17,566 bases of DNA from a virus (taxonomy: Duplodnaviria; Heunggongvirae; Uroviricota; Caudoviricetes), in IMG/VR virus record IMGVR_UViG_3300029071_000015, one strand, 5' to 3'. The notes under the pieces were generated by a model. That model was not told where the DNA came from, ran no database searches, and saw only the letters and a program-made list of their open reading frames with translations. A program made the translations under genes and the position numbers. How positions within the stretch are numbered: the stretch's first letter is position 1; the number at the start of each line of letters is the position of its first letter. This document shows, one piece after another, positions 1-17,566 of the stretch.

Positions 1-987
1 ATGAACGCAATAATATCGCCCGATTATTACTATGTTCTTACCGTTGCCGGTCAGTCTAATGCTATGGCGTATGGCGAAGGACTCCCGTTACCAGACAGTG
101 AAGATGCGCCTCATCCCAGAATAAAACAACTGGCGAGATTCACTCAGACGCATCCCGGTGGCCCGTTATGTCAATTTAATGACATTATTCCACTGACTCA
201 CTGCCCACACGATGTCCAGGATATGCAGGGTTATCACCATCCTCTGGCAACGAATCATCAAACACAGTACGGCACCGTTGGCCAGGCACTACATATTGCG
301 CGGAAATTACTGCCCTTCATTCCTGATAATGCAGGCGTTCTTATCGTTCCCTGTTGCCGTGGTGGATCGGCTTTTACCACGGGCAGCGAAGGGACATATT
401 CAGAACAGCACGGAGCCAGCCATGATTCATGTCGTTGGGGAGCGGATACTCCGCTGTATCAGGATTTAGTCAACAGAACACGAACGGCACTGTCAAAGAA
501 TCCGCAGAATAAATTCCTCGGCGTATGCTGGATGCAGGGCGAATTTGACTTAATGACCAGTGACTACGCGTTACATCCTCAATACTTTAATCATATGGTT
601 GAAGCCTTTCGTGAGGATTTGAAACAGTATCGTTCTCAGCTTAATAATATTGCTGCCGCTCCGTGGTTTTGCGGCGATACCACCTGGTACTGGAAAGAAA
701 ATTACCCTCATTCGTATGAAACGATTTATGGCAATTATAAAAATAATGCCTTAGCCAATATTATTTTCGTCGGCTTCCAGCAACAAGGTGAAAGAGGGCT
801 GACGAACGAGCCAGATGAAGATCCGGACGATTTTATCACGGGATATTACGGTTCAGCGTACCGAACACCAGAAAACTGGACGACGGTGCTACGCAGCAGT
901 CATTTCAGCTCAGCAGCCCGTCGGGGGATTATTTCTGACAAATTTGTTGAAGCTATTTTACGGTATTGGTGCGATATGTGGCTTTAA
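1..987 (+). CDS. nanS: N-acetyl-9-O-acetylneuraminate esterase (SGNH/sialate O-acetylesterase family), NanS/YjhS-like
   Basis: 328-aa ORF starting at window position 1; N-terminal GQSN motif typical of SGNH hydrolases; N-terminus MNAIISPDYYYVLTVAGQSNAMAYGEG matches my recollection of E. coli YjhS/NanS. Not verified by search. Confidence 0.75.
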   Translation: MNAIISPDYYYVLTVAGQSNAMAYGEGLPLPDSEDAPHPRIKQLARFTQTHPGGPLCQFNDIIPLTHCPHDVQDMQGYHHPLATNHQTQYGTVGQALHIARKLLPFIPDNAGVLIVPCCRGGSAFTTGSEGTYSEQHGASHDSCRWGADTPLYQDLVNRTRTALSKNPQNKFLGVCWMQGEFDLMTSDYALHPQYFNHMVEAFREDLKQYRSQLNNIAAAPWFCGDTTWYWKENYPHSYETIYGNYKNNALANIIFVGFQQQGERGLTNEPDEDPDDFITGYYGSAYRTPENWTTVLRSSHFSSAARRGIISDKFVEAILRYWCDMWL

Positions 988-988
988 T

Positions 989-1297
989 ATGCGCCACGAT
1001 GACACCACCGTCGCGCAGGAAGCGGCGCATATAAAATGGAAACAGCACGGCGGCCCTTGTGAAATCCCCAATGGTCTGGCGCTTTGCGCAATTCACCATA
1101 AAGCCTTTGATAAAGGATCGATTGGCCTGGATGAAAATATGCGGGTACTGGTCTCGGATGCGGTAAACGGCGGAGGGATCGTTGAGAAACTATTCTGGGA
1201 TTTTGACGGGAAAACTATTGCGTTGCCGCAGGTGCGTAAAAATTACCCTTTTGAGGGGTTTGTGGAGTGGCATCGGAAAGAGGTTTTTAGGGGGTGA
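989..1297 (+). pseudogene. C-terminal HNH-nuclease-domain fragment (truncated remnant)
   Basis: In-frame Met at 989 immediately after the nanS stop; the translation contains an H-N-H-like pattern (AAHIKWKQHGGPCEIPNGLALCAIHHKAFD). The upstream part of ORF 815..1297 overlaps nanS in another frame and is probably not coding, so no N-terminal domain is present. Confidence 0.3.
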
Positions 1298-1304
1298 GGT
1301 TTGC

Positions 1305-1350
1305 TGTAAATAGACCCGTTTTAGTTCCATGCATTTTTTGAGCTCCCGGC
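1305..1350. repeat. Left arm of a 46-bp inverted repeat (45/46 match to the reverse complement of 2521..2566)
   Basis: tgtaaatagacccgttttagttccatgcattttttgagctcccggc; the reverse complement of 2521..2566 is identical except one base (gagCtcc vs gagAtcc). Confidence 0.85.
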
Positions 1351-1386
1351 ACTGCTAAATCCGCGCTGGGGCAAGTTGGGTTTAGG

Positions 1387-1656
1387 TTGCGCCAGAAGAT
1401 GGCAACTCATCATGGTATGCAGTTCGTTCCATGGCTGAGAGTCACACTGGAGCAAGAGTTTGTACATAACAATCCGGCCAAAGTTAATGATGATAATTTC
1501 AATAACGATATTGCCGGAACAAGAGGAAGTTGCCAGGCTGGCATCAGCGCGGCTACCACGCCGCACACACATATTTACGCCAGCATAAATTATGAGAAAG
1601 GTGATGGGGTGGAATCGCCGTGGACTGGAAACATTGGCTTTAATTATAGTTTCTAA
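1387..1656 (+). CDS. Possible C-terminal fragment of an outer-membrane beta-barrel protein (questionable)
   Basis: 89-aa ORF ending in ...WTGNIGFNYSF with a terminal Phe and alternating aromatic/hydrophobic residues, reminiscent of an OMP C-terminal beta-strand signature; no convincing RBS identified. Confidence 0.2.
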   Translation: MRQKMATHHGMQFVPWLRVTLEQEFVHNNPAKVNDDNFNNDIAGTRGSCQAGISAATTPHTHIYASINYEKGDGVESPWTGNIGFNYSF

Positions 1657-1762
1657 TATGGCATTTCATGTTTATATCAATTCCTATATATCCATTGCTT
1701 TTACAATCAAATGAGAACACCATTCATTATCTTAACAATAGAGATGAAGTCAGGAGACAGCC

Positions 1763-2356
1763 ATGTCATTGCTAGAGTCATTTGGGAAAGTATTAATTAT
1801 ATTGCTTGAAGCATTTTTAGGGAAACGCAAAGGTCAGGAGGAAGCACATATTAATTTTTTAAATGAATATACGAAAGAAAACTGCAACCATCGCTTGGTA
1901 GAATATTGGTTTTGTCAGCTCACAGGATGGCGTTACGCAAAGTACCAGGATATTGTTTTTATAATGATCTCATCCGACCCATCAAAAATATTGTATATGG
2001 CTAAAGGCATTAATTACATTGCCCGTACAGTGGAATTTATTGATAGTGGAGAATGTAAACTATCCGATAGACATAAAGAAACGAAAAAGAATACATTCCT
2101 CTTTTTGTTCATATCATTCATGATCATTTTCTTCATATTAATTGCCTGGATGGTATCCTCTGTAATATCTCTGATAACACATCATCATGATGTCATATTA
2201 ATGGCTATAAATATTTCATCGATAATAGCTGGTGCGATTTTTATCATGTGCTTTGCATTCTTCATTCATGCAATAACAATGGAGTTTTTTGCCTTTGAAA
2301 AGGCAGAGCATTTTGTAAAATCTTACAATGCAGAAAGAGCATCATCAGGTCGTTAA
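1763..2356 (+). CDS. Hypothetical membrane protein (soluble N-terminal ~110 aa followed by 2-3 predicted TM helices)
   Basis: 197-aa ORF with a strong RBS (caggagacagccATG); AT-rich codon usage; hydrophobic stretches FLFLFISFMIIFFILIAWMVSSVISLI and ILMAINISSIIAGAIFIMCFAFFIHAI; lies inside the inverted-repeat-bounded segment. Confidence 0.6.
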   Translation: MSLLESFGKVLIILLEAFLGKRKGQEEAHINFLNEYTKENCNHRLVEYWFCQLTGWRYAKYQDIVFIMISSDPSKILYMAKGINYIARTVEFIDSGECKLSDRHKETKKNTFLFLFISFMIIFFILIAWMVSSVISLITHHHDVILMAINISSIIAGAIFIMCFAFFIHAITMEFFAFEKAEHFVKSYNAERASSGR

Positions 2357-2520
2357 TGTTTGCCTCTATATTAATGCTACTGCTATCGCCACCTATTAAT
2401 ATCTGCCAATCAATAGGCAAAAAGGTGATACCAGTGGCATCAAAATTTCAGCCAAACAATCTTTGTAAGACGAAGATCTCTGATTTAACACTGCACTGAT
2501 TTTGGGCCAGGGTCAATTTG

Positions 2521-2566
2521 GCCGGGATCTCAAAAAATGCATGGAACTAAAACGGGTCTATTTACA
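2521..2566. repeat. Right arm of the 46-bp inverted repeat
   Basis: gccgggatctcaaaaaatgcatggaactaaaacgggtctatttaca; its last base abuts the first codon of the sid remnant. Confidence 0.85.
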
Positions 2567-2698
2567 ACCGGACTGTCAGCGGCAACACTCCCGCACATGG
2601 ATTATGAGGTGGCAGACACACCGGCACAGCGCAAGGTGTGGCAGGACAAAATAGACCAGCAGGCAGCAGAGCTTAAGGCCAGAGGACTGCTGTCATGA
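2567..2698 (+). pseudogene. sid: 3' remnant (last ~43 codons) of a P4 sid-like capsid-size-determination gene
   Basis: Translation TGLSAATLPHMDYEVADTPAQRKVWQDKIDQQAAELKARGLLS* matches my recollection of the P4 Sid C-terminus; the stop overlaps the next start (tcATGAtg), as expected in a sid-delta-psu late operon. Confidence 0.6.
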
Positions 2699-2806
2699 TG
2701 CGCTGCCATTTCTGTCGTCATTCTGCGCATACCCGCACCGGCAAGCACAGCACCGGCTGTTGTCCGAAAAGTTAAAGGCTGTTACAGCTCACCATTCAAC
2801 CATTAA
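2695..2806 (+). pseudogene. ogr/delta-like zinc-finger late activator gene with internal deletion and frameshift
   Basis: Starts MMRCHFCRHSAHTRT (CxxC zinc-finger start like Ogr/delta) and terminates early; its 3' end in another frame encodes KVKGCYSSPFNH*, matching the C-terminus KVQGCYSSPFRH* of the intact copy at 12450..12689. About 110 bp here versus 240 bp in the intact copy. Confidence 0.55.
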
Positions 2807-2820
2807 TCAGGAGACGGGGT

Positions 2821-3393
2821 GTGACTACAATGTCATTACAGCAGGCTTTTGAGGTCTGCCAGAATAATAAAGCGGCATAGCTTCAGCGCAAAAATGAACT
2901 AGCGGCAGCCGAACAGGAATATCTGCGGCTTCTGTCCGGGGAAGGCAGGAATGTCAACCGGCTGGACGAATTACGCAATATTATCGAAGTCAGAAAATGG
3001 CTGGTGAATCAGGCCGCCGGTCGTTATATTCGTTCGCATGAAGCCGTTCAGCACATCAGCATCTGCGACCGGCTGAATGATTTTATGCAGCAGCACGGCA
3101 CAGCACTGGCGGCCGCACTGGCACCGGAGCTGATGGGCTACAGTGAGCTGACGGCCGTTGCCCGAAACTGAGCCATACAGCGTGCCACAGATGCCCTGCG
3201 TGAAGCCCTCCTGTCCTGGCTTGCGAAGGGTGAAAAAATTAATTATTCCGCACAGGATAGCGACATTTTAACGGCTATCGGATTCAGGCCTGACGAGGCT
3301 TCGGTGGATGACAGCCGTGAAAAATTCACTCCTGCGCAGAACATAATTTTTTCCCGTAAAAGTGCAGAACTGGCATCACGTCAGTCTGTGTAA
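2821..3393 (+). pseudogene. psu: psu (polarity suppression protein) pseudogene with two in-frame stop codons
   Basis: A 573-nt frame (190 codons plus stop, GTG start with RBS aggagacgggGTG) alignable along its length to the intact Psu at 12705..13271 (roughly 60% identity by eye); TAG at 2878..2880 where the intact copy has Trp, and TGA near 3170 where a sense codon is expected. Confidence 0.75.
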
Positions 3394-3423
3394 AATTCCC
3401 CGAAAATCCGCCTGTTTTTACTG

Positions 3424-3458
3424 AAAAAAGCCATGCATCGATAAGGTGCATGGCTTTG
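3424..3458 (+). terminator. Putative intrinsic terminator downstream of psu (element 2 copy)
   Basis: Hairpin gccatgca-tcgataagg-tgcatggc followed by ttt; a homologous hairpin follows the intact psu at 13311..13346. Confidence 0.35.
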
Positions 3459-3557
3459 CATGCGTTTTCCCGCCTCATTTCCTGCAGATCACGCCGCACC
3501 CGGCGCGGCCTGAGCGTGTCAGTGCAACTGCATTAAAACCGCTCCGCAAAGCGGGCG

Positions 3558-3576
3558 GGCGAGGCGGGGAAAGCAC
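3558..3576. other. cos site (19-nt P2/P4-type cohesive-end sequence)
   Basis: ggcgaggcggggaaagcac is identical to the P2/P4 cohesive-end sequence as I recall it, and sits downstream of psu as in P4. Confidence 0.6.
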
Positions 3577-3603
3577 TGCGCGCTGCAAATTAATACTAGC
3601 TTA

Positions 3604-4167
3604 TTAAGCATCCGCTTCAAATCCTCCAAGATCGATTTGCTCTTCGATTTCAGGAGTCCAAAGTAATTCTTCTGGCGTAGCGTTTGACCAAAGCAATTTA
3701 CCATTCTCGATAACATACTTAACCGGTATTTTAGGATTGTTTATGTCTTTACCATCTCTTTCATGCCATTGTCTCTCCCATTTATCATAGAAGACTTCCA
3801 AATCACCGGGCATGAGTAAATAAACTGAACGGATAGTGATATTACTATAAATTGCGAACACCCATGGAACCTGCCTATATTTCGCAATTATTGTTGGATT
3901 CATATGATGGTGAGTTGAAAAACTTTTAGTTAACTCAACATTAACTGATTTTAATTCAAACTCAGTACCAGTGACATCTACTGCATCATTACCTTCTCGC
4001 CCAGGAAGAACTTTAAGACTGAGAAGTAAAAGAACTTGCAGGAGTTTCCCTCCGTTATCTTGGAATATATCATTGATTCCGTGCTTATTAGCTAACCGTT
4101 GATATTCTTCAACCTGAGGCCAAAGCGCAATTAAATTTGACCAATCTTGATGCAACTCAAATTTCAT
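3604..4167 (-). CDS. Type II restriction endonuclease, PvuII-like (PD-(D/E)xK)
   Basis: 187-aa ORF; segments [51 protein letters not shown] and DKWER match my recollection of R.PvuII, including the catalytic D...E-x-K; ATGA overlap with the upstream C gene; divergent from the methyltransferase. Confidence 0.75.
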
Positions 4168-4400
4168 ACCTGATTATTCTCCAACAGGGAACTGGGAGAG
4201 ACGCCAAGGGCTGAAGCAATTCGGTCGATATTATCAATGGAAATATTTCTTTCACATCGCTCTACTGATCCGATGTAAGTTCTATGCAAGCCTGCTAAGT
4301 CAGCCAAGGCTTCTTGAGACAACCCTTGTCTCTCCCTTAACTTTCTGATGTTATGGGCAAAAATCACTCTTGCTCTTGAGGGGTTTATCTTTCGTTCCAT
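4164..4400 (-). CDS. Controller (C) protein of restriction-modification system, XRE-family HTH
   Basis: 78-aa ORF with a helix-turn-helix region ([41 protein letters not shown]) resembling C.PvuII-type controller proteins; sits immediately upstream of and overlaps the endonuclease gene. Confidence 0.8.
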
Positions 4401-4427
4401 TCGCGAGACAATGCAGCCTTGATGACA

Positions 4428-4452
4428 ATAGATCTACAGACTATGAGTAGCA
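4428..4452. promoter_or_regulatory. Putative C-box operator in the divergent M/C-R intergenic region
   Basis: The 55-bp intergenic region contains dyad-symmetric elements (tagatcta; actatgagt, i.e. ACT-N3-AGT) just upstream of the C gene start, where C-protein operators normally lie. Confidence 0.4.
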
Positions 4453-4455
4453 GTT

Positions 4456-5430
4456 ATGACATTTGACAATAAAAAACCTGCGTACAAAACAGATTTGGGT
4501 GCAATGTACATTGCTGACTCGCTTGAAATGCTTAAATCGATGCCAGACAACAGCTTAAATTTAGTGATGACAAGCCCACCTTTCGCATTACAGCGTAAGA
4601 AAGAATATGGTAATCACGATCAAGAACAGTACATCGATTGGTTTTTAAAATTCGGCGAGCTGATTTTTAAAAAGCTAAAAGATGATGGTAGCTTTGTCGT
4701 CGATTTTGGTGGTGCTTACATGAAAGGAGTGCCTGTTAGAAGTGTCTACAACTTCCGGGTTTTGATCAGGATGATTGATGAGGTTGGGTTCCATCTGGCT
4801 GAGGACTTCTATTGGTTTAACCCTTCAAAACTACCAAGTCCTATTGAGTGGGTTAACAAAAGAAAGCTGCGTGTTAAAGATTCTGTTAACACAATTTGGT
4901 GGTTTAGCAAAACCGAATGGCCAAAGTCAGATATAACTAAAGTTCTTGTTCCCTATAGTGATAGGATGAAAAAACTTATTGAAGACCCTAATAAATATTA
5001 TTCCCCCAAAATGCGTCCATCAGGGCATGATATAAGCAGCAGCTTTGGCAAAGATAATGGCGGTGCTATACCTCCAAATTTATTGCAAATTCCCAACTCC
5101 GAATCTAACGGTGGATATTTATCGAGTTGTAAAAAAATTGGCGTTAAGGGGCATCCAGCACGATTCCCATCTAAATTGCCGGAGTTTTTCATTACAATGT
5201 TAACAGAGCCGGGTGATCTTGTTGTAGATATTTTTGGCGGTTCAAATACAACTGGAAGTGTTGCTGAACGATTAAAACGCAAATGGCTTTCATTTGAAAT
5301 ATTACCTGAATATGTAGCCGCATCTGTATTTAGATTTACAGATAAAAATACAAGTCAAGATATACTTCAAGAGATGTATGACACTATATTAAATGGAAAT
5401 ACTCTCGATTTATGCGCCAAAGAGAAATAA
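4456..5430 (+). CDS. DNA methyltransferase, beta-class amino-MTase (likely N4-cytosine, M.PvuII-like)
   Basis: 324-aa ORF; motif IV TSPPF near the N-terminus and motif I FGGSNTTG near the C-terminus (the circularly permuted order typical of beta-class N4C/N6A MTases); divergently arranged to the C-R genes. Confidence 0.8.
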   Translation: MTFDNKKPAYKTDLGAMYIADSLEMLKSMPDNSLNLVMTSPPFALQRKKEYGNHDQEQYIDWFLKFGELIFKKLKDDGSFVVDFGGAYMKGVPVRSVYNFRVLIRMIDEVGFHLAEDFYWFNPSKLPSPIEWVNKRKLRVKDSVNTIWWFSKTEWPKSDITKVLVPYSDRMKKLIEDPNKYYSPKMRPSGHDISSSFGKDNGGAIPPNLLQIPNSESNGGYLSSCKKIGVKGHPARFPSKLPEFFITMLTEPGDLVVDIFGGSNTTGSVAERLKRKWLSFEILPEYVAASVFRFTDKNTSQDILQEMYDTILNGNTLDLCAKEK

Positions 5431-5505
5431 GGTCAAATCGTAGTTAGCTAATTCGTAAAGAAAGCCAGTCATAGAGTCAGATTGGCTTTCTATCAGCATA
5501 AATAA

Positions 5506-6764
5506 TTAAGCATGAAGTTTTGCGTAGTCAAATGGACTAATAGGTTTAATCTTGTTTGCATCAAGATAATCAGCCCACCATTGAACCATTAATCGCCTTT
5601 CATCCAAATGTTCAGGGGTATGAATATAAGCTGCCCTAACACTATTACGCTCAGAATGACTCAACTGACGTTCTATCGCGTCATCACTCCATAGCCCCGA
5701 CTCCCCCAACGCACCACGTGCCATATTCCTAAAACCATGACCACAGACTTCCGTTTTTGTGTTATATCCCATCGCACGCAATGCATTGTTTACCGTATTT
5801 TCACTCATAACCTTAGCTGCGTCATGATCTCCCGGGAAAAGAAGCTCTTTATCACCACTAATCTGCTCAAGCTGTACTAACAACATCATCGCCTGCTGGC
5901 TAAGTGGAACTATATGCTCCTCTTTCATTTTCATGCCGCGATACGAGTAACGCACACCTTTAATTTCTTCACGTTTTGCCGGAATACGCCAAATAGCGTT
6001 ATCAAAATCAAATTCTTTCCAACGAGCAAAACGCAATTCGCTTGAACGAACAAAAGTTAGTAAAGAAAGCTCAACCGCAATTTTCGTCATCATACGACCA
6101 CGATATGCAGCAAGACGCGCCAAGAACTCAGGGAAACGATGTGAGGGTAGCGCCGGATAGTGCCGCATTTTAGATGTCGATAACGCTCCAGCCATATCAC
6201 TTGCAGGATTCGAGTCTATATAATCGTTCTGTACGGCATAGCGCATAATAGTAGTGACACGTTGCTGAAGACGCTGCGCTACATCATGCTTACCACTGGC
6301 ATCAACTTTTTTATCGGAGCTAGAAGATGACTAGTTTTAAGCTGTCGGATATCAGACGAGCCAATATAAGGGAAGATATAAAGCTCTAGATAGCGAAGAA
6401 CGCGCCCCCGATGATCCTCGCTCCAACGTTTGTTGCTGGCATGCCATTCACGGGTAATAGTTTCAAAATTATAAGTACCAGCATTCTCTGCTTGGGCCTC
6501 TTTTCGTACTGCTTTTGGATCTATGCCGTGTGCCAGCAACTTTTTCGCTTCATCCCTTCTCGTTCTAGCTTCAGCAAGCGTCACGGTCGGCCAAACACCA
6601 AAAGCAAGACGATCCTCTTTTTTGTCGGAGGGGCGTCTGTATTTCATACGCCAATATTTAGAGCCTTTGATAGAAACCTCAAGATACAAACCGCCACCAT
6701 CAGCCATTTTGTAGGTTTTGTCTTTTAGCTTTGCGGTCTCGACTTGTCTGGCGTTGAGCTTCAT
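5506..6764 (-). pseudogene. int: P4-family tyrosine integrase, frameshifted (split into 6279..6764 and 5506..6246 ORFs)
   Basis: The two ORFs together align along the intact integrase at 16301..17566 (roughly 85-90% identity); the nucleotide alignment shows a 1-bp deletion near 6270..6290 (ttttttatcgg versus ttttttaatcgg in the intact copy) that breaks the frame. Confidence 0.8.
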
Positions 6765-6916
6765 TTTGGGGGCACATTTCTAATCGAAGTTAAGATGCCC
6801 CCAATGATATCCGGATTTCAACGGACAACCTCGGAAGAGGTAGGACGTAAAAATCGCTGCAAGCATTGATTTTAAAGGGATATTTGGACTTTCTCGGATG
6901 GTCTTGGAAGTACTAA

Positions 6917-6935
6917 TGGTGCGAAGGCCGGACTC
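6917..6935 (-). other. att core remnant: partial copy of a tRNA-Leu (leuX-like) 3' end
   Basis: tggtgcgaaggccggactc is the reverse complement of a tRNA-Leu 3' end (...GAGTCCGGCCTTCG(G)CACCA) with one base missing; located ~150 bp upstream of the frameshifted int, in the same orientation as a tRNA-int arrangement. Confidence 0.45.
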
Positions 6936-7080
6936 AAATTACGATATAACATACTGAAATATAATAATTTTAAATTAAAAGGAAAGTAATATGCCCCCTT
7001 TTGTGCCCCCAACGATTTTTTTGAGCATATAAAACCTAGCTAATTGATATTGCTAACAAATTAAAGATTAACTCCCTATT

Positions 7081-7111
7081 CGGTTAGGATCCGAAATCCG
7101 GATCCTAACCG
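7081..7111. repeat. Perfect 13-bp inverted repeat with 5-nt spacer
   Basis: cggttaggatccg-aaatc-cggatcctaaccg; no flanking T-run, so not a typical intrinsic terminator. Confidence 0.7.
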
Positions 7112-7129
7112 GAACTTAATCCCCACAAA

Positions 7130-7415
7130 AAAGTTTTTTTGCATTTAACTGTTCATACTGTTCACCTTGGTTATTTCTCATTTTATATCATGCAGTTAAG
7201 TGATGATGAGTTGGTGAAGGGTGAACAGTCGACTCTTCACCTTTGTTCGTTTTACTCATTCTGGGGGGGCCCCGTCAGGCGATACACGGGGGGATAAAAA
7301 GTTTTTTCCGGTTTTACTGTTCACACTGTTCACCTCTGGTTTTTTATCAATAATTTCATGGTGATACAGGGTGAACATACGGTGAAGGGTGAACAGTGGA
7401 GTGTTCACCCTGTGG
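7130..7415. promoter_or_regulatory. crr-like cis replication region: two ~120-bp direct repeats containing TGTTCACC-type iterons in both orientations
   Basis: Unit 1 (about 7130..7245) and unit 2 (about 7296..7415) each contain aaaaagttttttt, ctgttcaNactgttcacc and ggtgaagggtgaacag; TGTTCACC is the P4 alpha-protein type I iteron; located just past the 3' end of the primase gene, as crr is in P4. Confidence 0.55.
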
Positions 7416-7461
7416 CAATGTCCAGTAAGAAAATGACCGGCTATTGCCGGTCTTAGGTTGG

Positions 7462-9795
7462 TTATGCCTCTGCGGGGTCGTCGCACTTCGGCAGCCAGTC
7501 GCCGTAGCTTTCCTCTTTCAGCGACAGGTTAGTCTGTATCCCCTGCTTTGTGTGCCGCTTCTCATAATTCAGGCCGTACTCTTTCAGCATCATGGGCAGC
7601 CCCAGCCCGAACATTTTCAGGCTGAGTACGTTCCTGTACCCGTTAGCCTCCATATAGGCCAGATACGCGTGATAGAGATATTTACGGTAATTACGCGGGA
7701 TGATGCTGGCATTCCCCATAAACATCCCGTTGGTCTGCGGGAGCATTTCCAGATAGCCGCAAAAATCAAACGTCGGGTCAGCATCGCGCTTGATGCTGAG
7801 CGCCTCGTCGGAGTTCTGCTGCGACTGGAGCAGTGCGCGCGCTGCCATCGGGTCGCTGAATTTCTGCATAAGCTGGCGCACAATCACGGCCAGCTCACGC
7901 GCAATTTTATCCCTGAGCTGCGGGTCGCGTTCCTCCGGCGCAATCTGCTCCGGGAAGTGGATAATCACCCGGCGGCGCGACACACCGCCGCTGCGGTCGG
8001 TGAAGCGCATGGGGTTATTGTTCACGGCCAGAATCACCGCCGGAATATGTGTTGAGTATGGGTTCTGGTATTTCGGGTCAACTGAGACCGCATCGCCGCC
8101 GGTGATGGCCTTAAGTCCTGCGCCGTCACCGCTCCATTTTTCCTGGTCTGGCAGACGGATTAGCGAGAAGCCAATCAGGGAGGCACGCTTGCGCGGGTCT
8201 TCCAGTGTGTCGATATCGGCCGACGTGGCGTTATCTTCCCCGGCGAGCAGGGTCGCGATTTCGGCCAGAATACTTTTGCCGCTCCCGCCGGGGCCGGTGA
8301 CTTCGAGAAAGAGCTGCCAGTCGTAGCGGTTCGCCAGTACCATAAACAGCGCGGCCAGAATCACGTCGCGTTTTTGTGGATTTTTGCCGGCCGCACGGTC
8401 GAGCCAGCGCCAGAAGTTCGGCGAGTGAGTCTCCAGCGTTTCCCCGTCCACCGGTGGGGTGAAATCCACGTCGCACAGCGTGCGCAGCCAGTGTGATTTA
8501 CTGTGCGGGCTGAACAGGCCGCTCTGGGTATCGAGTACCCCGTTGCGAAAGCCAATCAGACGACGCGCCGGTGTATCCTGCTGCGGAATAATCAGTTTCA
8601 GGGTCTCCACCACCGAGGCAATTTTCCCCGATGAGAACGGGGCGCGCAGACGCTGGAATAAGTCAGCCACATTCCGTGAAAAAGTGGCGGCAGGGATATT
8701 TTTCCAGATGCCGTTTTCATAGCGGGACAGGAGCTGGCCGTTTGCATCCACCGCCAGCGCTTCGCCGTAATGCTCATGCACCCGCAAGGCCTTGTCGCTG
8801 GCGCTCATGGCGGTAAATTCCGCCTCGCTCATGGTATCAAACGGGCTTTGCGCCGGTGGCCGGATAGCGTCATAAATGGCTTTGCGTGTCGCATCCTCAC
8901 CATTCTGCATAAACGCATCATTCCAGTCACCGAACACCGGCGGCAGGGCGACAATGCCCTCACAGGCTTCTGCGGCCGCGGCGGCTTTACTCTGGCCGTC
9001 GCCGTTAAGGTCACGGTCGGCGGCGAGCACAATCTGACAGGCCGGGTGTTTTTGTCGGGCAAGGCTCGCCAGAGAAAGGAGGTTCACGGAGGACAGCGCC
9101 ACCATGACGGTTTCGCCGGTCAGGTGATGCACGGTGAGCGCGGTCGCATAACCCTCCGCTATCCACAGGCGCTTTCCCGCCTGTTTTTTCCCTTCGATGA
9201 TGTGGCACGCTCCTTTTACCGCCCCGCCTTTCAGGGTGCGTTTGAGACCGTCAGAATTAATAAGCTGAACGTTAACCAGCGCCCCGGCATCGTCATACAG
9301 TGGGACAACCATATCACCGGCGCGGAACGTCACACCGCCGGTTTTGTGTGTGGCCGTCAGCATGACACACTCATGACCGGGGAATCCCTTGCGGGTGAGG
9401 TAGGCATTGCCGCTGGCCGGTCGGGTTTTCTCCATGAGCCTGACGGCCAGCGCGGCCGCCGCCTGGCGGTCAACCTCCGTTTCTGCTTCTGCGGCCGCAA
9501 TCACTTCCGGGGCAACCGGCGGCAGGTTGCCGGTCACGGCGTTCACCTTTTGAGCTGCCTCTGACGGATTTACACCGAACACCTTTTCAACCAGCTTAAG
9601 CCCGTCACCTGCGCCACACTGATTGCAAAACCACGTCCCGCGCCCTTCTTTATCATCAAAGCGGAAACGGTCAGAGCCGCCACACACCGGGCAGGACTGA
9701 TGGCGGTTTTTAATCACCTTCACACCCAGCGCAGGGAGAATGTGCGGCCAGTGGCCGCAGGCCTGTTTTACCGTTTCTGTTACGTTCATTTTCAT
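7462..9795 (-). CDS. P4 alpha-like primase-helicase (zinc-binding primase, P-loop NTPase)
   Basis: Long ORF; start chosen at MKMNVTETV with RBS gagggagaaaacaaccATG; N-terminal zinc-finger CPVCGGSDRF...FCNQCG; Walker A GPGGSGKS; size comparable to P4 alpha. Confidence 0.9.
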   Translation of the reverse strand: MKMNVTETVKQACGHWPHILPALGVKVIKNRHQSCPVCGGSDRFRFDDKEGRGTWFCNQCGAGDGLKLVEKVFGVNPSEAAQKVNAVTGNLPPVAPEVIAAAEAETEVDRQAAAALAVRLMEKTRPASGNAYLTRKGFPGHECVMLTATHKTGGVTFRAGDMVVPLYDDAGALVNVQLINSDGLKRTLKGGAVKGACHIIEGKKQAGKRLWIAEGYATALTVHHLTGETVMVALSSVNLLSLASLARQKHPACQIVLAADRDLNGDGQSKAAAAAEACEGIVALPPVFGDWNDAFMQNGEDATRKAIYDAIRPPAQSPFDTMSEAEFTAMSASDKALRVHEHYGEALAVDANGQLLSRYENGIWKNIPAATFSRNVADLFQRLRAPFSSGKIASVVETLKLIIPQQDTPARRLIGFRNGVLDTQSGLFSPHSKSHWLRTLCDVDFTPPVDGETLETHSPNFWRWLDRAAGKNPQKRDVILAALFMVLANRYDWQLFLEVTGPGGSGKSILAEIATLLAGEDNATSADIDTLEDPRKRASLIGFSLIRLPDQEKWSGDGAGLKAITGGDAVSVDPKYQNPYSTHIPAVILAVNNNPMRFTDRSGGVSRRRVIIHFPEQIAPEERDPQLRDKIARELAVIVRQLMQKFSDPMAARALLQSQQNSDEALSIKRDADPTFDFCGYLEMLPQTNGMFMGNASIIPRNYRKYLYHAYLAYMEANGYRNVLSLKMFGLGLPMMLKEYGLNYEKRHTKQGIQTNLSLKEESYGDWLPKCDDPAEA

Positions 9796-9809
9796 GGTTG
9801 TTTTCTCCC

Positions 9810-10130
9810 TCAGTGCAGTACCGGCGCGGTGATATGACGGGCGCAAAGCTCATCCATCACGGCCAGCCCGAGAAAGGACAGCGACGGCGCGGCTTTGAGT
9901 GGTCCGGCTTCCATTAAATCCTCCAGTAGTGCACAGGCAATCTGGCGGCCTTTTTCCTCGCCGTGCTGGCGCAGGTAGAAGCCCTCCAGTTCGGCGGCAA
10001 TAGTGCTTTCCAGCGCGTCGAGGGTGAGGTGTGGATGGCGGTGCTGACGTTCGCACAGGGTCAGCCATGCACAGGCCACGGCGCGACGATACAGCGCGGC
10101 GCGTAATACGGGCGGTAATGGCTTTTTCAT
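9810..10130 (-). CDS. Hypothetical protein, P4-family early-operon gene upstream of primase
   Basis: 106-aa ORF ending 14 nt upstream of the primase start; ATGA overlap with the preceding gene suggests an operon. Confidence 0.5.
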
Positions 10131-10354
10131 ACGTTACCCTCCCCGGTCAGCCAGTGCTGATTGCAGCGTTCTACCACGCCGTCGAGCTGGGCAGTCATGA
10201 GATAAATCACGGAGGTGAGCTGTAACTGCTGCGCCGGGTCACGCCTAACGGTCGCGCAGTCCTGCACCTGCATCAGGTCGCCGACGAGCTGGCCGACATT
10301 GCGCATATGCTCCAGACATTCGAGGTCACGGGCGGTAATGGTGGTGTGTCTCAT
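10127..10354 (-). CDS. Hypothetical small protein (early operon)
   Basis: About 75-aa ORF; start placed at the second ATG, which overlaps the stop of the upstream small ORF (gcATGAgacac). Confidence 0.45.
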
Positions 10355-10545
10355 GCGCACACCTCCGCAACCGGCAGACGGCCAGCGAACGAGAGAAAGT
10401 AATCGCGAACGAGAGAAAGGCGAGCGGCGTGCTCATCACCGGCAACGGTGCGAAGCATACAGATACGGGGTTTACGGTCTGCGCGACGAACGGCGGCAAA
10501 CACAAAGACAAACTGCGGGTGTGACGGGGTGAGGGTCGTAGCCAT
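10351..10545 (-). CDS. Hypothetical small protein (64 aa)
   Basis: Short version of the 183-aa ORF, starting at MATTLTPSH with GGAG about 9 nt upstream; the longer form would overlap the AlpA-like gene and an apparently non-coding region. Confidence 0.3.
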
Positions 10546-10747
10546 AGCGGCAATCTCCAATAAGTAGCGGTTATCGCCACCACAAGAGCTGCAAATCTCA
10601 TGGGTGGTAGCCCGGACAGGGTTTGCAGTACCGGCCTTATTGGAAACCGGCCAGCCCGAAGGCTGCCCCGCCCGGACCACCATTATCTGACAGGAGCCAC
10701 GGTGTAAGCACCACAGCCCGAAAAATAGGTGTGTCTGAGCAACGACA

Positions 10748-10770
10748 TAAAAAAACACGCTCGGCGCGTG
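10748..10770 (-). terminator. Putative intrinsic terminator (minus strand) downstream of the AlpA-like gene
   Basis: 6-bp stem acacgc/gcgtgt with 5-nt loop, followed on the minus strand by a run of 7-8 U. Confidence 0.35.
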
Positions 10771-10898
10771 TTGTGTCGCCAATAAGTTACACGGGCTGCA
10801 AATCCCGGCTGCCGATTTTGCGACAGCGGGAAAACTATACCTGGAAACGGCGAAAAGAAGCAAGCCAGAAAAAGGGGCTGTTTGCTGAACGGTCATCA

Positions 10899-11165
10899 TC
10901 ACGCGTCATAGCCCTGGTTACGTTCGGCAATGCGATCCGCCATCCATGCAGTGATTTCAGACTGCGCCCACGCCACATTTTTTCCGCCGAGGGAGATTTG
11001 TTTCGGGAAGGCTTCCCGGCTGATAAGGTCGTAAATGGTCGAACGGGACAGGCCGCACAGATGCATCACTTCGGGCAGACGGATAAAGCGCTCGTGAACG
11101 GTATCAGAAACCGGCATCAGCGGCGCGGCAGGGGCAGAAGACGGGGAAGAAAAAGCGGTGTGCAT
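10899..11165 (-). CDS. AlpA/Vis-family phage transcriptional regulator (excisionase-like HTH)
   Basis: 88-aa ORF containing [42 protein letters not shown], typical of AlpA-family proteins; RBS gaggtagcccgATG; the true start may be the internal Met (MPVSD). Confidence 0.75.
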
Positions 11166-11294
11166 CGGGCTACCTCATAAAGTCCATACAGTGCCGGTCG
11201 TGTCCGTCCGGCTTCGGGTAACTCCTTATTATGTCTATATTTTTCCTCAGGTCATGTGAGATTTTCGGGGAAACAAACATTGACTTTTCCCTAT

Positions 11295-11331
11295 GGCAAA
11301 CAAAGGCAAACGCTGGCAAACATATGCAAAT
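11295..11331. promoter_or_regulatory. Four 7-bp direct repeats (GGCAAAC x3, TGCAAAT) at exact 10-bp spacing: putative operator array
   Basis: Repeats start at 11295, 11305, 11315 and 11325; one helical turn apart; in the divergent regulatory region between the AlpA-like and sid-like genes. Confidence 0.4.
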
Positions 11332-11339
11332 CACTGCAT

Positions 11340-11540
11340 TACAATGCAGCAATTTCTATTTCTTTTAGTTATATATTTTTTATTTTTAATCGAAATAAAA
11401 TCTAGATGCTATAGCCAGGGCAAAACAGGAGGGTGAACAGTGGTGAACAGTCGGTGAACAGTCAGACCCTCAACTGTTCACCATTTAACTTACTGTATTA
11501 CTTATCTTTTTATTTAAGGTGAACAGTGGTGAATAGTTAT
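11340..11540. promoter_or_regulatory. ori-like region: AT-rich stretch plus cluster of GGTGAACA/TGTTCACC iterons
   Basis: AT-rich 11340..11410; iterons gggtgaacagtggtgaacagtcggtgaacagt...ctgttcacc (11432..11483) and ggtgaacagtggtgaatagt (11517..11538); same octamer as in the crr-like region. Confidence 0.5.
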
Positions 11541-11612
11541 AAGTAAAAAAACAAACGGTGAGTTAGATTTTCCTGCGACCTTTCTCTGGCCAGCCTGATT
11601 TTAAGGTCTGTT

Positions 11613-11630
11613 TGTGCCAGCACTCTGACA
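11613..11630 (+). promoter_or_regulatory. TGT-N12-ACA element, candidate Ogr/Delta-activated late promoter site (Psid-like)
   Basis: tgtgccagcactctgaca lies ~75-90 bp upstream of the sid-like start; P2/P4 late promoters carry a TGT-N12-ACA activator site around -55. Confidence 0.3.
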
Positions 11631-11702
11631 ACGGTAATGAATCGTGTTGTTGTGCAGGAGGCGTCAGAATCATTTCAGGTTGAACACACGGAGAGCCTGA
11701 AC

Positions 11703-12446
11703 ATGAAACCCGAACTCATTATCAAAGCCATGCAGACCGTTATCAGTAAACAGGATGAAGGCGCGGAACAACGCATTGCCGGTGCGCTGGCCGCACTTAA
11801 CGAAGCAAAAGACGCATACATGGCCAGCATGGAAAAACTCAGCGACATTGAGGCTTCCATTCAGCGTTGTGAGCAGGAACGACAGACTGCCCTCAGTGAA
11901 AGCGCACAGGCCGAACAGGACTGGCGCAGCCGCTTTCGAACCCTGCGTGGCAACCTCACTCCTGAACTGAAAGCTGAACACAGTAAGCGTATCGCCAGCC
12001 GCGAACTGGCTGATGAGTTCACCGGTCTGATTACCGAGCTCGAGAAAGACAAAAGCCTCGCCATGCTTGGCGCATGCTCCTCCGGTACGGCTTATATCCG
12101 CGCCCATGAAAAAGCATTCACCACTTACGCCAACAGCGAGTGGAAGAAGGCGCAGGCCGGAATCAGCCCCGCACTGTTACGTGCCTTCCTGTTGCGTATA
12201 CGGTCGCTGGAAATGAGTGGGGAAACCTCGCCGCGCGCGACCGTGAATCGCGAGCTGGGTGATGCACTTAATATGCAGTCAGCCCTGTATCATTTTAATA
12301 TTACACAGGAGCCGGTTCTGTCCGTAACGGGCATGAATCGTCCGGTAATTACCGGGGTTGATATGGAACTGTTCAAAAGCCCCGCCAAACGGATGAAGCT
12401 TGCCGCTGAACTGGCAGCCAAAAACCCTGAACAGGCGGAGGGCTGA
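11703..12446 (+). CDS. Sid-like protein (putative capsid-size-determination / external scaffold), divergent
   Basis: About 247 aa from the internal Met with RBS ggagagcctgaacATG; coiled-coil-like, Ala/Glu/Gln-rich; sits immediately upstream of delta and psu as sid does in P4; C-terminal segment (EPVLSVTGMNRPVITGVDMELF) shows weak resemblance to the P4 Sid C-terminus seen at 2567..2698. Confidence 0.55.
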   Translation: MKPELIIKAMQTVISKQDEGAEQRIAGALAALNEAKDAYMASMEKLSDIEASIQRCEQERQTALSESAQAEQDWRSRFRTLRGNLTPELKAEHSKRIASRELADEFTGLITELEKDKSLAMLGACSSGTAYIRAHEKAFTTYANSEWKKAQAGISPALLRAFLLRIRSLEMSGETSPRATVNRELGDALNMQSALYHFNITQEPVLSVTGMNRPVITGVDMELFKSPAKRMKLAAELAAKNPEQAEG

Positions 12447-12449
12447 ATT

Positions 12450-12689
12450 ATGTTTCACTGCCCGTTCTGCAAAAAGACCTCGCATGTCCGAACCAGCCGG
12501 TATCTGTCGGAAAACGTCAAACAGCGTTATCACCAGTGTACCAATATCGAATGCTCGGCCACTTTCCGCACCATCGAGTCTGTTGACGGTGTGATACGTG
12601 CCGCACCGGAGAAAACCGACCCCGCCCCGGTGACGCCAGCGCCGCCGCGTAAAGTACAGGGCTGCTACAGCTCGCCGTTCCGGCATTAA
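12450..12689 (+). CDS. Ogr/Delta-family zinc-finger late transcription activator
   Basis: 79-aa ORF MFHCPFCKKTSHVRTSRY...YHQCTNIECSATF with the CxxC...CxxC arrangement of P2 Ogr / P4 delta; starts 3 nt after the sid-like stop. Confidence 0.85.
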   Translation: MFHCPFCKKTSHVRTSRYLSENVKQRYHQCTNIECSATFRTIESVDGVIRAAPEKTDPAPVTPAPPRKVQGCYSSPFRH

Positions 12690-12704
12690 TCAGGAGAGAG
12701 ACAC

Positions 12705-13271
12705 GTGACCACTGTGACATTGCAGCAGGCCTTTGAGGCCTGTCAGACGAACAAAAACACCTGGCTGAAACGTAAAGCCGAACTGGCCGACCTTGAACTT
12801 GAATACCGTGAACAGCTCCTTGCCGGTGACGAACAAATCCCGCGCAAAATGCAGGATTTGCGCGACAATATCGACGTGAAAAAATGGGAGATTAATCAGA
12901 CTGCCGGTCGCTATATCCGCTCACATGAGGAGGTGCAGCACATCAGCATTCGCAACCGGCTCAATGACTTTATGCAGCAGCACGGCGCGGAGCTGGCCGC
13001 CACGCTGGCACCTGAGCTGATGGGATATCACGAACAGCTTCCCGCAGTAAAACAGAGCGCCATGCAGCACTCGGTTGATTATCTGCGTGAAGCCCTGTCG
13101 GTGTGGCTGGCCGCCGGTGAAAAAATTAATTATTCCGTGCAGGACAGCGATATTTTAACGGCCATCGGATTCAGGCCTGATGCGGCTTCGCGGGATGATA
13201 GTCGCGAAAAATTCACCCCGGCACAGAACCTGATTTACACCCGCCGACGTGCAGAACTGGCCACACGGTAG
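12705..13271 (+). CDS. psu: Psu-like polarity suppression protein
   Basis: 188-aa ORF (GTG start with RBS caggagagagacacGTG) with conserved blocks AGRYIRSHE.VQHISI, RLNDFMQQHG, LAPELMGY, GEKINYS.QDSDILTAIGFRPD and DSREKFTPAQN matching my recollection of P4 Psu and the pseudogene copy at 2821..3393. Confidence 0.85.
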   Translation: MTTVTLQQAFEACQTNKNTWLKRKAELADLELEYREQLLAGDEQIPRKMQDLRDNIDVKKWEINQTAGRYIRSHEEVQHISIRNRLNDFMQQHGAELAATLAPELMGYHEQLPAVKQSAMQHSVDYLREALSVWLAAGEKINYSVQDSDILTAIGFRPDAASRDDSREKFTPAQNLIYTRRRAELATR

Positions 13272-13310
13272 CACGCGAAAAAATCCCCGAAAATTCCGCT
13301 ATTTTTCCTG

Positions 13311-13346
13311 AAAAAAGCCATGCATCCATAAGGTGCATGGTTTTGC
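13311..13346 (+). terminator. Putative intrinsic terminator after psu
   Basis: Hairpin gccatgca-tccataagg-tgcatgg followed by tttt. Confidence 0.4.
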
Positions 13347-13444
13347 ATGCAAATCCCCGTATTTTTTATCCCACGCAACACCAGTGCCGGTGCGGCCTGA
13401 GGCCGTTCATGCACCTGCATTAAAAGCGACCTCTTAAGCGGGCA

Positions 13445-13463
13445 GGCGTGGCGGGGAGAGCAT
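13445..13463. other. Variant cos-like site (16/19 match to the P2/P4 cohesive-end sequence)
   Basis: ggcgtggcggggagagcat versus canonical ggcgaggcggggaaagcac (present intact at 3558..3576); same position relative to psu and the upstream hairpin. Confidence 0.45.
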
Positions 13464-13588
13464 TGCGCGCTAAGCCGTGAGGATAATTATTATCCTACTC
13501 ATGACCTGTCTAATCGGAAAGAAGTGAAAATATTCATGTAACCCCTGAATATTTAACGTTAAACCGATCAAATTCTAGGGCGAAAATA

Positions 13589-13618
13589 TTGCCTGAGCTA
13601 AGTCAATGGGAGTATGCT
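13589..13618 (+). promoter_or_regulatory. Candidate sigma70 promoter for the cargo cassette
   Basis: TTGCCT-N18-TATGCT about 50 bp upstream of the cassette start codon at 13669; weak match, by eye only. Confidence 0.25.
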
Positions 13619-13668
13619 TAATTTTTGATCATGGTGCATATCCAAAGATAAGAAGCTAAGGAAAGAGC

Positions 13669-14748
13669 ATGAATGTAGGGCATCTCAATTTTTTCAAGGT
13701 TAATAAGTGCGGTTTATACAAGGTAAATGATGACAATACCTATGGTTTAGAACTAAGCGAAACATTTGACCTCATACAGGATTGGGTAGGAACTAAACCT
13801 CTTGCACTCACCATACCATGGGACCCAAAAGAAAAACCCAATAGATCAAAGTGTTATTGTAAAGACATCTACAAAGATGAAAATACTGGTGATTTTTTAA
13901 TCATGTTATGGAAATCTGATACTGATAGTACTGGTTCTTTATTAGGAGCGAGTGAAGACGGTGAAATCGGAAGTTCATCAGTGGTTAAATATACTAATAG
14001 CTACAGAGGGAAAAAAGTCATCTGGGGTCGCCCATGCTTTTATTGGGTTATACCTGAACTTGAAACTATAGTTTCTATTAAATTCGATCATTCTGTTTGT
14101 GACTCTGAACTATTTCAAGATTATGTACACTCATCTATTACTAATAGAGTTAAACATAGCAAAAGAGTTAAAAATAAAACCGAGAAAGGTTATATAAGAT
14201 TATCTAATACTGATGACGAAGATTTATATAAATACATGTACAGATTTGATATGAAGCTCCGAAGCTTAGAAACCACTCATGCTGAGTTAGGTAAATTGAT
14301 ATCAAAAATAACACATATTGTTCGCAGAGAAACCATTATTATAAATCCAAATGACGCACGAGCTGATTGGTTAAAGACTTTTAGCACTCTCGTTCCATTT
14401 GTGTCCGGAAAGAAAAACACCAGAACAAGACAGATTGAAATAAAAGCAGAAGCGAAGCCATCCTTGAAAGAAGTTCAAGAAATAATTGAAAAACATTCTG
14501 CTGAGGATAGAGAAAAACGTCTTTGGGATAATGTGGGATTTGCGACGGACAAGGGCATAACATGGGTGGATAAATATAGAATGCGTGATATTCTCAATGT
14601 CCCTTCCGAAGACTATTCGACATATACCGCTGCATATATCTACGAACACATATCACACAAAAGAAAAGAATTCATTTCCCCTATATTAAAAGAGCTAAAA
14701 GCATTAAAATCTCAATCAAGAATAAAGAAAGCATCTGGAGAGGATTGA
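13669..14748 (+). CDS. Hypothetical protein (cargo gene A, 359 aa, soluble, Lys-rich)
   Basis: Long ORF with RBS aaggaaagagcATG; AT-rich codon usage contrasting with the satellite backbone; no catalytic motif I can recognise; stop directly abuts the next start (TGAATG). Confidence 0.7.
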   Translation: MNVGHLNFFKVNKCGLYKVNDDNTYGLELSETFDLIQDWVGTKPLALTIPWDPKEKPNRSKCYCKDIYKDENTGDFLIMLWKSDTDSTGSLLGASEDGEIGSSSVVKYTNSYRGKKVIWGRPCFYWVIPELETIVSIKFDHSVCDSELFQDYVHSSITNRVKHSKRVKNKTEKGYIRLSNTDDEDLYKYMYRFDMKLRSLETTHAELGKLISKITHIVRRETIIINPNDARADWLKTFSTLVPFVSGKKNTRTRQIEIKAEAKPSLKEVQEIIEKHSAEDREKRLWDNVGFATDKGITWVDKYRMRDILNVPSEDYSTYTAAYIYEHISHKRKEFISPILKELKALKSQSRIKKASGED

Positions 14749-15285
14749 ATGTTAAAAGCTATAGTAGGCCTCGTCAAATACACATGGATATACATAGCAA
14801 TATTCATTATATCGCTATTGGTCATTTTACCATCCGATATTTACTATGTGTATAACGATTTTGCTAACTATTGCACTCTTCTCGTATCAGTTTCTGGAAT
14901 GGTTTTTACTATTATGGGGATTTGGTTAGCGTTTCTTTATCCAAATGCTTTGCAGCGTATTGTTAACCCCAAAACTATAGAAACTGTTGATTTCACCGAA
15001 CAACTGGAAGATACAAAAAGGTTAGAAGCAATAGTTGGAAGTGTTCTAAAATCATCTTTCGTTATGATTACTTTACTTGTTGTATATTTAGTTAAACTAG
15101 TATTTTTCAAGAGTCATCTTTATTTAGAGAGTCAAGAAGTAATAAAAGACATATCTTTAGCATTAATTATTGCCATTTCATACATGCAGATTGAGGCAGT
15201 GATTAGTGTAATACTAGCTAATGTTATGTTTATCAATGATTTACATAATAAGCGAGAGCAAAGAGACATCGACGATCAAGTATGA
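14749..15285 (+). CDS. Hypothetical integral membrane protein (cargo gene B, 178 aa, ~4 TM helices)
   Basis: Four hydrophobic segments (WIYIAIFIISLLVIL, LLVSVSGMVFTIMGIWLAFLY, FVMITLLVVYLVKLVFF, LALIIAISYMQIEAVISVILANVMFI); translationally coupled to gene A. Confidence 0.7.
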   Translation: MLKAIVGLVKYTWIYIAIFIISLLVILPSDIYYVYNDFANYCTLLVSVSGMVFTIMGIWLAFLYPNALQRIVNPKTIETVDFTEQLEDTKRLEAIVGSVLKSSFVMITLLVVYLVKLVFFKSHLYLESQEVIKDISLALIIAISYMQIEAVISVILANVMFINDLHNKREQRDIDDQV

Positions 15286-15292
15286 GGAAAAA

Positions 15293-16246
15293 ATGAAAAA
15301 AAACATACGAGTTATACCTAAAAACATTCATAACAAGTTAAAAAGGCTTGGCAATGCAGTTGTTGCTGGCACTTCCATCGCATTTACAGAAGACCAATTA
15401 AAAAATGGTATACTAGAGCACCTTGGAATATACTTTGATAATGGTGTTAATGCTTATGAGACGTCGGTTATACCCGATCCATTGCAAGGCAAATATTCAT
15501 TCAAAAATGTTTTCGGTGAAGAAATCGTAAGAAAAGACCTTCCAAAAGAAACTCATTACACTGAAATTGAGTCACCTAACTGGGGTGATAGTTCTAACGG
15601 TACGCATACTGTTAGATTACCTCACGAGAAATACCCCAGAGATATTATCCCACCAAGACTCATAGCAATTGAAATTAATCACAAACAGTCTTCGGACAGT
15701 CATTTCATATTTAATTTCAGAGTAACTAGAATTTTAGAAAAAAAATCAACCAAGTTTCATGATGAATTATTATTCGACTTAAATCTTCTTCAAGAAAATA
15801 TTGGGAAGTGTGGGATTGAGAATGCTGATAAACCTATATCGACTTATGCTGACACACTCATAGTATCATGGGACATATTTCCACCAGGTAGTAAAGAGGA
15901 AGTTTTAGCAAGAATCTTTAGAGGGAAAAATATCACTACAGATAAGAAAAGTGTTGCTGAAAACAGATATGACTTCTTTATGAGCCTTGATCCTAAAAAA
16001 ATTGTCACAGGTAATAGTACGTTCAGTAATTATATTGGAGCTATGCTAGAGGACGACCTGGTTGTTTTTGAAAATATAGAATATGGTAATGCAATATATA
16101 TCCTCTATGATAACTGGGATGAAATCAGCAAGCTATCTCGAATCGATTTGTTATCAGGAAGAGCAGGCAATAATTTCGATAGAATAATTCATAGTGGTAA
16201 TTGGAAAGACGAGGTGCGAAAAAAAGTTACTAATGGAAGATTATGA
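15293..16246 (+). CDS. Hypothetical protein (cargo gene C, 317 aa, soluble)
   Basis: Start placed at MKKNIRV with RBS tatgaggaaaaaATG, 7 nt after the gene B stop; the longer listed ORF (from 15221) would overlap gene B; followed by a strong terminator. Confidence 0.65.
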   Translation: MKKNIRVIPKNIHNKLKRLGNAVVAGTSIAFTEDQLKNGILEHLGIYFDNGVNAYETSVIPDPLQGKYSFKNVFGEEIVRKDLPKETHYTEIESPNWGDSSNGTHTVRLPHEKYPRDIIPPRLIAIEINHKQSSDSHFIFNFRVTRILEKKSTKFHDELLFDLNLLQENIGKCGIENADKPISTYADTLIVSWDIFPPGSKEEVLARIFRGKNITTDKKSVAENRYDFFMSLDPKKIVTGNSTFSNYIGAMLEDDLVVFENIEYGNAIYILYDNWDEISKLSRIDLLSGRAGNNFDRIIHSGNWKDEVRKKVTNGRL

Positions 16247-16263
16247 TTAAAGTGTTTAACACA

Positions 16264-16300
16264 AAATAAACGCCTATTTAAATTATAGGCGTTTATTTTG
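16264..16300. terminator. Bidirectional intrinsic terminator between cargo gene C and int
   Basis: Hairpin aaacgcctat-ttaaatt-ataggcgttt flanked by an A-run upstream and a T-run downstream; lies between convergent genes. Confidence 0.5.
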
Positions 16301-17566
16301 CTATTGTTTTTTGTTTATTTTAGCAAAATCATAAGGTGTAACTGTTTTGCTTTCATTTGCTTTGAGGTAATCAGCCCACCATTGCACCATCAAGCGACGC
16401 TCATCCAAATGCTCAGAGGTATGAATATACGCAGCACGTACATTATTTCTTTCCGAATGGCTCAACTGCCGTTCAATCGCGTCATCACTCCATAATCCTG
16501 ACTCACCCATAGCACCACGTGCCATCGTTCTGAATCCATGCCCGCAAACTTCAGTTTTCGTGTCATAGCCCATCGCACGCAGGGCGCTATTTACCGTGTT
16601 TTCACTCATAACCTTAGTTGCGTCATGATCCCCAGGAAACAGCAGCTCTTTATCACCACTAATTTGCTTGAGCTGCTCTAATAAAACCATCGCCTGCCGA
16701 CTGAGAGGAACGATATGCTCCTCTTTCATCTTCATGCCACGGTATGAGTAACGCACGCCTTTAATTTCTTCTCGCTTTGCCGGTATGCGCCAAAGAGATT
16801 TATCGAAGTCGAATTCATCCCAACGCGCGAAACGTAACTCACTGGAACGCACAAAAGTTAGTAAGGAAAGCTCGACAGCGATCCGTGTCATTACACGGCC
16901 ACGATAAGCAGCAAGCCGAGCAAGAAACTCAGGGAACCGGCTTGAGGGTAAAGCGGGGTAATGTCGCGCTTTGGTTGTCGATAGCGCACCGGCCATATCA
17001 CTGGCTGGATTTGATTCGATGTAATCGTTCTGTACGGCATAACGCATGATCGCCGTGACGCGCTGTTGCAAGCGCTGAGCGACGTCATGCTTTCCACTGG
17101 CATCAACTTTTTTAATCGGGGCTAACAGGTGGCTGGTTTTGAGCTGGCGAATGTCGGACGAACCGATATGAGGAAAAATATAAAGCTCAAGATATCGAAG
17201 AACGCGCGATCGATGGTCTTCACTCCATCGCTTGTTACAGGCATGCCATTCACGAGCAATGTTTTCGAAAGTATATGCCCCTGAATTCTCGGCTTGAGCT
17301 TCTTTCTGTTCGGCTTTTGGGTCAATGCCCTGCACTAACAGCTTTTTAGCTTCATCGCGCTTTGCTCTTGCCTGAGCAAGAGTCACTGTAGGCCAAACAC
17401 CAAAAGCAAGGCGATCCTCTTTTTTGTCTGAGGGGCGTCTGTATTTCATGCGCCAGTATTTAGAACCCTTGGCCGACACTTCAAGATACAACCCCCCGCC
17501 ATCGGCCATTTTGTAGGTTTTGTCTTTCGGCTTTGCGGTCTCGACCTGTCTGGCGTTGAGCTTCAT
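16301..17566 (-). CDS. int: P4-family tyrosine integrase (site-specific recombinase), intact
   Basis: 421-aa ORF; catalytic HxxR (HGFRTMARG) and C-terminal Tyr region (VRAAYIHTSEH); start codon is the last three bases of the window, so the promoter, att site and presumed tRNA lie beyond the window. Confidence 0.9.
   Translation of the reverse strand: MKLNARQVETAKPKDKTYKMADGGGLYLEVSAKGSKYWRMKYRRPSDKKEDRLAFGVWPTVTLAQARAKRDEAKKLLVQGIDPKAEQKEAQAENSGAYTFENIAREWHACNKRWSEDHRSRVLRYLELYIFPHIGSSDIRQLKTSHLLAPIKKVDASGKHDVAQRLQQRVTAIMRYAVQNDYIESNPASDMAGALSTTKARHYPALPSSRFPEFLARLAAYRGRVMTRIAVELSLLTFVRSSELRFARWDEFDFDKSLWRIPAKREEIKGVRYSYRGMKMKEEHIVPLSRQAMVLLEQLKQISGDKELLFPGDHDATKVMSENTVNSALRAMGYDTKTEVCGHGFRTMARGAMGESGLWSDDAIERQLSHSERNNVRAAYIHTSEHLDERRLMVQWWADYLKANESKTVTPYDFAKINKKQ

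What the first reader, a model, noticed from the sequence alone, without database searches (positions are those of the whole stretch)
10351..10898. Small-ORF and non-coding stretch between the AlpA-like gene and the primase operon that may correspond to an immunity region
Seen in sequence: about 350 bp (10546..10898) with no convincing ORF, a minus-strand hairpin plus U-run (10748..10770), then two or three short coupled ORFs leading into the primase gene. Established knowledge: in P4 the corresponding interval encodes the processed CI immunity RNA and its target sites, which cause premature termination. Inference: an analogous RNA-based immunity or antitermination element could reside here, but I cannot identify CI-like sequence by eye.
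Basis: inference. Interest (0 to 1): 0.35.

Follow-up and report, generated by a model that had tools for sequence, protein, structure and literature searches.

The report
P4-type antisense RNA immunity region
This stretch is the RNA-based immunity switch of a P4-like satellite prophage, built like the one in phage P4 but with different recognition sequences; it is a known kind of element, not a new one.

Summary
The interval between the AlpA/Vis gene and the primase operon is a homolog of the phage P4 immunity region, about 72% identical to P4 with the same order of parts.

On the minus strand:
- A PLE-like promoter at 10863..10834.
- A C4/CI-type antisense RNA at 10687..10600 (Rfam RF01695, 85.9 bits, gathering score 45).
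- Target boxes b2 and a2, with a2 covering the Shine-Dalgarno sequence of a kil/Icd-like gene.

Across 44 related elements the two recognition boxes of the RNA pair with both target sets in 96.5-100% of cases, with many compensatory changes. The window's boxes (CCAAUAAG, CUGCAAA) differ from P4's (CCUGUGAA, UUCUCAC), so I predict it is heteroimmune to P4.

The "non-coding" stretch is spanned by a conserved 183-codon frame at 10902..10351. This is the P4 eta homolog: it overlaps the vis stop and has kil nested inside it.

The system is known and already curated. Interest is low.

The parts
10899..11165 (-). vis / AlpA-like gene (88 aa). Its stop TGA (10901..10899) overlaps the GTG start of the eta-like frame.
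   Evidence: Pfam Phage_AlpA 3e-20. Same length and position as P4 ORF88. Overlap read from the sequence.
11228..11255 (-). Candidate late promoter (PLL-like) upstream of vis: ATGACC, 16 nt, CATAAT.
   Evidence: Promoter scan. The -10 region and the downstream leader are conserved with P4. Assignment as PLL is inferred, not tested.
10351..10902 (-). eta-like frame of 183 codons with kil nested in its last 64 codons. It spans the promoter, leader, CI RNA and target sites.
   Evidence: ORF list. 54% identity to the P4 eta frame. Frame open in nearly all homologs while the other frames have 2-8 stops. Pfam Phage_ASH 1.3e-28 and phrog_6928 5e-74. No third-position excess in its first 357 nt. P4 eta model as summarised in PMC10111431.
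10834..10863 (-). PLE-like constitutive promoter inside eta: -35 TTGCTT (10863..10858), 18-nt spacer, -10 TATAGT (10839..10834). Predicted start near G10827.
   Evidence: Aligns with the '-10 consensus' annotated in P4 record X02534. Both hexamers are conserved in the relatives that reach this far. It falls below the threshold of the simple scanner, so function is inferred from homology.
10750..10827 (-). IsrK-like leader RNA (the seqA region of P4): two hairpins, boxes b1 and a1, and terminator t1.
   Evidence: Rfam RF01394, 72 bits against a gathering score of 50. RF03163 c4-a1b1, 45.5 bits against 46.7, at 10840..10788. Hairpins paired in 99.7-100% of cells.
10796..10802 (-). Box b1 (UUUGCAG), in the loop of leader hairpin 2; complementary to b'.
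   Evidence: helix b1/b' is 100% paired, with 6 of 7 pairs changed on both sides.
10779..10786 (-). Box a1 (CUUAUUGG), single-stranded, just upstream of t1; complementary to a'.
   Evidence: helix a1/a' is 100% paired, with 6 of 8 pairs changed on both sides.
10747..10772 (-). Intrinsic terminator, positional homolog of P4 t1 and the 3' end of the IsrK model (AACACGC-GCCGA-GCGUGUU followed by U7).
   Evidence: Terminator scan. Fold. Conserved, with a GC/CG swap at one pair in 11 of 43 sequences.
10600..10687 (-). CI / C4-family antisense RNA: a 17-bp stalk, a minor hairpin, and a major hairpin presenting a'. The mature RNA is predicted to be about 10682..10601, ending in CCCA.
   Evidence: Rfam RF01695, 85.9 bits against 45. 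MFE -52 kcal/mol, z = -4.7. All three helices are 100% paired in 43 distinct sequences, with compensatory changes. The ends are inferred from the fold and from the RNase P substrate rule.
10636..10643 (-). Box a' (CCAAUAAG) in the loop of the major hairpin of the CI RNA.
10622..10628 (-). Box b' (CUGCAAA) in the single-stranded joint between the major hairpin and the stalk.
10589..10595 (-). Box b2 (UUUGCAG) in the loop of a small hairpin (GAG...CUC) just downstream of the CI RNA.
   Evidence: 100% paired with b'. The 3-bp stem co-varies (GC to AU in 13 sequences).
10556..10564 (-). Box a2 (CUUAUUGGA). Its 3' end overlaps the kil Shine-Dalgarno GGAG (10558..10555), 9 nt before ATG 10545.
   Evidence: Coordinates read.
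10567..10583 (-). Hairpin immediately before a2 (GUGGUGGC-GAUAACC-GC..., U-rich tail). Possible counterpart of the atypical P4 terminator t4.
   Evidence: Terminator-like hit. The stem is only 69% paired across relatives, so this assignment is weak and unverified.
10351..10545 (-). kil-like gene (64 aa, Icd-like), the first gene translated from PLE transcripts.
   Evidence: 84% identity to P4 Kil. NCBIfam phage_ICD_like 6e-21. Strong third-position diversity excess.
10127..10354 (-). 75-aa ORF coupled to kil by an ATGA overlap; function unknown.
   Evidence: phrog_10110 6e-47. No Pfam or NCBIfam hit.
9810..10130 (-). DUF5375 gene (106 aa), homolog of P4 ORF106, coupled by an ATGA overlap.
   Evidence: Pfam DUF5375 6e-65. 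P4 annotation.
7462..9795 (-). alpha-type primase-helicase, the replication gene that the immunity system keeps silent.
   Evidence: Pfam Zn_Ribbon_Prim, Toprim_3, D5_N and Pox_D5. The start at 9795 is inferred from the E. coli KL53 homolog.

Best explanation
The region is the immunity and lysis-lysogeny control region of a P4-like satellite prophage. It is built like P4's and most likely works the same way.

1. A constitutive promoter (PLE-like, -10 at 10839..10834) lies inside the eta-like frame and transcribes the leader.
2. Readthrough transcripts are processed into an antisense RNA of about 80 nt (CI/C4 type, 10687..10600). In P4 the processing enzymes are RNase P and PNPase.
3. Two exposed boxes of this RNA, a' (CCAAUAAG) and b' (CUGCAAA), pair with b1/a1 in the leader and with b2/a2 downstream.
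4. Pairing at a1/b1 favours termination at the intrinsic terminator t1 (10772..10747). This gives a short IsrK-like leader RNA and autoregulates the level of CI RNA.
5. Pairing at b2/a2 covers the kil ribosome-binding site. The kil region is then not translated, and transcription stops before the 75-aa ORF, the DUF5375 gene and the primase gene. The prophage stays quiescent and a superinfecting satellite with the same boxes is shut off.
6. When the upstream late promoter fires, ribosomes coupled from vis translate the eta frame straight through the leader, the CI RNA and seqC. This overrides termination.

Shown here: homology, RNA structure, the box/target complementarities and their co-variation, conservation of the frame, and the layout. 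Inferred from P4 work: processing, termination, immunity and the role of eta translation.

Because both boxes differ from P4's, the element is predicted to be heteroimmune to P4.
For: - Rfam C4 85.9 bits (gathering score 45) and isrK 72 bits (gathering score 50) on the minus strand. P4 gives the same hits at the homologous sites.
- 71.6% identity to P4 over 93% of the 951-nt region (window 10300..11250), with a colinear alignment.
- The CI cloverleaf folds at -52 kcal/mol, z = -4.7. It is 100% paired in 43 distinct relatives, with compensatory changes.
- The a1/a' and b1/b' helices are 100% paired over 645 cells, with 12 of 15 pairs changed on both sides. Controls with the partner slid by 1-3 columns give 36-48%. 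The a'/a2 and b'/b2 helices are 96.5% paired.
- Cognate duplex energies are -21.8 and -23.6 kcal/mol, against -11.6 and -11.7 with P4's targets.
- a2 overlaps the kil Shine-Dalgarno sequence.
- The terminator is present and conserved.
- The eta frame is conserved and overlaps the vis stop.
- Neighbouring genes are those of P4: alpha, DUF5375, AlpA, Ogr/Delta, Psu and an integrase by Pfam, and a sid-like gene by PHROG.
- Literature: PMC3632133 equates IsrK-like with seqA and C4 with CI RNA in P4-like prophages. PMC4825925 summarises CI, seqA and seqC. PMC10111431 summarises the eta/kil/PLE logic. PMC5499578 lists CI RNA as an RNase P substrate.
Against: - There are no expression data for this element, so promoter activity, processing and termination are all inferred.
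- The PLE-like promoter fails the simple consensus scan (8 of 12 matches, 18-nt spacer).
- The c4-a1b1 model scores 45.5, just under its gathering score of 46.7. P4 itself scores 44.1.
- Equilibrium folding gives the t1 hairpin a probability of about 0.99 whether or not a1/b1 are blocked. The CI dependence of t1 reported for P4 is therefore not reproduced by thermodynamics and would have to be kinetic.
- The spacer between t1 and the CI RNA is 60 nt shorter than in P4.
Confidence: 0.9

Rival explanations
1. The stretch is simply the N-terminal part of a 183-aa protein (the 'Ash' / 'Icd-like' protein, as PGAP and Pfam annotate it) and has no RNA function.
For: - The frame is open and conserved.
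- Pfam Phage_ASH 1.3e-28 and phrog_6928 5e-74 match it.
- RefSeq annotates the homolog in E. coli KL53 as one CDS and annotates no ncRNA there.
Against: - The first 357 nt show no third-position excess (for example 0.37/0.36/0.39 in the spacer and 0.15/0.19/0.18 in the CI RNA), whereas the kil part shows 0.07/0.065/0.287.
- Substitutions are compensatory for RNA pairing, both within the RNA and between the RNA and its targets.
- Covariance models score far above their thresholds.
- An intrinsic terminator sits inside the frame.
- In P4 the immunity factor is the RNA.
Confidence: 0.03
2. The control is P1-like only. The antisense RNA acts solely by blocking kil/icd translation at a2/b2, followed by Rho-dependent polarity. 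The leader boxes a1/b1 and t1 serve only as a decoy (sponge) that titrates CI RNA, or as a trans-acting IsrK-type activator RNA as in Gifsy-1. They would not form a CI-stimulated terminator.
For: - a2 overlaps the Shine-Dalgarno sequence.
- The t1 hairpin forms with a probability of about 0.99 irrespective of a1/b1 occupancy in equilibrium folding.
- In Gifsy-1 the short IsrK RNA acts in trans on the long isoform to open the ribosome-binding site (PMC4825925).
- TraDIS data suggest that the IsrK-like part has its own role in lysogen maintenance (PMC3632133).
Against: - As I recall it (Briani et al. 2000, cited but not readable here), CI RNA enhanced termination at P4 t1 in vitro without host factors.
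- The a1 box abuts an invariant GGCG that can pair with the 5' arm of t1 in the nascent chain. This is a plausible kinetic antiterminator that CI pairing would remove.
Confidence: 0.07

Closest known systems
Phage P4 immunity region (PLE, seqA, t1, cI/CI RNA, seqC, kil nested in eta)
   Same: - Same order and spacing of all parts.
- 71.6% DNA identity over 93% of the 951-nt region.
- Same Rfam hits.
- Kil is 84% identical; the eta frame is 54% identical and coupled to vis.
- Same flanking genes.
   Different: - Both recognition boxes and all four targets differ: a' is CCAAUAAG here and CCUGUGAA in P4; b' is CUGCAAA here and UUCUCAC in P4.
- The spacer between t1 and the CI RNA is 60 nt shorter.
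- The eta frame starts with GTG rather than ATG.
- There are no epsilon or ORF151 homologs; a 75-aa ORF stands in their place.
C4 antisense RNA of phages P1/P7 (immI operon: c4, icd, ant), Rfam RF01695
   Same: - Same RNA family and fold.
- Two boxes, a' and b', pairing with a1/b1 upstream and a2/b2 downstream.
- The downstream target covers the ribosome-binding site of an Icd-like gene.
- Both are RNase P substrates in the characterised members.
   Different: - Here the operon under control encodes replication functions (a primase) rather than an antirepressor.
- The RNA lies inside a translated frame (eta) that is coupled to an upstream gene.
IsrK / STnc1160 locus of Salmonella Gifsy-1 and the c4-like loci of lambdoid phages (Stx phages, Klebsiella phage Kpn74)
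   Same: - The leader matches Rfam isrK (72 bits) and ends at an intrinsic terminator.
- The same layout (terminator, C4-type RNA, b2, then a2 next to the next gene's start) is seen in Kpn74 and an Stx1 phage, each with its own boxes.
   Different: - Those loci control antirepressor genes in full-size temperate phages.
- The trans-activating role shown for IsrK has not been shown for P4-type leaders.

Membership tests
C4 / P4 CI antisense RNA (Rfam RF01695) | Covariance-model score at or above the curated gathering score | tested here: met
   85.9 bits against 45, E = 4e-16, full-length match to model positions 1-87.
C4 / P4 CI antisense RNA (Rfam RF01695) | Cloverleaf-like fold: a long stalk, a minor hairpin and a major hairpin | tested here: met
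   The MFE structure has this shape, -52 kcal/mol, z = -4.7. The stalk and both hairpins are 100% paired in 43 distinct relatives, with 6 pairs changed on both sides.
C4 / P4 CI antisense RNA (Rfam RF01695) | Two exposed boxes complementary to one target set upstream and one downstream on the same transcript | tested here: met
   a' with a1 and a2, and b' with b1 and b2, are exact in the window. Co-variation over 44 elements gives 100% and 96.5% paired cells.
C4 / P4 CI antisense RNA (Rfam RF01695) | The downstream target overlaps the ribosome-binding site of the first gene (icd/kil type) | tested here: met
   a2 (10564..10556) overlaps GGAG (10558..10555), 9 nt before ATG 10545. The gene matches NF033153 phage_ICD_like.
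C4 / P4 CI antisense RNA (Rfam RF01695) | Matured from the leader by RNase P (5' end) and trimmed to a 3' CCA-like end | not testable with these tools
   The stalk is followed by CCCA (10604..10601), compatible with the rule. No processing data are available.
C4 / P4 CI antisense RNA (Rfam RF01695) | Confers superinfection immunity by causing premature termination or translational block | not testable with these tools
   Needs a genetic or biochemical assay.
isrK / P4 seqA leader (Rfam RF01394) | Covariance-model score at or above the gathering score, ending in an intrinsic terminator | tested here: met
   72 bits against 50. Terminator hairpin plus U7.
c4-a1b1 target motif (Rfam RF03163) | Covariance-model score at or above the gathering score | tested here: inconclusive
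   45.5 bits against 46.7, E = 5e-10. P4 itself scores 44.1. The threshold is missed by about 1 bit, while the functional boxes are demonstrably present.
P4-like satellite prophage | Core gene set: integrase, alpha primase-helicase, DUF5375/ORF106, vis (AlpA), delta (Ogr/Delta), psu, sid-like, and ori iterons | tested here: met
   Pfam and PHROG hits. Six GGTGAACAGT iterons at 11432..11538. Gene order as in P4.
P4 eta/kil nested genes | A long frame starting at the vis stop, in frame with kil, containing PLE and the CI RNA | tested here: met
   GTGA overlap at 10902..10899 and a 183-codon frame. The frame is conserved in relatives. 54% identity to the P4 frame. The model is described in PMC10111431. 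Translation itself was not tested.

The most novel reading that the evidence does not exclude
Two readings go beyond what I found stated in the papers I could read.

1. The two recognition boxes may behave as independently assorting specificity modules.
- Among 45 P4-like elements I counted roughly 10-13 a' types and 6 b' types in 24 combinations, always with matched a1/a2 and b1/b2.
- Genomes carrying two or three elements never share both boxes.
- The six sites are interleaved along the transcript (b1, a1 ... a', b' ... b2 ... a2). Changing one module therefore needs three coordinated changes. G-U wobble intermediates are visible at a1 in five elements.
- This would amount to a combinatorial immunity code. 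The window carries one of its types, shared with elements in Enterobacter chuandaensis and Raoultella planticola and with L032, from a metagenome-assembled genome labelled only Proteobacteria.

2. The 119 eta-specific codons may be kept open only so that ribosomes can pass, with no selection on the amino acids. If so, Pfam Phage_ASH would model a translated regulatory RNA rather than a protein domain.
Probability: 0.4. Interest if true: 0.4.

Novelty: new member of a known kind. Interest (0 to 1): 0.2.

Why it matters
- **Annotation.** Genome pipelines mark this stretch as one 'Icd-like' CDS and show no RNA. The working parts are in fact a promoter, a terminator, an antisense RNA and four target boxes, all laid inside a frame that is read only from the late promoter.
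- **Biology.** The box sequences predict which satellites exclude each other. This element should not be immune to P4 itself.
- **Beyond that.** It is a well-understood system and adds only one more specificity type to it.

Tried and rejected
- **The 183-aa CDS as an artefact.** I first took the CDS annotated by PGAP and the Pfam Phage_ASH hit for an over-extended ORF laid over RNA. I dropped this after finding that the frame is open in nearly all relatives and starts at the vis stop, and after reading the published eta model. What remains is that its upstream part shows no protein-level selection.
- **CI pairing and t1 folding.** I tested whether CI pairing at a1/b1 changes formation of the t1 hairpin at equilibrium. 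It does not: the probability is about 0.99 either way. A nascent-chain alternative helix (UUGGCG with CGCCGA) exists, but it is built from invariant bases, so co-variation cannot test it.
- **The hairpin before a2.** The hairpin at 10583..10567 as a counterpart of P4 t4 has only weak support: it is 69% paired across relatives, and I could not check P4's t4 coordinates.
- **Primary papers.** Sabbattini 1995, Forti 1999 and Briani 2000 could not be read: the look-ups of the first two failed and Briani 2000 has no PMC id in the reference lists I saw. Details about t1, t4, timm and the 79-nt length of the CI RNA rest on my recollection and on secondary summaries.
- **tRNA search.** No tRNA was found in the window, so the attachment site could not be placed.
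- **Source organism.** No complete E. coli genome carries this exact sequence; the best match is 96.9%. The closest immunity region is in Enterobacter chuandaensis at 98.5%.

Full report
**What is at the coordinates**

On the minus strand the window carries the following:
- An AlpA/Vis-like gene (ORF 11165..10899).
- A 353-nt interval.
- A 64-aa gene (10545..10351, Icd-like).
- A 75-aa ORF (10354..10127).
- A DUF5375 gene (10130..9810).
- A 777-aa primase-helicase gene (9795..7462).

The first two junctions between the short ORFs are ATGA overlaps.

The statement that the interval has no ORF is not correct. A 183-codon frame (10902..10351) runs through it, in frame with the 64-aa gene. Its GTG start overlaps the vis stop (GTGA) and is followed by ATG ATG.

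**Identity of the region**

Rfam covariance models at their curated thresholds give exactly two hits in the 17.6-kb window, both inside the finding and both on the minus strand:
- C4 antisense RNA (RF01695) at 10687..10600, 85.9 bits against a gathering score of 45.
- isrK (RF01394) at 10827..10750, 72 bits against 50.

A permissive scan adds c4-a1b1 (RF03163) at 10840..10788. It scores 45.5 bits, one bit under its threshold.

The 951-nt stretch 10300..11250 is 71.6% identical to phage P4 over 93% of its length, and the two align colinearly. P4 gives the same three Rfam hits at the homologous positions.

The neighbours are the P4 gene set. Pfam identifies alpha, DUF5375/ORF106, vis, delta (Ogr/Delta), psu and an integrase, and a PHROG hit identifies a sid-like gene. 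Six P4-type ori iterons (GGTGAACAGT) lie at 11432..11538.

Barquist et al. (PMC3632133) state that in P4-like prophages the IsrK-like and C4-like RNAs are what the P4 literature calls seqA and CI RNA. Hershko-Shalev et al. (PMC4825925) say the same.

**Anatomy in the window (minus strand)**

- PLE-like promoter: TTGCTT (10863..10858), 18 nt, TATAGT (10839..10834). The TATAGT aligns with the -10 annotated in P4 record X02534.
- Leader from about G10827: hairpin 1, then hairpin 2 with box b1 UUUGCAG (10802..10796) in its loop, then single-stranded box a1 CUUAUUGG (10786..10779).
- Intrinsic terminator at 10772..10747. By position this is P4 t1.
- A 59-nt spacer, 60 nt shorter than in P4.
- The CI-type RNA: a 17-bp stalk, a minor hairpin, and a major hairpin whose loop carries a' CCAAUAAG (10643..10636). 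Box b' CUGCAAA (10628..10622) lies in the joint between the major hairpin and the stalk. The stalk is followed by CCCA.
- Downstream: b2 UUUGCAG (10595..10589) in the loop of a small hairpin, and a2 CUUAUUGGA (10564..10556). The 3' end of a2 overlaps the kil Shine-Dalgarno GGAG, 9 nt before the ATG.

**More than chance**

The CI RNA folds at -52 kcal/mol, with z = -4.7 against shuffles.

I collected 44 related loci from enterobacterial genomes with the Kil protein as query. I aligned 42 of them with the window and P4, giving 44 rows.
- The CI stalk and both hairpins are paired in 100% of cells in 43 distinct sequences. Two sequences have completely exchanged the minor hairpin stem.
- The intermolecular helices a1/a' and b1/b' are paired in 100% of 645 cells. 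Twelve of 15 pairs are changed on both sides. Sliding the partner by 1-3 columns gives 36-48%.
- The helices a'/a2 and b'/b2 are paired in 96.5% of 688 cells. The residual mismatches come from a one-column alignment offset in one subgroup.
- The t1 core stem is always paired, with a GC/CG swap at one position in 11 sequences.

**Specificity**

P4 has a' CCUGUGAA and b' UUCUCAC. The window has CCAAUAAG and CUGCAAA, and all four targets are changed to match. Crude duplex energies favour the cognate targets (-21.8 and -23.6 kcal/mol) over P4's (-11.6 and -11.7). The element is therefore predicted to be heteroimmune to P4.

Its box combination also occurs in Enterobacter chuandaensis (L006, 98.5% identical over the region), Raoultella planticola (L016) and L032, from a metagenome-assembled genome labelled only Proteobacteria.

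Across 45 elements I counted roughly 10-13 a' types and 6 b' types in 24 combinations.

**The frame over the RNA**

The 183-codon frame is open from the vis stop in 34 of 40 relatives that reach it, in most of them starting at an ATGA overlap. Four more open from a start further upstream, inside vis. The other two frames carry 2-8 stops each. The frame is 54% identical to the corresponding P4 frame.

It corresponds to P4 eta, with kil nested in it. As summarised in PMC10111431 (citing Forti et al. 1999):
- PLE lies inside eta.
- PLE transcripts are terminated through the CI and seqA interactions.
- Kil is the truncated product made on readthrough.
[quoted passage not shown] My codon-position test fits that picture. 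The kil part shows diversity of 0.07/0.065/0.287 at codon positions 1/2/3. The 357 nt upstream show no third-position excess. The frame is kept, but the amino acids are not visibly selected. Pfam Phage_ASH (residues 22-131) and phrog_6928 model exactly this stretch.

RefSeq annotates the E. coli KL53 homolog as one 'Icd-like' CDS and annotates no RNA.

**Mechanism**

The best-supported mechanism is the P4 one, given in the Best explanation section. The parts shown here are structure, complementarity, co-variation, layout and frame conservation. The parts inferred from P4 are promoter activity, RNase P/PNPase processing (for the substrate class), termination at t1 and further downstream, and the override by eta translation.

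One check did not support a simple version. At equilibrium the t1 hairpin forms with a probability of about 0.99 whether or not a1/b1 are blocked. If CI stimulates t1 here, as I recall was reported for P4, the effect must be kinetic. A nascent helix between the 3' end of a1 plus GGCG and the 5' arm of t1 is a candidate, but it is invariant and so cannot be tested by comparison.

**Comparison and verdict**

The same layout, each with its own boxes, occurs upstream of antirepressor genes in Klebsiella phage Kpn74 and an Stx1 phage. This matches the known P1/P7 C4 and Gifsy-1 IsrK systems.

The element is a further member of a curated, experimentally characterised family, so interest is low.

The two points that may go beyond what I found in the literature available to me are the apparent free assortment of a' and b' types and the frame-only conservation of the eta-specific codons.

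Noticed in passing
window 10546..10902 (minus strand): The eta-specific part of the frame has no third-codon-position excess of diversity, yet stays free of stops in nearly all relatives. Pfam PF10554 (Phage_ASH) and several PHROG 'transcriptional regulator' families match this translated regulatory RNA stretch. RefSeq annotates the whole frame as one 'Icd-like' CDS without any ncRNA.
   Followed up: partly
L004-L047 (alignment A3, columns 78-101, 282-303, 330-370): Box types a' (roughly 10-13) and b' (6) occur in 24 combinations among 45 P4-like elements, although the six sites are interleaved along the transcript. Five elements have a G-U wobble at a1. Genomes with two or three elements (for example Enterobacter chuandaensis L004/L006/L012) never share both boxes.
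   Followed up: partly
window 13669..16246 (+): Cargo genes lie between psu and the integrase, at the position of the P4 gop/beta/cII variable region. The first two ORFs match the candidate defence system PDC-M18 (A: 1.5e-38, B: 1e-15). The third ORF (341 aa) matches nothing.
   Followed up: partly
window 11294..11538: Replication-origin-like repeats: six GGTGAACAGT iterons (one inverted) at 11432..11538, and three TGGCAAAC-type repeats at 10-nt spacing at 11294..11330. They lie between vis and the sid-like gene, as in P4 ori.
   Followed up: partly
window 3604..6764: Left of the primase gene there is a second integrase split into two ORFs (6764..6279 and 6246..5506), probably a pseudogene. 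Beside it is a PvuII-like restriction-modification system with a small HTH controller protein (endonuclease 4167..3604, HTH 4400..4164, methylase 4456..5430). This suggests a second, decayed island in tandem.
   Followed up: no
L048 (Klebsiella phage Kpn74) about 1150..1330; L049 (Stx1 phage) about 1150..1330: Full-size temperate phages carry the same layout (terminator, C4-type RNA, b2, a2) with their own box sequences, upstream of antirepressor genes. In the Stx1 record the RNA is buried inside an annotated 'antirepressor Ant' CDS.
   Followed up: partly
window 10127..10354 (minus strand): A 75-aa ORF (phrog_10110, unknown function) occupies the place where P4 has epsilon and ORF151. The window has no epsilon (helper derepression) homolog.
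   Followed up: no

What the first reader, a model, noticed from the sequence alone, without database searches (positions are those of the whole stretch)
11295..11331. Four direct heptamer repeats at exact 10-bp periodicity in the divergent regulatory region
Seen in sequence: GGCAAAC at 11295, 11305 and 11315 and TGCAAAT at 11325. One-helical-turn spacing places all copies on the same DNA face, typical of cooperative binding sites for a small regulator. The array lies about 130-165 bp upstream of the AlpA/Vis-like gene start and upstream of the ori-like region. It could control the early/late switch or integrase-directionality expression.
Basis: seen in the sequence. Interest (0 to 1): 0.4.

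Follow-up and report, generated by a model that had tools for sequence, protein, structure and literature searches.

The report
Helper-phage Apl boxes in P4-like satellite
The four phased repeats are real and sit where satellite phage P4 carries its binding sites for the helper phage P2 Cox protein, but here the repeat sequence is the operator of the Apl protein of 186-type helper phages, so this is most likely the switch by which the satellite senses a different helper.

Summary
In detail: GGCAAAC at 11295, 11305 and 11315, and TGCAAAT at 11325, at exact 10-bp spacing. Two weaker phased units follow at 11334 and 11344.

The window is a P4-like satellite prophage. The array lies about 75 to 125 bp upstream of the predicted start of the PLL-like promoter that drives vis/alpA. 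It sits between that promoter and the alpha-protein iterons of ori. P4 has its three 10-bp "ori type 2 repeats" at the same position. These are the P2 Cox boxes through which helper P2 activates PLL.

Here the boxes read TGGCAA(AC), the operator of the phage 186 Cox-like protein Apl.
- A matrix built only from the 12 annotated 186 Apl operators picks this array as the best phased chain in the window: 32.3 bits, z 6.5. The 186 arrays themselves score 31-32 bits.
- The only meaningful phage-database hit is the Apl array at attP of an Eganvirus.
- No core satellite protein co-varies with three other cassette classes, which sit beside an identical Vis.
- The int-proximal att regions examined lack such arrays.

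Best reading: a helper-Apl-responsive activator site, a new variant of the known Cox-box element. Binding and activation are inferred, not shown.

The parts
11294..11331 (+). Core array: four Apl-type boxes at exact 10-bp spacing. They are TGGCAAAC 11294, AGGCAAAC 11304, TGGCAAAC 11314 and ATGCAAAT 11324.
   Evidence: It is the best phased chain in the window with the 186 Apl operator matrix. It is 87% identical over 38 nt to the attP Apl array of Eganvirus GCS667.
11334..11349 (+). Two weaker phased units, CTGCAT 11334 and ATGCAG 11344. They also form a weak inverted repeat, CTGCATT-AC-AATGCAG.
   Evidence: The 6-chain score is 30.9 bits, z 6.0. The hairpin is not significant (z -1.3) and is not kept as a structure in the D2 class.
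11228..11255 (-). Predicted PLL-like promoter of the vis operon. The -35 is ATGACC (11255-11250) and the -10 is CATAAT (11233-11228). The inferred start is near 11221, which places the boxes at about -75, -85, -95, -105, -115 and -125.
   Evidence: Consensus scan. It aligns with the corresponding P4 stretch. The start site is inferred, not mapped.
11202..11220 (.). Conserved leader element GTCCGTCCGGCTTCGGGTA at the 5' end of the vis transcript. It was used as the anchor to collect relatives.
   Evidence: Identical in P4 and in more than 120 IMG/VR contigs.
10899..11165 (-). vis/alpA gene (88 aa; Pfam Phage_AlpA). It is 69% identical to P4 Vis (ORF88).
10600..10827 (-). P4-type immunity region downstream of vis: CI RNA (Rfam C4, 10600-10687) and its leader (isrK, 10750-10827).
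   Evidence: The same two families match P4.
11432..11536 (.). ori type-1 iterons, the alpha-protein sites. GGTGAACAG occurs three times (11432, 11442, 11453), inverted as CTGTTCACC at 11474, then GGTGAACAG at 11518 and GGTGAATAG at 11528.
   Evidence: They align with the annotated P4 'ori type 1 repeats'.
11613..11630 (+). Ogr/Delta-type dyad TGT-N12-ACA of the Psid-like promoter (TGTGCCAGCACTCTGACA).
   Evidence: Assigned by alignment with a TGT-N12-ACA stretch at the corresponding position upstream of P4 sid. That this motif is the Delta/Ogr site of P4 Psid is from memory, not from a tool.
11703..13271 (+). Late operon: sid-like gene (11703-12446), single-domain delta/ogr (12450-12689) and psu (12705-13271).
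7462..9846 (-). alpha primase-helicase, 85% identical to P4 alpha. It is the last gene of the operon that starts at the PLL-like promoter.

Best explanation
The array is a helper-sensing operator. It is a row of four good and two weaker binding boxes for the Cox-like excisionase/regulator Apl of 186-type (Eganvirus-like) helper phages. It sits about 75-125 bp upstream of the start of the satellite's PLL-like promoter.

Proposed sequence of events:
1. A 186-type helper infects the cell or is induced. Apl is the first product of its early lytic operon.
2. Apl monomers bind the adjacent boxes cooperatively on one DNA face and bend the DNA.
3. By analogy with P2 Cox at P4 PLL, this switches on the weak-(-35) promoter.
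4. Transcription then runs through vis (excision) into the immunity region and the alpha replication operon. The prophage satellite is derepressed only when a usable helper is active.

What is shown:
- the array and its phase;
- its positional equivalence to the P4 Cox boxes;
- its sequence match to annotated Apl operators;
- its conservation, fixed orientation and fixed position in relatives;
- the lack of co-variation between three other cassette classes (A, B, C) and any core satellite protein.

What is inferred:
- Apl binding here;
- that binding activates rather than represses;
- the transcription start site.
For: (1) Position. The intergenic region aligns with P4 on both flanks: the vis leader on one side, the type-1 iterons and Psid on the other. 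The middle does not align. At that spot P4 carries three tandem 10-bp 'ori type 2 repeats', CCACTTAAAG/TCATTTAAAG/CCACTTAAAG. These contain the P2 Cox-box consensus TTAAA(G/C)NC(A/C). PMC3936717 states that P2 Cox binds upstream of P4 PLL, protects at least 70 nt through at least 6 boxes spaced 10-11 bp, and activates PLL. The P2 RefSeq annotation also says that Cox activates the P4 promoter.

(2) Sequence.
- Phage 186 carries annotated Apl sites, 7 between pR and pL and 5 at attP. They resolve into 6-bp boxes with consensus TGGCAA at 10-11 bp spacing.
- PMC7498355 describes Apl operators as 6 bp, in direct repeat, 10-11 bp apart, needing at least 3 adjacent operators, with cooperative binding and DNA bending.
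- A matrix built from those 12 operators scores the window array at 32.3 bits. The 186 arrays themselves score 32.1 and 31.4, the P4 region about 4, and the next-best window site 10.0. The z-score is 6.5.

(3) Database hit. The only hit of the array with E below 0.5 in 50,697 phage records (E 1e-3) is the intergenic stretch just after int of Yersinia phage GCS667, an Eganvirus whose Apl is 92% identical to 186 Apl. That stretch reads TGGCAAACatTGGCAAATgcTGGCAAACatTGGCAAAC. The same phage has six TGGCAA boxes between apl and cI. Klebsiella phage Kp4884-2, whose Apl is identical to that of 186, and Erwinia phage ENT90 (82%) show the same boxes in their switch regions.

(4) Conservation.
- Of the 91 distinct cassettes in the P4-like loci collected, 45 carry an Apl-type 4-chain of at least 20 bits.
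- All 45 are on the same strand, none on the other. The first box starts 92 or 103 nt from the leader in 40 of the 45.
- Box positions are 68-95% conserved (TGGCAAAC); spacer positions are 31-44% conserved.
- 80 of 83 distinct cassettes, whatever their sequence, have their best autocorrelation at lag 10, 11 or 20.
- A diverged Pantoea/Erwinia P4-like lineage also has 4x GGCAAAC upstream of vis.

- An identical Vis protein is found next to array classes A (17 loci), B (15) and C (5).
- There are zero fixed amino-acid differences between these classes in alpha, orf106, orf151, epsilon, the cI ORF, Vis, Sid, Delta and Psu. Both tests concern P4-lineage classes A, B and C, not the window's class.
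- In six relatives carrying the window-type cassette, the 360 bp between the att core and int score only 1.7-16.4 bits. The only strong Apl-type array in each element is the one upstream of vis.
Against: - No experiment links Apl to any satellite. In phage 186 Apl is known as a repressor and excisionase, not as an activator (PMC7498355).
- The helper is not in the window.
- In complete E. coli genomes the 16 carriers of this cassette and the 43 carriers of a 186-type apl do not overlap. The expected overlap is only 0.13, so this is uninformative.
- Array classes B and C have no identified helper partner. They resemble phased GGAAG-type repeats in the P4 attP arm, so some cassettes at this position might be read by Vis.
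- Vis falls into two lineages that correlate with broad array type: the P4-type Vis goes with A/B/C, the window-type Vis with the TGG-type arrays. Linkage or co-adaptation of Vis with TGG-type boxes is therefore not fully excluded.
- Box orientation is reversed in the Pantoea/Erwinia lineage.
- The promoter and its start site are predicted only.
Confidence: 0.55

Rival explanations
1. The boxes are autoregulatory sites for the satellite's own Vis/AlpA protein. Vis is an excisionase-type winged-helix protein, a type that typically binds phased direct repeats. It would repress or stimulate its own promoter.
For: - Vis is encoded immediately downstream.
- P4 Vis is reported to bind DNA at attP and to regulate late promoters (PMC2603039; PMC7498355).
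- The two Vis lineages correlate broadly with array type.
- Classes B and C resemble phased repeats in the P4 attP arm.
Against: - Identical Vis sequences flank three unrelated arrays, and there are no fixed Vis differences between those classes.
- The HTH stretch CGLSRSTIY is the same in P4 Vis and in the window's Vis, although their arrays are unrelated.
- In six relatives carrying this array, the att-int region, where a Vis-type excisionase would be expected to act, lacks any TGGCAA array.
- The array equals the operator of a different, well-characterised protein.
Confidence: 0.12
2. Apl does bind, but the purpose is not activation of the vis promoter. The array could act as a decoy that titrates helper Apl on the replicating satellite and so disturbs helper excision or the helper's switch. 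Alternatively it could be an architectural element that lets helper Apl bend DNA next to ori and license alpha-dependent replication.
For: - The array lies about 100 bp from the type-1 iterons.
- P4 annotators filed the equivalent repeats under ori.
- Apl is known to repress and to bend DNA, not to activate.
- Box orientation is not fixed across distant lineages.
Against: - The positional homologue in P4 is experimentally an activator site for PLL.
- The distance to the vis leader is tightly kept, at 92 or 103 nt, which fits promoter control better than a sponge.
- Four to six sites would be a weak sink.
Confidence: 0.15
3. The repeats are an intrinsic structural or host-factor element of the origin: phased short A-tracts giving curved DNA, or sites for a host protein. 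No phage-specific reader would be involved.
For: - Each unit contains AAA at a 10-bp phase.
- The region is annotated as part of ori in P4.
- 10-bp periodicity is general at this position.
Against: - The repeat sequence is hypervariable between satellites that share hosts and flanks, with at least 10 classes. This argues against a conserved host factor.
- Classes B and C lack phased A-tracts.
- It is the G/C-containing core TGGC that is best conserved (83-95%), not only the A run.
- The match to Apl operators would be a coincidence.
Confidence: 0.08

Closest known systems
[quoted passage not shown]
   Same: - Same position: between the vis (ORF88) leader and the type-1 iterons.
- Same architecture: direct repeats one helical turn apart, upstream of the same promoter.
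- Same inferred logic: the helper's first early protein, an excisionase/switch regulator, turns on the satellite.
   Different: - The box sequence is unrelated: TGGCAA(AC) against TTAAA(G/C)NC(A/C). There are no Cox boxes in the window's control region.
- The predicted reader is Apl of 186-type phages, not P2 Cox.
- Activation is not demonstrated here.
Apl operators of coliphage 186 (pR-pL and attP)
   Same: - A 6-bp core with consensus TGGCAA.
- Direct repeats at 10-11 bp, with at least 3 adjacent boxes.
- A chain score equal to the genuine 186 arrays.
   Different: - The array lies in a satellite, not in the helper.
- It is upstream of a promoter rather than between convergent promoters or in an att arm.
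- The expected output is activation, whereas Apl represses in 186.
P4 Vis (AlpA-family excisionase) sites at attP/Pint and PLL
   Same: A small winged-helix protein encoded next to the array. This family typically binds phased repeats.
   Different: - Array classes A, B and C do not co-vary with Vis.
- The array motif is absent from the att-int regions of six relatives that carry it.
Helper sensing in other satellites (SaPI Stl antirepressors; alpA induction in Gram-negative PICIs)
   Same: The satellite stays silent until a helper early or late protein appears (general knowledge; PMC6092414 was listed but not read).
   Different: In those systems sensing is protein-protein, or unknown. Here it would be a cis-acting copy of the helper's own operator.

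Membership tests
P4 PLL Cox-box array / 'ori type 2 repeats' | Tandem direct repeats with a 10-11 bp period | tested here: met
   Period 10, 3.6 copies; exact 10-bp spacing.
P4 PLL Cox-box array / 'ori type 2 repeats' | Location between the vis/ORF88 leader and the ori type-1 iterons, upstream of PLL | tested here: met
   Alignment with X51522 and its annotation. The promoter was predicted by scan.
P4 PLL Cox-box array / 'ori type 2 repeats' | Boxes match the P2 Cox consensus TTAAA(G/C)NC(A/C) | tested here: not met
   No match in 11166-11636. There are only two chance matches elsewhere in the window.
P4 PLL Cox-box array / 'ori type 2 repeats' | Bound by the helper excisionase/regulator, which activates the promoter | not testable with these tools
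   Needs EMSA or footprinting and reporter assays.
186 Apl operator array | 6-bp boxes fitting the consensus of the annotated 186 operators | tested here: met
   The matrix from 12 annotated operators gives 32.3 bits for 4 boxes, against 32.1 and 31.4 for the 186 arrays; z 6.5.
186 Apl operator array | At least three adjacent boxes in direct repeat, 10-11 bp apart | tested here: met
   Four good adjacent boxes plus two weak ones. The requirement is stated in PMC7498355.
186 Apl operator array | Lies in the pR-pL switch or att arm of an Apl-encoding phage | tested here: not met
   It lies in a P4-like satellite that has no apl gene.
186 Apl operator array | Apl protein binds it | not testable with these tools
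Vis/AlpA binding sites | Site sequence co-varies with the Vis protein | tested here: not met
   An identical Vis sits next to array classes A, B and C, with no fixed differences between those classes. The test covers classes A, B and C, not the window's own class. A broad lineage correlation remains.
Vis/AlpA binding sites | The same motif is present in the int-proximal att arm, where the excisionase acts | tested here: not met
   Best chain 1.7-16.4 bits in six relatives, against more than 32 at the cassette. The window itself ends at the int start codon, so its own att arm could not be read.
Ogr/Delta activator site | TGT-N12-ACA dyad centred near -55 | tested here: not met
   The array has no such dyad. 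The dyad is present at the Psid-like promoter, 11613-11630.
Alpha-protein iterons (ori type 1) | TGTTCACC octamer | tested here: not met
   Type-1 iterons lie separately at 11432-11536 and 7158-7409.
Sigma-54 promoter | TGGCAC-N5-TTGCA, with GG and GC exactly 12 positions apart | tested here: not met
   Reading the sequence, GG (11315-16) and GC (11326-27) are one base too close in every adjacent pair because of the 10-bp period.

The most novel reading that the evidence does not exclude
The roughly 50-bp stretch upstream of the vis promoter is a swappable helper-recognition cassette. On this reading, P4-like satellites encode which helpers they respond to by carrying a copy of that helper's excisionase/switch-protein operator array.

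Supporting observations:
- At least ten sequence classes exist. All are phased at one helical turn and sit within otherwise near-identical flanks.
- Known or proposed pairings are P2 Cox boxes in P4, 186-Apl boxes here, and mixed TGGCAA/TGACAA/TGATAA boxes that resemble the operators of the BIS20-type Apl.

If this is right:
- helper range could be read from the satellite sequence;
- Apl would be a transcription activator for satellites;
- helpers and satellites would be in an arms race over operator specificity.
Probability: 0.4. Interest if true: 0.7.

Novelty: new variant of a known kind. Interest (0 to 1): 0.55.

Why it matters
P4-like satellites are reported in more than 30% of Enterobacterales genomes (PMC8628076 abstract). 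The comparative papers I could search do not mention Cox boxes or how helper specificity is set.

If the array is an Apl sensor, it extends the single experimentally known case, P2 Cox acting on P4 PLL. It would become a general rule that can be read from sequence: the satellite copies its helper's operator.

This would have three consequences:
- It predicts which satellites respond to the SOS-inducible 186-type phages rather than to P2-type phages.
- It gives a simple handle for engineering helper-specific induction, by swapping 40-50 bp.
- It assigns a function to repeats that the P4 record labels only as part of ori.

Tried and rejected
- **Partners for array classes B and C.** BLAST of these arrays against the phage collection gave only chance hits in coding regions. 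Their reader remains unknown.
- **Co-residence of satellite and helper.** In complete E. coli genomes, the 16 carriers of the window-type cassette, the 5 carriers of class E and the 43 carriers of a 186-type apl do not overlap. With 0.13 expected, the test has no power. In IMG/VR, two isolate genomes hold both an Apl phage and a TGG-type satellite. This is anecdotal.
- **Scan of species-representative genomes for the exact triple repeat.** Most hits were unrelated bacteria. Only the Enterobacter, Citrobacter, Pantoea and Erwinia hits were relevant.
- **An idea that this satellite lacks a P4-type immunity region,** which would make the promoter its only control point. Rejected: Rfam finds the CI RNA (C4) and the isrK leader downstream of vis.
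- **Hairpin or terminator at 11334-11349.** Not significant (z -1.3) and not conserved as a structure.
- **Sigma-54 promoter.** Rejected because the spacing is off by one base.
- **P2 Cox boxes.** Absent from the control region.
- **Literature.** The primary paper on Cox at PLL (Saha et al. 1989, PMC287370) is not held. Its content is cited second-hand through PMC3936717. The Vis box sequences (Polo 1996; Cali 2004) could not be retrieved.

Full report
**1. The observation**

The window sequence at 11290-11350 reads cctaTGGCAAACaaAGGCAAACgcTGGCAAACatATGCAAATcaCTGCATTAcaATGCAGCA. GGCAAAC starts at 11295, 11305 and 11315, and TGCAAAT at 11325. Tandem Repeats Finder reports period 10 with 3.6 copies.

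The conserved core starts one base earlier, giving TGGCAA, AGGCAA, TGGCAA and ATGCAA at 11294, 11304, 11314 and 11324. Two weaker phased units follow at 11334 and 11344.

The heptamer is not enriched in the window as a whole: 15 matches against 17.6 expected. The signal is the clustering at an exact phase.

**2. Context**

The window is a P4-like satellite prophage. Its genes are as follows:
- int, 16301-17566, 95.6% identical to P4 Int;
- a variable hotspot;
- psu;
- a single-domain delta;
- sid, 11703-12446;
- ori type-1 iterons, 11432-11536;
- vis/alpA, 10899-11165;
- the P4-type CI RNA and its leader;
- orf106;
- alpha;
- crr iterons.

The 471-bp region between vis and sid aligns with P4 (X51522 9031-9582) on both flanks. 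Its middle part does not align.

A consensus scan finds one promoter on the vis strand: -35 ATGACC at 11255-11250 and -10 CATAAT at 11233-11228. It aligns with the corresponding P4 stretch. The inferred start is near 11221, at the edge of a 19-nt leader element that is identical in P4. The boxes are then centred at about -75 to -125.

**3. What sits at this position in P4**

The P4 record annotates three tandem 10-bp "ori type 2 repeats" at 9176-9205: CCACTTAAAG, TCATTTAAAG, CCACTTAAAG. They contain TTAAAGTCA, TTAAAGCCA and TTAAAGCAA, which match the P2 Cox-box consensus TTAAA(G/C)NC(A/C).

According to PMC3936717, citing Saha et al. 1989:
- P2 Cox binds upstream of P4 PLL;
- it protects at least 70 nt through at least six boxes spaced 10-11 bp;
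- this binding activates PLL, and derepression of a P4 prophage needs an intact P2 cox gene.

The P2 RefSeq record also says that Cox activates the P4 promoter. The finding is therefore the positional counterpart of an experimentally known helper-sensing element. The window has no Cox boxes there.

**4. What the boxes match**

A BLAST search of the array against 50,697 phage records gave one hit with E below 0.5 (E 1e-3). It was an unannotated stretch directly after the int stop codon of Yersinia phage GCS667, an Eganvirus. That stretch reads TGGCAAACatTGGCAAATgcTGGCAAACatTGGCAAAC. It continues into a sequence homologous to the 186 attP region.

Between apl and cI the same phage has six TGGCAA boxes at 10-11 bp spacing. 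Its Apl is 92% identical to 186 Apl.

The 186 RefSeq record annotates "7 binding sites for Apl" at 23056-23123 and "five binding sites for Apl" at attP, 21075-21121. At 10-11 bp phase these resolve exactly into:
- pR-pL: TGGCTA, ACGCAA, TGGCAA, TGGCAA, AGTCAA, TTGCAA, TGGCTA;
- attP, reverse strand: TGTCAA, TGGCAA, TGGCAA, AGGTAA, TGGCGA.

PMC7498355 describes Apl operators as 6-bp direct repeats, 10-11 bp apart. Binding needs at least three adjacent operators, is highly cooperative and bends the DNA.

I built a matrix from these 12 operators alone and scanned the window on both strands for the best chain of four boxes spaced 10-11 bp:

| Sequence scanned | Best 4-chain (bits) |
|---|---|
| Window, the finding | 32.3 |
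| Window, next-best place | 10.0 |
| 300 Markov resamples of the window | mean 15.5, sd 2.6, max 25.3 (z 6.5) |
| 186 pR-pL array | 32.1 |
| 186 attP array | 31.4 |
| GCS667 arrays | 38.3 |
| P4 control region | about 4 |

Other phages with 186-type Apl have the same boxes in their switch regions. These are Klebsiella phage Kp4884-2 (Apl identical to that of 186) and Erwinia phage ENT90 (82%). Salmonella phage BIS20 (70%) has TGATAA, TGACAA, one degenerate unit, then TGATAA and TGATAA at exact 10-bp phase. Fels-2 (30%) has something unrelated.

**5. Relatives**

The exact triple repeat occurs in about 25 P4-like IMG/VR contigs with iterons downstream. It also occurs in an Enterobacter genome and, as a phage attP array, in Citrobacter. 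The window-type cassette is in 16 of 5,426 complete E. coli genomes.

Using the conserved leader as an anchor, I collected about 125 P4-like loci. The stretch about 75-165 nt from the leader is hypervariable, with at least ten sequence classes. Yet 80 of 83 distinct versions have their strongest autocorrelation at lag 10, 11 or 20, against about 17% of random 90-mers.

Of the 91 distinct cassettes:
- 45 carry an Apl-type 4-chain of at least 20 bits, and 40 score 5 bits or less;
- all 45 are on the same strand and none on the other;
- the first box starts 92 or 103 nt from the leader in 40 of the 45;
- box positions are 68-95% conserved (TGGCAAAC), while the two or three spacer positions are 31-44% conserved.

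This is the pattern expected of protein-contacted boxes.

A diverged Pantoea/Erwinia P4-like lineage has the same gene order of sid, iterons, array, vis and alpha. It has four GGCAAAC units at 10 bp, about -87 to -117 from its vis promoter, but in the opposite orientation.

**6. Who reads it**

Several results argue against both.
- The exact P4 Vis sequence is found next to class A (P2 Cox boxes, 17 loci), class B (15) and class C (5). These three classes share near-identical flanks but have unrelated arrays.
- Across 53 such loci there is not one fixed amino-acid difference between classes in alpha, orf106, orf151, epsilon, the cI ORF, Vis, Sid, Delta or Psu.
- The HTH stretch CGLSRSTIY is the same in P4 Vis and in the window's Vis, although their arrays are unrelated.
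- In six relatives that carry the window-type cassette, the 360 bp between the att core and int score only 1.7-16.4 bits. By analogy with P4, a Vis-type excisionase would be expected to act there. Each element has a single strong Apl-type array, the one upstream of vis.
- The array has no TGT-N12-ACA dyad.

These results point to a reader encoded outside the satellite.

Three caveats apply.
- Vis falls into two lineages that track broad array type.
- The co-variation tests cover classes A, B and C, not the window's own class.
- Classes B and C resemble phased GGAAG-type repeats in the P4 attP arm, so Vis may read some cassettes.

**7. Mechanism proposed**

Shown: anatomy, positional equivalence, sequence match and conservation.

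Inferred by analogy with P2 Cox and P4:
1. Apl is made first from the helper's early lytic operon on infection or induction.
2. Apl binds the four to six boxes cooperatively and bends the DNA.
3. This activates the weak-(-35) vis promoter.
4. Transcription proceeds through vis into the immunity and replication operon, and the satellite excises and replicates.

The rivals are Vis autoregulation, Apl binding for titration or for origin architecture, and an intrinsic bend or host-factor site. They are listed separately with their tests.

**8. Novelty**

I found no paper in the searchable library that describes Apl-type boxes in P4-like satellites or variation of the Cox-box element. The primary Cox-PLL paper and the Vis papers were not available, so prior mention cannot be excluded.

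I rate this a new variant of a known kind. The kind, a helper excisionase operator array upstream of PLL, has been known since 1989. The Apl specificity and the cassette-like diversity appear to be undescribed.

**9. Verdict**

The proposed binders are probably wrong.

| Reading | Confidence |
|---|---|
| Helper-Apl-responsive activator site | about 0.55 |
| Apl binds, but for another purpose | 0.15 |
| Vis sites | 0.12 |
| Structural or host-factor element | 0.08 |

Noticed in passing
window 2558-6773 versus 6800-17566: The window holds two P4-like elements in tandem. The right one is complete. The left one is decayed: a sid fragment (2558-2695), psu (2827-3390, 92% identical to P4 Psu), and an integrase split by a frameshift into two ORFs (6279-6764 and 5506-6246, 87-90% identical to P4 Int).
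   Followed up: partly
window 3604-5430: A PvuII-type restriction-modification system occupies the hotspot of the decayed element. It comprises an endonuclease (3604-4167), a C-protein HTH (4164-4400) and an N4/N6 methylase (4456-5430).
   Followed up: no
window 13669-16246: The hotspot of the complete element encodes two proteins that match the PADLOC candidate defence system PDC-M18A/B (13669-14748 and 14749-15285). A third 341-aa ORF has no family match.
   Followed up: no
window 10127-10360: The complete element has no homologue of P4 epsilon, which derepresses prophage P2, or of orf151. A 77-aa ORF (phrog_10110, unknown function) sits in their place. This would fit a helper with a different repressor type, but it was not tested.
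   Followed up: no
window 11255-11279: The PLL-like promoter lacks a canonical Ogr/Delta dyad. It has only TTT-N12-ACA at 11262-11279, five bases closer to the -10 than in P4. Psid has a perfect TGT-N12-ACA at 11613-11630. The vis promoter of this lineage may depend on the upstream array alone.
   Followed up: partly
L178 (P4 X51522) 3985-4075; cassette classes B and C in L065-L168: The P4 attP arm contains 10-bp phased GGACAAcctcGGAAGAcgcaGGACGA and TTGGACtttcTCGGATggtcTTGGAAg. Cassette classes B (CTCTGGAAGGAGCTGGAAAAAA) and C (ACTGGAAGGGTCTCAAAGGGTTCTGAAGGACCTGGAAT) look similar. Their reader is unknown; it could be Vis or another helper's Cox.
   Followed up: partly
L176 (Salmonella phage BIS20) 2540-2600; class F satellites such as L131, L069 and L137: The BIS20 Apl is 70% identical to 186 Apl. 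Its switch region has TGATAA/TGACAA boxes at exact 10-bp phase. Class F satellite arrays mix TGGCAA, TGACAA and TGATAA boxes, which hints at dual specificity.
   Followed up: partly
L018 4190-4232 (also L014, L015, L033, L034, L061, L204, L228, L236): A diverged P4-like lineage from Pantoea and Erwinia carries four GGCAAAC units at 10 bp upstream of its vis gene. Their orientation is opposite to that in the window.
   Followed up: partly
window 11334-11349: The inverted repeat CTGCATT-AC-AATGCAG overlaps the two weak boxes and scans as a terminator-like hairpin on both strands. Its folding energy is not unusual (z -1.3). The related D2 class has a different palindrome at the same place.
   Followed up: yes
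L152/L340 and L087/L325: Two IMG isolate genomes (2938158102 and 2602042104) hold both a prophage with 186-type Apl and a P4-like satellite with a TGG-type cassette, class E and class G respectively. The sample is too small to test.
   Followed up: partly

What the first reader, a model, noticed from the sequence alone, without database searches (positions are those of the whole stretch)
11340..11540. ori-like iteron cluster with adjacent AT-rich tract in the sid-upstream regulatory region
Seen in sequence: at least five GGTGAACA/TGTTCACC octamers in both orientations within about 110 bp, preceded by a strongly AT-rich stretch (11340..11410) that could act as a DNA-unwinding element. Position relative to sid matches where I recall the P4 origin lies. 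Together with the crr-like region this indicates element 1 retains all cis-acting replication sequences.
Basis: partly seen in the sequence, partly recalled or inferred. Interest (0 to 1): 0.4.

Follow-up and report, generated by a model that had tools for sequence, protein, structure and literature searches.

The report
P4-type satellite replication origin (ori1)
This is the ordinary replication origin of a P4-like phage satellite: six binding sites for the satellite's own primase-helicase, laid out as in phage P4. Next to it lies a repeat array that looks like a sensor for a phage-186-type helper rather than a P2-type one.

Summary
GGTGAACA/TGTTCACC occurs 11 times in the window (0.44 expected), in two clusters. 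One cluster is the finding: five exact copies at 11432-11525 plus a 7/8 copy at 11528.

Spacing (10, 11, 22, 43, 10 bp) and orientations are identical to the six "ori type 1 repeats" annotated in P4 (X51522). The 121-bp core is 99/121 identical to P4. The cognate alpha primase-helicase is 85% identical, and its origin-binding domain is 94/100 identical to PDB 1KA8. The crr and cnr are present. About 60 Enterobacterales loci keep the same architecture. This is therefore a P4-family ori1: known biology, a new member.

The 11340-11410 tract is the least stable duplex in the window, but its sequence is not conserved.

Side result: where P4 has its "type 2 repeats" (which match P2 cox-boxes), this element has four phased TGGCAAAC repeats (11293-11332). 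These match the annotated Apl operators of phage 186 (44.6 bits; shuffle maximum 23.3), which suggests helper-specific sensing.

The parts
11425..11545 (.). ori1 core: six type-1 iterons plus the internal 35-bp AT-rich spacer
   Evidence: Ungapped 99/121 identity to P4 9303-9423. Lies under the annotated P4 rep_origin and 'ori type 1 repeat' x6. Conserved in 61 related loci.
11432..11439 (-). type-1 iteron 1 (TGTTCACC read on the minus strand, the orientation convention of the P4 record)
   Evidence: Exact match. Aligns to the P4 repeat at 9310-9317.
11442..11449 (-). type-1 iteron 2
   Evidence: Exact match. Aligns to P4 9320-9327.
11453..11460 (-). type-1 iteron 3
   Evidence: Exact match. 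Aligns to P4 9331-9338.
11475..11482 (+). type-1 iteron 4 (inverted relative to the others)
   Evidence: Exact match. Aligns to P4 9353-9360, which is annotated on the opposite strand to the other five.
11483..11517 (.). 35-bp AT-rich spacer between iterons 4 and 5 (14% G+C); best candidate for the origin's functional AT-rich or melting element
   Evidence: 32 of 35 positions identical to P4 (spacer strings; alignment). About 90% per-column conservation across 61 loci. Core ACTGTATTAC..TTATCTTTTT retained at alpha 57% identity. Tenth least stable 40-mer of the window.
11518..11525 (-). type-1 iteron 5
   Evidence: Exact match. Aligns to P4 9396-9403.
11528..11535 (-). type-1 iteron 6, 7/8 match (GGTGAATA on the plus strand)
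   Evidence: One-mismatch hit. Aligns to P4 9406-9413. GGTGAATA is also the family consensus at this position.
   Evidence: Least stable 40-mer of the window at 11351-11390. AT-richness is kept as composition in nearly all relatives (G+C 0.16-0.41), but the sequence is alignable in only 30-55% of loci.
11293..11332 (+). four phased 10-bp repeats (TGGCAAACAA AGGCAAACGC TGGCAAACAT ATGCAAATCA) at the position of the P4 'ori type 2 repeats' (cox-boxes); predicted Apl-type (phage 186-like helper) binding array upstream of PLL
   Evidence: Repeat family D2. A matrix built only from Eganvirus Apl arrays gives 44.6 bits here, the best array in the window; shuffles give mean 10.8, maximum 23.3. Matches the Eganvirus attP-arm array and the annotated 186 Apl sites.
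11228..11255 (-). candidate PLL promoter (-35 ATGACC, -10 CATAAT) driving vis and the leftward operon
   Evidence: Consensus scan. Aligns to the conserved stretch upstream of P4 orf88/vis. This is an inferred promoter, not a shown one.
11262..11279 (.). TTT-N12-ACA, a degenerate late-activator (Ogr/delta-type) site for PLL
   Evidence: Aligns to P4 TGTTCAGGCTGTCTTACA at 9134-9151. Read directly from the sequence. The role of TGT-N12-ACA sites comes from my own knowledge.
11613..11630 (.). TGT-N12-ACA, late-activator site of Psid
   Evidence: Pattern hit. Aligns to P4 TGTGTCAGGGCTGGCACA at 9493-9510. The pattern count in the window is not above chance, so the assignment rests on position and alignment.
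7127..7414 (.). crr (cis replication region): two ~120-bp direct repeats carrying type-1 iterons, downstream of alpha
   Evidence: 83% identity to P4 crr 4291-4590, with iterons in the same places. Six exact and two one-mismatch octamers.
7462..9795 (-). alpha: primase, SF3 helicase and origin-binding protein (777 aa from the second in-frame start; the ORF extends to 9846)
   Evidence: 85% identical to P4 alpha over 777 aa without gaps. Pfam Zn-ribbon, Toprim, D5_N, DUF5906 and Pox_D5 domains. C-terminal 100 aa are 94% identical to PDB 1KA8. Catalytic motifs present.
9810..10130 (-). cnr (copy-number regulator, DUF5375)
   Evidence: 91% identical to P4 ORF106. Full-length Pfam DUF5375 match.

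Best explanation
Window 11425-11545 is the ori1 origin of a P4-family phage satellite integrated in an enterobacterial chromosome. The six TGTTCACC-type iterons are spaced at multiples of about 10.7 bp, so they lie on one face of the helix. They are the binding sites for the C-terminal winged-helix domain of the element's own alpha protein (7462-9795). Alpha bound at ori1, together with the second iteron cluster (crr, 7127-7414) about 4 kb away, melts an adjacent AT-rich stretch. The conserved 35-bp spacer at 11483-11517 is the most likely site. Alpha then acts as its own helicase and primase, so that host polymerase can start theta replication after excision or on helper infection. Cnr (9810-10130) limits the process. 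What is shown here: the identity of sequence, spacing, orientation and position with the annotated P4 origin; the cognate protein and partner site; and conservation across the family. What is inferred from published P4 work: binding, melting, priming and ori-crr cooperation.
For: Statistics: 11 octamers against 0.44 expected, in two clusters.

Homology with P4: blastn of the region hits only P4, under 'origin of DNA replication | ori type 1 repeat (x6)'. The P4 repeats at 9310, 9320, 9331, 9353 (inverted), 9396 and 9406 have the same spacing and orientation as window 11432, 11442, 11453, 11475 (inverted), 11518 and 11528. The core is 99/121 identical ungapped (alignment).

Initiator and partner site: alpha is 85% identical to P4 alpha with no gaps. 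Its origin-binding domain is 94/100 identical to 1KA8. Zn-ribbon, Toprim and Walker A motifs are intact. The crr is 83% identical with iterons in place. Cnr is 91% identical.

Family conservation: 61 loci from Enterobacter to Yersinia have the homologous core upstream of alpha. Iteron columns are at least 90% conserved, and six GTGAA-core sites are almost universal. The iteron flanks drift in step with divergence of the origin-binding domain. The iteron core is the only part of the intergenic region shared by 931 of 5426 complete E. coli genomes.

[quoted passage not shown] The alpha domain structure is 1KA8 (PMC2777425).
Against: No functional data exist for this element. The sixth iteron deviates from P4 (GGTGAATA), although this is the family consensus. 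The element lies beside the remnant of a second island (split integrase at 5506-6764), so its activity as a whole is unproven. Which AT-rich stretch melts is not known from anything computed here. The primary P4 papers on ori1 mapping could not be retrieved. The requirement for all six iterons and for crr therefore rests on my memory of that literature.
Confidence: 0.9

Rival explanations
1. One reading: the left AT-rich tract at 11340-11410 is the origin's DNA-unwinding element. Alpha bound at the iterons would open it, as DnaA does with the 13-mers of oriC.
For: It is the least stable 40-bp duplex in the entire window. It sits 22 bp from iteron 1. A low-G+C stretch at this position is kept in nearly all relatives (minimum 60-bp G+C of 0.12-0.35).
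Against: Its sequence is not conserved; it is alignable in only 30-55% of loci. The internal 35-bp spacer is conserved almost base for base. The tract lies between the PLL-upstream Cox/Apl-type array and the iterons. According to PMC3936717, Cox filaments protect at least 70 bp and grow away from PLL, so the tract may belong to that regulatory region or be a simple linker. From memory (Tocchetti et al. 1999, unverified here), the minimal ori1 is 123 bp and includes a 35-bp AT-rich region, which leaves no room for this tract.
Confidence: 0.2
2. The iterons work mainly as a regulatory or copy-control site rather than as the place of initiation. Alpha bound at ori and crr would loop or 'handcuff' the DNA, or would modulate the flanking PLL and Psid promoters.
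For: The cluster sits between two divergent late promoters. A second cluster (crr) exists 4 kb away. Iteron plasmids generally use the same sites for initiation and for handcuffing (general knowledge). The title of Yeo et al. 2002 speaks of regulation of DNA binding by homo- and heterodimerisation.
Against: The P4 record annotates this exact stretch as the origin. Control functions would be additional to initiation, not an alternative to it. Nothing computed here points to promoter overlap: the iterons are about 130 bp or more from either predicted -35.
Confidence: 0.07
3. It is a decayed relic: the sequence descends from a P4 origin, but the element is a defective prophage remnant whose origin no longer fires.
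For: P4-like elements are very common and some are degraded (PMC8628076). A neighbouring island has a split integrase. Sid, delta and Psu are highly diverged from P4 (31%, 41% and 64%).
Against: Every replicon part is intact: alpha is full length with catalytic motifs, and cnr, crr and five perfect iterons are present. The immunity RNA (C4) and int are also intact. An IMG/VR viral contig encodes Vis, Sid, delta and Psu 100% identical to the window's (L150), so the same variant occurs elsewhere. Divergence of sid, delta and psu is normal variation within the family.
Confidence: 0.08
4. The octamers are a chance or low-complexity repeat with no specific function.
For: None beyond the short length of the motif.
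Against: 0 of 200 shuffles reach the observed count. Spacing is identical to P4. The cluster is conserved in 61 loci.
Confidence: 0.01

Closest known systems
Bacteriophage P4 ori (ori1): X51522 rep_origin with six 'ori type 1 repeats' at 9310-9413
   Same: Same octamer, same number of sites (six), same spacing (10, 11, 22, 43, 10 bp), same orientation pattern, and the same 35-bp AT-rich spacer (32 of 35 positions identical). Same position between vis/PLL and Psid/sid. Same cognate alpha protein and crr partner.
   Different: The sixth iteron is GGTGAATA. The left flank (AT-rich tract and 10-bp repeat array) is not homologous in sequence. The 'type 2' repeats are replaced by a different motif.
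P4 crr (cis replication region), X51522 4291-4590
   Same: Uses the same alpha-binding octamer. Present in the window at 7127-7414 with 83% identity.
   Different: The crr is a duplicated ~120-bp unit with about five iterons per unit in mixed orientation. It lies downstream of alpha and has no 35-bp AT-rich spacer. The finding is the ori1 partner, not a crr copy.
Iteron-type plasmid origins (for example pSC101, F, P1, RK2/R6K Rep-iteron origins)
   Same: Clustered, helically phased initiator-binding repeats next to AT-rich DNA, with a winged-helix initiator domain.
   Different: The iterons are only 8 bp, against 17-22 bp in those plasmids. The initiator is itself the helicase and primase. Replication in P4 is reported to be independent of DnaA, DnaB and DnaG (my memory of the P4 literature). 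The origin is bipartite (ori plus a distant crr).
P2 cox-box array upstream of P4 PLL, and the phage 186 Apl operators (U32222 23056-23123 and 21075-21121)
   Same: The window array at 11293-11332 has the 186 Apl-site motif (TTGGCAAACA consensus), 10-bp phasing and at least four copies. It occupies the position of P4's cox-box-like type 2 repeats.
   Different: It does not match the P2 cox-box consensus TTAAA(G/C)NC(A/C), scoring -0.3 against 33.5 for P4. It has four clear copies, where 186 has seven at pR-pL and five at attP. Binding by Apl, and any effect on PLL, are untested.

Membership tests
P4-family ori1 (type-1 iteron origin) | Six copies of the octamer TGTTCACC/GGTGAACA | tested here: met
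   Five exact copies and one 7/8 copy. P4 has six exact copies.
P4-family ori1 (type-1 iteron origin) | Fixed spacing close to helical periodicity, with one inverted copy (P4: 10, 11, 22, 43, 10 bp; fourth copy inverted) | tested here: met
   Identical spacing and orientation, 10.67 bp per turn over nine turns.
P4-family ori1 (type-1 iteron origin) | 35-bp AT-rich region inside the iteron cluster | tested here: met
   11483-11517, 14% G+C, 32 of 35 positions identical to P4 and conserved across the family. That this element is part of the minimal ori1 is from memory of Tocchetti et al. 1999.
P4-family ori1 (type-1 iteron origin) | Location between the divergent PLL (vis/orf88) and Psid (sid) transcription units | tested here: met
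   vis/AlpA at 10899-11165 (minus); sid from 11703 (plus).
P4-family ori1 (type-1 iteron origin) | Cognate alpha protein with primase, SF3 helicase and a C-terminal winged-helix origin-binding domain | tested here: met
   85% identical to P4 alpha. Domains found by Pfam. Origin-binding domain 94/100 identical to 1KA8.
P4-family ori1 (type-1 iteron origin) | Second cis site (crr) with the same iterons downstream of alpha, plus cnr | tested here: met
   crr 83% identical; cnr 91% identical.
P4-family ori1 (type-1 iteron origin) | Specific binding of alpha to the octamers, and alpha-dependent initiation at this site | not testable with these tools
   Needs EMSA or footprinting and a replication assay. 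Known for P4 only from the literature (PMC4234260).
P4 'ori type 2 repeats' / P2 cox-box array | Phased repeats matching TTAAA(G/C)NC(A/C) | tested here: not met
   Cox-box three-site array score is -0.3 in the window against 33.5 in P4. The window carries a different motif at that position.
Phage 186-type Apl operator array | Several direct repeats of the Apl recognition motif at 10-11 bp spacing | tested here: met
   Four sites at 11293, 11303, 11313 and 11323. They score 44.6 bits with a matrix built only from Eganvirus arrays; shuffle maximum 23.3. The annotated 186 sites were read.
Phage 186-type Apl operator array | Bound by Apl, with a regulatory consequence (here, activation of PLL) | not testable with these tools
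   Inference by analogy with P2 Cox at P4 PLL (PMC3936717).
Classical DNA-unwinding element (for the 11340-11410 tract) | Helically unstable AT-rich DNA adjacent to the initiator sites | tested here: met
   Least stable 40-mer of the window, 22 bp from iteron 1.
Classical DNA-unwinding element (for the 11340-11410 tract) | Conserved across homologous origins and required for initiation | tested here: inconclusive
   The composition is conserved but the sequence is not. The requirement cannot be tested here. My recollection of the P4 deletion mapping argues against it.

The most novel reading that the evidence does not exclude
The stretch just left of the origin (11293-11332) may be a swappable helper-sensing module. 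P4 carries P2 cox-boxes there. This satellite, and about half of the P4-like loci sampled across Enterobacterales, carry phased copies of the phage-186 Apl operator motif instead, and other lineages carry further motifs. Each satellite lineage would then copy the excisionase/Cro-like operator of its own helper type, so that the helper's Cox or Apl protein switches on PLL, and with it alpha expression and ori1 firing. The cis sequence next to the origin would encode helper specificity. Array type does not follow Vis similarity. L197 and L199 have Vis 67-73% identical to the window's and share the window's array. P4 Vis is 69% identical, yet P4 has a different array. This argues for exchange or convergence rather than simple descent.
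Probability: 0.5. Interest if true: 0.55.

Novelty: new member of a known kind. Interest (0 to 1): 0.22.

Why it matters
The finding itself matters little beyond annotation. It shows that this integrated P4-like satellite keeps a complete, probably functional replicon: alpha, cnr, ori1 and crr. That is the expected state for a family present in more than 30% of Enterobacterales genomes (PMC8628076).

Two by-products are more useful.

1. The comparison across about 60 loci singles out the 35-bp inter-iteron spacer, not the more conspicuous AT-rich tract, as the conserved AT-rich origin element. This is a concrete target for melting assays.

2. P4's 'type 2 ori repeats' read as P2 cox-boxes, and here an Apl-type array replaces them. 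If confirmed, the helper type that induces a given satellite could be predicted from sequence alone. That would help in pairing satellites with helpers in genomes and in engineering P4-based delivery particles.

Tried and rejected
1. Retrieving the primary P4 ori papers failed. I tried Tocchetti 1999, Ziegelin 1993 and 1995, and Lindqvist 1993 by DOI, PMC id and PMID. Full-text searches for P4 iterons, ori1 and the octamer gave nothing specific. Statements on the minimal ori1, ori-crr looping and host-factor independence are therefore marked as memory.

2. I tested whether the 10-bp repeat motifs also occur near att sites, as expected if Vis (the excisionase) bound them. GGCAAAC in the window and CAYTTAAAG in P4 occur as arrays only in the ori/PLL region, and their overall counts are not above chance. 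There is no support for a Vis/att link.

3. TGT-N12-ACA as a statistical signal: 5 matches against 3.9 expected. It is not informative alone and was used only with alignment to P4.

4. I tried to find helper-phage counterparts for two other array classes (TATTGGCC type, ATGCCTACA type) by blastn against the phage collection. Only chance-level hits, or none, were found. The generalisation to all lineages is untested.

5. I looked by eye at the conserved spacer for a LexA box or an IHF site. It has only a half LexA-like CTGTAT and no IHF consensus. This was not pursued or formally tested.

6. No tRNA gene is present in the window, so the att site could not be anchored that way.

7. The sigma-70 scan gives only two promoter-like sites in 650 bp against 1.1 expected. 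The PLL assignment is therefore tentative.

Full report
**1. The observation**

The sequence at 11340-11540 is as described.
- GGTGAACA or its complement occurs 11 times in the 17.5-kb window, against 0.44 expected. None of 200 dinucleotide-preserving shuffles comes close.
- The copies form two clusters: six at 7159-7409 and five at 11432-11525.
- Allowing one mismatch adds a sixth copy (GGTGAATA) at 11528.
- The preceding stretch at 11340-11399 is 17% G+C.
- By nearest-neighbour energies, 11351-11390 is the least stable 40-mer of the whole window.

**2. What it is**

blastn of the intergenic region against 50,697 phage records hits essentially only P4. The match lies under the features 'origin of DNA replication', 'ori type 1 repeat (x6)' and 'ori type 2 repeat (x3)'.

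The P4 record places the six type-1 repeats at 9310, 9320, 9331, 9353 (opposite strand), 9396 and 9406. The window copies are at 11432, 11442, 11453, 11475 (opposite strand), 11518 and 11528. The spacings (10, 11, 22, 43, 10 bp) and the orientations are the same. Over nine helical turns this gives 10.67 bp per turn, so all the sites face one side of the helix.

The pairwise alignment is nearly perfect from iteron 1 to about 40 bp past iteron 6, with 99 of 121 positions identical and no gaps. This stretch includes the 35-bp AT-rich spacer between iterons 4 and 5.

The surrounding genes make the element a P4-type satellite:

| Feature | Coordinates (strand) | Identity to P4 |
|---|---|---|
| crr | 7127-7414 | 83% |
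| alpha | 7462-9795 (-) | 85% |
| cnr | 9810-10130 (-) | 91% |
| C4-type immunity RNA | 10600-10687 (-) | not compared |
| isrK-type RNA | 10750-10827 (-) | not compared |
| vis/AlpA | 10899-11165 (-) | 69% |
| sid | from 11703 (+) | 31% |
| delta | 12450-12689 (+) | 41% |
| psu | 12705-13271 (+) | 64% |
| int | 16301-17566 (-) | 96% |

**3. The cognate protein and partner site**

- Alpha aligns with P4 alpha over all 777 residues without a gap.
- It has the Zn-ribbon, Toprim and SF3-helicase domains and motifs.
- Its last ~100 residues are 94% identical to the crystallised P4 origin-binding winged-helix domain, PDB 1KA8.
- The crr downstream of alpha aligns with the annotated P4 crr, with iterons in the same places.
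- Open literature states that alpha binds the origin repeats through this domain and then unwinds and primes (PMC4234260; PMC2777425).

**4. Conservation**

A scan of one genome per species with the alpha protein returned 80 loci, from Enterobacter and Citrobacter (96% identity) to Yersinia and Serratia (57%).
- An octamer cluster with the same spacing recurs about 1.65-2.6 kb upstream of alpha.
- nhmmer finds the homologous core upstream of alpha in 61 loci.
- Per-column conservation is at least 90% at the iterons, and about the same in the 35-bp spacer (core ACTGTATTAC..TTATCTTTTT).
- The left AT-rich tract can be aligned in only 30-55% of the loci, although a low-G+C stretch is nearly always there.
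- Six GTGAA-core sites are nearly universal. The flanking bases drift as the origin-binding domain diverges: GGTGAACA at 92% identity or more, mixed A/GGTGAACA at 70-77%, and GGTGAAG(A/G) at 61-67%. This is as expected for a protein and its sites evolving together.
- In complete E. coli genomes, 931 of 5426 match the region, but almost all match only window 11431-11590, that is the iteron core.

**5. Mechanism**

Shown here: sequence, layout, cognate protein, partner site and conservation.

Inferred from P4 work: alpha binds the phased iterons, cooperates with crr, melts AT-rich DNA, and loads itself as helicase and primase. Cnr restrains it.

Which AT-rich element melts is open. The comparative data favour the internal 35-bp spacer. 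My recollection of Tocchetti et al. 1999 is that the minimal ori1 is 123 bp, made of six iterons plus a 35-bp AT-rich region, and that deletions or 6-10 bp insertions inactivate it. That agrees with the comparative data, but the paper could not be retrieved.

**6. The left flank is probably promoter control, not origin**

P4's 'ori type 2 repeats' read CCAC-TTAAAGTCA-T-TTAAAGCCA-C-TTAAAGCAA. This fits the P2 cox-box consensus TTAAA(G/C)NC(A/C). Cox-boxes are spaced 10-11 bp apart, and P2 Cox binds them upstream of P4 PLL to activate the satellite (PMC3936717). The array score for P4 is 33.5.

At the same position the window has TGGCAAACAA AGGCAAACGC TGGCAAACAT ATGCAAATCA.
- blastn of this array hit an Eganvirus (phage 186-like), Yersinia phage GCS667, directly after its int gene.
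- The same phage has six or seven phased copies abutting apl in the apl-cI switch.
- The phage 186 record annotates 'Apl; 7 binding sites' and 'five binding sites for Apl excisionase at attP'. Both read as the same motif.
- A weight matrix built only from these helper-phage arrays (consensus TTGGCAAACA) picks 11293-11332 as the best four-site phased array in the window. It scores 44.6 bits, against a shuffle mean of 10.8 and a maximum of 23.3. P4 scores 4.9.
- Among viral contigs with at least four phased copies, the identifiable ones are either 186-type phages (array next to apl) or P4-like satellites (array between vis and sid).
- About 24 of 52 P4-like loci carry an Apl-type array at this position. 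Only P4 carries the cox-box type, and other lineages have other 10-bp repeats.

The inference is that this satellite is switched on by Apl of a 186-type helper. It is untested. I found no description of it in the searchable literature, which is not proof of novelty.

**7. Comparison with the known, and verdict**

The finding is a member of the P4 ori1 family. All sequence-level defining features were tested and met. Binding and function cannot be tested here.

It differs from P4 in the sixth iteron and in the non-homologous left flank. It works like iteron plasmid origins, but with 8-bp sites, a self-contained initiator that is also helicase and primase, and a bipartite ori/crr design.

- Novelty: new member of a known kind.
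- Interest is low for the origin itself.
- Interest is moderate for the helper-sensing array, should it hold up.

Noticed in passing
window 11293-11332; P4 L001 9176-9205; L203 795-860 and 2501-2540; L204 1557-1624; L205 376-422: The position of P4's 'ori type 2 repeats' (which match P2 cox-boxes) is occupied here by four phased TGGCAAAC repeats. These match the annotated Apl operators of phage 186 and of an Eganvirus. About half of the sampled P4-like loci have Apl-type arrays there, and others have still different 10-bp repeats. This may be a helper-specific induction switch.
   Followed up: yes
window 11536-11600: The stretch between iteron 6 and the Psid activator site (TTATAAGTAAAAAAACAAACGGTGAG...TTTTCCTGCGACCTTTCTCTGGC) is conserved at about 80-95% per column across the family. 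That is as strong as the iterons. I could not assign it a function.
   Followed up: no
window 11334-11349: A perfect 6-bp-stem palindrome, CTGCATTACAATGCAG, lies between the Apl-type array and the AT-rich tract. It is flagged as terminator-like on both strands and is partly conserved in close relatives. It may be further (inverted) boxes of the array or an insulator.
   Followed up: no
window 11637-11703 and 9796-9846: The mechanical ORFs overcall two starts. The sid ORF begins at 11637, only 7 bp downstream of the Psid activator site at 11613-11630 and therefore upstream of the expected transcription start. The in-frame ATG at 11703 with a GGAG upstream gives 247 aa (P4 Sid is 244 aa). The alpha ORF starts at 9846, but homology to P4 begins at residue 18, giving 777 aa.
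   Followed up: partly
window 7462-13271: Mosaic divergence from P4. The replication module and integrase are close (alpha 85%, cnr 91%, int 96%, ori core 82%, crr 83%). The capsid-hijacking module is remote (Sid 31%, Psu 64%). Delta is a single 79-aa Ogr-like domain, where P4 has a 166-aa tandem form.
   Followed up: partly
window 10351-10902: The 183-aa 'Ash family' ORF overlaps, on the same strand, a C4 antisense/CI immunity RNA (10600-10687, 85.9 bits) and an isrK-type RNA (10750-10827, 72 bits). As in the old P4 'cI protein' annotation, part of this ORF is probably not a protein-coding gene.
   Followed up: no
window 13669-15285: The psu-int variable 'hotspot' encodes two proteins that match the PADLOC candidate defence system PDC-M18 (M18A at 1.5e-38, M18B at 9.6e-16). 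A third ORF (15221-16246) has no match.
   Followed up: partly
window 1-6764: Upstream of the satellite lies the end of another integrated island. It carries a PvuII-type restriction-modification system (endonuclease 3604-4167, HTH controller 4164-4400, methylase 4456-5430) and an HNH protein (815-1297). It also has a P4-type integrase split into two ORFs (6279-6764 and 5506-6246, minus strand). This points to tandem islands at one att site, with the first integrase inactivated.
   Followed up: no
L150 (IMGVR_UViG_3300029079_000055); L002 (Enterobacter sp. UNJFSC 003): An IMG/VR viral contig encodes Vis, Sid, delta and Psu 100% identical to the window's. The closest genome locus is in Enterobacter (alpha 96%). 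The best complete E. coli genome is only 96.8% identical over the intergenic region. The window is therefore probably not from a common E. coli lineage.
   Followed up: partly
L197, L199 (viral contigs): These P4-like satellites have alpha only 58% identical to the window's, yet they carry four perfect GGCAAAC boxes at the same place. The array type does not track the divergence of the replicon.
   Followed up: partly

What the first reader, a model, noticed from the sequence alone, without database searches (positions are those of the whole stretch)
13445..13463. Element 1 carries a divergent cos-like sequence whereas the decayed element retains the canonical P2/P4 cos
Seen in sequence: 3558..3576 is ggcgaggcggggaaagcac, which is the canonical 19-nt cohesive end as I recall it; the positional equivalent in element 1 is ggcgtggcggggagagcat (3 mismatches). 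The flanking hairpin and psu context are conserved. Inference: element 1 may be packaged by a helper whose terminase recognises a variant cos, or its packaging may be impaired despite otherwise intact genes.
Basis: partly seen in the sequence, partly recalled or inferred. Interest (0 to 1): 0.4.

Follow-up and report, generated by a model that had tools for sequence, protein, structure and literature searches.

The report
Common variant cos site of P4-like satellite
The "divergent" packaging site of the intact P4-like satellite is a widespread, conserved natural allele of the P2/P4/186 cohesive-end site. It differs from the P2/P4 sequence only at the three positions that vary across the whole family, so it is ordinary and very probably functional.

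Summary
Window 13445-13463 reads GGCGTGGCGGGGAGAGCAT and 3558-3576 reads GGCGAGGCGGGGAAAGCAC, which is identical to the P2 and P4 reference ends.

- The element-1 19-mer is 18/19 identical to the phage 186 cos.
- Its three differences from P2/P4 fall on positions 5, 14 and 19. In a sample of 111 sites chosen by their flanks, these are the only appreciably variable positions.
- The exact 19-mer occurs 109 times in IMG/VR: 88 in P4-like satellites whose Psu is 46-99% identical to P4 Psu, 19 in P2-like phages at the normal cos position next to the portal gene, and 2 unclassified.
- It sits in the conserved ~62-bp core, and an upstream array of TGCAT motifs is intact.

So this is a working cos allele, not a decayed one.

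A dedicated "variant-cos terminase" is unlikely. Helpers carrying this allele have small terminase subunits from three lineages and large subunits from two, and each lineage has closer relatives that use other alleles.

One small surprise emerged. This allele is the commonest one in satellites (13/33 sampled) yet nearly absent from helpers (0/116 sampled, 0 deposited phages, none seen in E. coli). That argues for promiscuous packaging.

The parts
13445..13463 (+). 19-nt cohesive-end (nicking) sequence of element 1, allele T5/G14/T19: GGCGTGGCGGGGAGAGCAT
   Evidence: It aligns with nt 1-19 of P4, P2 and 186. The exact sequence occurs in 109 IMG/VR contigs.
13409..13470 (+). Conserved ~62-bp cos core: ATGCACCTGCATTAAAAGCGACCTCTTAAGCGGGCA + 19-mer + TGCGCGC
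   Evidence: Consensus profiles of satellites and helpers and the alignment with P4, P2, 186 and helpers that carry the same allele. This 63-bp stretch is found in 93 of 5426 complete E. coli genomes.
13321..13348 (+). Three TGCAT motifs at -124, -111 and -101 from the nick. Two more, TGCAC at 13410 and TGCAT at 13416, lie inside the core.
   Evidence: The same offsets hold in 85-99% of satellites and 39-97% of helpers, at about 20 times the background motif density. Inferred to be the terminase-binding part of cos.
13379..13392 (+). Short GC-rich hairpin (CACC-N6-GGTG). P4 (CGCGCC/GGCGCG), 186 and the same-allele helpers (GCGCCAG/CTGGCGC) have a hairpin with a different stem sequence at the same place.
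   Evidence: Read from the alignment. Folding energy is not better than for shuffled sequence, so this is descriptive only.
12705..13271 (+). psu, intact, 188 aa
   Evidence: Pfam Psu E=3e-88. 64% identity to P4 Psu.
12450..12689 (+). delta (single Ogr/Delta zinc-finger domain, 79 aa)
   Evidence: Pfam Ogr_Delta E=3e-20.
11637..12446 (+). sid-like capsid-size gene
   Evidence: tblastn against P4 Sid: 31% identity over 214 aa, E=2e-26.
7462..9846 (-). alpha primase-helicase of element 1
   Evidence: Pfam Zn_Ribbon_Prim, Toprim and D5 domains. 84.6% identity to P4 alpha over 777 aa.
13669..16246 (+). Cargo hotspot directly right of cos: PDC-M18A-like (13669-14748), PDC-M18B-like (14749-15285) and an unknown ORF (15221-16246)
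   Evidence: PADLOC hits at E=1.5e-38 and 9.6e-16. No Pfam or NCBIfam hits.
16301..17566 (-). P4-type integrase of element 1
   Evidence: Pfam integrase domains. 95.6% identity to P4 Int.
3558..3576 (+). 19-nt cohesive-end sequence of the decayed element, P2/P4 allele A5/A14/C19
2827..3390 (+). psu pseudogene of the decayed element (two in-frame stops)
   Evidence: tblastn gives 92% identity to P4 Psu. The translation shows stops at codons 20 and 116.

Best explanation
Window 13445-13463 is the functional cos cleavage site of an intact P4-like satellite. A P2-like helper supplies the terminase (homologues of gpM and gpP). The terminase is inferred to bind the conserved flanks: the TGCAT motifs at -124, -111, -101, -35 and -29, the CTGCATTAAAA...AAGCGGGC block on the left, and TGCGCGC on the right. 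It then nicks at the borders of the 19-mer to give 5' cohesive ends.

The 19-mer is the T5/G14/T19 allele. This is one of about eight natural alleles of the family, and they differ almost only at positions 5, 14 and 19. I infer that these positions are tolerated rather than discriminating. Element 1 should therefore be packageable by several kinds of P2-like helper (186-like, P2-like and others), not by one dedicated helper.

Shown here: the sequence, its conservation, its presence in self-packaging phages, and the lack of coupling between allele and terminase lineage. Inferred: terminase binding to the motifs and cross-packaging.
For: - 18/19 identical to the experimentally defined 186 cohesive end.
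- In a flank-defined sample of 111 sites, only positions 5, 14 and 19 vary. All 16 other positions are at least 98% invariant.
- The exact 19-mer occurs in 109 IMG/VR contigs. Of these, 88 are satellites, and their Psu proteins are 46-99% identical to P4 Psu. A 19-mer kept identical across such deep divergence is conserved, not decaying.
- Another 19 are P2-like phages with the site in the normal position, with the portal start about 1212-1232 nt to the right in the eight loci that match P2's layout. A phage must be able to package its own genome from its own cos.
- The core and the upstream motifs are intact in element 1.
- Allele and terminase are decoupled. Same-allele helpers have gpM of three lineages that are 61-69% identical to each other, while each is 75-78.5% identical to helpers using ATC, ATT or TAT. 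Their gpP is 97.3-97.4% identical to gpP of ATC and TAT helpers. One ATC helper and one TAT helper share 91% identical gpM although their alleles differ at all three variable positions.
- The allele is common in satellites (6/17 in IMG/VR, 7/16 in species-representative genomes). It is absent from sampled helpers (0/99 and 0/17), from the 84 deposited P2-like phage records that matched, and apparently from helpers in 5426 E. coli genomes, 93 of which carry such satellites. Most of these satellites therefore cannot depend on a helper with the same allele.
- From my own knowledge, not checked here: P4 (allele AAC) is packaged by phage 186 (allele TAT) (Sauer et al. 1982, Virology).
- The same cargo module sits next to both AAC and TGT cos sites (L051 and L170). 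Satellites with the two alleles therefore exchange DNA at cos.
Against: - No packaging experiment exists for this allele, and none could be run here.
- The gpM sample is small (28 sequences, 5 of them from same-allele helpers). Within it, helpers with at least 95% identical gpM never differ in allele, so some co-variation is not excluded.
- G at position 14 was never seen in sampled helpers. That would also fit a site that most terminases cut poorly.
- 'No same-allele helper in E. coli' rests on match lengths plus two inspected loci, not on inspection of all 98 genomes with a match.
Confidence: 0.72

Rival explanations
1. Helper-specific cos. The T5/G14/T19 allele is cut efficiently only by the terminase of the minority of P2-like phages that carry the same allele. 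Element 1 would then be mobilised only by those helpers.
For: - 19 P2-like phages carry the identical 19-mer.
- Several of them (L147, L185, L202, L204, L209, L213, L225) also share element 1's left core almost base for base, including AAAAGCGAC where most helpers have AAAACCG.
- A satellite and a helper with this allele occur in the same metagenome, 3300011959 (L198 and L202).
- Alleles are otherwise often shared by satellites and helpers of the same host group: AAC for P2 and P4 in E. coli, TTT in Rahnella, Rouxiella and Winslowiella.
- Within the small gpM sample, near-identical gpM never goes with a different allele.
Against: - The allele is found in about 40% of sampled satellites but in 0 of 116 sampled helpers and in no deposited phage.
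- 93 E. coli genomes carry such satellites, and no place there shows helper-type flanks.
- Same-allele helpers use three gpM lineages and two gpP lineages, each closer to helpers with other alleles.
- From my own knowledge: P4 is packaged by 186 despite two mismatches.
Confidence: 0.17
2. Impaired or dead cos. The three substitutions weaken cleavage, and element 1 is on its way to immobilisation despite intact genes.
For: G at position 14 is essentially absent from sampled helper phages. No experiment shows that this sequence is cleaved in a satellite.
Against: - The identical sequence is kept in 88 satellites with deeply diverged Psu, Sid and Int, and in 19 phages that depend on it for their own packaging.
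- The satellites sit at several chromosomal sites and carry many different cargos, which implies ongoing mobility.
- All flanking conserved elements are present.
- An identical copy of element 1 lies on an independent metagenomic viral contig, L130.
Confidence: 0.04
3. Satellite-adapted allele. G14 is selected in satellites because it gives an advantage over the helper genome, for example better competition for terminase, or less annealing and recombination between satellite and helper cohesive ends.
For: Strong enrichment in satellites: 13/33 against 0/116 helpers, Fisher p = 3e-10, uncorrected for phylogeny. A second G14 allele, GGT, was also seen only in satellites (2/2). G14 is maintained across deeply diverged satellites.
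Against: Descent within a large satellite clade, combined with rare exchange with helpers, explains the same pattern without selection. Nineteen helpers do carry the allele. No functional data exist. In E. coli, satellites mostly carry the helper-type AAC allele.
Confidence: 0.07

Closest known systems
cos of coliphage 186 (NC_001317 nt 1-19, GGCGTGGCGGGGAAAGCAT)
   Same: 18 of 19 bases, including T5 and T19. The right flank TGCGCGC is the same. The left core (ATGCA-CTGCATTAAAA...AAG-GGGCA) and the upstream TGCAT motif array are shared.
   Different: Position 14 is G in element 1 and A in 186. 186 is a self-sufficient P2-like phage with the portal gene to the right of cos. Element 1 is a satellite with cargo and integrase genes there.
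cos of satellite P4 (NC_001609) and of its helper P2 (NC_001895): GGCGAGGCGGGGAAAGCAC. The roughly 55-bp core was described by Ziermann & Calendar 1990, as cited in PMC9594776, PMC3931495 and PMC9122126.
   Same: Same 19-nt frame and 16 of 19 bases. In P4 it has the same place in the satellite genome, between psu and the cargo hotspot and integrase. The conserved flanks are the same. The decayed element in this window carries exactly this allele.
   Different: Three substitutions, at positions 5, 14 and 19. The left core has AAAAGCGAC where P4 has AAAACCGCC, and the small CCCGC/GCGGG hairpin next to the nick in P4 is not conserved.
cos of uncultivated P2-like phages in IMG/VR, for example L213/L225 (IMGVR_UViG_3300045988_134179, 3300028993_000008), L209 and L185
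   Same: Identical 19-mer. The 36 nt to the left are identical at 34 positions, and TGCGCGCT is the same on the right.
   Different: These are helpers, with portal, terminase and capsid genes to the right. The closest deposited phage, Enterobacter phage ENT4 (88% nucleotide identity), has the ATC allele instead.
cos of Stenotrophomonas phage Smp131 (GGCGTGGCGGGGAGACGAG, PMC3931495)
   Same: Shares T5 and G14 and the first 15 bases.
   Different: The last four bases differ. It is a distant P2-like phage of another host order. The sequence is known to me only from the paper.

Membership tests
P2/186/P4-family cos site | 19-nt GC-rich cohesive-end sequence fitting GGCG-N-GGCGGGGA-N-AGCA-N | tested here: met
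   exact fit, with 2 sites in the window against 0.01 expected by chance. All 16 family-invariant positions are kept.
P2/186/P4-family cos site | Conserved core flanks: CTGCATTAAAA-N10-AAGCGGGC immediately to the left and TGCGCGC immediately to the right (the ~55-bp core of the literature) | tested here: met
   Element 1 matches the satellite and helper consensus on both sides.
P2/186/P4-family cos site | Upstream TGCAT motif array at fixed distances (-124, -111, -101, -29). This feature was derived here from 98 helpers and 98 satellites and is not a published criterion. | tested here: met
   Element 1 has motifs starting at 13321, 13334, 13344, 13410 and 13416.
P2/186/P4-family cos site | The same sequence serves as the cos of a self-packaging P2-like phage | tested here: met
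   Nineteen IMG/VR P2-like contigs have the exact 19-mer between the replication-gene side and the portal gene.
P2/186/P4-family cos site | Cleavage by helper terminase to give 19-nt 5' overhangs, and packaging into virions | not testable with these tools
   This needs transduction assays, in vitro cleavage or mapping of virion DNA ends.
P4-like satellite (element 1) | Core gene set in P4 order: alpha, orf106/DUF5375, Ash/Icd region, AlpA, sid, delta, psu, cos, hotspot, int | tested here: met
   Alpha 84.6%, Psu 64%, Sid 31% and Int 95.6% identity to P4. Pfam finds DUF5375, Phage_ASH, Phage_AlpA and Ogr_Delta. No capsid, tail or terminase genes were found among the window's ORFs scanned.
Helper-specific variant cos (a distinct packaging specificity class) | The allele co-varies with a dedicated terminase lineage | tested here: not met
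   Same-allele helpers fall in three gpM lineages (61-69% identical to each other) and two gpP lineages (83%). Each lineage is closer to helpers with other alleles (gpM up to 78.5%, gpP 97.4%). The gpM sample is small (n = 28).
Helper-specific variant cos (a distinct packaging specificity class) | Satellites with the allele co-reside with helpers that have the same allele | tested here: inconclusive
   In E. coli, 93-98 genomes have the allele, with at most 2 places per genome. The inspected places are satellites, and no match extends into helper-type flanks. One metagenome holds both a satellite and a helper with the allele. The window's own genome is not available.

The most novel reading that the evidence does not exclude
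G at position 14 of cos is a satellite-specific adaptation. A large share of P4-like satellites across Enterobacterales keep a cohesive-end allele that their helpers almost never carry. It might bias terminase choice towards the satellite, or it might prevent the satellite's cohesive ends from annealing and recombining with helper genomes. On this reading the packaging site itself would be a locus of satellite-helper conflict, not simple mimicry.
Probability: 0.1. Interest if true: 0.55.

Novelty: new member of a known kind. Interest (0 to 1): 0.22.

Why it matters
For this window the result mainly removes a false alarm. Element 1 has an ordinary, intact packaging site, so it should be treated as a mobilisable satellite that carries a candidate defence system (PDC-M18).

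More generally, the tabulation shows that the 'canonical' P2/P4 cos is only one of several alleles. Variation is confined to three positions of the 19-mer. The commonest satellite allele is rare in helpers. If experiments confirm this, P4-like satellites do not need a helper with an exactly matching cos. That widens the expected helper range of these defence-carrying elements. It is also useful for designing P4/P2 cosmid delivery vectors.

Tried and rejected
About 86 of its 120 rows were chance matches in GC-rich genomes such as Streptomyces and Solirubrobacterales.
- A 36-nt megablast query against deposited phages found nothing. That is uninformative because megablast needs an exact 28-base word and linear records are cut at cos. 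I repeated it with blastn.
- I looked for retronphage phiR73, a P4-like satellite shown experimentally to use P2, to read its cos allele. Accession M64113 is not in the collection.
- The Lindqvist/Deho/Calendar 1993 review (PMC372931) is not held. The P4-on-186 helper statement therefore rests on my own knowledge.
- Single-strand folding of the cos regions gave energies no better than shuffled sequence for both window copies. I make no structural claim beyond describing the hairpins.
- I tried to identify the source genome in complete E. coli genomes. The best match to window 1-7400 was 88.6% identity over 44% of the query, and the cos region gave only partial matches. The resident P2-like prophages of the source strain could therefore not be examined.
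- I considered whether the ≥99% identity matches were deposited phages with this allele, and rejected it. One search, with a query that starts at the nick, found no record above 99%.

Full report
**1. The observation**

The window reads GGCGTGGCGGGGAGAGCAT at 13445-13463 and GGCGAGGCGGGGAAAGCAC at 3558-3576. The second string is identical to nt 1-19 of P4 (NC_001609) and to the annotated cosL of P2 (NC_001895).

The two sites are homologous by position. P4's linear record ends at the base that aligns with window 13444. The two psu-cos regions align at 72% identity over 836 nt (alignment).

A scan of the whole window with the degenerate 19-mer and up to three mismatches finds only these two sites, against 0.01 expected by chance. 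Element 1 therefore has no second, canonical cos.

**2. Context**

Element 1 is a complete P4-like satellite:

| Gene or feature | Window coordinates | Evidence |
|---|---|---|
| alpha | 7462-9846 (-) | 84.6% identity to P4 alpha |
| DUF5375 | 9810-10130 (-) | Pfam |
| Ash/Icd region | 10351-10902 (-) | Pfam Phage_ASH |
| AlpA | 10899-11165 (-) | Pfam Phage_AlpA |
| sid-like | 11637-12446 | 31% identity to P4 Sid |
| delta | 12450-12689 | Pfam Ogr_Delta |
| psu | 12705-13271 | 64% identity to P4 Psu |
| cos | 13445-13463 | see section 1 |
| cargo hotspot | 13669-16246 | see section 8 |
| integrase | 16301-17566 (-) | 95.6% identity to P4 Int |

The other element is truly decayed. Its psu has two in-frame stops. 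Only the last 46 codons of sid remain, delta is missing, and the integrase is split into two ORFs. An apparently intact PvuII-type restriction-modification cassette sits in its hotspot.

The source genome is not among complete E. coli genomes. An independent metagenomic viral contig, L130, is 100% identical to window 9753-16999.

**3. What the element-1 sequence is**

It is not an odd sequence. Phage 186's experimentally defined cohesive end is GGCGTGGCGGGGAAAGCAT, so element 1 is 18/19 identical to it.

A degenerate scan of IMG/VR (cut at 120 rows) found these alleles, written as the bases at positions 5, 14 and 19:

| Allele | Count |
|---|---|
| AAC | 44 |
| TTT | 31 |
| TAT | 18 |
| ATC | 10 |
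| TGT | 6 |
| ATT | 6 |
| GGT | 2 |
| AAT | 2 |
| TTA | 1 |

That pattern fixed the other 16 positions by design. I therefore repeated the sampling with a pattern that specifies only the left flank. In the 111 sites defined this way, positions 5, 14 and 19 are the only appreciably variable ones, and every other position is at least 98% invariant. Element 1's three 'mismatches' are thus the family's three polymorphic positions.

I classified them by tblastn with P4 and P2 proteins. Eighty-eight are P4-like satellites, with psu about 730 nt to the left of cos. Nineteen are P2-like phages and two are unclassified. In the eight phage loci that match P2's layout, the portal gene starts 1212-1232 nt to the right of cos, as in P2.

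The satellites are not clonal. Among the 35 whose Psu could be extracted, identity to P4 Psu ranges from 46 to 99%, and identity to the window's Psu from 49 to 93%. Integrases and Sid proteins also vary widely.

An identical 19-mer kept across that much divergence, and used by phages that depend on it for their own packaging, is a functional cos allele.

**4. The flanks**

Consensus profiles and an alignment with P4, P2, 186 and four same-allele helpers show the conserved core. It consists of ATGCA-CTGCATTAAAA-N10-AAGCGGGC(A/G), the 19-mer, and TGCGCGC. This agrees with the roughly 55-bp P2/P4 core of Ziermann & Calendar 1990, as cited in PMC9594776, PMC3931495 and PMC9122126. Element 1 has all of it.

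Further left there is an array of TGCAT motifs at fixed distances from the nick: -124, -111, -101 and -29, plus TGCA at -35. The motifs are present at these offsets in 85-99% of satellites and 39-97% of helpers, at about 20 times the background density. Element 1 has every one, starting at 13321, 13334, 13344, 13410 and 13416.

I infer that this array is the terminase-binding part of cos. This fits the report that longer P4 flanks raise cosmid transduction more than 1000-fold (PMC9594776). It is not proven here.

**5. Does the allele need its own terminase?**

They do not appear to.

- The five same-allele helpers with a complete small subunit (gpM homologue) fall into three lineages. These are only 61-69% identical to one another.
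- Each lineage has closer relatives (75-78.5% identical) among helpers with ATC, ATT or TAT alleles.
- Their large subunits (gpP homologues) form two lineages that are 83% identical to each other. One lineage is 97.3-97.4% identical to gpP of helpers with ATC or TAT.
- One ATC helper and one TAT helper share 91% identical gpM although their alleles differ at all three variable positions.

A caveat applies. The gpM sample is small (28 sequences), and within it helpers with at least 95% identical gpM never differ in allele.

**6. An asymmetry between satellites and helpers**

| Sample | Satellites with the element-1 allele | Helpers with the allele | Source |
|---|---|---|---|
| Real cos sites from species-representative genomes | 7/16 (Enterobacter chuandaensis, E. 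cloacae, Citrobacter portucalensis, C. murliniae, a Serratia sp. and two loci whose organism I did not look up) | 0/17 | |
| Combined | 13/33 | 0/116 | Fisher p = 3e-10, uncorrected for relatedness, |

None of the 84 deposited P2-like phage records that matched the query has the exact sequence. The best matches have one mismatch. The closest deposited relative of the L225-type helper, Enterobacter phage ENT4, has the ATC allele.

In 5426 complete E. coli genomes, the element-1-type 63-bp core occurs in 93 genomes (94 places). The P2/P4-type core occurs in 2131 genomes.

A query that extends into the helper-type right flank of L225 matched only the shared core in 98 genomes. Both inspected places lie in satellites. 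Strain G47-1 has two places with the TGT-type core, and the one I inspected is a satellite. Strain C5 has a satellite with the P2/P4-type core and, elsewhere, a place with the TGT-type core.

Most satellites with this allele therefore live without a resident helper that has the same allele. This is most simply explained if helpers with other alleles package them.

It is established knowledge that P4 (allele AAC) can use 186 (allele TAT) as helper (Sauer et al. 1982). That statement is from my own knowledge, and the review I tried to check is not held.

**7. Exchange at cos**

- Contig L062 shares element 1's left arm (psu to cos) at 93-99% identity but has an unrelated right arm.
- L051 (cos allele AAC) and L170 (cos allele TGT, P4-type psu) share element 1's right arm, which holds the cargo, at 88-99% identity. 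They do not share its left arm.

This fits the proposal of Rousset et al. 2022 that cos is a recombination boundary for the defence hotspot (PMC9122126). It also shows that satellites with different alleles meet and exchange DNA.

**8. Verdict**

Its thrust is not supported, whether read as a divergent site, a dedicated helper or impaired packaging.

The best explanation is a functional, common allele of the P2/186/P4 cos in which positions 5, 14 and 19 are tolerated. My confidence is about 0.72.

The rivals are:
- helper-specific recognition, about 0.17;
- a satellite-advantage allele, about 0.07;
- a dead site, about 0.04.

The feature is a new member of a known kind, and interest is low. 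The one point that a specialist might want to follow up is that the commonest satellite allele is almost absent from helpers.

The hotspot next to the site carries a PADLOC candidate system, PDC-M18A/B, plus an unknown ORF.

Noticed in passing
window 13321-13348 and 13410-13420; also 3434-3461 and 3529-3533; loci L005-L229: An array of TGCAT motifs lies at fixed distances (-124, -111, -101, -35, -29) to the left of the cos nick. It is shared by P4-like satellites and P2-like helpers at about 20 times the background density. It probably forms the terminase-binding part of cos and extends the functional site well beyond the 55-bp core.
   Followed up: partly
window 13669-16246: The cargo hotspot of element 1 encodes proteins that match the PADLOC candidate defence system PDC-M18 (M18A E=1.5e-38, M18B E=9.6e-16). 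It also holds a third 341-aa ORF that overlaps the second by 65 nt and has no hit in Pfam, NCBIfam or PADLOC.
   Followed up: partly
window 3604-5430: The decayed element keeps an apparently intact PvuII-type restriction-modification cassette: endonuclease 3604-4167 (-), C-protein HTH 4164-4400 (-) and methylase 4456-5430 (+). Its own psu, sid, delta and int are broken. The defence cargo seems to have outlived the satellite that brought it.
   Followed up: partly
window 5506-6764 and 16301-17566: The split integrase of the decayed element is 81% identical in nucleotide sequence to element 1's integrase. Both are P4-Int-like (88-96% amino-acid identity to P4 Int). The two elements lie head to tail, which suggests tandem insertion at one attachment site. 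No tRNA gene lies inside the window.
   Followed up: partly
L051, L170 and L062 compared with window 12745-14345: The same PDC-M18 cargo arm sits next to an AAC cos in L051 and next to a TGT cos in L170 and in the window. The window's psu arm sits next to an unrelated cargo in L062. The breakpoints lie at or within the cos core, which is direct evidence for arm swapping at cos.
   Followed up: partly
flank-defined sample of 111 cos sites: Positions 5 and 19 of the 19-mer are strongly linked: A5 with C19 49 times, T5 with T19 48 times, A5 with T19 10 times, and T5 with C19 never. Whether this reflects lineage structure or a functional coupling at the two nick sites is unknown.
   Followed up: no
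window 12450-12689: Element 1's delta is a 79-aa protein with a single Ogr/Delta domain. P4 delta is a 166-aa protein that tblastn aligns to it in two separate segments. E. coli NCTC10973 and G47-1 satellites have similarly short versions.
   Followed up: no
L016 and L023 (IMG/VR): A further G14 allele, GGCGGGGCGGGGAGAGCAT (G5/G14/T19), was seen only in satellites (2 of 2). Single examples of C5/G14/T19 and of changes at positions 10, 13 and 15 also exist.
   Followed up: no
window 1-1297: The left end of the window encodes a SASA-family sialate O-acetylesterase-like protein (1-987) and an overlapping HNH-domain ORF (815-1297). They lie upstream of the satellite remnant, and their relation to the decayed element is unclear.
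   Followed up: no

What the first reader, a model, noticed from the sequence alone, without database searches (positions are those of the whole stretch)
13669..16246. Three-gene AT-rich cargo cassette of unknown function in the psu-to-int slot of an intact P4-like satellite
Seen in sequence: three tightly linked genes (359-aa soluble, 178-aa ~4-TM membrane, 317-aa soluble) with translational coupling (TGAATG abutment, then a 7-nt gap), one upstream promoter-like region, one strong terminator, and markedly AT-rich composition against a GC-rich backbone. None has a motif I can assign (no P-loop, PD-(D/E)xK, HNH, TIR, HEPN or cyclase signature). Established knowledge: in P4-like satellites the region between psu/cos and int is a variable hotspot that usually carries anti-phage systems; the decayed neighbour carries a restriction-modification system at the same slot. 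Inference: this is a candidate anti-phage or helper-interference system, possibly of a new type. A small-membrane-protein plus ~315-aa partner architecture (genes B and C) is reminiscent of two-gene systems such as Kiwa, but I cannot confirm homology from sequence alone.
Basis: partly seen in the sequence, partly recalled or inferred. Interest (0 to 1): 0.85.

Follow-up and report, generated by a model that had tools for sequence, protein, structure and literature searches.

The report
RexAB-like defence pair plus unknown third gene
The three genes are real and sit in the known anti-phage hotspot of a P4-like satellite, but they are not a new kind of system: the first two are an already catalogued, lambda RexAB-like candidate pair, and only the third gene, from a large unnamed family that travels on its own elsewhere, is truly uncharacterised.

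Summary
Three co-oriented genes, A 13669-14748, B 14749-15285 and C 15293-16246, lie between psu/cos and int of a P4-like satellite. They are AT-rich (GC 0.32-0.35 against 0.54-0.59), under purifying selection, and end at one strong terminator.

- A+B match PADLOC candidate PDC-M18 (A 1.5e-38, B 9.6e-16). This is "System #4 (RexA + 4TM)" of Rousset et al. 2022, whose table already lists a homologue of C as an "occasional" third protein.
- The functional pair is therefore A+B, not B+C. No Kiwa model matches.
- C belongs to a family of about 1,090 clusters with no Pfam, PADLOC, NCBIfam, PHROG or PDB match. In 59 loci elsewhere it never sits beside A or B. It sits beside CapH/CapP or LexA-like repressors, an unannotated 230-aa partner, and defence genes.

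Most likely this is a RexAB-type abortive-infection pair plus an independent add-on gene. Defence activity is unproven. A distant two-gene relative showed no robust protection on eight phages.

The parts
13400..13471 (.). Conserved cos-proximal P4 backbone sequence; left edge of the variable hotspot
   Evidence: About 90 further E. coli genomes match little more than the first 70-90 bases of window 13400-16400. The block GGCAGGCGTGGCGGGGAGAGCATTGCGCGC is conserved in all four cassette copies, and similarity drops after it.
13589..13618 (+). Candidate sigma-70 promoter of the operon: TTGCCT, 18-nt spacer, TATGCT
   Evidence: Both hexamers are invariant across four diverged cassettes. They match 8 of 12 consensus positions, which is below the scan threshold, so the scan did not report them. 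Inferred, not shown.
13669..14748 (+). Gene A, 359 aa, soluble: PDC-M18A, a RexA/RdgC-fold protein and the proposed DNA-binding sensor
14749..15285 (+). Gene B, 178 aa, four hydrophobic segments: PDC-M18B, the proposed RexB-like membrane effector
   Evidence: PADLOC PDC-M18B 9.6e-16. phrog_37654 4e-19. Four hydrophobic segments. 37% identical to System #4 protein 2. Always follows A in relatives. No sequence similarity to lambda RexB.
15293..16246 (+). Gene C, 317 aa, soluble: member of a large unannotated family; probably an independent add-on gene
   Evidence: No hit in Pfam, PADLOC, NCBIfam, PHROGs or PDB sequences. 1,090 clusters at 50% identity with E<=1e-3. AF2 model with pLDDT 85, with no convincing fold match. 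About 92% identical to the 'occasional' protein 3 of System #4. No A or B neighbour in any of the 59 loci examined elsewhere.
16262..16300 (+). Intrinsic terminator closing the operon, immediately before the stop of int
   Evidence: 16-pair stem with a 7-nt loop and a T-rich tail; the only terminator-like site in 13200-16400.
12705..13271 (+). psu, the left framework gene of the hotspot
   Evidence: Pfam Psu 3e-88.
16301..17566 (-). P4-type tyrosine integrase, the right framework gene of the hotspot
   Evidence: Pfam Arm-DNA-bind_3, Phage_int_M and Phage_integrase.

Best explanation
The cassette is a single cargo operon in the psu-int hotspot of a P4-like satellite. It is made of two separable modules.

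Module 1, genes A+B, is a RexAB-type two-gene system. It belongs to PADLOC candidate PDC-M18, which is Rousset System #4.
- A is a cytoplasmic protein with the RexA/RdgC fold.
- By analogy with lambda RexA and Pseudomonas putida RexApp, A would bind DNA as a dimer and sense a phage replication or recombination intermediate, or a phage protein.
- A would then switch on B, a small membrane protein with four predicted transmembrane segments.
- B would breach or depolarise the inner membrane and stop growth, so the infection aborts.

Module 2, gene C, is co-transcribed with A+B but comes from an independent, widespread and unannotated family. Elsewhere this family is a stand-alone cargo gene of prophages and defence islands. 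It is often placed under DNA-damage-responsive repressors (CapH/CapP or LexA/CI-like), or paired with a 230-aa protein. C is therefore most likely a second, independent defence-type gene that joined the A-B pair in the enterobacterial lineage, not a subunit of the A-B machine.

What is shown: family membership of A and B, the fold of A, the topology of B, the conserved A-B synteny, and the independence of C.

What is inferred: DNA sensing by A, membrane action by B, any anti-phage phenotype, and any activity of C.
For: Family membership:
- A and B hit PDC-M18A and PDC-M18B over their full length.
- They are homologous to Rousset System #4, whose authors noted weak RexA homology and four transmembrane segments in protein 2.

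Resemblance to RexAB:
- B has four hydrophobic segments spaced like those of RexB.
- In a Vibrio temperate phage, A-like (44% identical) and B-like (37% identical) genes directly follow the CI repressor on the same strand, next to Septu and a type IV restriction enzyme. This is the lambda cI-rexA-rexB layout.

C is separable:
- The closest A-B relatives, in Serratia and Yersinia satellites, lack C.
- None of 59 C-family loci has an A or B neighbour.
- Of those 59 loci, 14 have CapP (10 also CapH; capP 3.7e-60, capH 1e-18). 4 have an S24 LexA/CI-like repressor, 6 have DUF2188 and 9 have an integrase within 2.6 kb.
- Large neighbours include type III and type I restriction-modification genes, a GajB-like helicase and an HmaC-like ATPase.
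Against: - No sequence-level link to RexA or RexB. Pfam RexA is not hit by A or by any of 40 family members. hhalign against lambda RexA and RexB gives a probability below 1%.
- The only tested member of the family, pFR81 from E. coli IAI75 (28% and 37% identical to A and B), is listed among systems without robust activity on eight coliphages.
- The 2021 preprint's 'moderate protection against P1vir' by a RexAB analog was not retained in the published paper. It also may refer to another construct.
- The trio is a stable unit in Enterobacteriaceae. The 359/178/317 order, the TGAATG junction and the 6-8-nt B-C gap persist down to 75% identity of C. In E. coli complete genomes this A-B subtype is never seen without C (7 of 7 genomes). 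A functional tie between C and A-B is therefore not excluded.
- The sample of large neighbours tested for defence genes was hand-picked.
Confidence: 0.55

Rival explanations
1. This is a true three-component system. C is an integral part of the A-B machine in this lineage, for example an extra sensor, a regulator, or the real effector. It would not work, or would work differently, without A and B.
For: - The three genes form one operon with a 7-nt B-C gap and a single terminator.
- The same order and junctions are kept in copies where C has diverged to 75-84% identity, and the three genes diverge in the same rank order.
- In E. coli complete genomes, all 7 loci with this A-B subtype also carry C.
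Against: - None of 59 C-family loci outside this cassette has A or B nearby.
- The nearest A-B relatives (61-63% identical) and more distant ones lack C.
- Rousset et al. list C as only 'occasional' in System #4.
- Hotspot cassettes are exchanged whole between conserved flanks, so stable linkage is expected even without a functional tie (inference).
Confidence: 0.2
2. The cassette serves the satellite's own life cycle rather than defence of the cell. It might tune the lysogeny-lysis decision, or helper exploitation and interference, as lambda RexA biases the CI/Cro switch towards lytic growth independently of RexB.
For: - Lambda RexA acts on the bistable switch independently of RexB (PMC11077077).
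- The tested relative gave no robust defence.
- A-B pairs sit next to repressors in temperate phages.
Against: - A-B pairs also occur in chromosomal contexts with no visible satellite or phage genes nearby, in Flocculibacter and Pseudomonas tohonis.
- They occur in unrelated phages at different positions, for example between Q and the lysis genes in Providencia phage PSTCR3. This fits a portable cargo gene better than a regulator tied to one switch.
- The slot is a documented anti-phage hotspot.
Confidence: 0.1
3. C is not a defence gene. It would be a DNA-damage-response or repair factor, a toxin-type stabilisation gene, or an anti-defence gene of mobile elements, which happens to ride in this cassette.
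For: - CapH/CapP-like (IrrE/DdrO, ImmR/ImmA) and LexA-like regulators also control repair genes and mobile-element induction (10.1101/2022.04.27.489752).
- C has no recognisable nuclease, NADase or pore fold.
- Its weak fold neighbours are small binding modules such as TnsE-C, MotA-C, AcrIIA11 and immunity proteins.
Against: - C sits in a dedicated anti-phage hotspot and next to restriction-modification, GajB-like and HmaC-like genes elsewhere.
- DUF2188 neighbours have been linked to defence operons under CapH/CapP.
Confidence: 0.15
4. B+C form a Kiwa-like pair, a small membrane protein with a roughly 315-aa partner.
For: Only the sizes and the order of the genes resemble Kiwa.
Against: - No KwaA or KwaB model in PADLOC and no DUF4868 in Pfam is hit by B, by C, or by 58 diverse members of the C family.
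- B is the conserved partner of A, not of C.
Confidence: 0.01

Closest known systems
PADLOC candidate PDC-M18, which is 'System #4 (RexA + 4TM)' of the P4 hotspot (Rousset et al. 2022, PMC9122126; Domainator, PMC11754643)
   Same: - A and B match the PDC-M18A and PDC-M18B profiles over their full length.
- They occupy the same psu-int slot.
- The gene order is the same, a soluble protein of about 360 aa followed by a four-segment membrane protein of about 175 aa.
- The catalogue already records C as an occasional third gene, and records this very arrangement in E. coli.
   Different: - A is only 28% and B only 37% identical to the representative that was cloned and tested.
- This subtype always carries C in the enterobacterial copies examined.
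- PDC-M18 is a candidate with no validated phenotype.
Lambda RexA/RexB phage exclusion system, and the RexAB-type systems of P. putida prophage P1 and mycobacteriophages Sbash and CarolAnn
   Same: - Two-gene layout, a soluble protein followed by a small membrane protein with four hydrophobic segments.
- The predicted fold of A is closest to the RexA crystal structure, then to RdgC.
- Relatives sit directly downstream of a CI repressor in a temperate phage.
- It is carried by a mobile element as cargo.
   Different: - No detectable sequence similarity to RexA or RexB.
- A is 80 residues longer than RexA, and B is 34 residues longer than RexB.
- DNA binding, membrane action and phage exclusion are untested here.
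- A third gene is attached.
Immune operons regulated by CapH/CapP, including the 'DUF2188 + hypothetical protein' operons noted by Lau et al. (10.1101/2022.04.27.489752)
   Same: Relatives of C lie downstream of, and divergent from, capH-capP in 14 of 59 loci, sometimes with a DUF2188 gene in between. That is the layout described for CapH/CapP-controlled operons.
   Different: - The window has no capH, capP or LexA-like gene; here C is read from the cassette promoter.
- Whether the hypothetical proteins named by Lau et al. belong to the C family could not be checked.
Kiwa (KwaA/KwaB)
   Same: A small membrane protein sits next to a protein of about 315 aa, and Kiwa also occurs in P4 hotspots.
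   Different: No profile match of B to KwaA or of C to KwaB/DUF4868. Synteny pairs B with A.

Membership tests
PADLOC PDC-M18 | Protein matching the PDC-M18A profile | tested here: met
   A: PDLC04494 at 1.5e-38, residues 5-336 against profile positions 6-335 of 339.
PADLOC PDC-M18 | Adjacent protein matching the PDC-M18B profile | tested here: met
   B: PDLC04500 at 9.6e-16, residues 11-176 against profile positions 6-163 of 174. B starts at the stop codon of A.
Rousset System #4 of the P4 hotspot | Homology to the representative proteins 1 and 2, and location between psu and int | tested here: met
   BLASTP gives 28% identity at 2e-43 for A and 37% at 1e-28 for B. Psu and the integrase flank the cassette.
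Rousset System #4 of the P4 hotspot | The 'occasional' protein 3 | tested here: met
   Peptides of C are found in the Table S1B entry. The E. coli copy of that protein is 92% identical to C.
Rousset System #4 of the P4 hotspot | Anti-phage activity | not testable with these tools
   The two-gene relative pFR81 is listed in Table S2B among tested systems without robust activity on eight phages. The three-gene form was not among the cloned systems found in Tables S2A and S2B.
Lambda RexAB family | Sequence match to RexA (Pfam PF15969, or the lambda RexA sequence) | tested here: not met
   No RexA hit at E<=1 for A or for 40 family members. hhalign against lambda RexA gives probability 0.5%.
Lambda RexAB family | RexA/RdgC two-domain fold | tested here: met
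Lambda RexAB family | Small four-transmembrane partner encoded immediately downstream | tested here: met
   Four hydrophobic 19-residue windows in B, with a pattern like RexB. This is hydropathy only, not a topology predictor.
Lambda RexAB family | Sequence similarity of the membrane partner to RexB | tested here: not met
   hhalign of the B-family profile against lambda RexB gives probability 0.6%. No RexB Pfam hit.
Lambda RexAB family | Co-expression with the prophage repressor (cI-rexA-rexB layout) | tested here: inconclusive
   Met in a relative: Vibrio phage 10N.222.45.E8_PE002 has CI, then A-like, then B-like genes. It does not apply in the window, where the pair is satellite hotspot cargo.
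Lambda RexAB family | DNA binding by A, membrane depolarisation by B, and exclusion of phages | not testable with these tools
   Known for lambda and P. putida (PMC11077077, PMC12894663).
Kiwa | KwaA-like membrane protein and KwaB (DUF4868) | tested here: not met
   No Kiwa model in PADLOC and no DUF4868 in Pfam for B, for C, or for 58 members of the C family.
CapH/CapP-regulated immune operon (considered for gene C) | Divergent capH-capP pair upstream of the operon | tested here: not met
   Absent from the window. Present next to C homologues in 14 of 59 loci (capP 3.7e-60, capH 1e-18). This bears on the family, not on this locus.
HEPN (considered for 'c1', the 230-aa partner of C homologues) | Rx4-6H motif within a HEPN fold | tested here: inconclusive
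   RNxLTH is invariant in 8 sequences. Only 1 of 8 weakly hits HEPN_Cthe2314 (E 0.013), and there is no PDB match. No structure was predicted.

The most novel reading that the evidence does not exclude
Gene C would represent a new, very widespread single-protein immune family: about 320 aa, about 1,090 clusters at 50% identity, spanning Patescibacteria to Streptomyces. It has no known fold or domain. It is normally kept silent by DNA-damage-responsive repressors (CapH/CapP or LexA/CI-like), or works with a small protein carrying a HEPN-like motif. In this satellite it would have been captured behind a RexAB-type pair, giving a two-layer defence operon.
Probability: 0.35. Interest if true: 0.65.

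Novelty: new variant of a known kind. Interest (0 to 1): 0.42.

Why it matters
Only five RexAB-type systems have been described experimentally (PMC12894663). How RexA-like sensors are triggered has been an open question since Benzer's rII work.

PDC-M18 is a large proteobacterial branch with the same architecture. It is carried by P4-like satellites that are common in Klebsiella, E. coli, Shigella, Salmonella and Enterobacter. Its activity therefore bears on phage-therapy host range.

The more useful lead is gene C. It belongs to an unannotated family found across many phyla, and its neighbours point to immunity: CapH/CapP, LexA-like repressors, DUF2188 and restriction-modification genes. Current defence-finding profiles do not detect it.

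If both modules are active, the cassette would be a compact natural example of two unrelated defence layers under one promoter.

If nothing protects, that adds to the negative result already obtained for a relative. It would suggest that PDC-M18 needs specific triggers that standard phage panels lack.

Tried and rejected
Sequence-level tests of the RexAB link, all negative:
- Pfam, NCBIfam and PHROG scans of A, B and C gave no named family.
- hhalign of the A family against lambda RexA and of the B family against lambda RexB gave nothing.
- A profile search of PDB sequences with the A family gave nothing relevant.
- A Pfam scan of 40 A-family members found no RexA hit.
- The RexA link therefore rests on fold and architecture only.

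Attempts to identify C, all without a result:
- Foldseek against viral models found nothing with E<=0.001.
- A profile search against PDB sequences gave nothing.
- Pfam and PADLOC scans of 58 diverse members gave nothing.
- The AFDB library was not available, so annotated distant fold relatives could not be searched.

Other points:
- The Kiwa idea was rejected (see rival explanations).
- The small inverted repeats in the leader (13480-13496 and 13528-13554) are not conserved in the other cassette copies, so I dropped them as operator candidates.
- No tRNA gene lies in the window.
- I could not obtain the sequence of P. putida PP_5643, so I could not test whether it belongs to the PDC-M18A family.
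- A literature search by protein accession found nothing, and 'PDC-M18' appears in only one paper.
Full report
**1. What is there**

The window carries a P4-like satellite. Its landmarks are the primase-helicase alpha (7462-9846, minus strand), Psu (12705-13271, Pfam 3e-88) and a P4-type integrase (16301-17566, minus strand).

Between psu/cos and int lie three plus-strand genes:
- A, 13669-14748, 359 aa.
- B, 14749-15285, 178 aa. The TGA of A abuts the ATG of B.
- C, 15293-16246, 317 aa, after a 7-nt gap containing GAGGA.

A 16-pair terminator follows at 16262-16300.

The genes have GC 0.32-0.35, against 0.54-0.59 for psu and alpha. Against the E. coli copy of the cassette, dN/dS is 0.04 for A, 0.13 for B and 0.08 for C, so all three are real, constrained genes. 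B has four hydrophobic segments, and A and C have none.

The consensus scan found no promoter upstream of A. However, TTGCCT and TATGCT, 18 nt apart at 13589-13618, are invariant in four diverged copies of the cassette. This is a plausible weak promoter, but it is inferred.

**2. It is already catalogued**

PADLOC profiles recognise A as PDC-M18A (1.5e-38, full length) and B as PDC-M18B (9.6e-16). C hits nothing.

The only paper that mentions PDC-M18 is the Domainator paper. It labels one cluster of E. coli P4 hotspots (24 loci, 2 CDSs) as PDC-M18 and equates it with System #4 of Rousset et al. 2022.

Rousset's Table S1B describes System #4 as follows:
- 169 occurrences.
- Two hypothetical proteins, with four transmembrane segments in protein 2.
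- An 'occasional' protein 3.

That third protein is a close homologue of C. The E. coli three-gene arrangement WP_001100521 + WP_032149796 + WP_024191949 appears in their Table S1A. The first two accessions are those annotated in my E. coli locus L001.

The two-gene representative was cloned as pFR81, 'RexA + 4TM', from E. coli IAI75. It is listed in Table S2B, the tested systems that gave no robust protection against eight coliphages. The 2021 preprint had mentioned 'moderate protection against P1vir' by a distant RexAB analog. That statement was not kept in the published paper, and which construct it meant is unclear.

A is only 28% identical and B only 37% identical to that tested pair. The negative result therefore does not transfer directly.

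Seven of 5,426 complete E. coli genomes carry the whole cassette at 88-91% nucleotide identity, always beside the P4 integrase. The exact proteins cluster with sequences from Klebsiella, Shigella, Salmonella, Enterobacter and Serratia, all annotated 'hypothetical'.

**3. What A and B are**

Sequence methods do not link A to RexA. Pfam RexA is not hit by A or by any of 40 family members, and hhalign against lambda RexA gives a probability of 0.5%.

Structure does link them:
- An AlphaFold2 model built on 40 homologues has pLDDT 84 and pTM 0.80.
- This is the very set of fold relatives that the RexA structure paper reports.

B shows no sequence similarity to RexB, but it has the same four-segment hydropathy pattern.

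The A-B pair is the conserved unit. It occurs without C in:
- Serratia and Yersinia satellites, at 61-63% identity.
- Chromosomal loci of Flocculibacter and Pseudomonas tohonis.
- Providencia phage PSTCR3, between Q and the lysis genes.
- Vibrio phage 10N.222.45.E8_PE002. There the A-like and B-like genes directly follow the CI repressor on the same strand, next to Septu and a type IV restriction enzyme. That is the lambda cI-rexA-rexB arrangement.

**4. What C is**

C belongs to a large and uniform family. It has 559 hits in the 90%-identity collection and 1,090 clusters at 50% identity with E<=1e-3, nearly all about 320 aa long. Homologues about 50% identical occur in Patescibacteria and Thermodesulfobacteriota.

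A species-level genome scan returned 55 loci, from Planctomycetes, Acidobacteria, Bacteroidota, Cyanobacteria, Firmicutes, Actinobacteria, Chloroflexi and Alphaproteobacteria.

Nothing annotates the family:
- Pfam, PADLOC, NCBIfam, PHROGs and PDB sequence searches all fail, for C and for 58 diverse members.

I surveyed 59 loci by calling ORFs, clustering them, and searching with HMMs of the recurrent neighbours and of the A and B families. The results:
- No locus has an A-like or B-like neighbour.
- 14 have a CapP-type M78 peptidase upstream. It is mostly divergent, and 10 of the 14 also have CapH (PADLOC capP 3.7e-60, capH 1e-18).
- 12 have an unannotated 230-aa gene, 'c1', 0-8 nt upstream on the same strand.
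- 4 have a LexA/CI-like S24 repressor upstream.
- 6 have a DUF2188 gene adjacent.
- 9 have a tyrosine integrase within 2.6 kb.

In viral contigs, C homologues sit next to terminase genes and an integrase.

I also checked nine large neighbours from seven loci. Five matched defence profiles: a type III methyltransferase and restriction enzyme, a GajB/UvrD-like helicase, an HmaC-like ATPase and a type I restriction enzyme. This sample was hand-picked.

CapH/CapP are known DNA-damage-responsive regulators of immune operons, and they have been seen with 'DUF2188 + hypothetical protein' operons.

C is therefore an independent, mobile cargo gene with a defence-type neighbourhood. Its biochemical activity is unknown.

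**5. Is the trio one system or two?**

For one system:
- It is a single operon.
- The same 359/178/317 order and junctions persist in copies where C has fallen to 75-84% identity, and the three genes diverge in the same rank order.
- No E. coli genome has this A-B subtype without C.

For two modules:
- C is never found with A-B elsewhere.
- The nearest A-B relatives lack C.
- Rousset's catalogue calls C 'occasional'.
- Hotspot cassettes are swapped whole, so linkage alone is weak evidence of a functional tie (inference).

I favour two modules, at roughly 0.7 against 0.2.

**6. Mechanism proposed**

Shown: family, fold, topology and synteny.

Inferred by analogy with lambda Rex and RexABpp:
1. 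A dimer of A binds DNA and senses a phage replication or recombination intermediate, or a phage protein.
2. A then activates B.
3. B depolarises or permeabilises the inner membrane.
4. Growth stops and the infection aborts.

C would act separately. Here it is expressed from the cassette promoter, because none of the repressors that accompany its relatives is present in the window.

**7. Comparison and verdict**

The cassette is a member of PDC-M18, Rousset System #4. It works like a RexAB-type system by architecture and fold, but it fails the sequence tests for the RexA and RexB families. It is not Kiwa.

It is not a new type, and its catalogue entry already proposes the RexAB reading. What remains new is the uncharacterised C family and the stable fusion of C to a RexAB-type pair. 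Interest is moderate.

Noticed in passing
window 3604-6764: A PvuII-type restriction endonuclease (3604-4167, minus strand; Pfam 6.5e-62), a 78-aa ORF (4164-4400, minus strand) and an N4/N6 DNA methylase (4456-5430, plus strand). They lie beside a P4-type integrase split into two ORFs (5506-6246 and 6279-6764, minus strand).
   Followed up: partly
L039 5302-5988; L051 5307-5990; also L042, L044, L048, L052, L056, L060, L061, L064 and others: In 12 of 59 loci, C homologues are preceded at 0-8 nt on the same strand by an unannotated 230-aa protein ('c1'). It has an invariant R..RNxLTHRxAPGR block, which fits the HEPN Rx4H motif. Only 1 of 8 members weakly hits a HEPN Pfam model (E 0.013). This may be a two-gene system of its own.
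   Followed up: partly
L024 4462-5567; L059 4407-5910; also L022, L033, L057, L070, L072 and others: capP (PADLOC 3.7e-60) and capH (1e-18) lie divergently upstream of C homologues, sometimes with a DUF2188 gene directly in front of the C homologue (L032, L033). This resembles the 'DUF2188 + hypothetical protein' operons that Lau et al. reported under CapH/CapP control.
   Followed up: partly
L006 27-12041 (ENA k141_256353): Two paralogues of the C family lie 5 kb apart, one directly after a LexA/S24 gene. The stretch also has an AAA_15/AAA_21 ATPase, DUF2188 and pEK499_p136. A 524-aa protein there carries hits to LexA_DNA_bind, Peptidase_S24 and DNA_methylase, which is an unusual fusion.
   Followed up: no
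L076 2818-7170 (Vibrio phage 10N.222.45.E8_PE002): The CI repressor, an A-like gene and a B-like gene are followed by Septu PtuA/PtuB and a type IV restriction enzyme. This is a compact defence cluster in the immunity region of a 186/P2-like temperate phage.
   Followed up: partly
L001 13345-13355 (E. coli NZ_CP104117): In the E. coli copy, the ATG of gene B is ATA and the first usable start is a TTG one codon later. The TGAATG abutment seen in the window is therefore not universal. It is kept in L077 and L078.
   Followed up: yes
L001 16494-26764: In E. coli USDA-ARS-USMARC-50748, the P4-like satellite is followed directly by a second integrase, an AbiTii-domain gene, a capsid gene, HNH endonucleases and a DEAD-box helicase. 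This looks like another integrated element in tandem at the same site.
   Followed up: no
window 13480-13496 and 13528-13554: Two perfect small inverted repeats lie in the cassette leader: AGGATAAT-T-ATTATCCT, and AAATATTCA-N9-TGAATATTT. Neither is conserved in the three other cassette copies aligned, so they are probably not operators.
   Followed up: yes
window 1-987: An ORF that starts at the window's first base (so its true start may lie upstream) has a SASA (sialate O-acetylesterase-like) domain (Pfam 1.4e-12). It is unrelated to the satellite.
   Followed up: no
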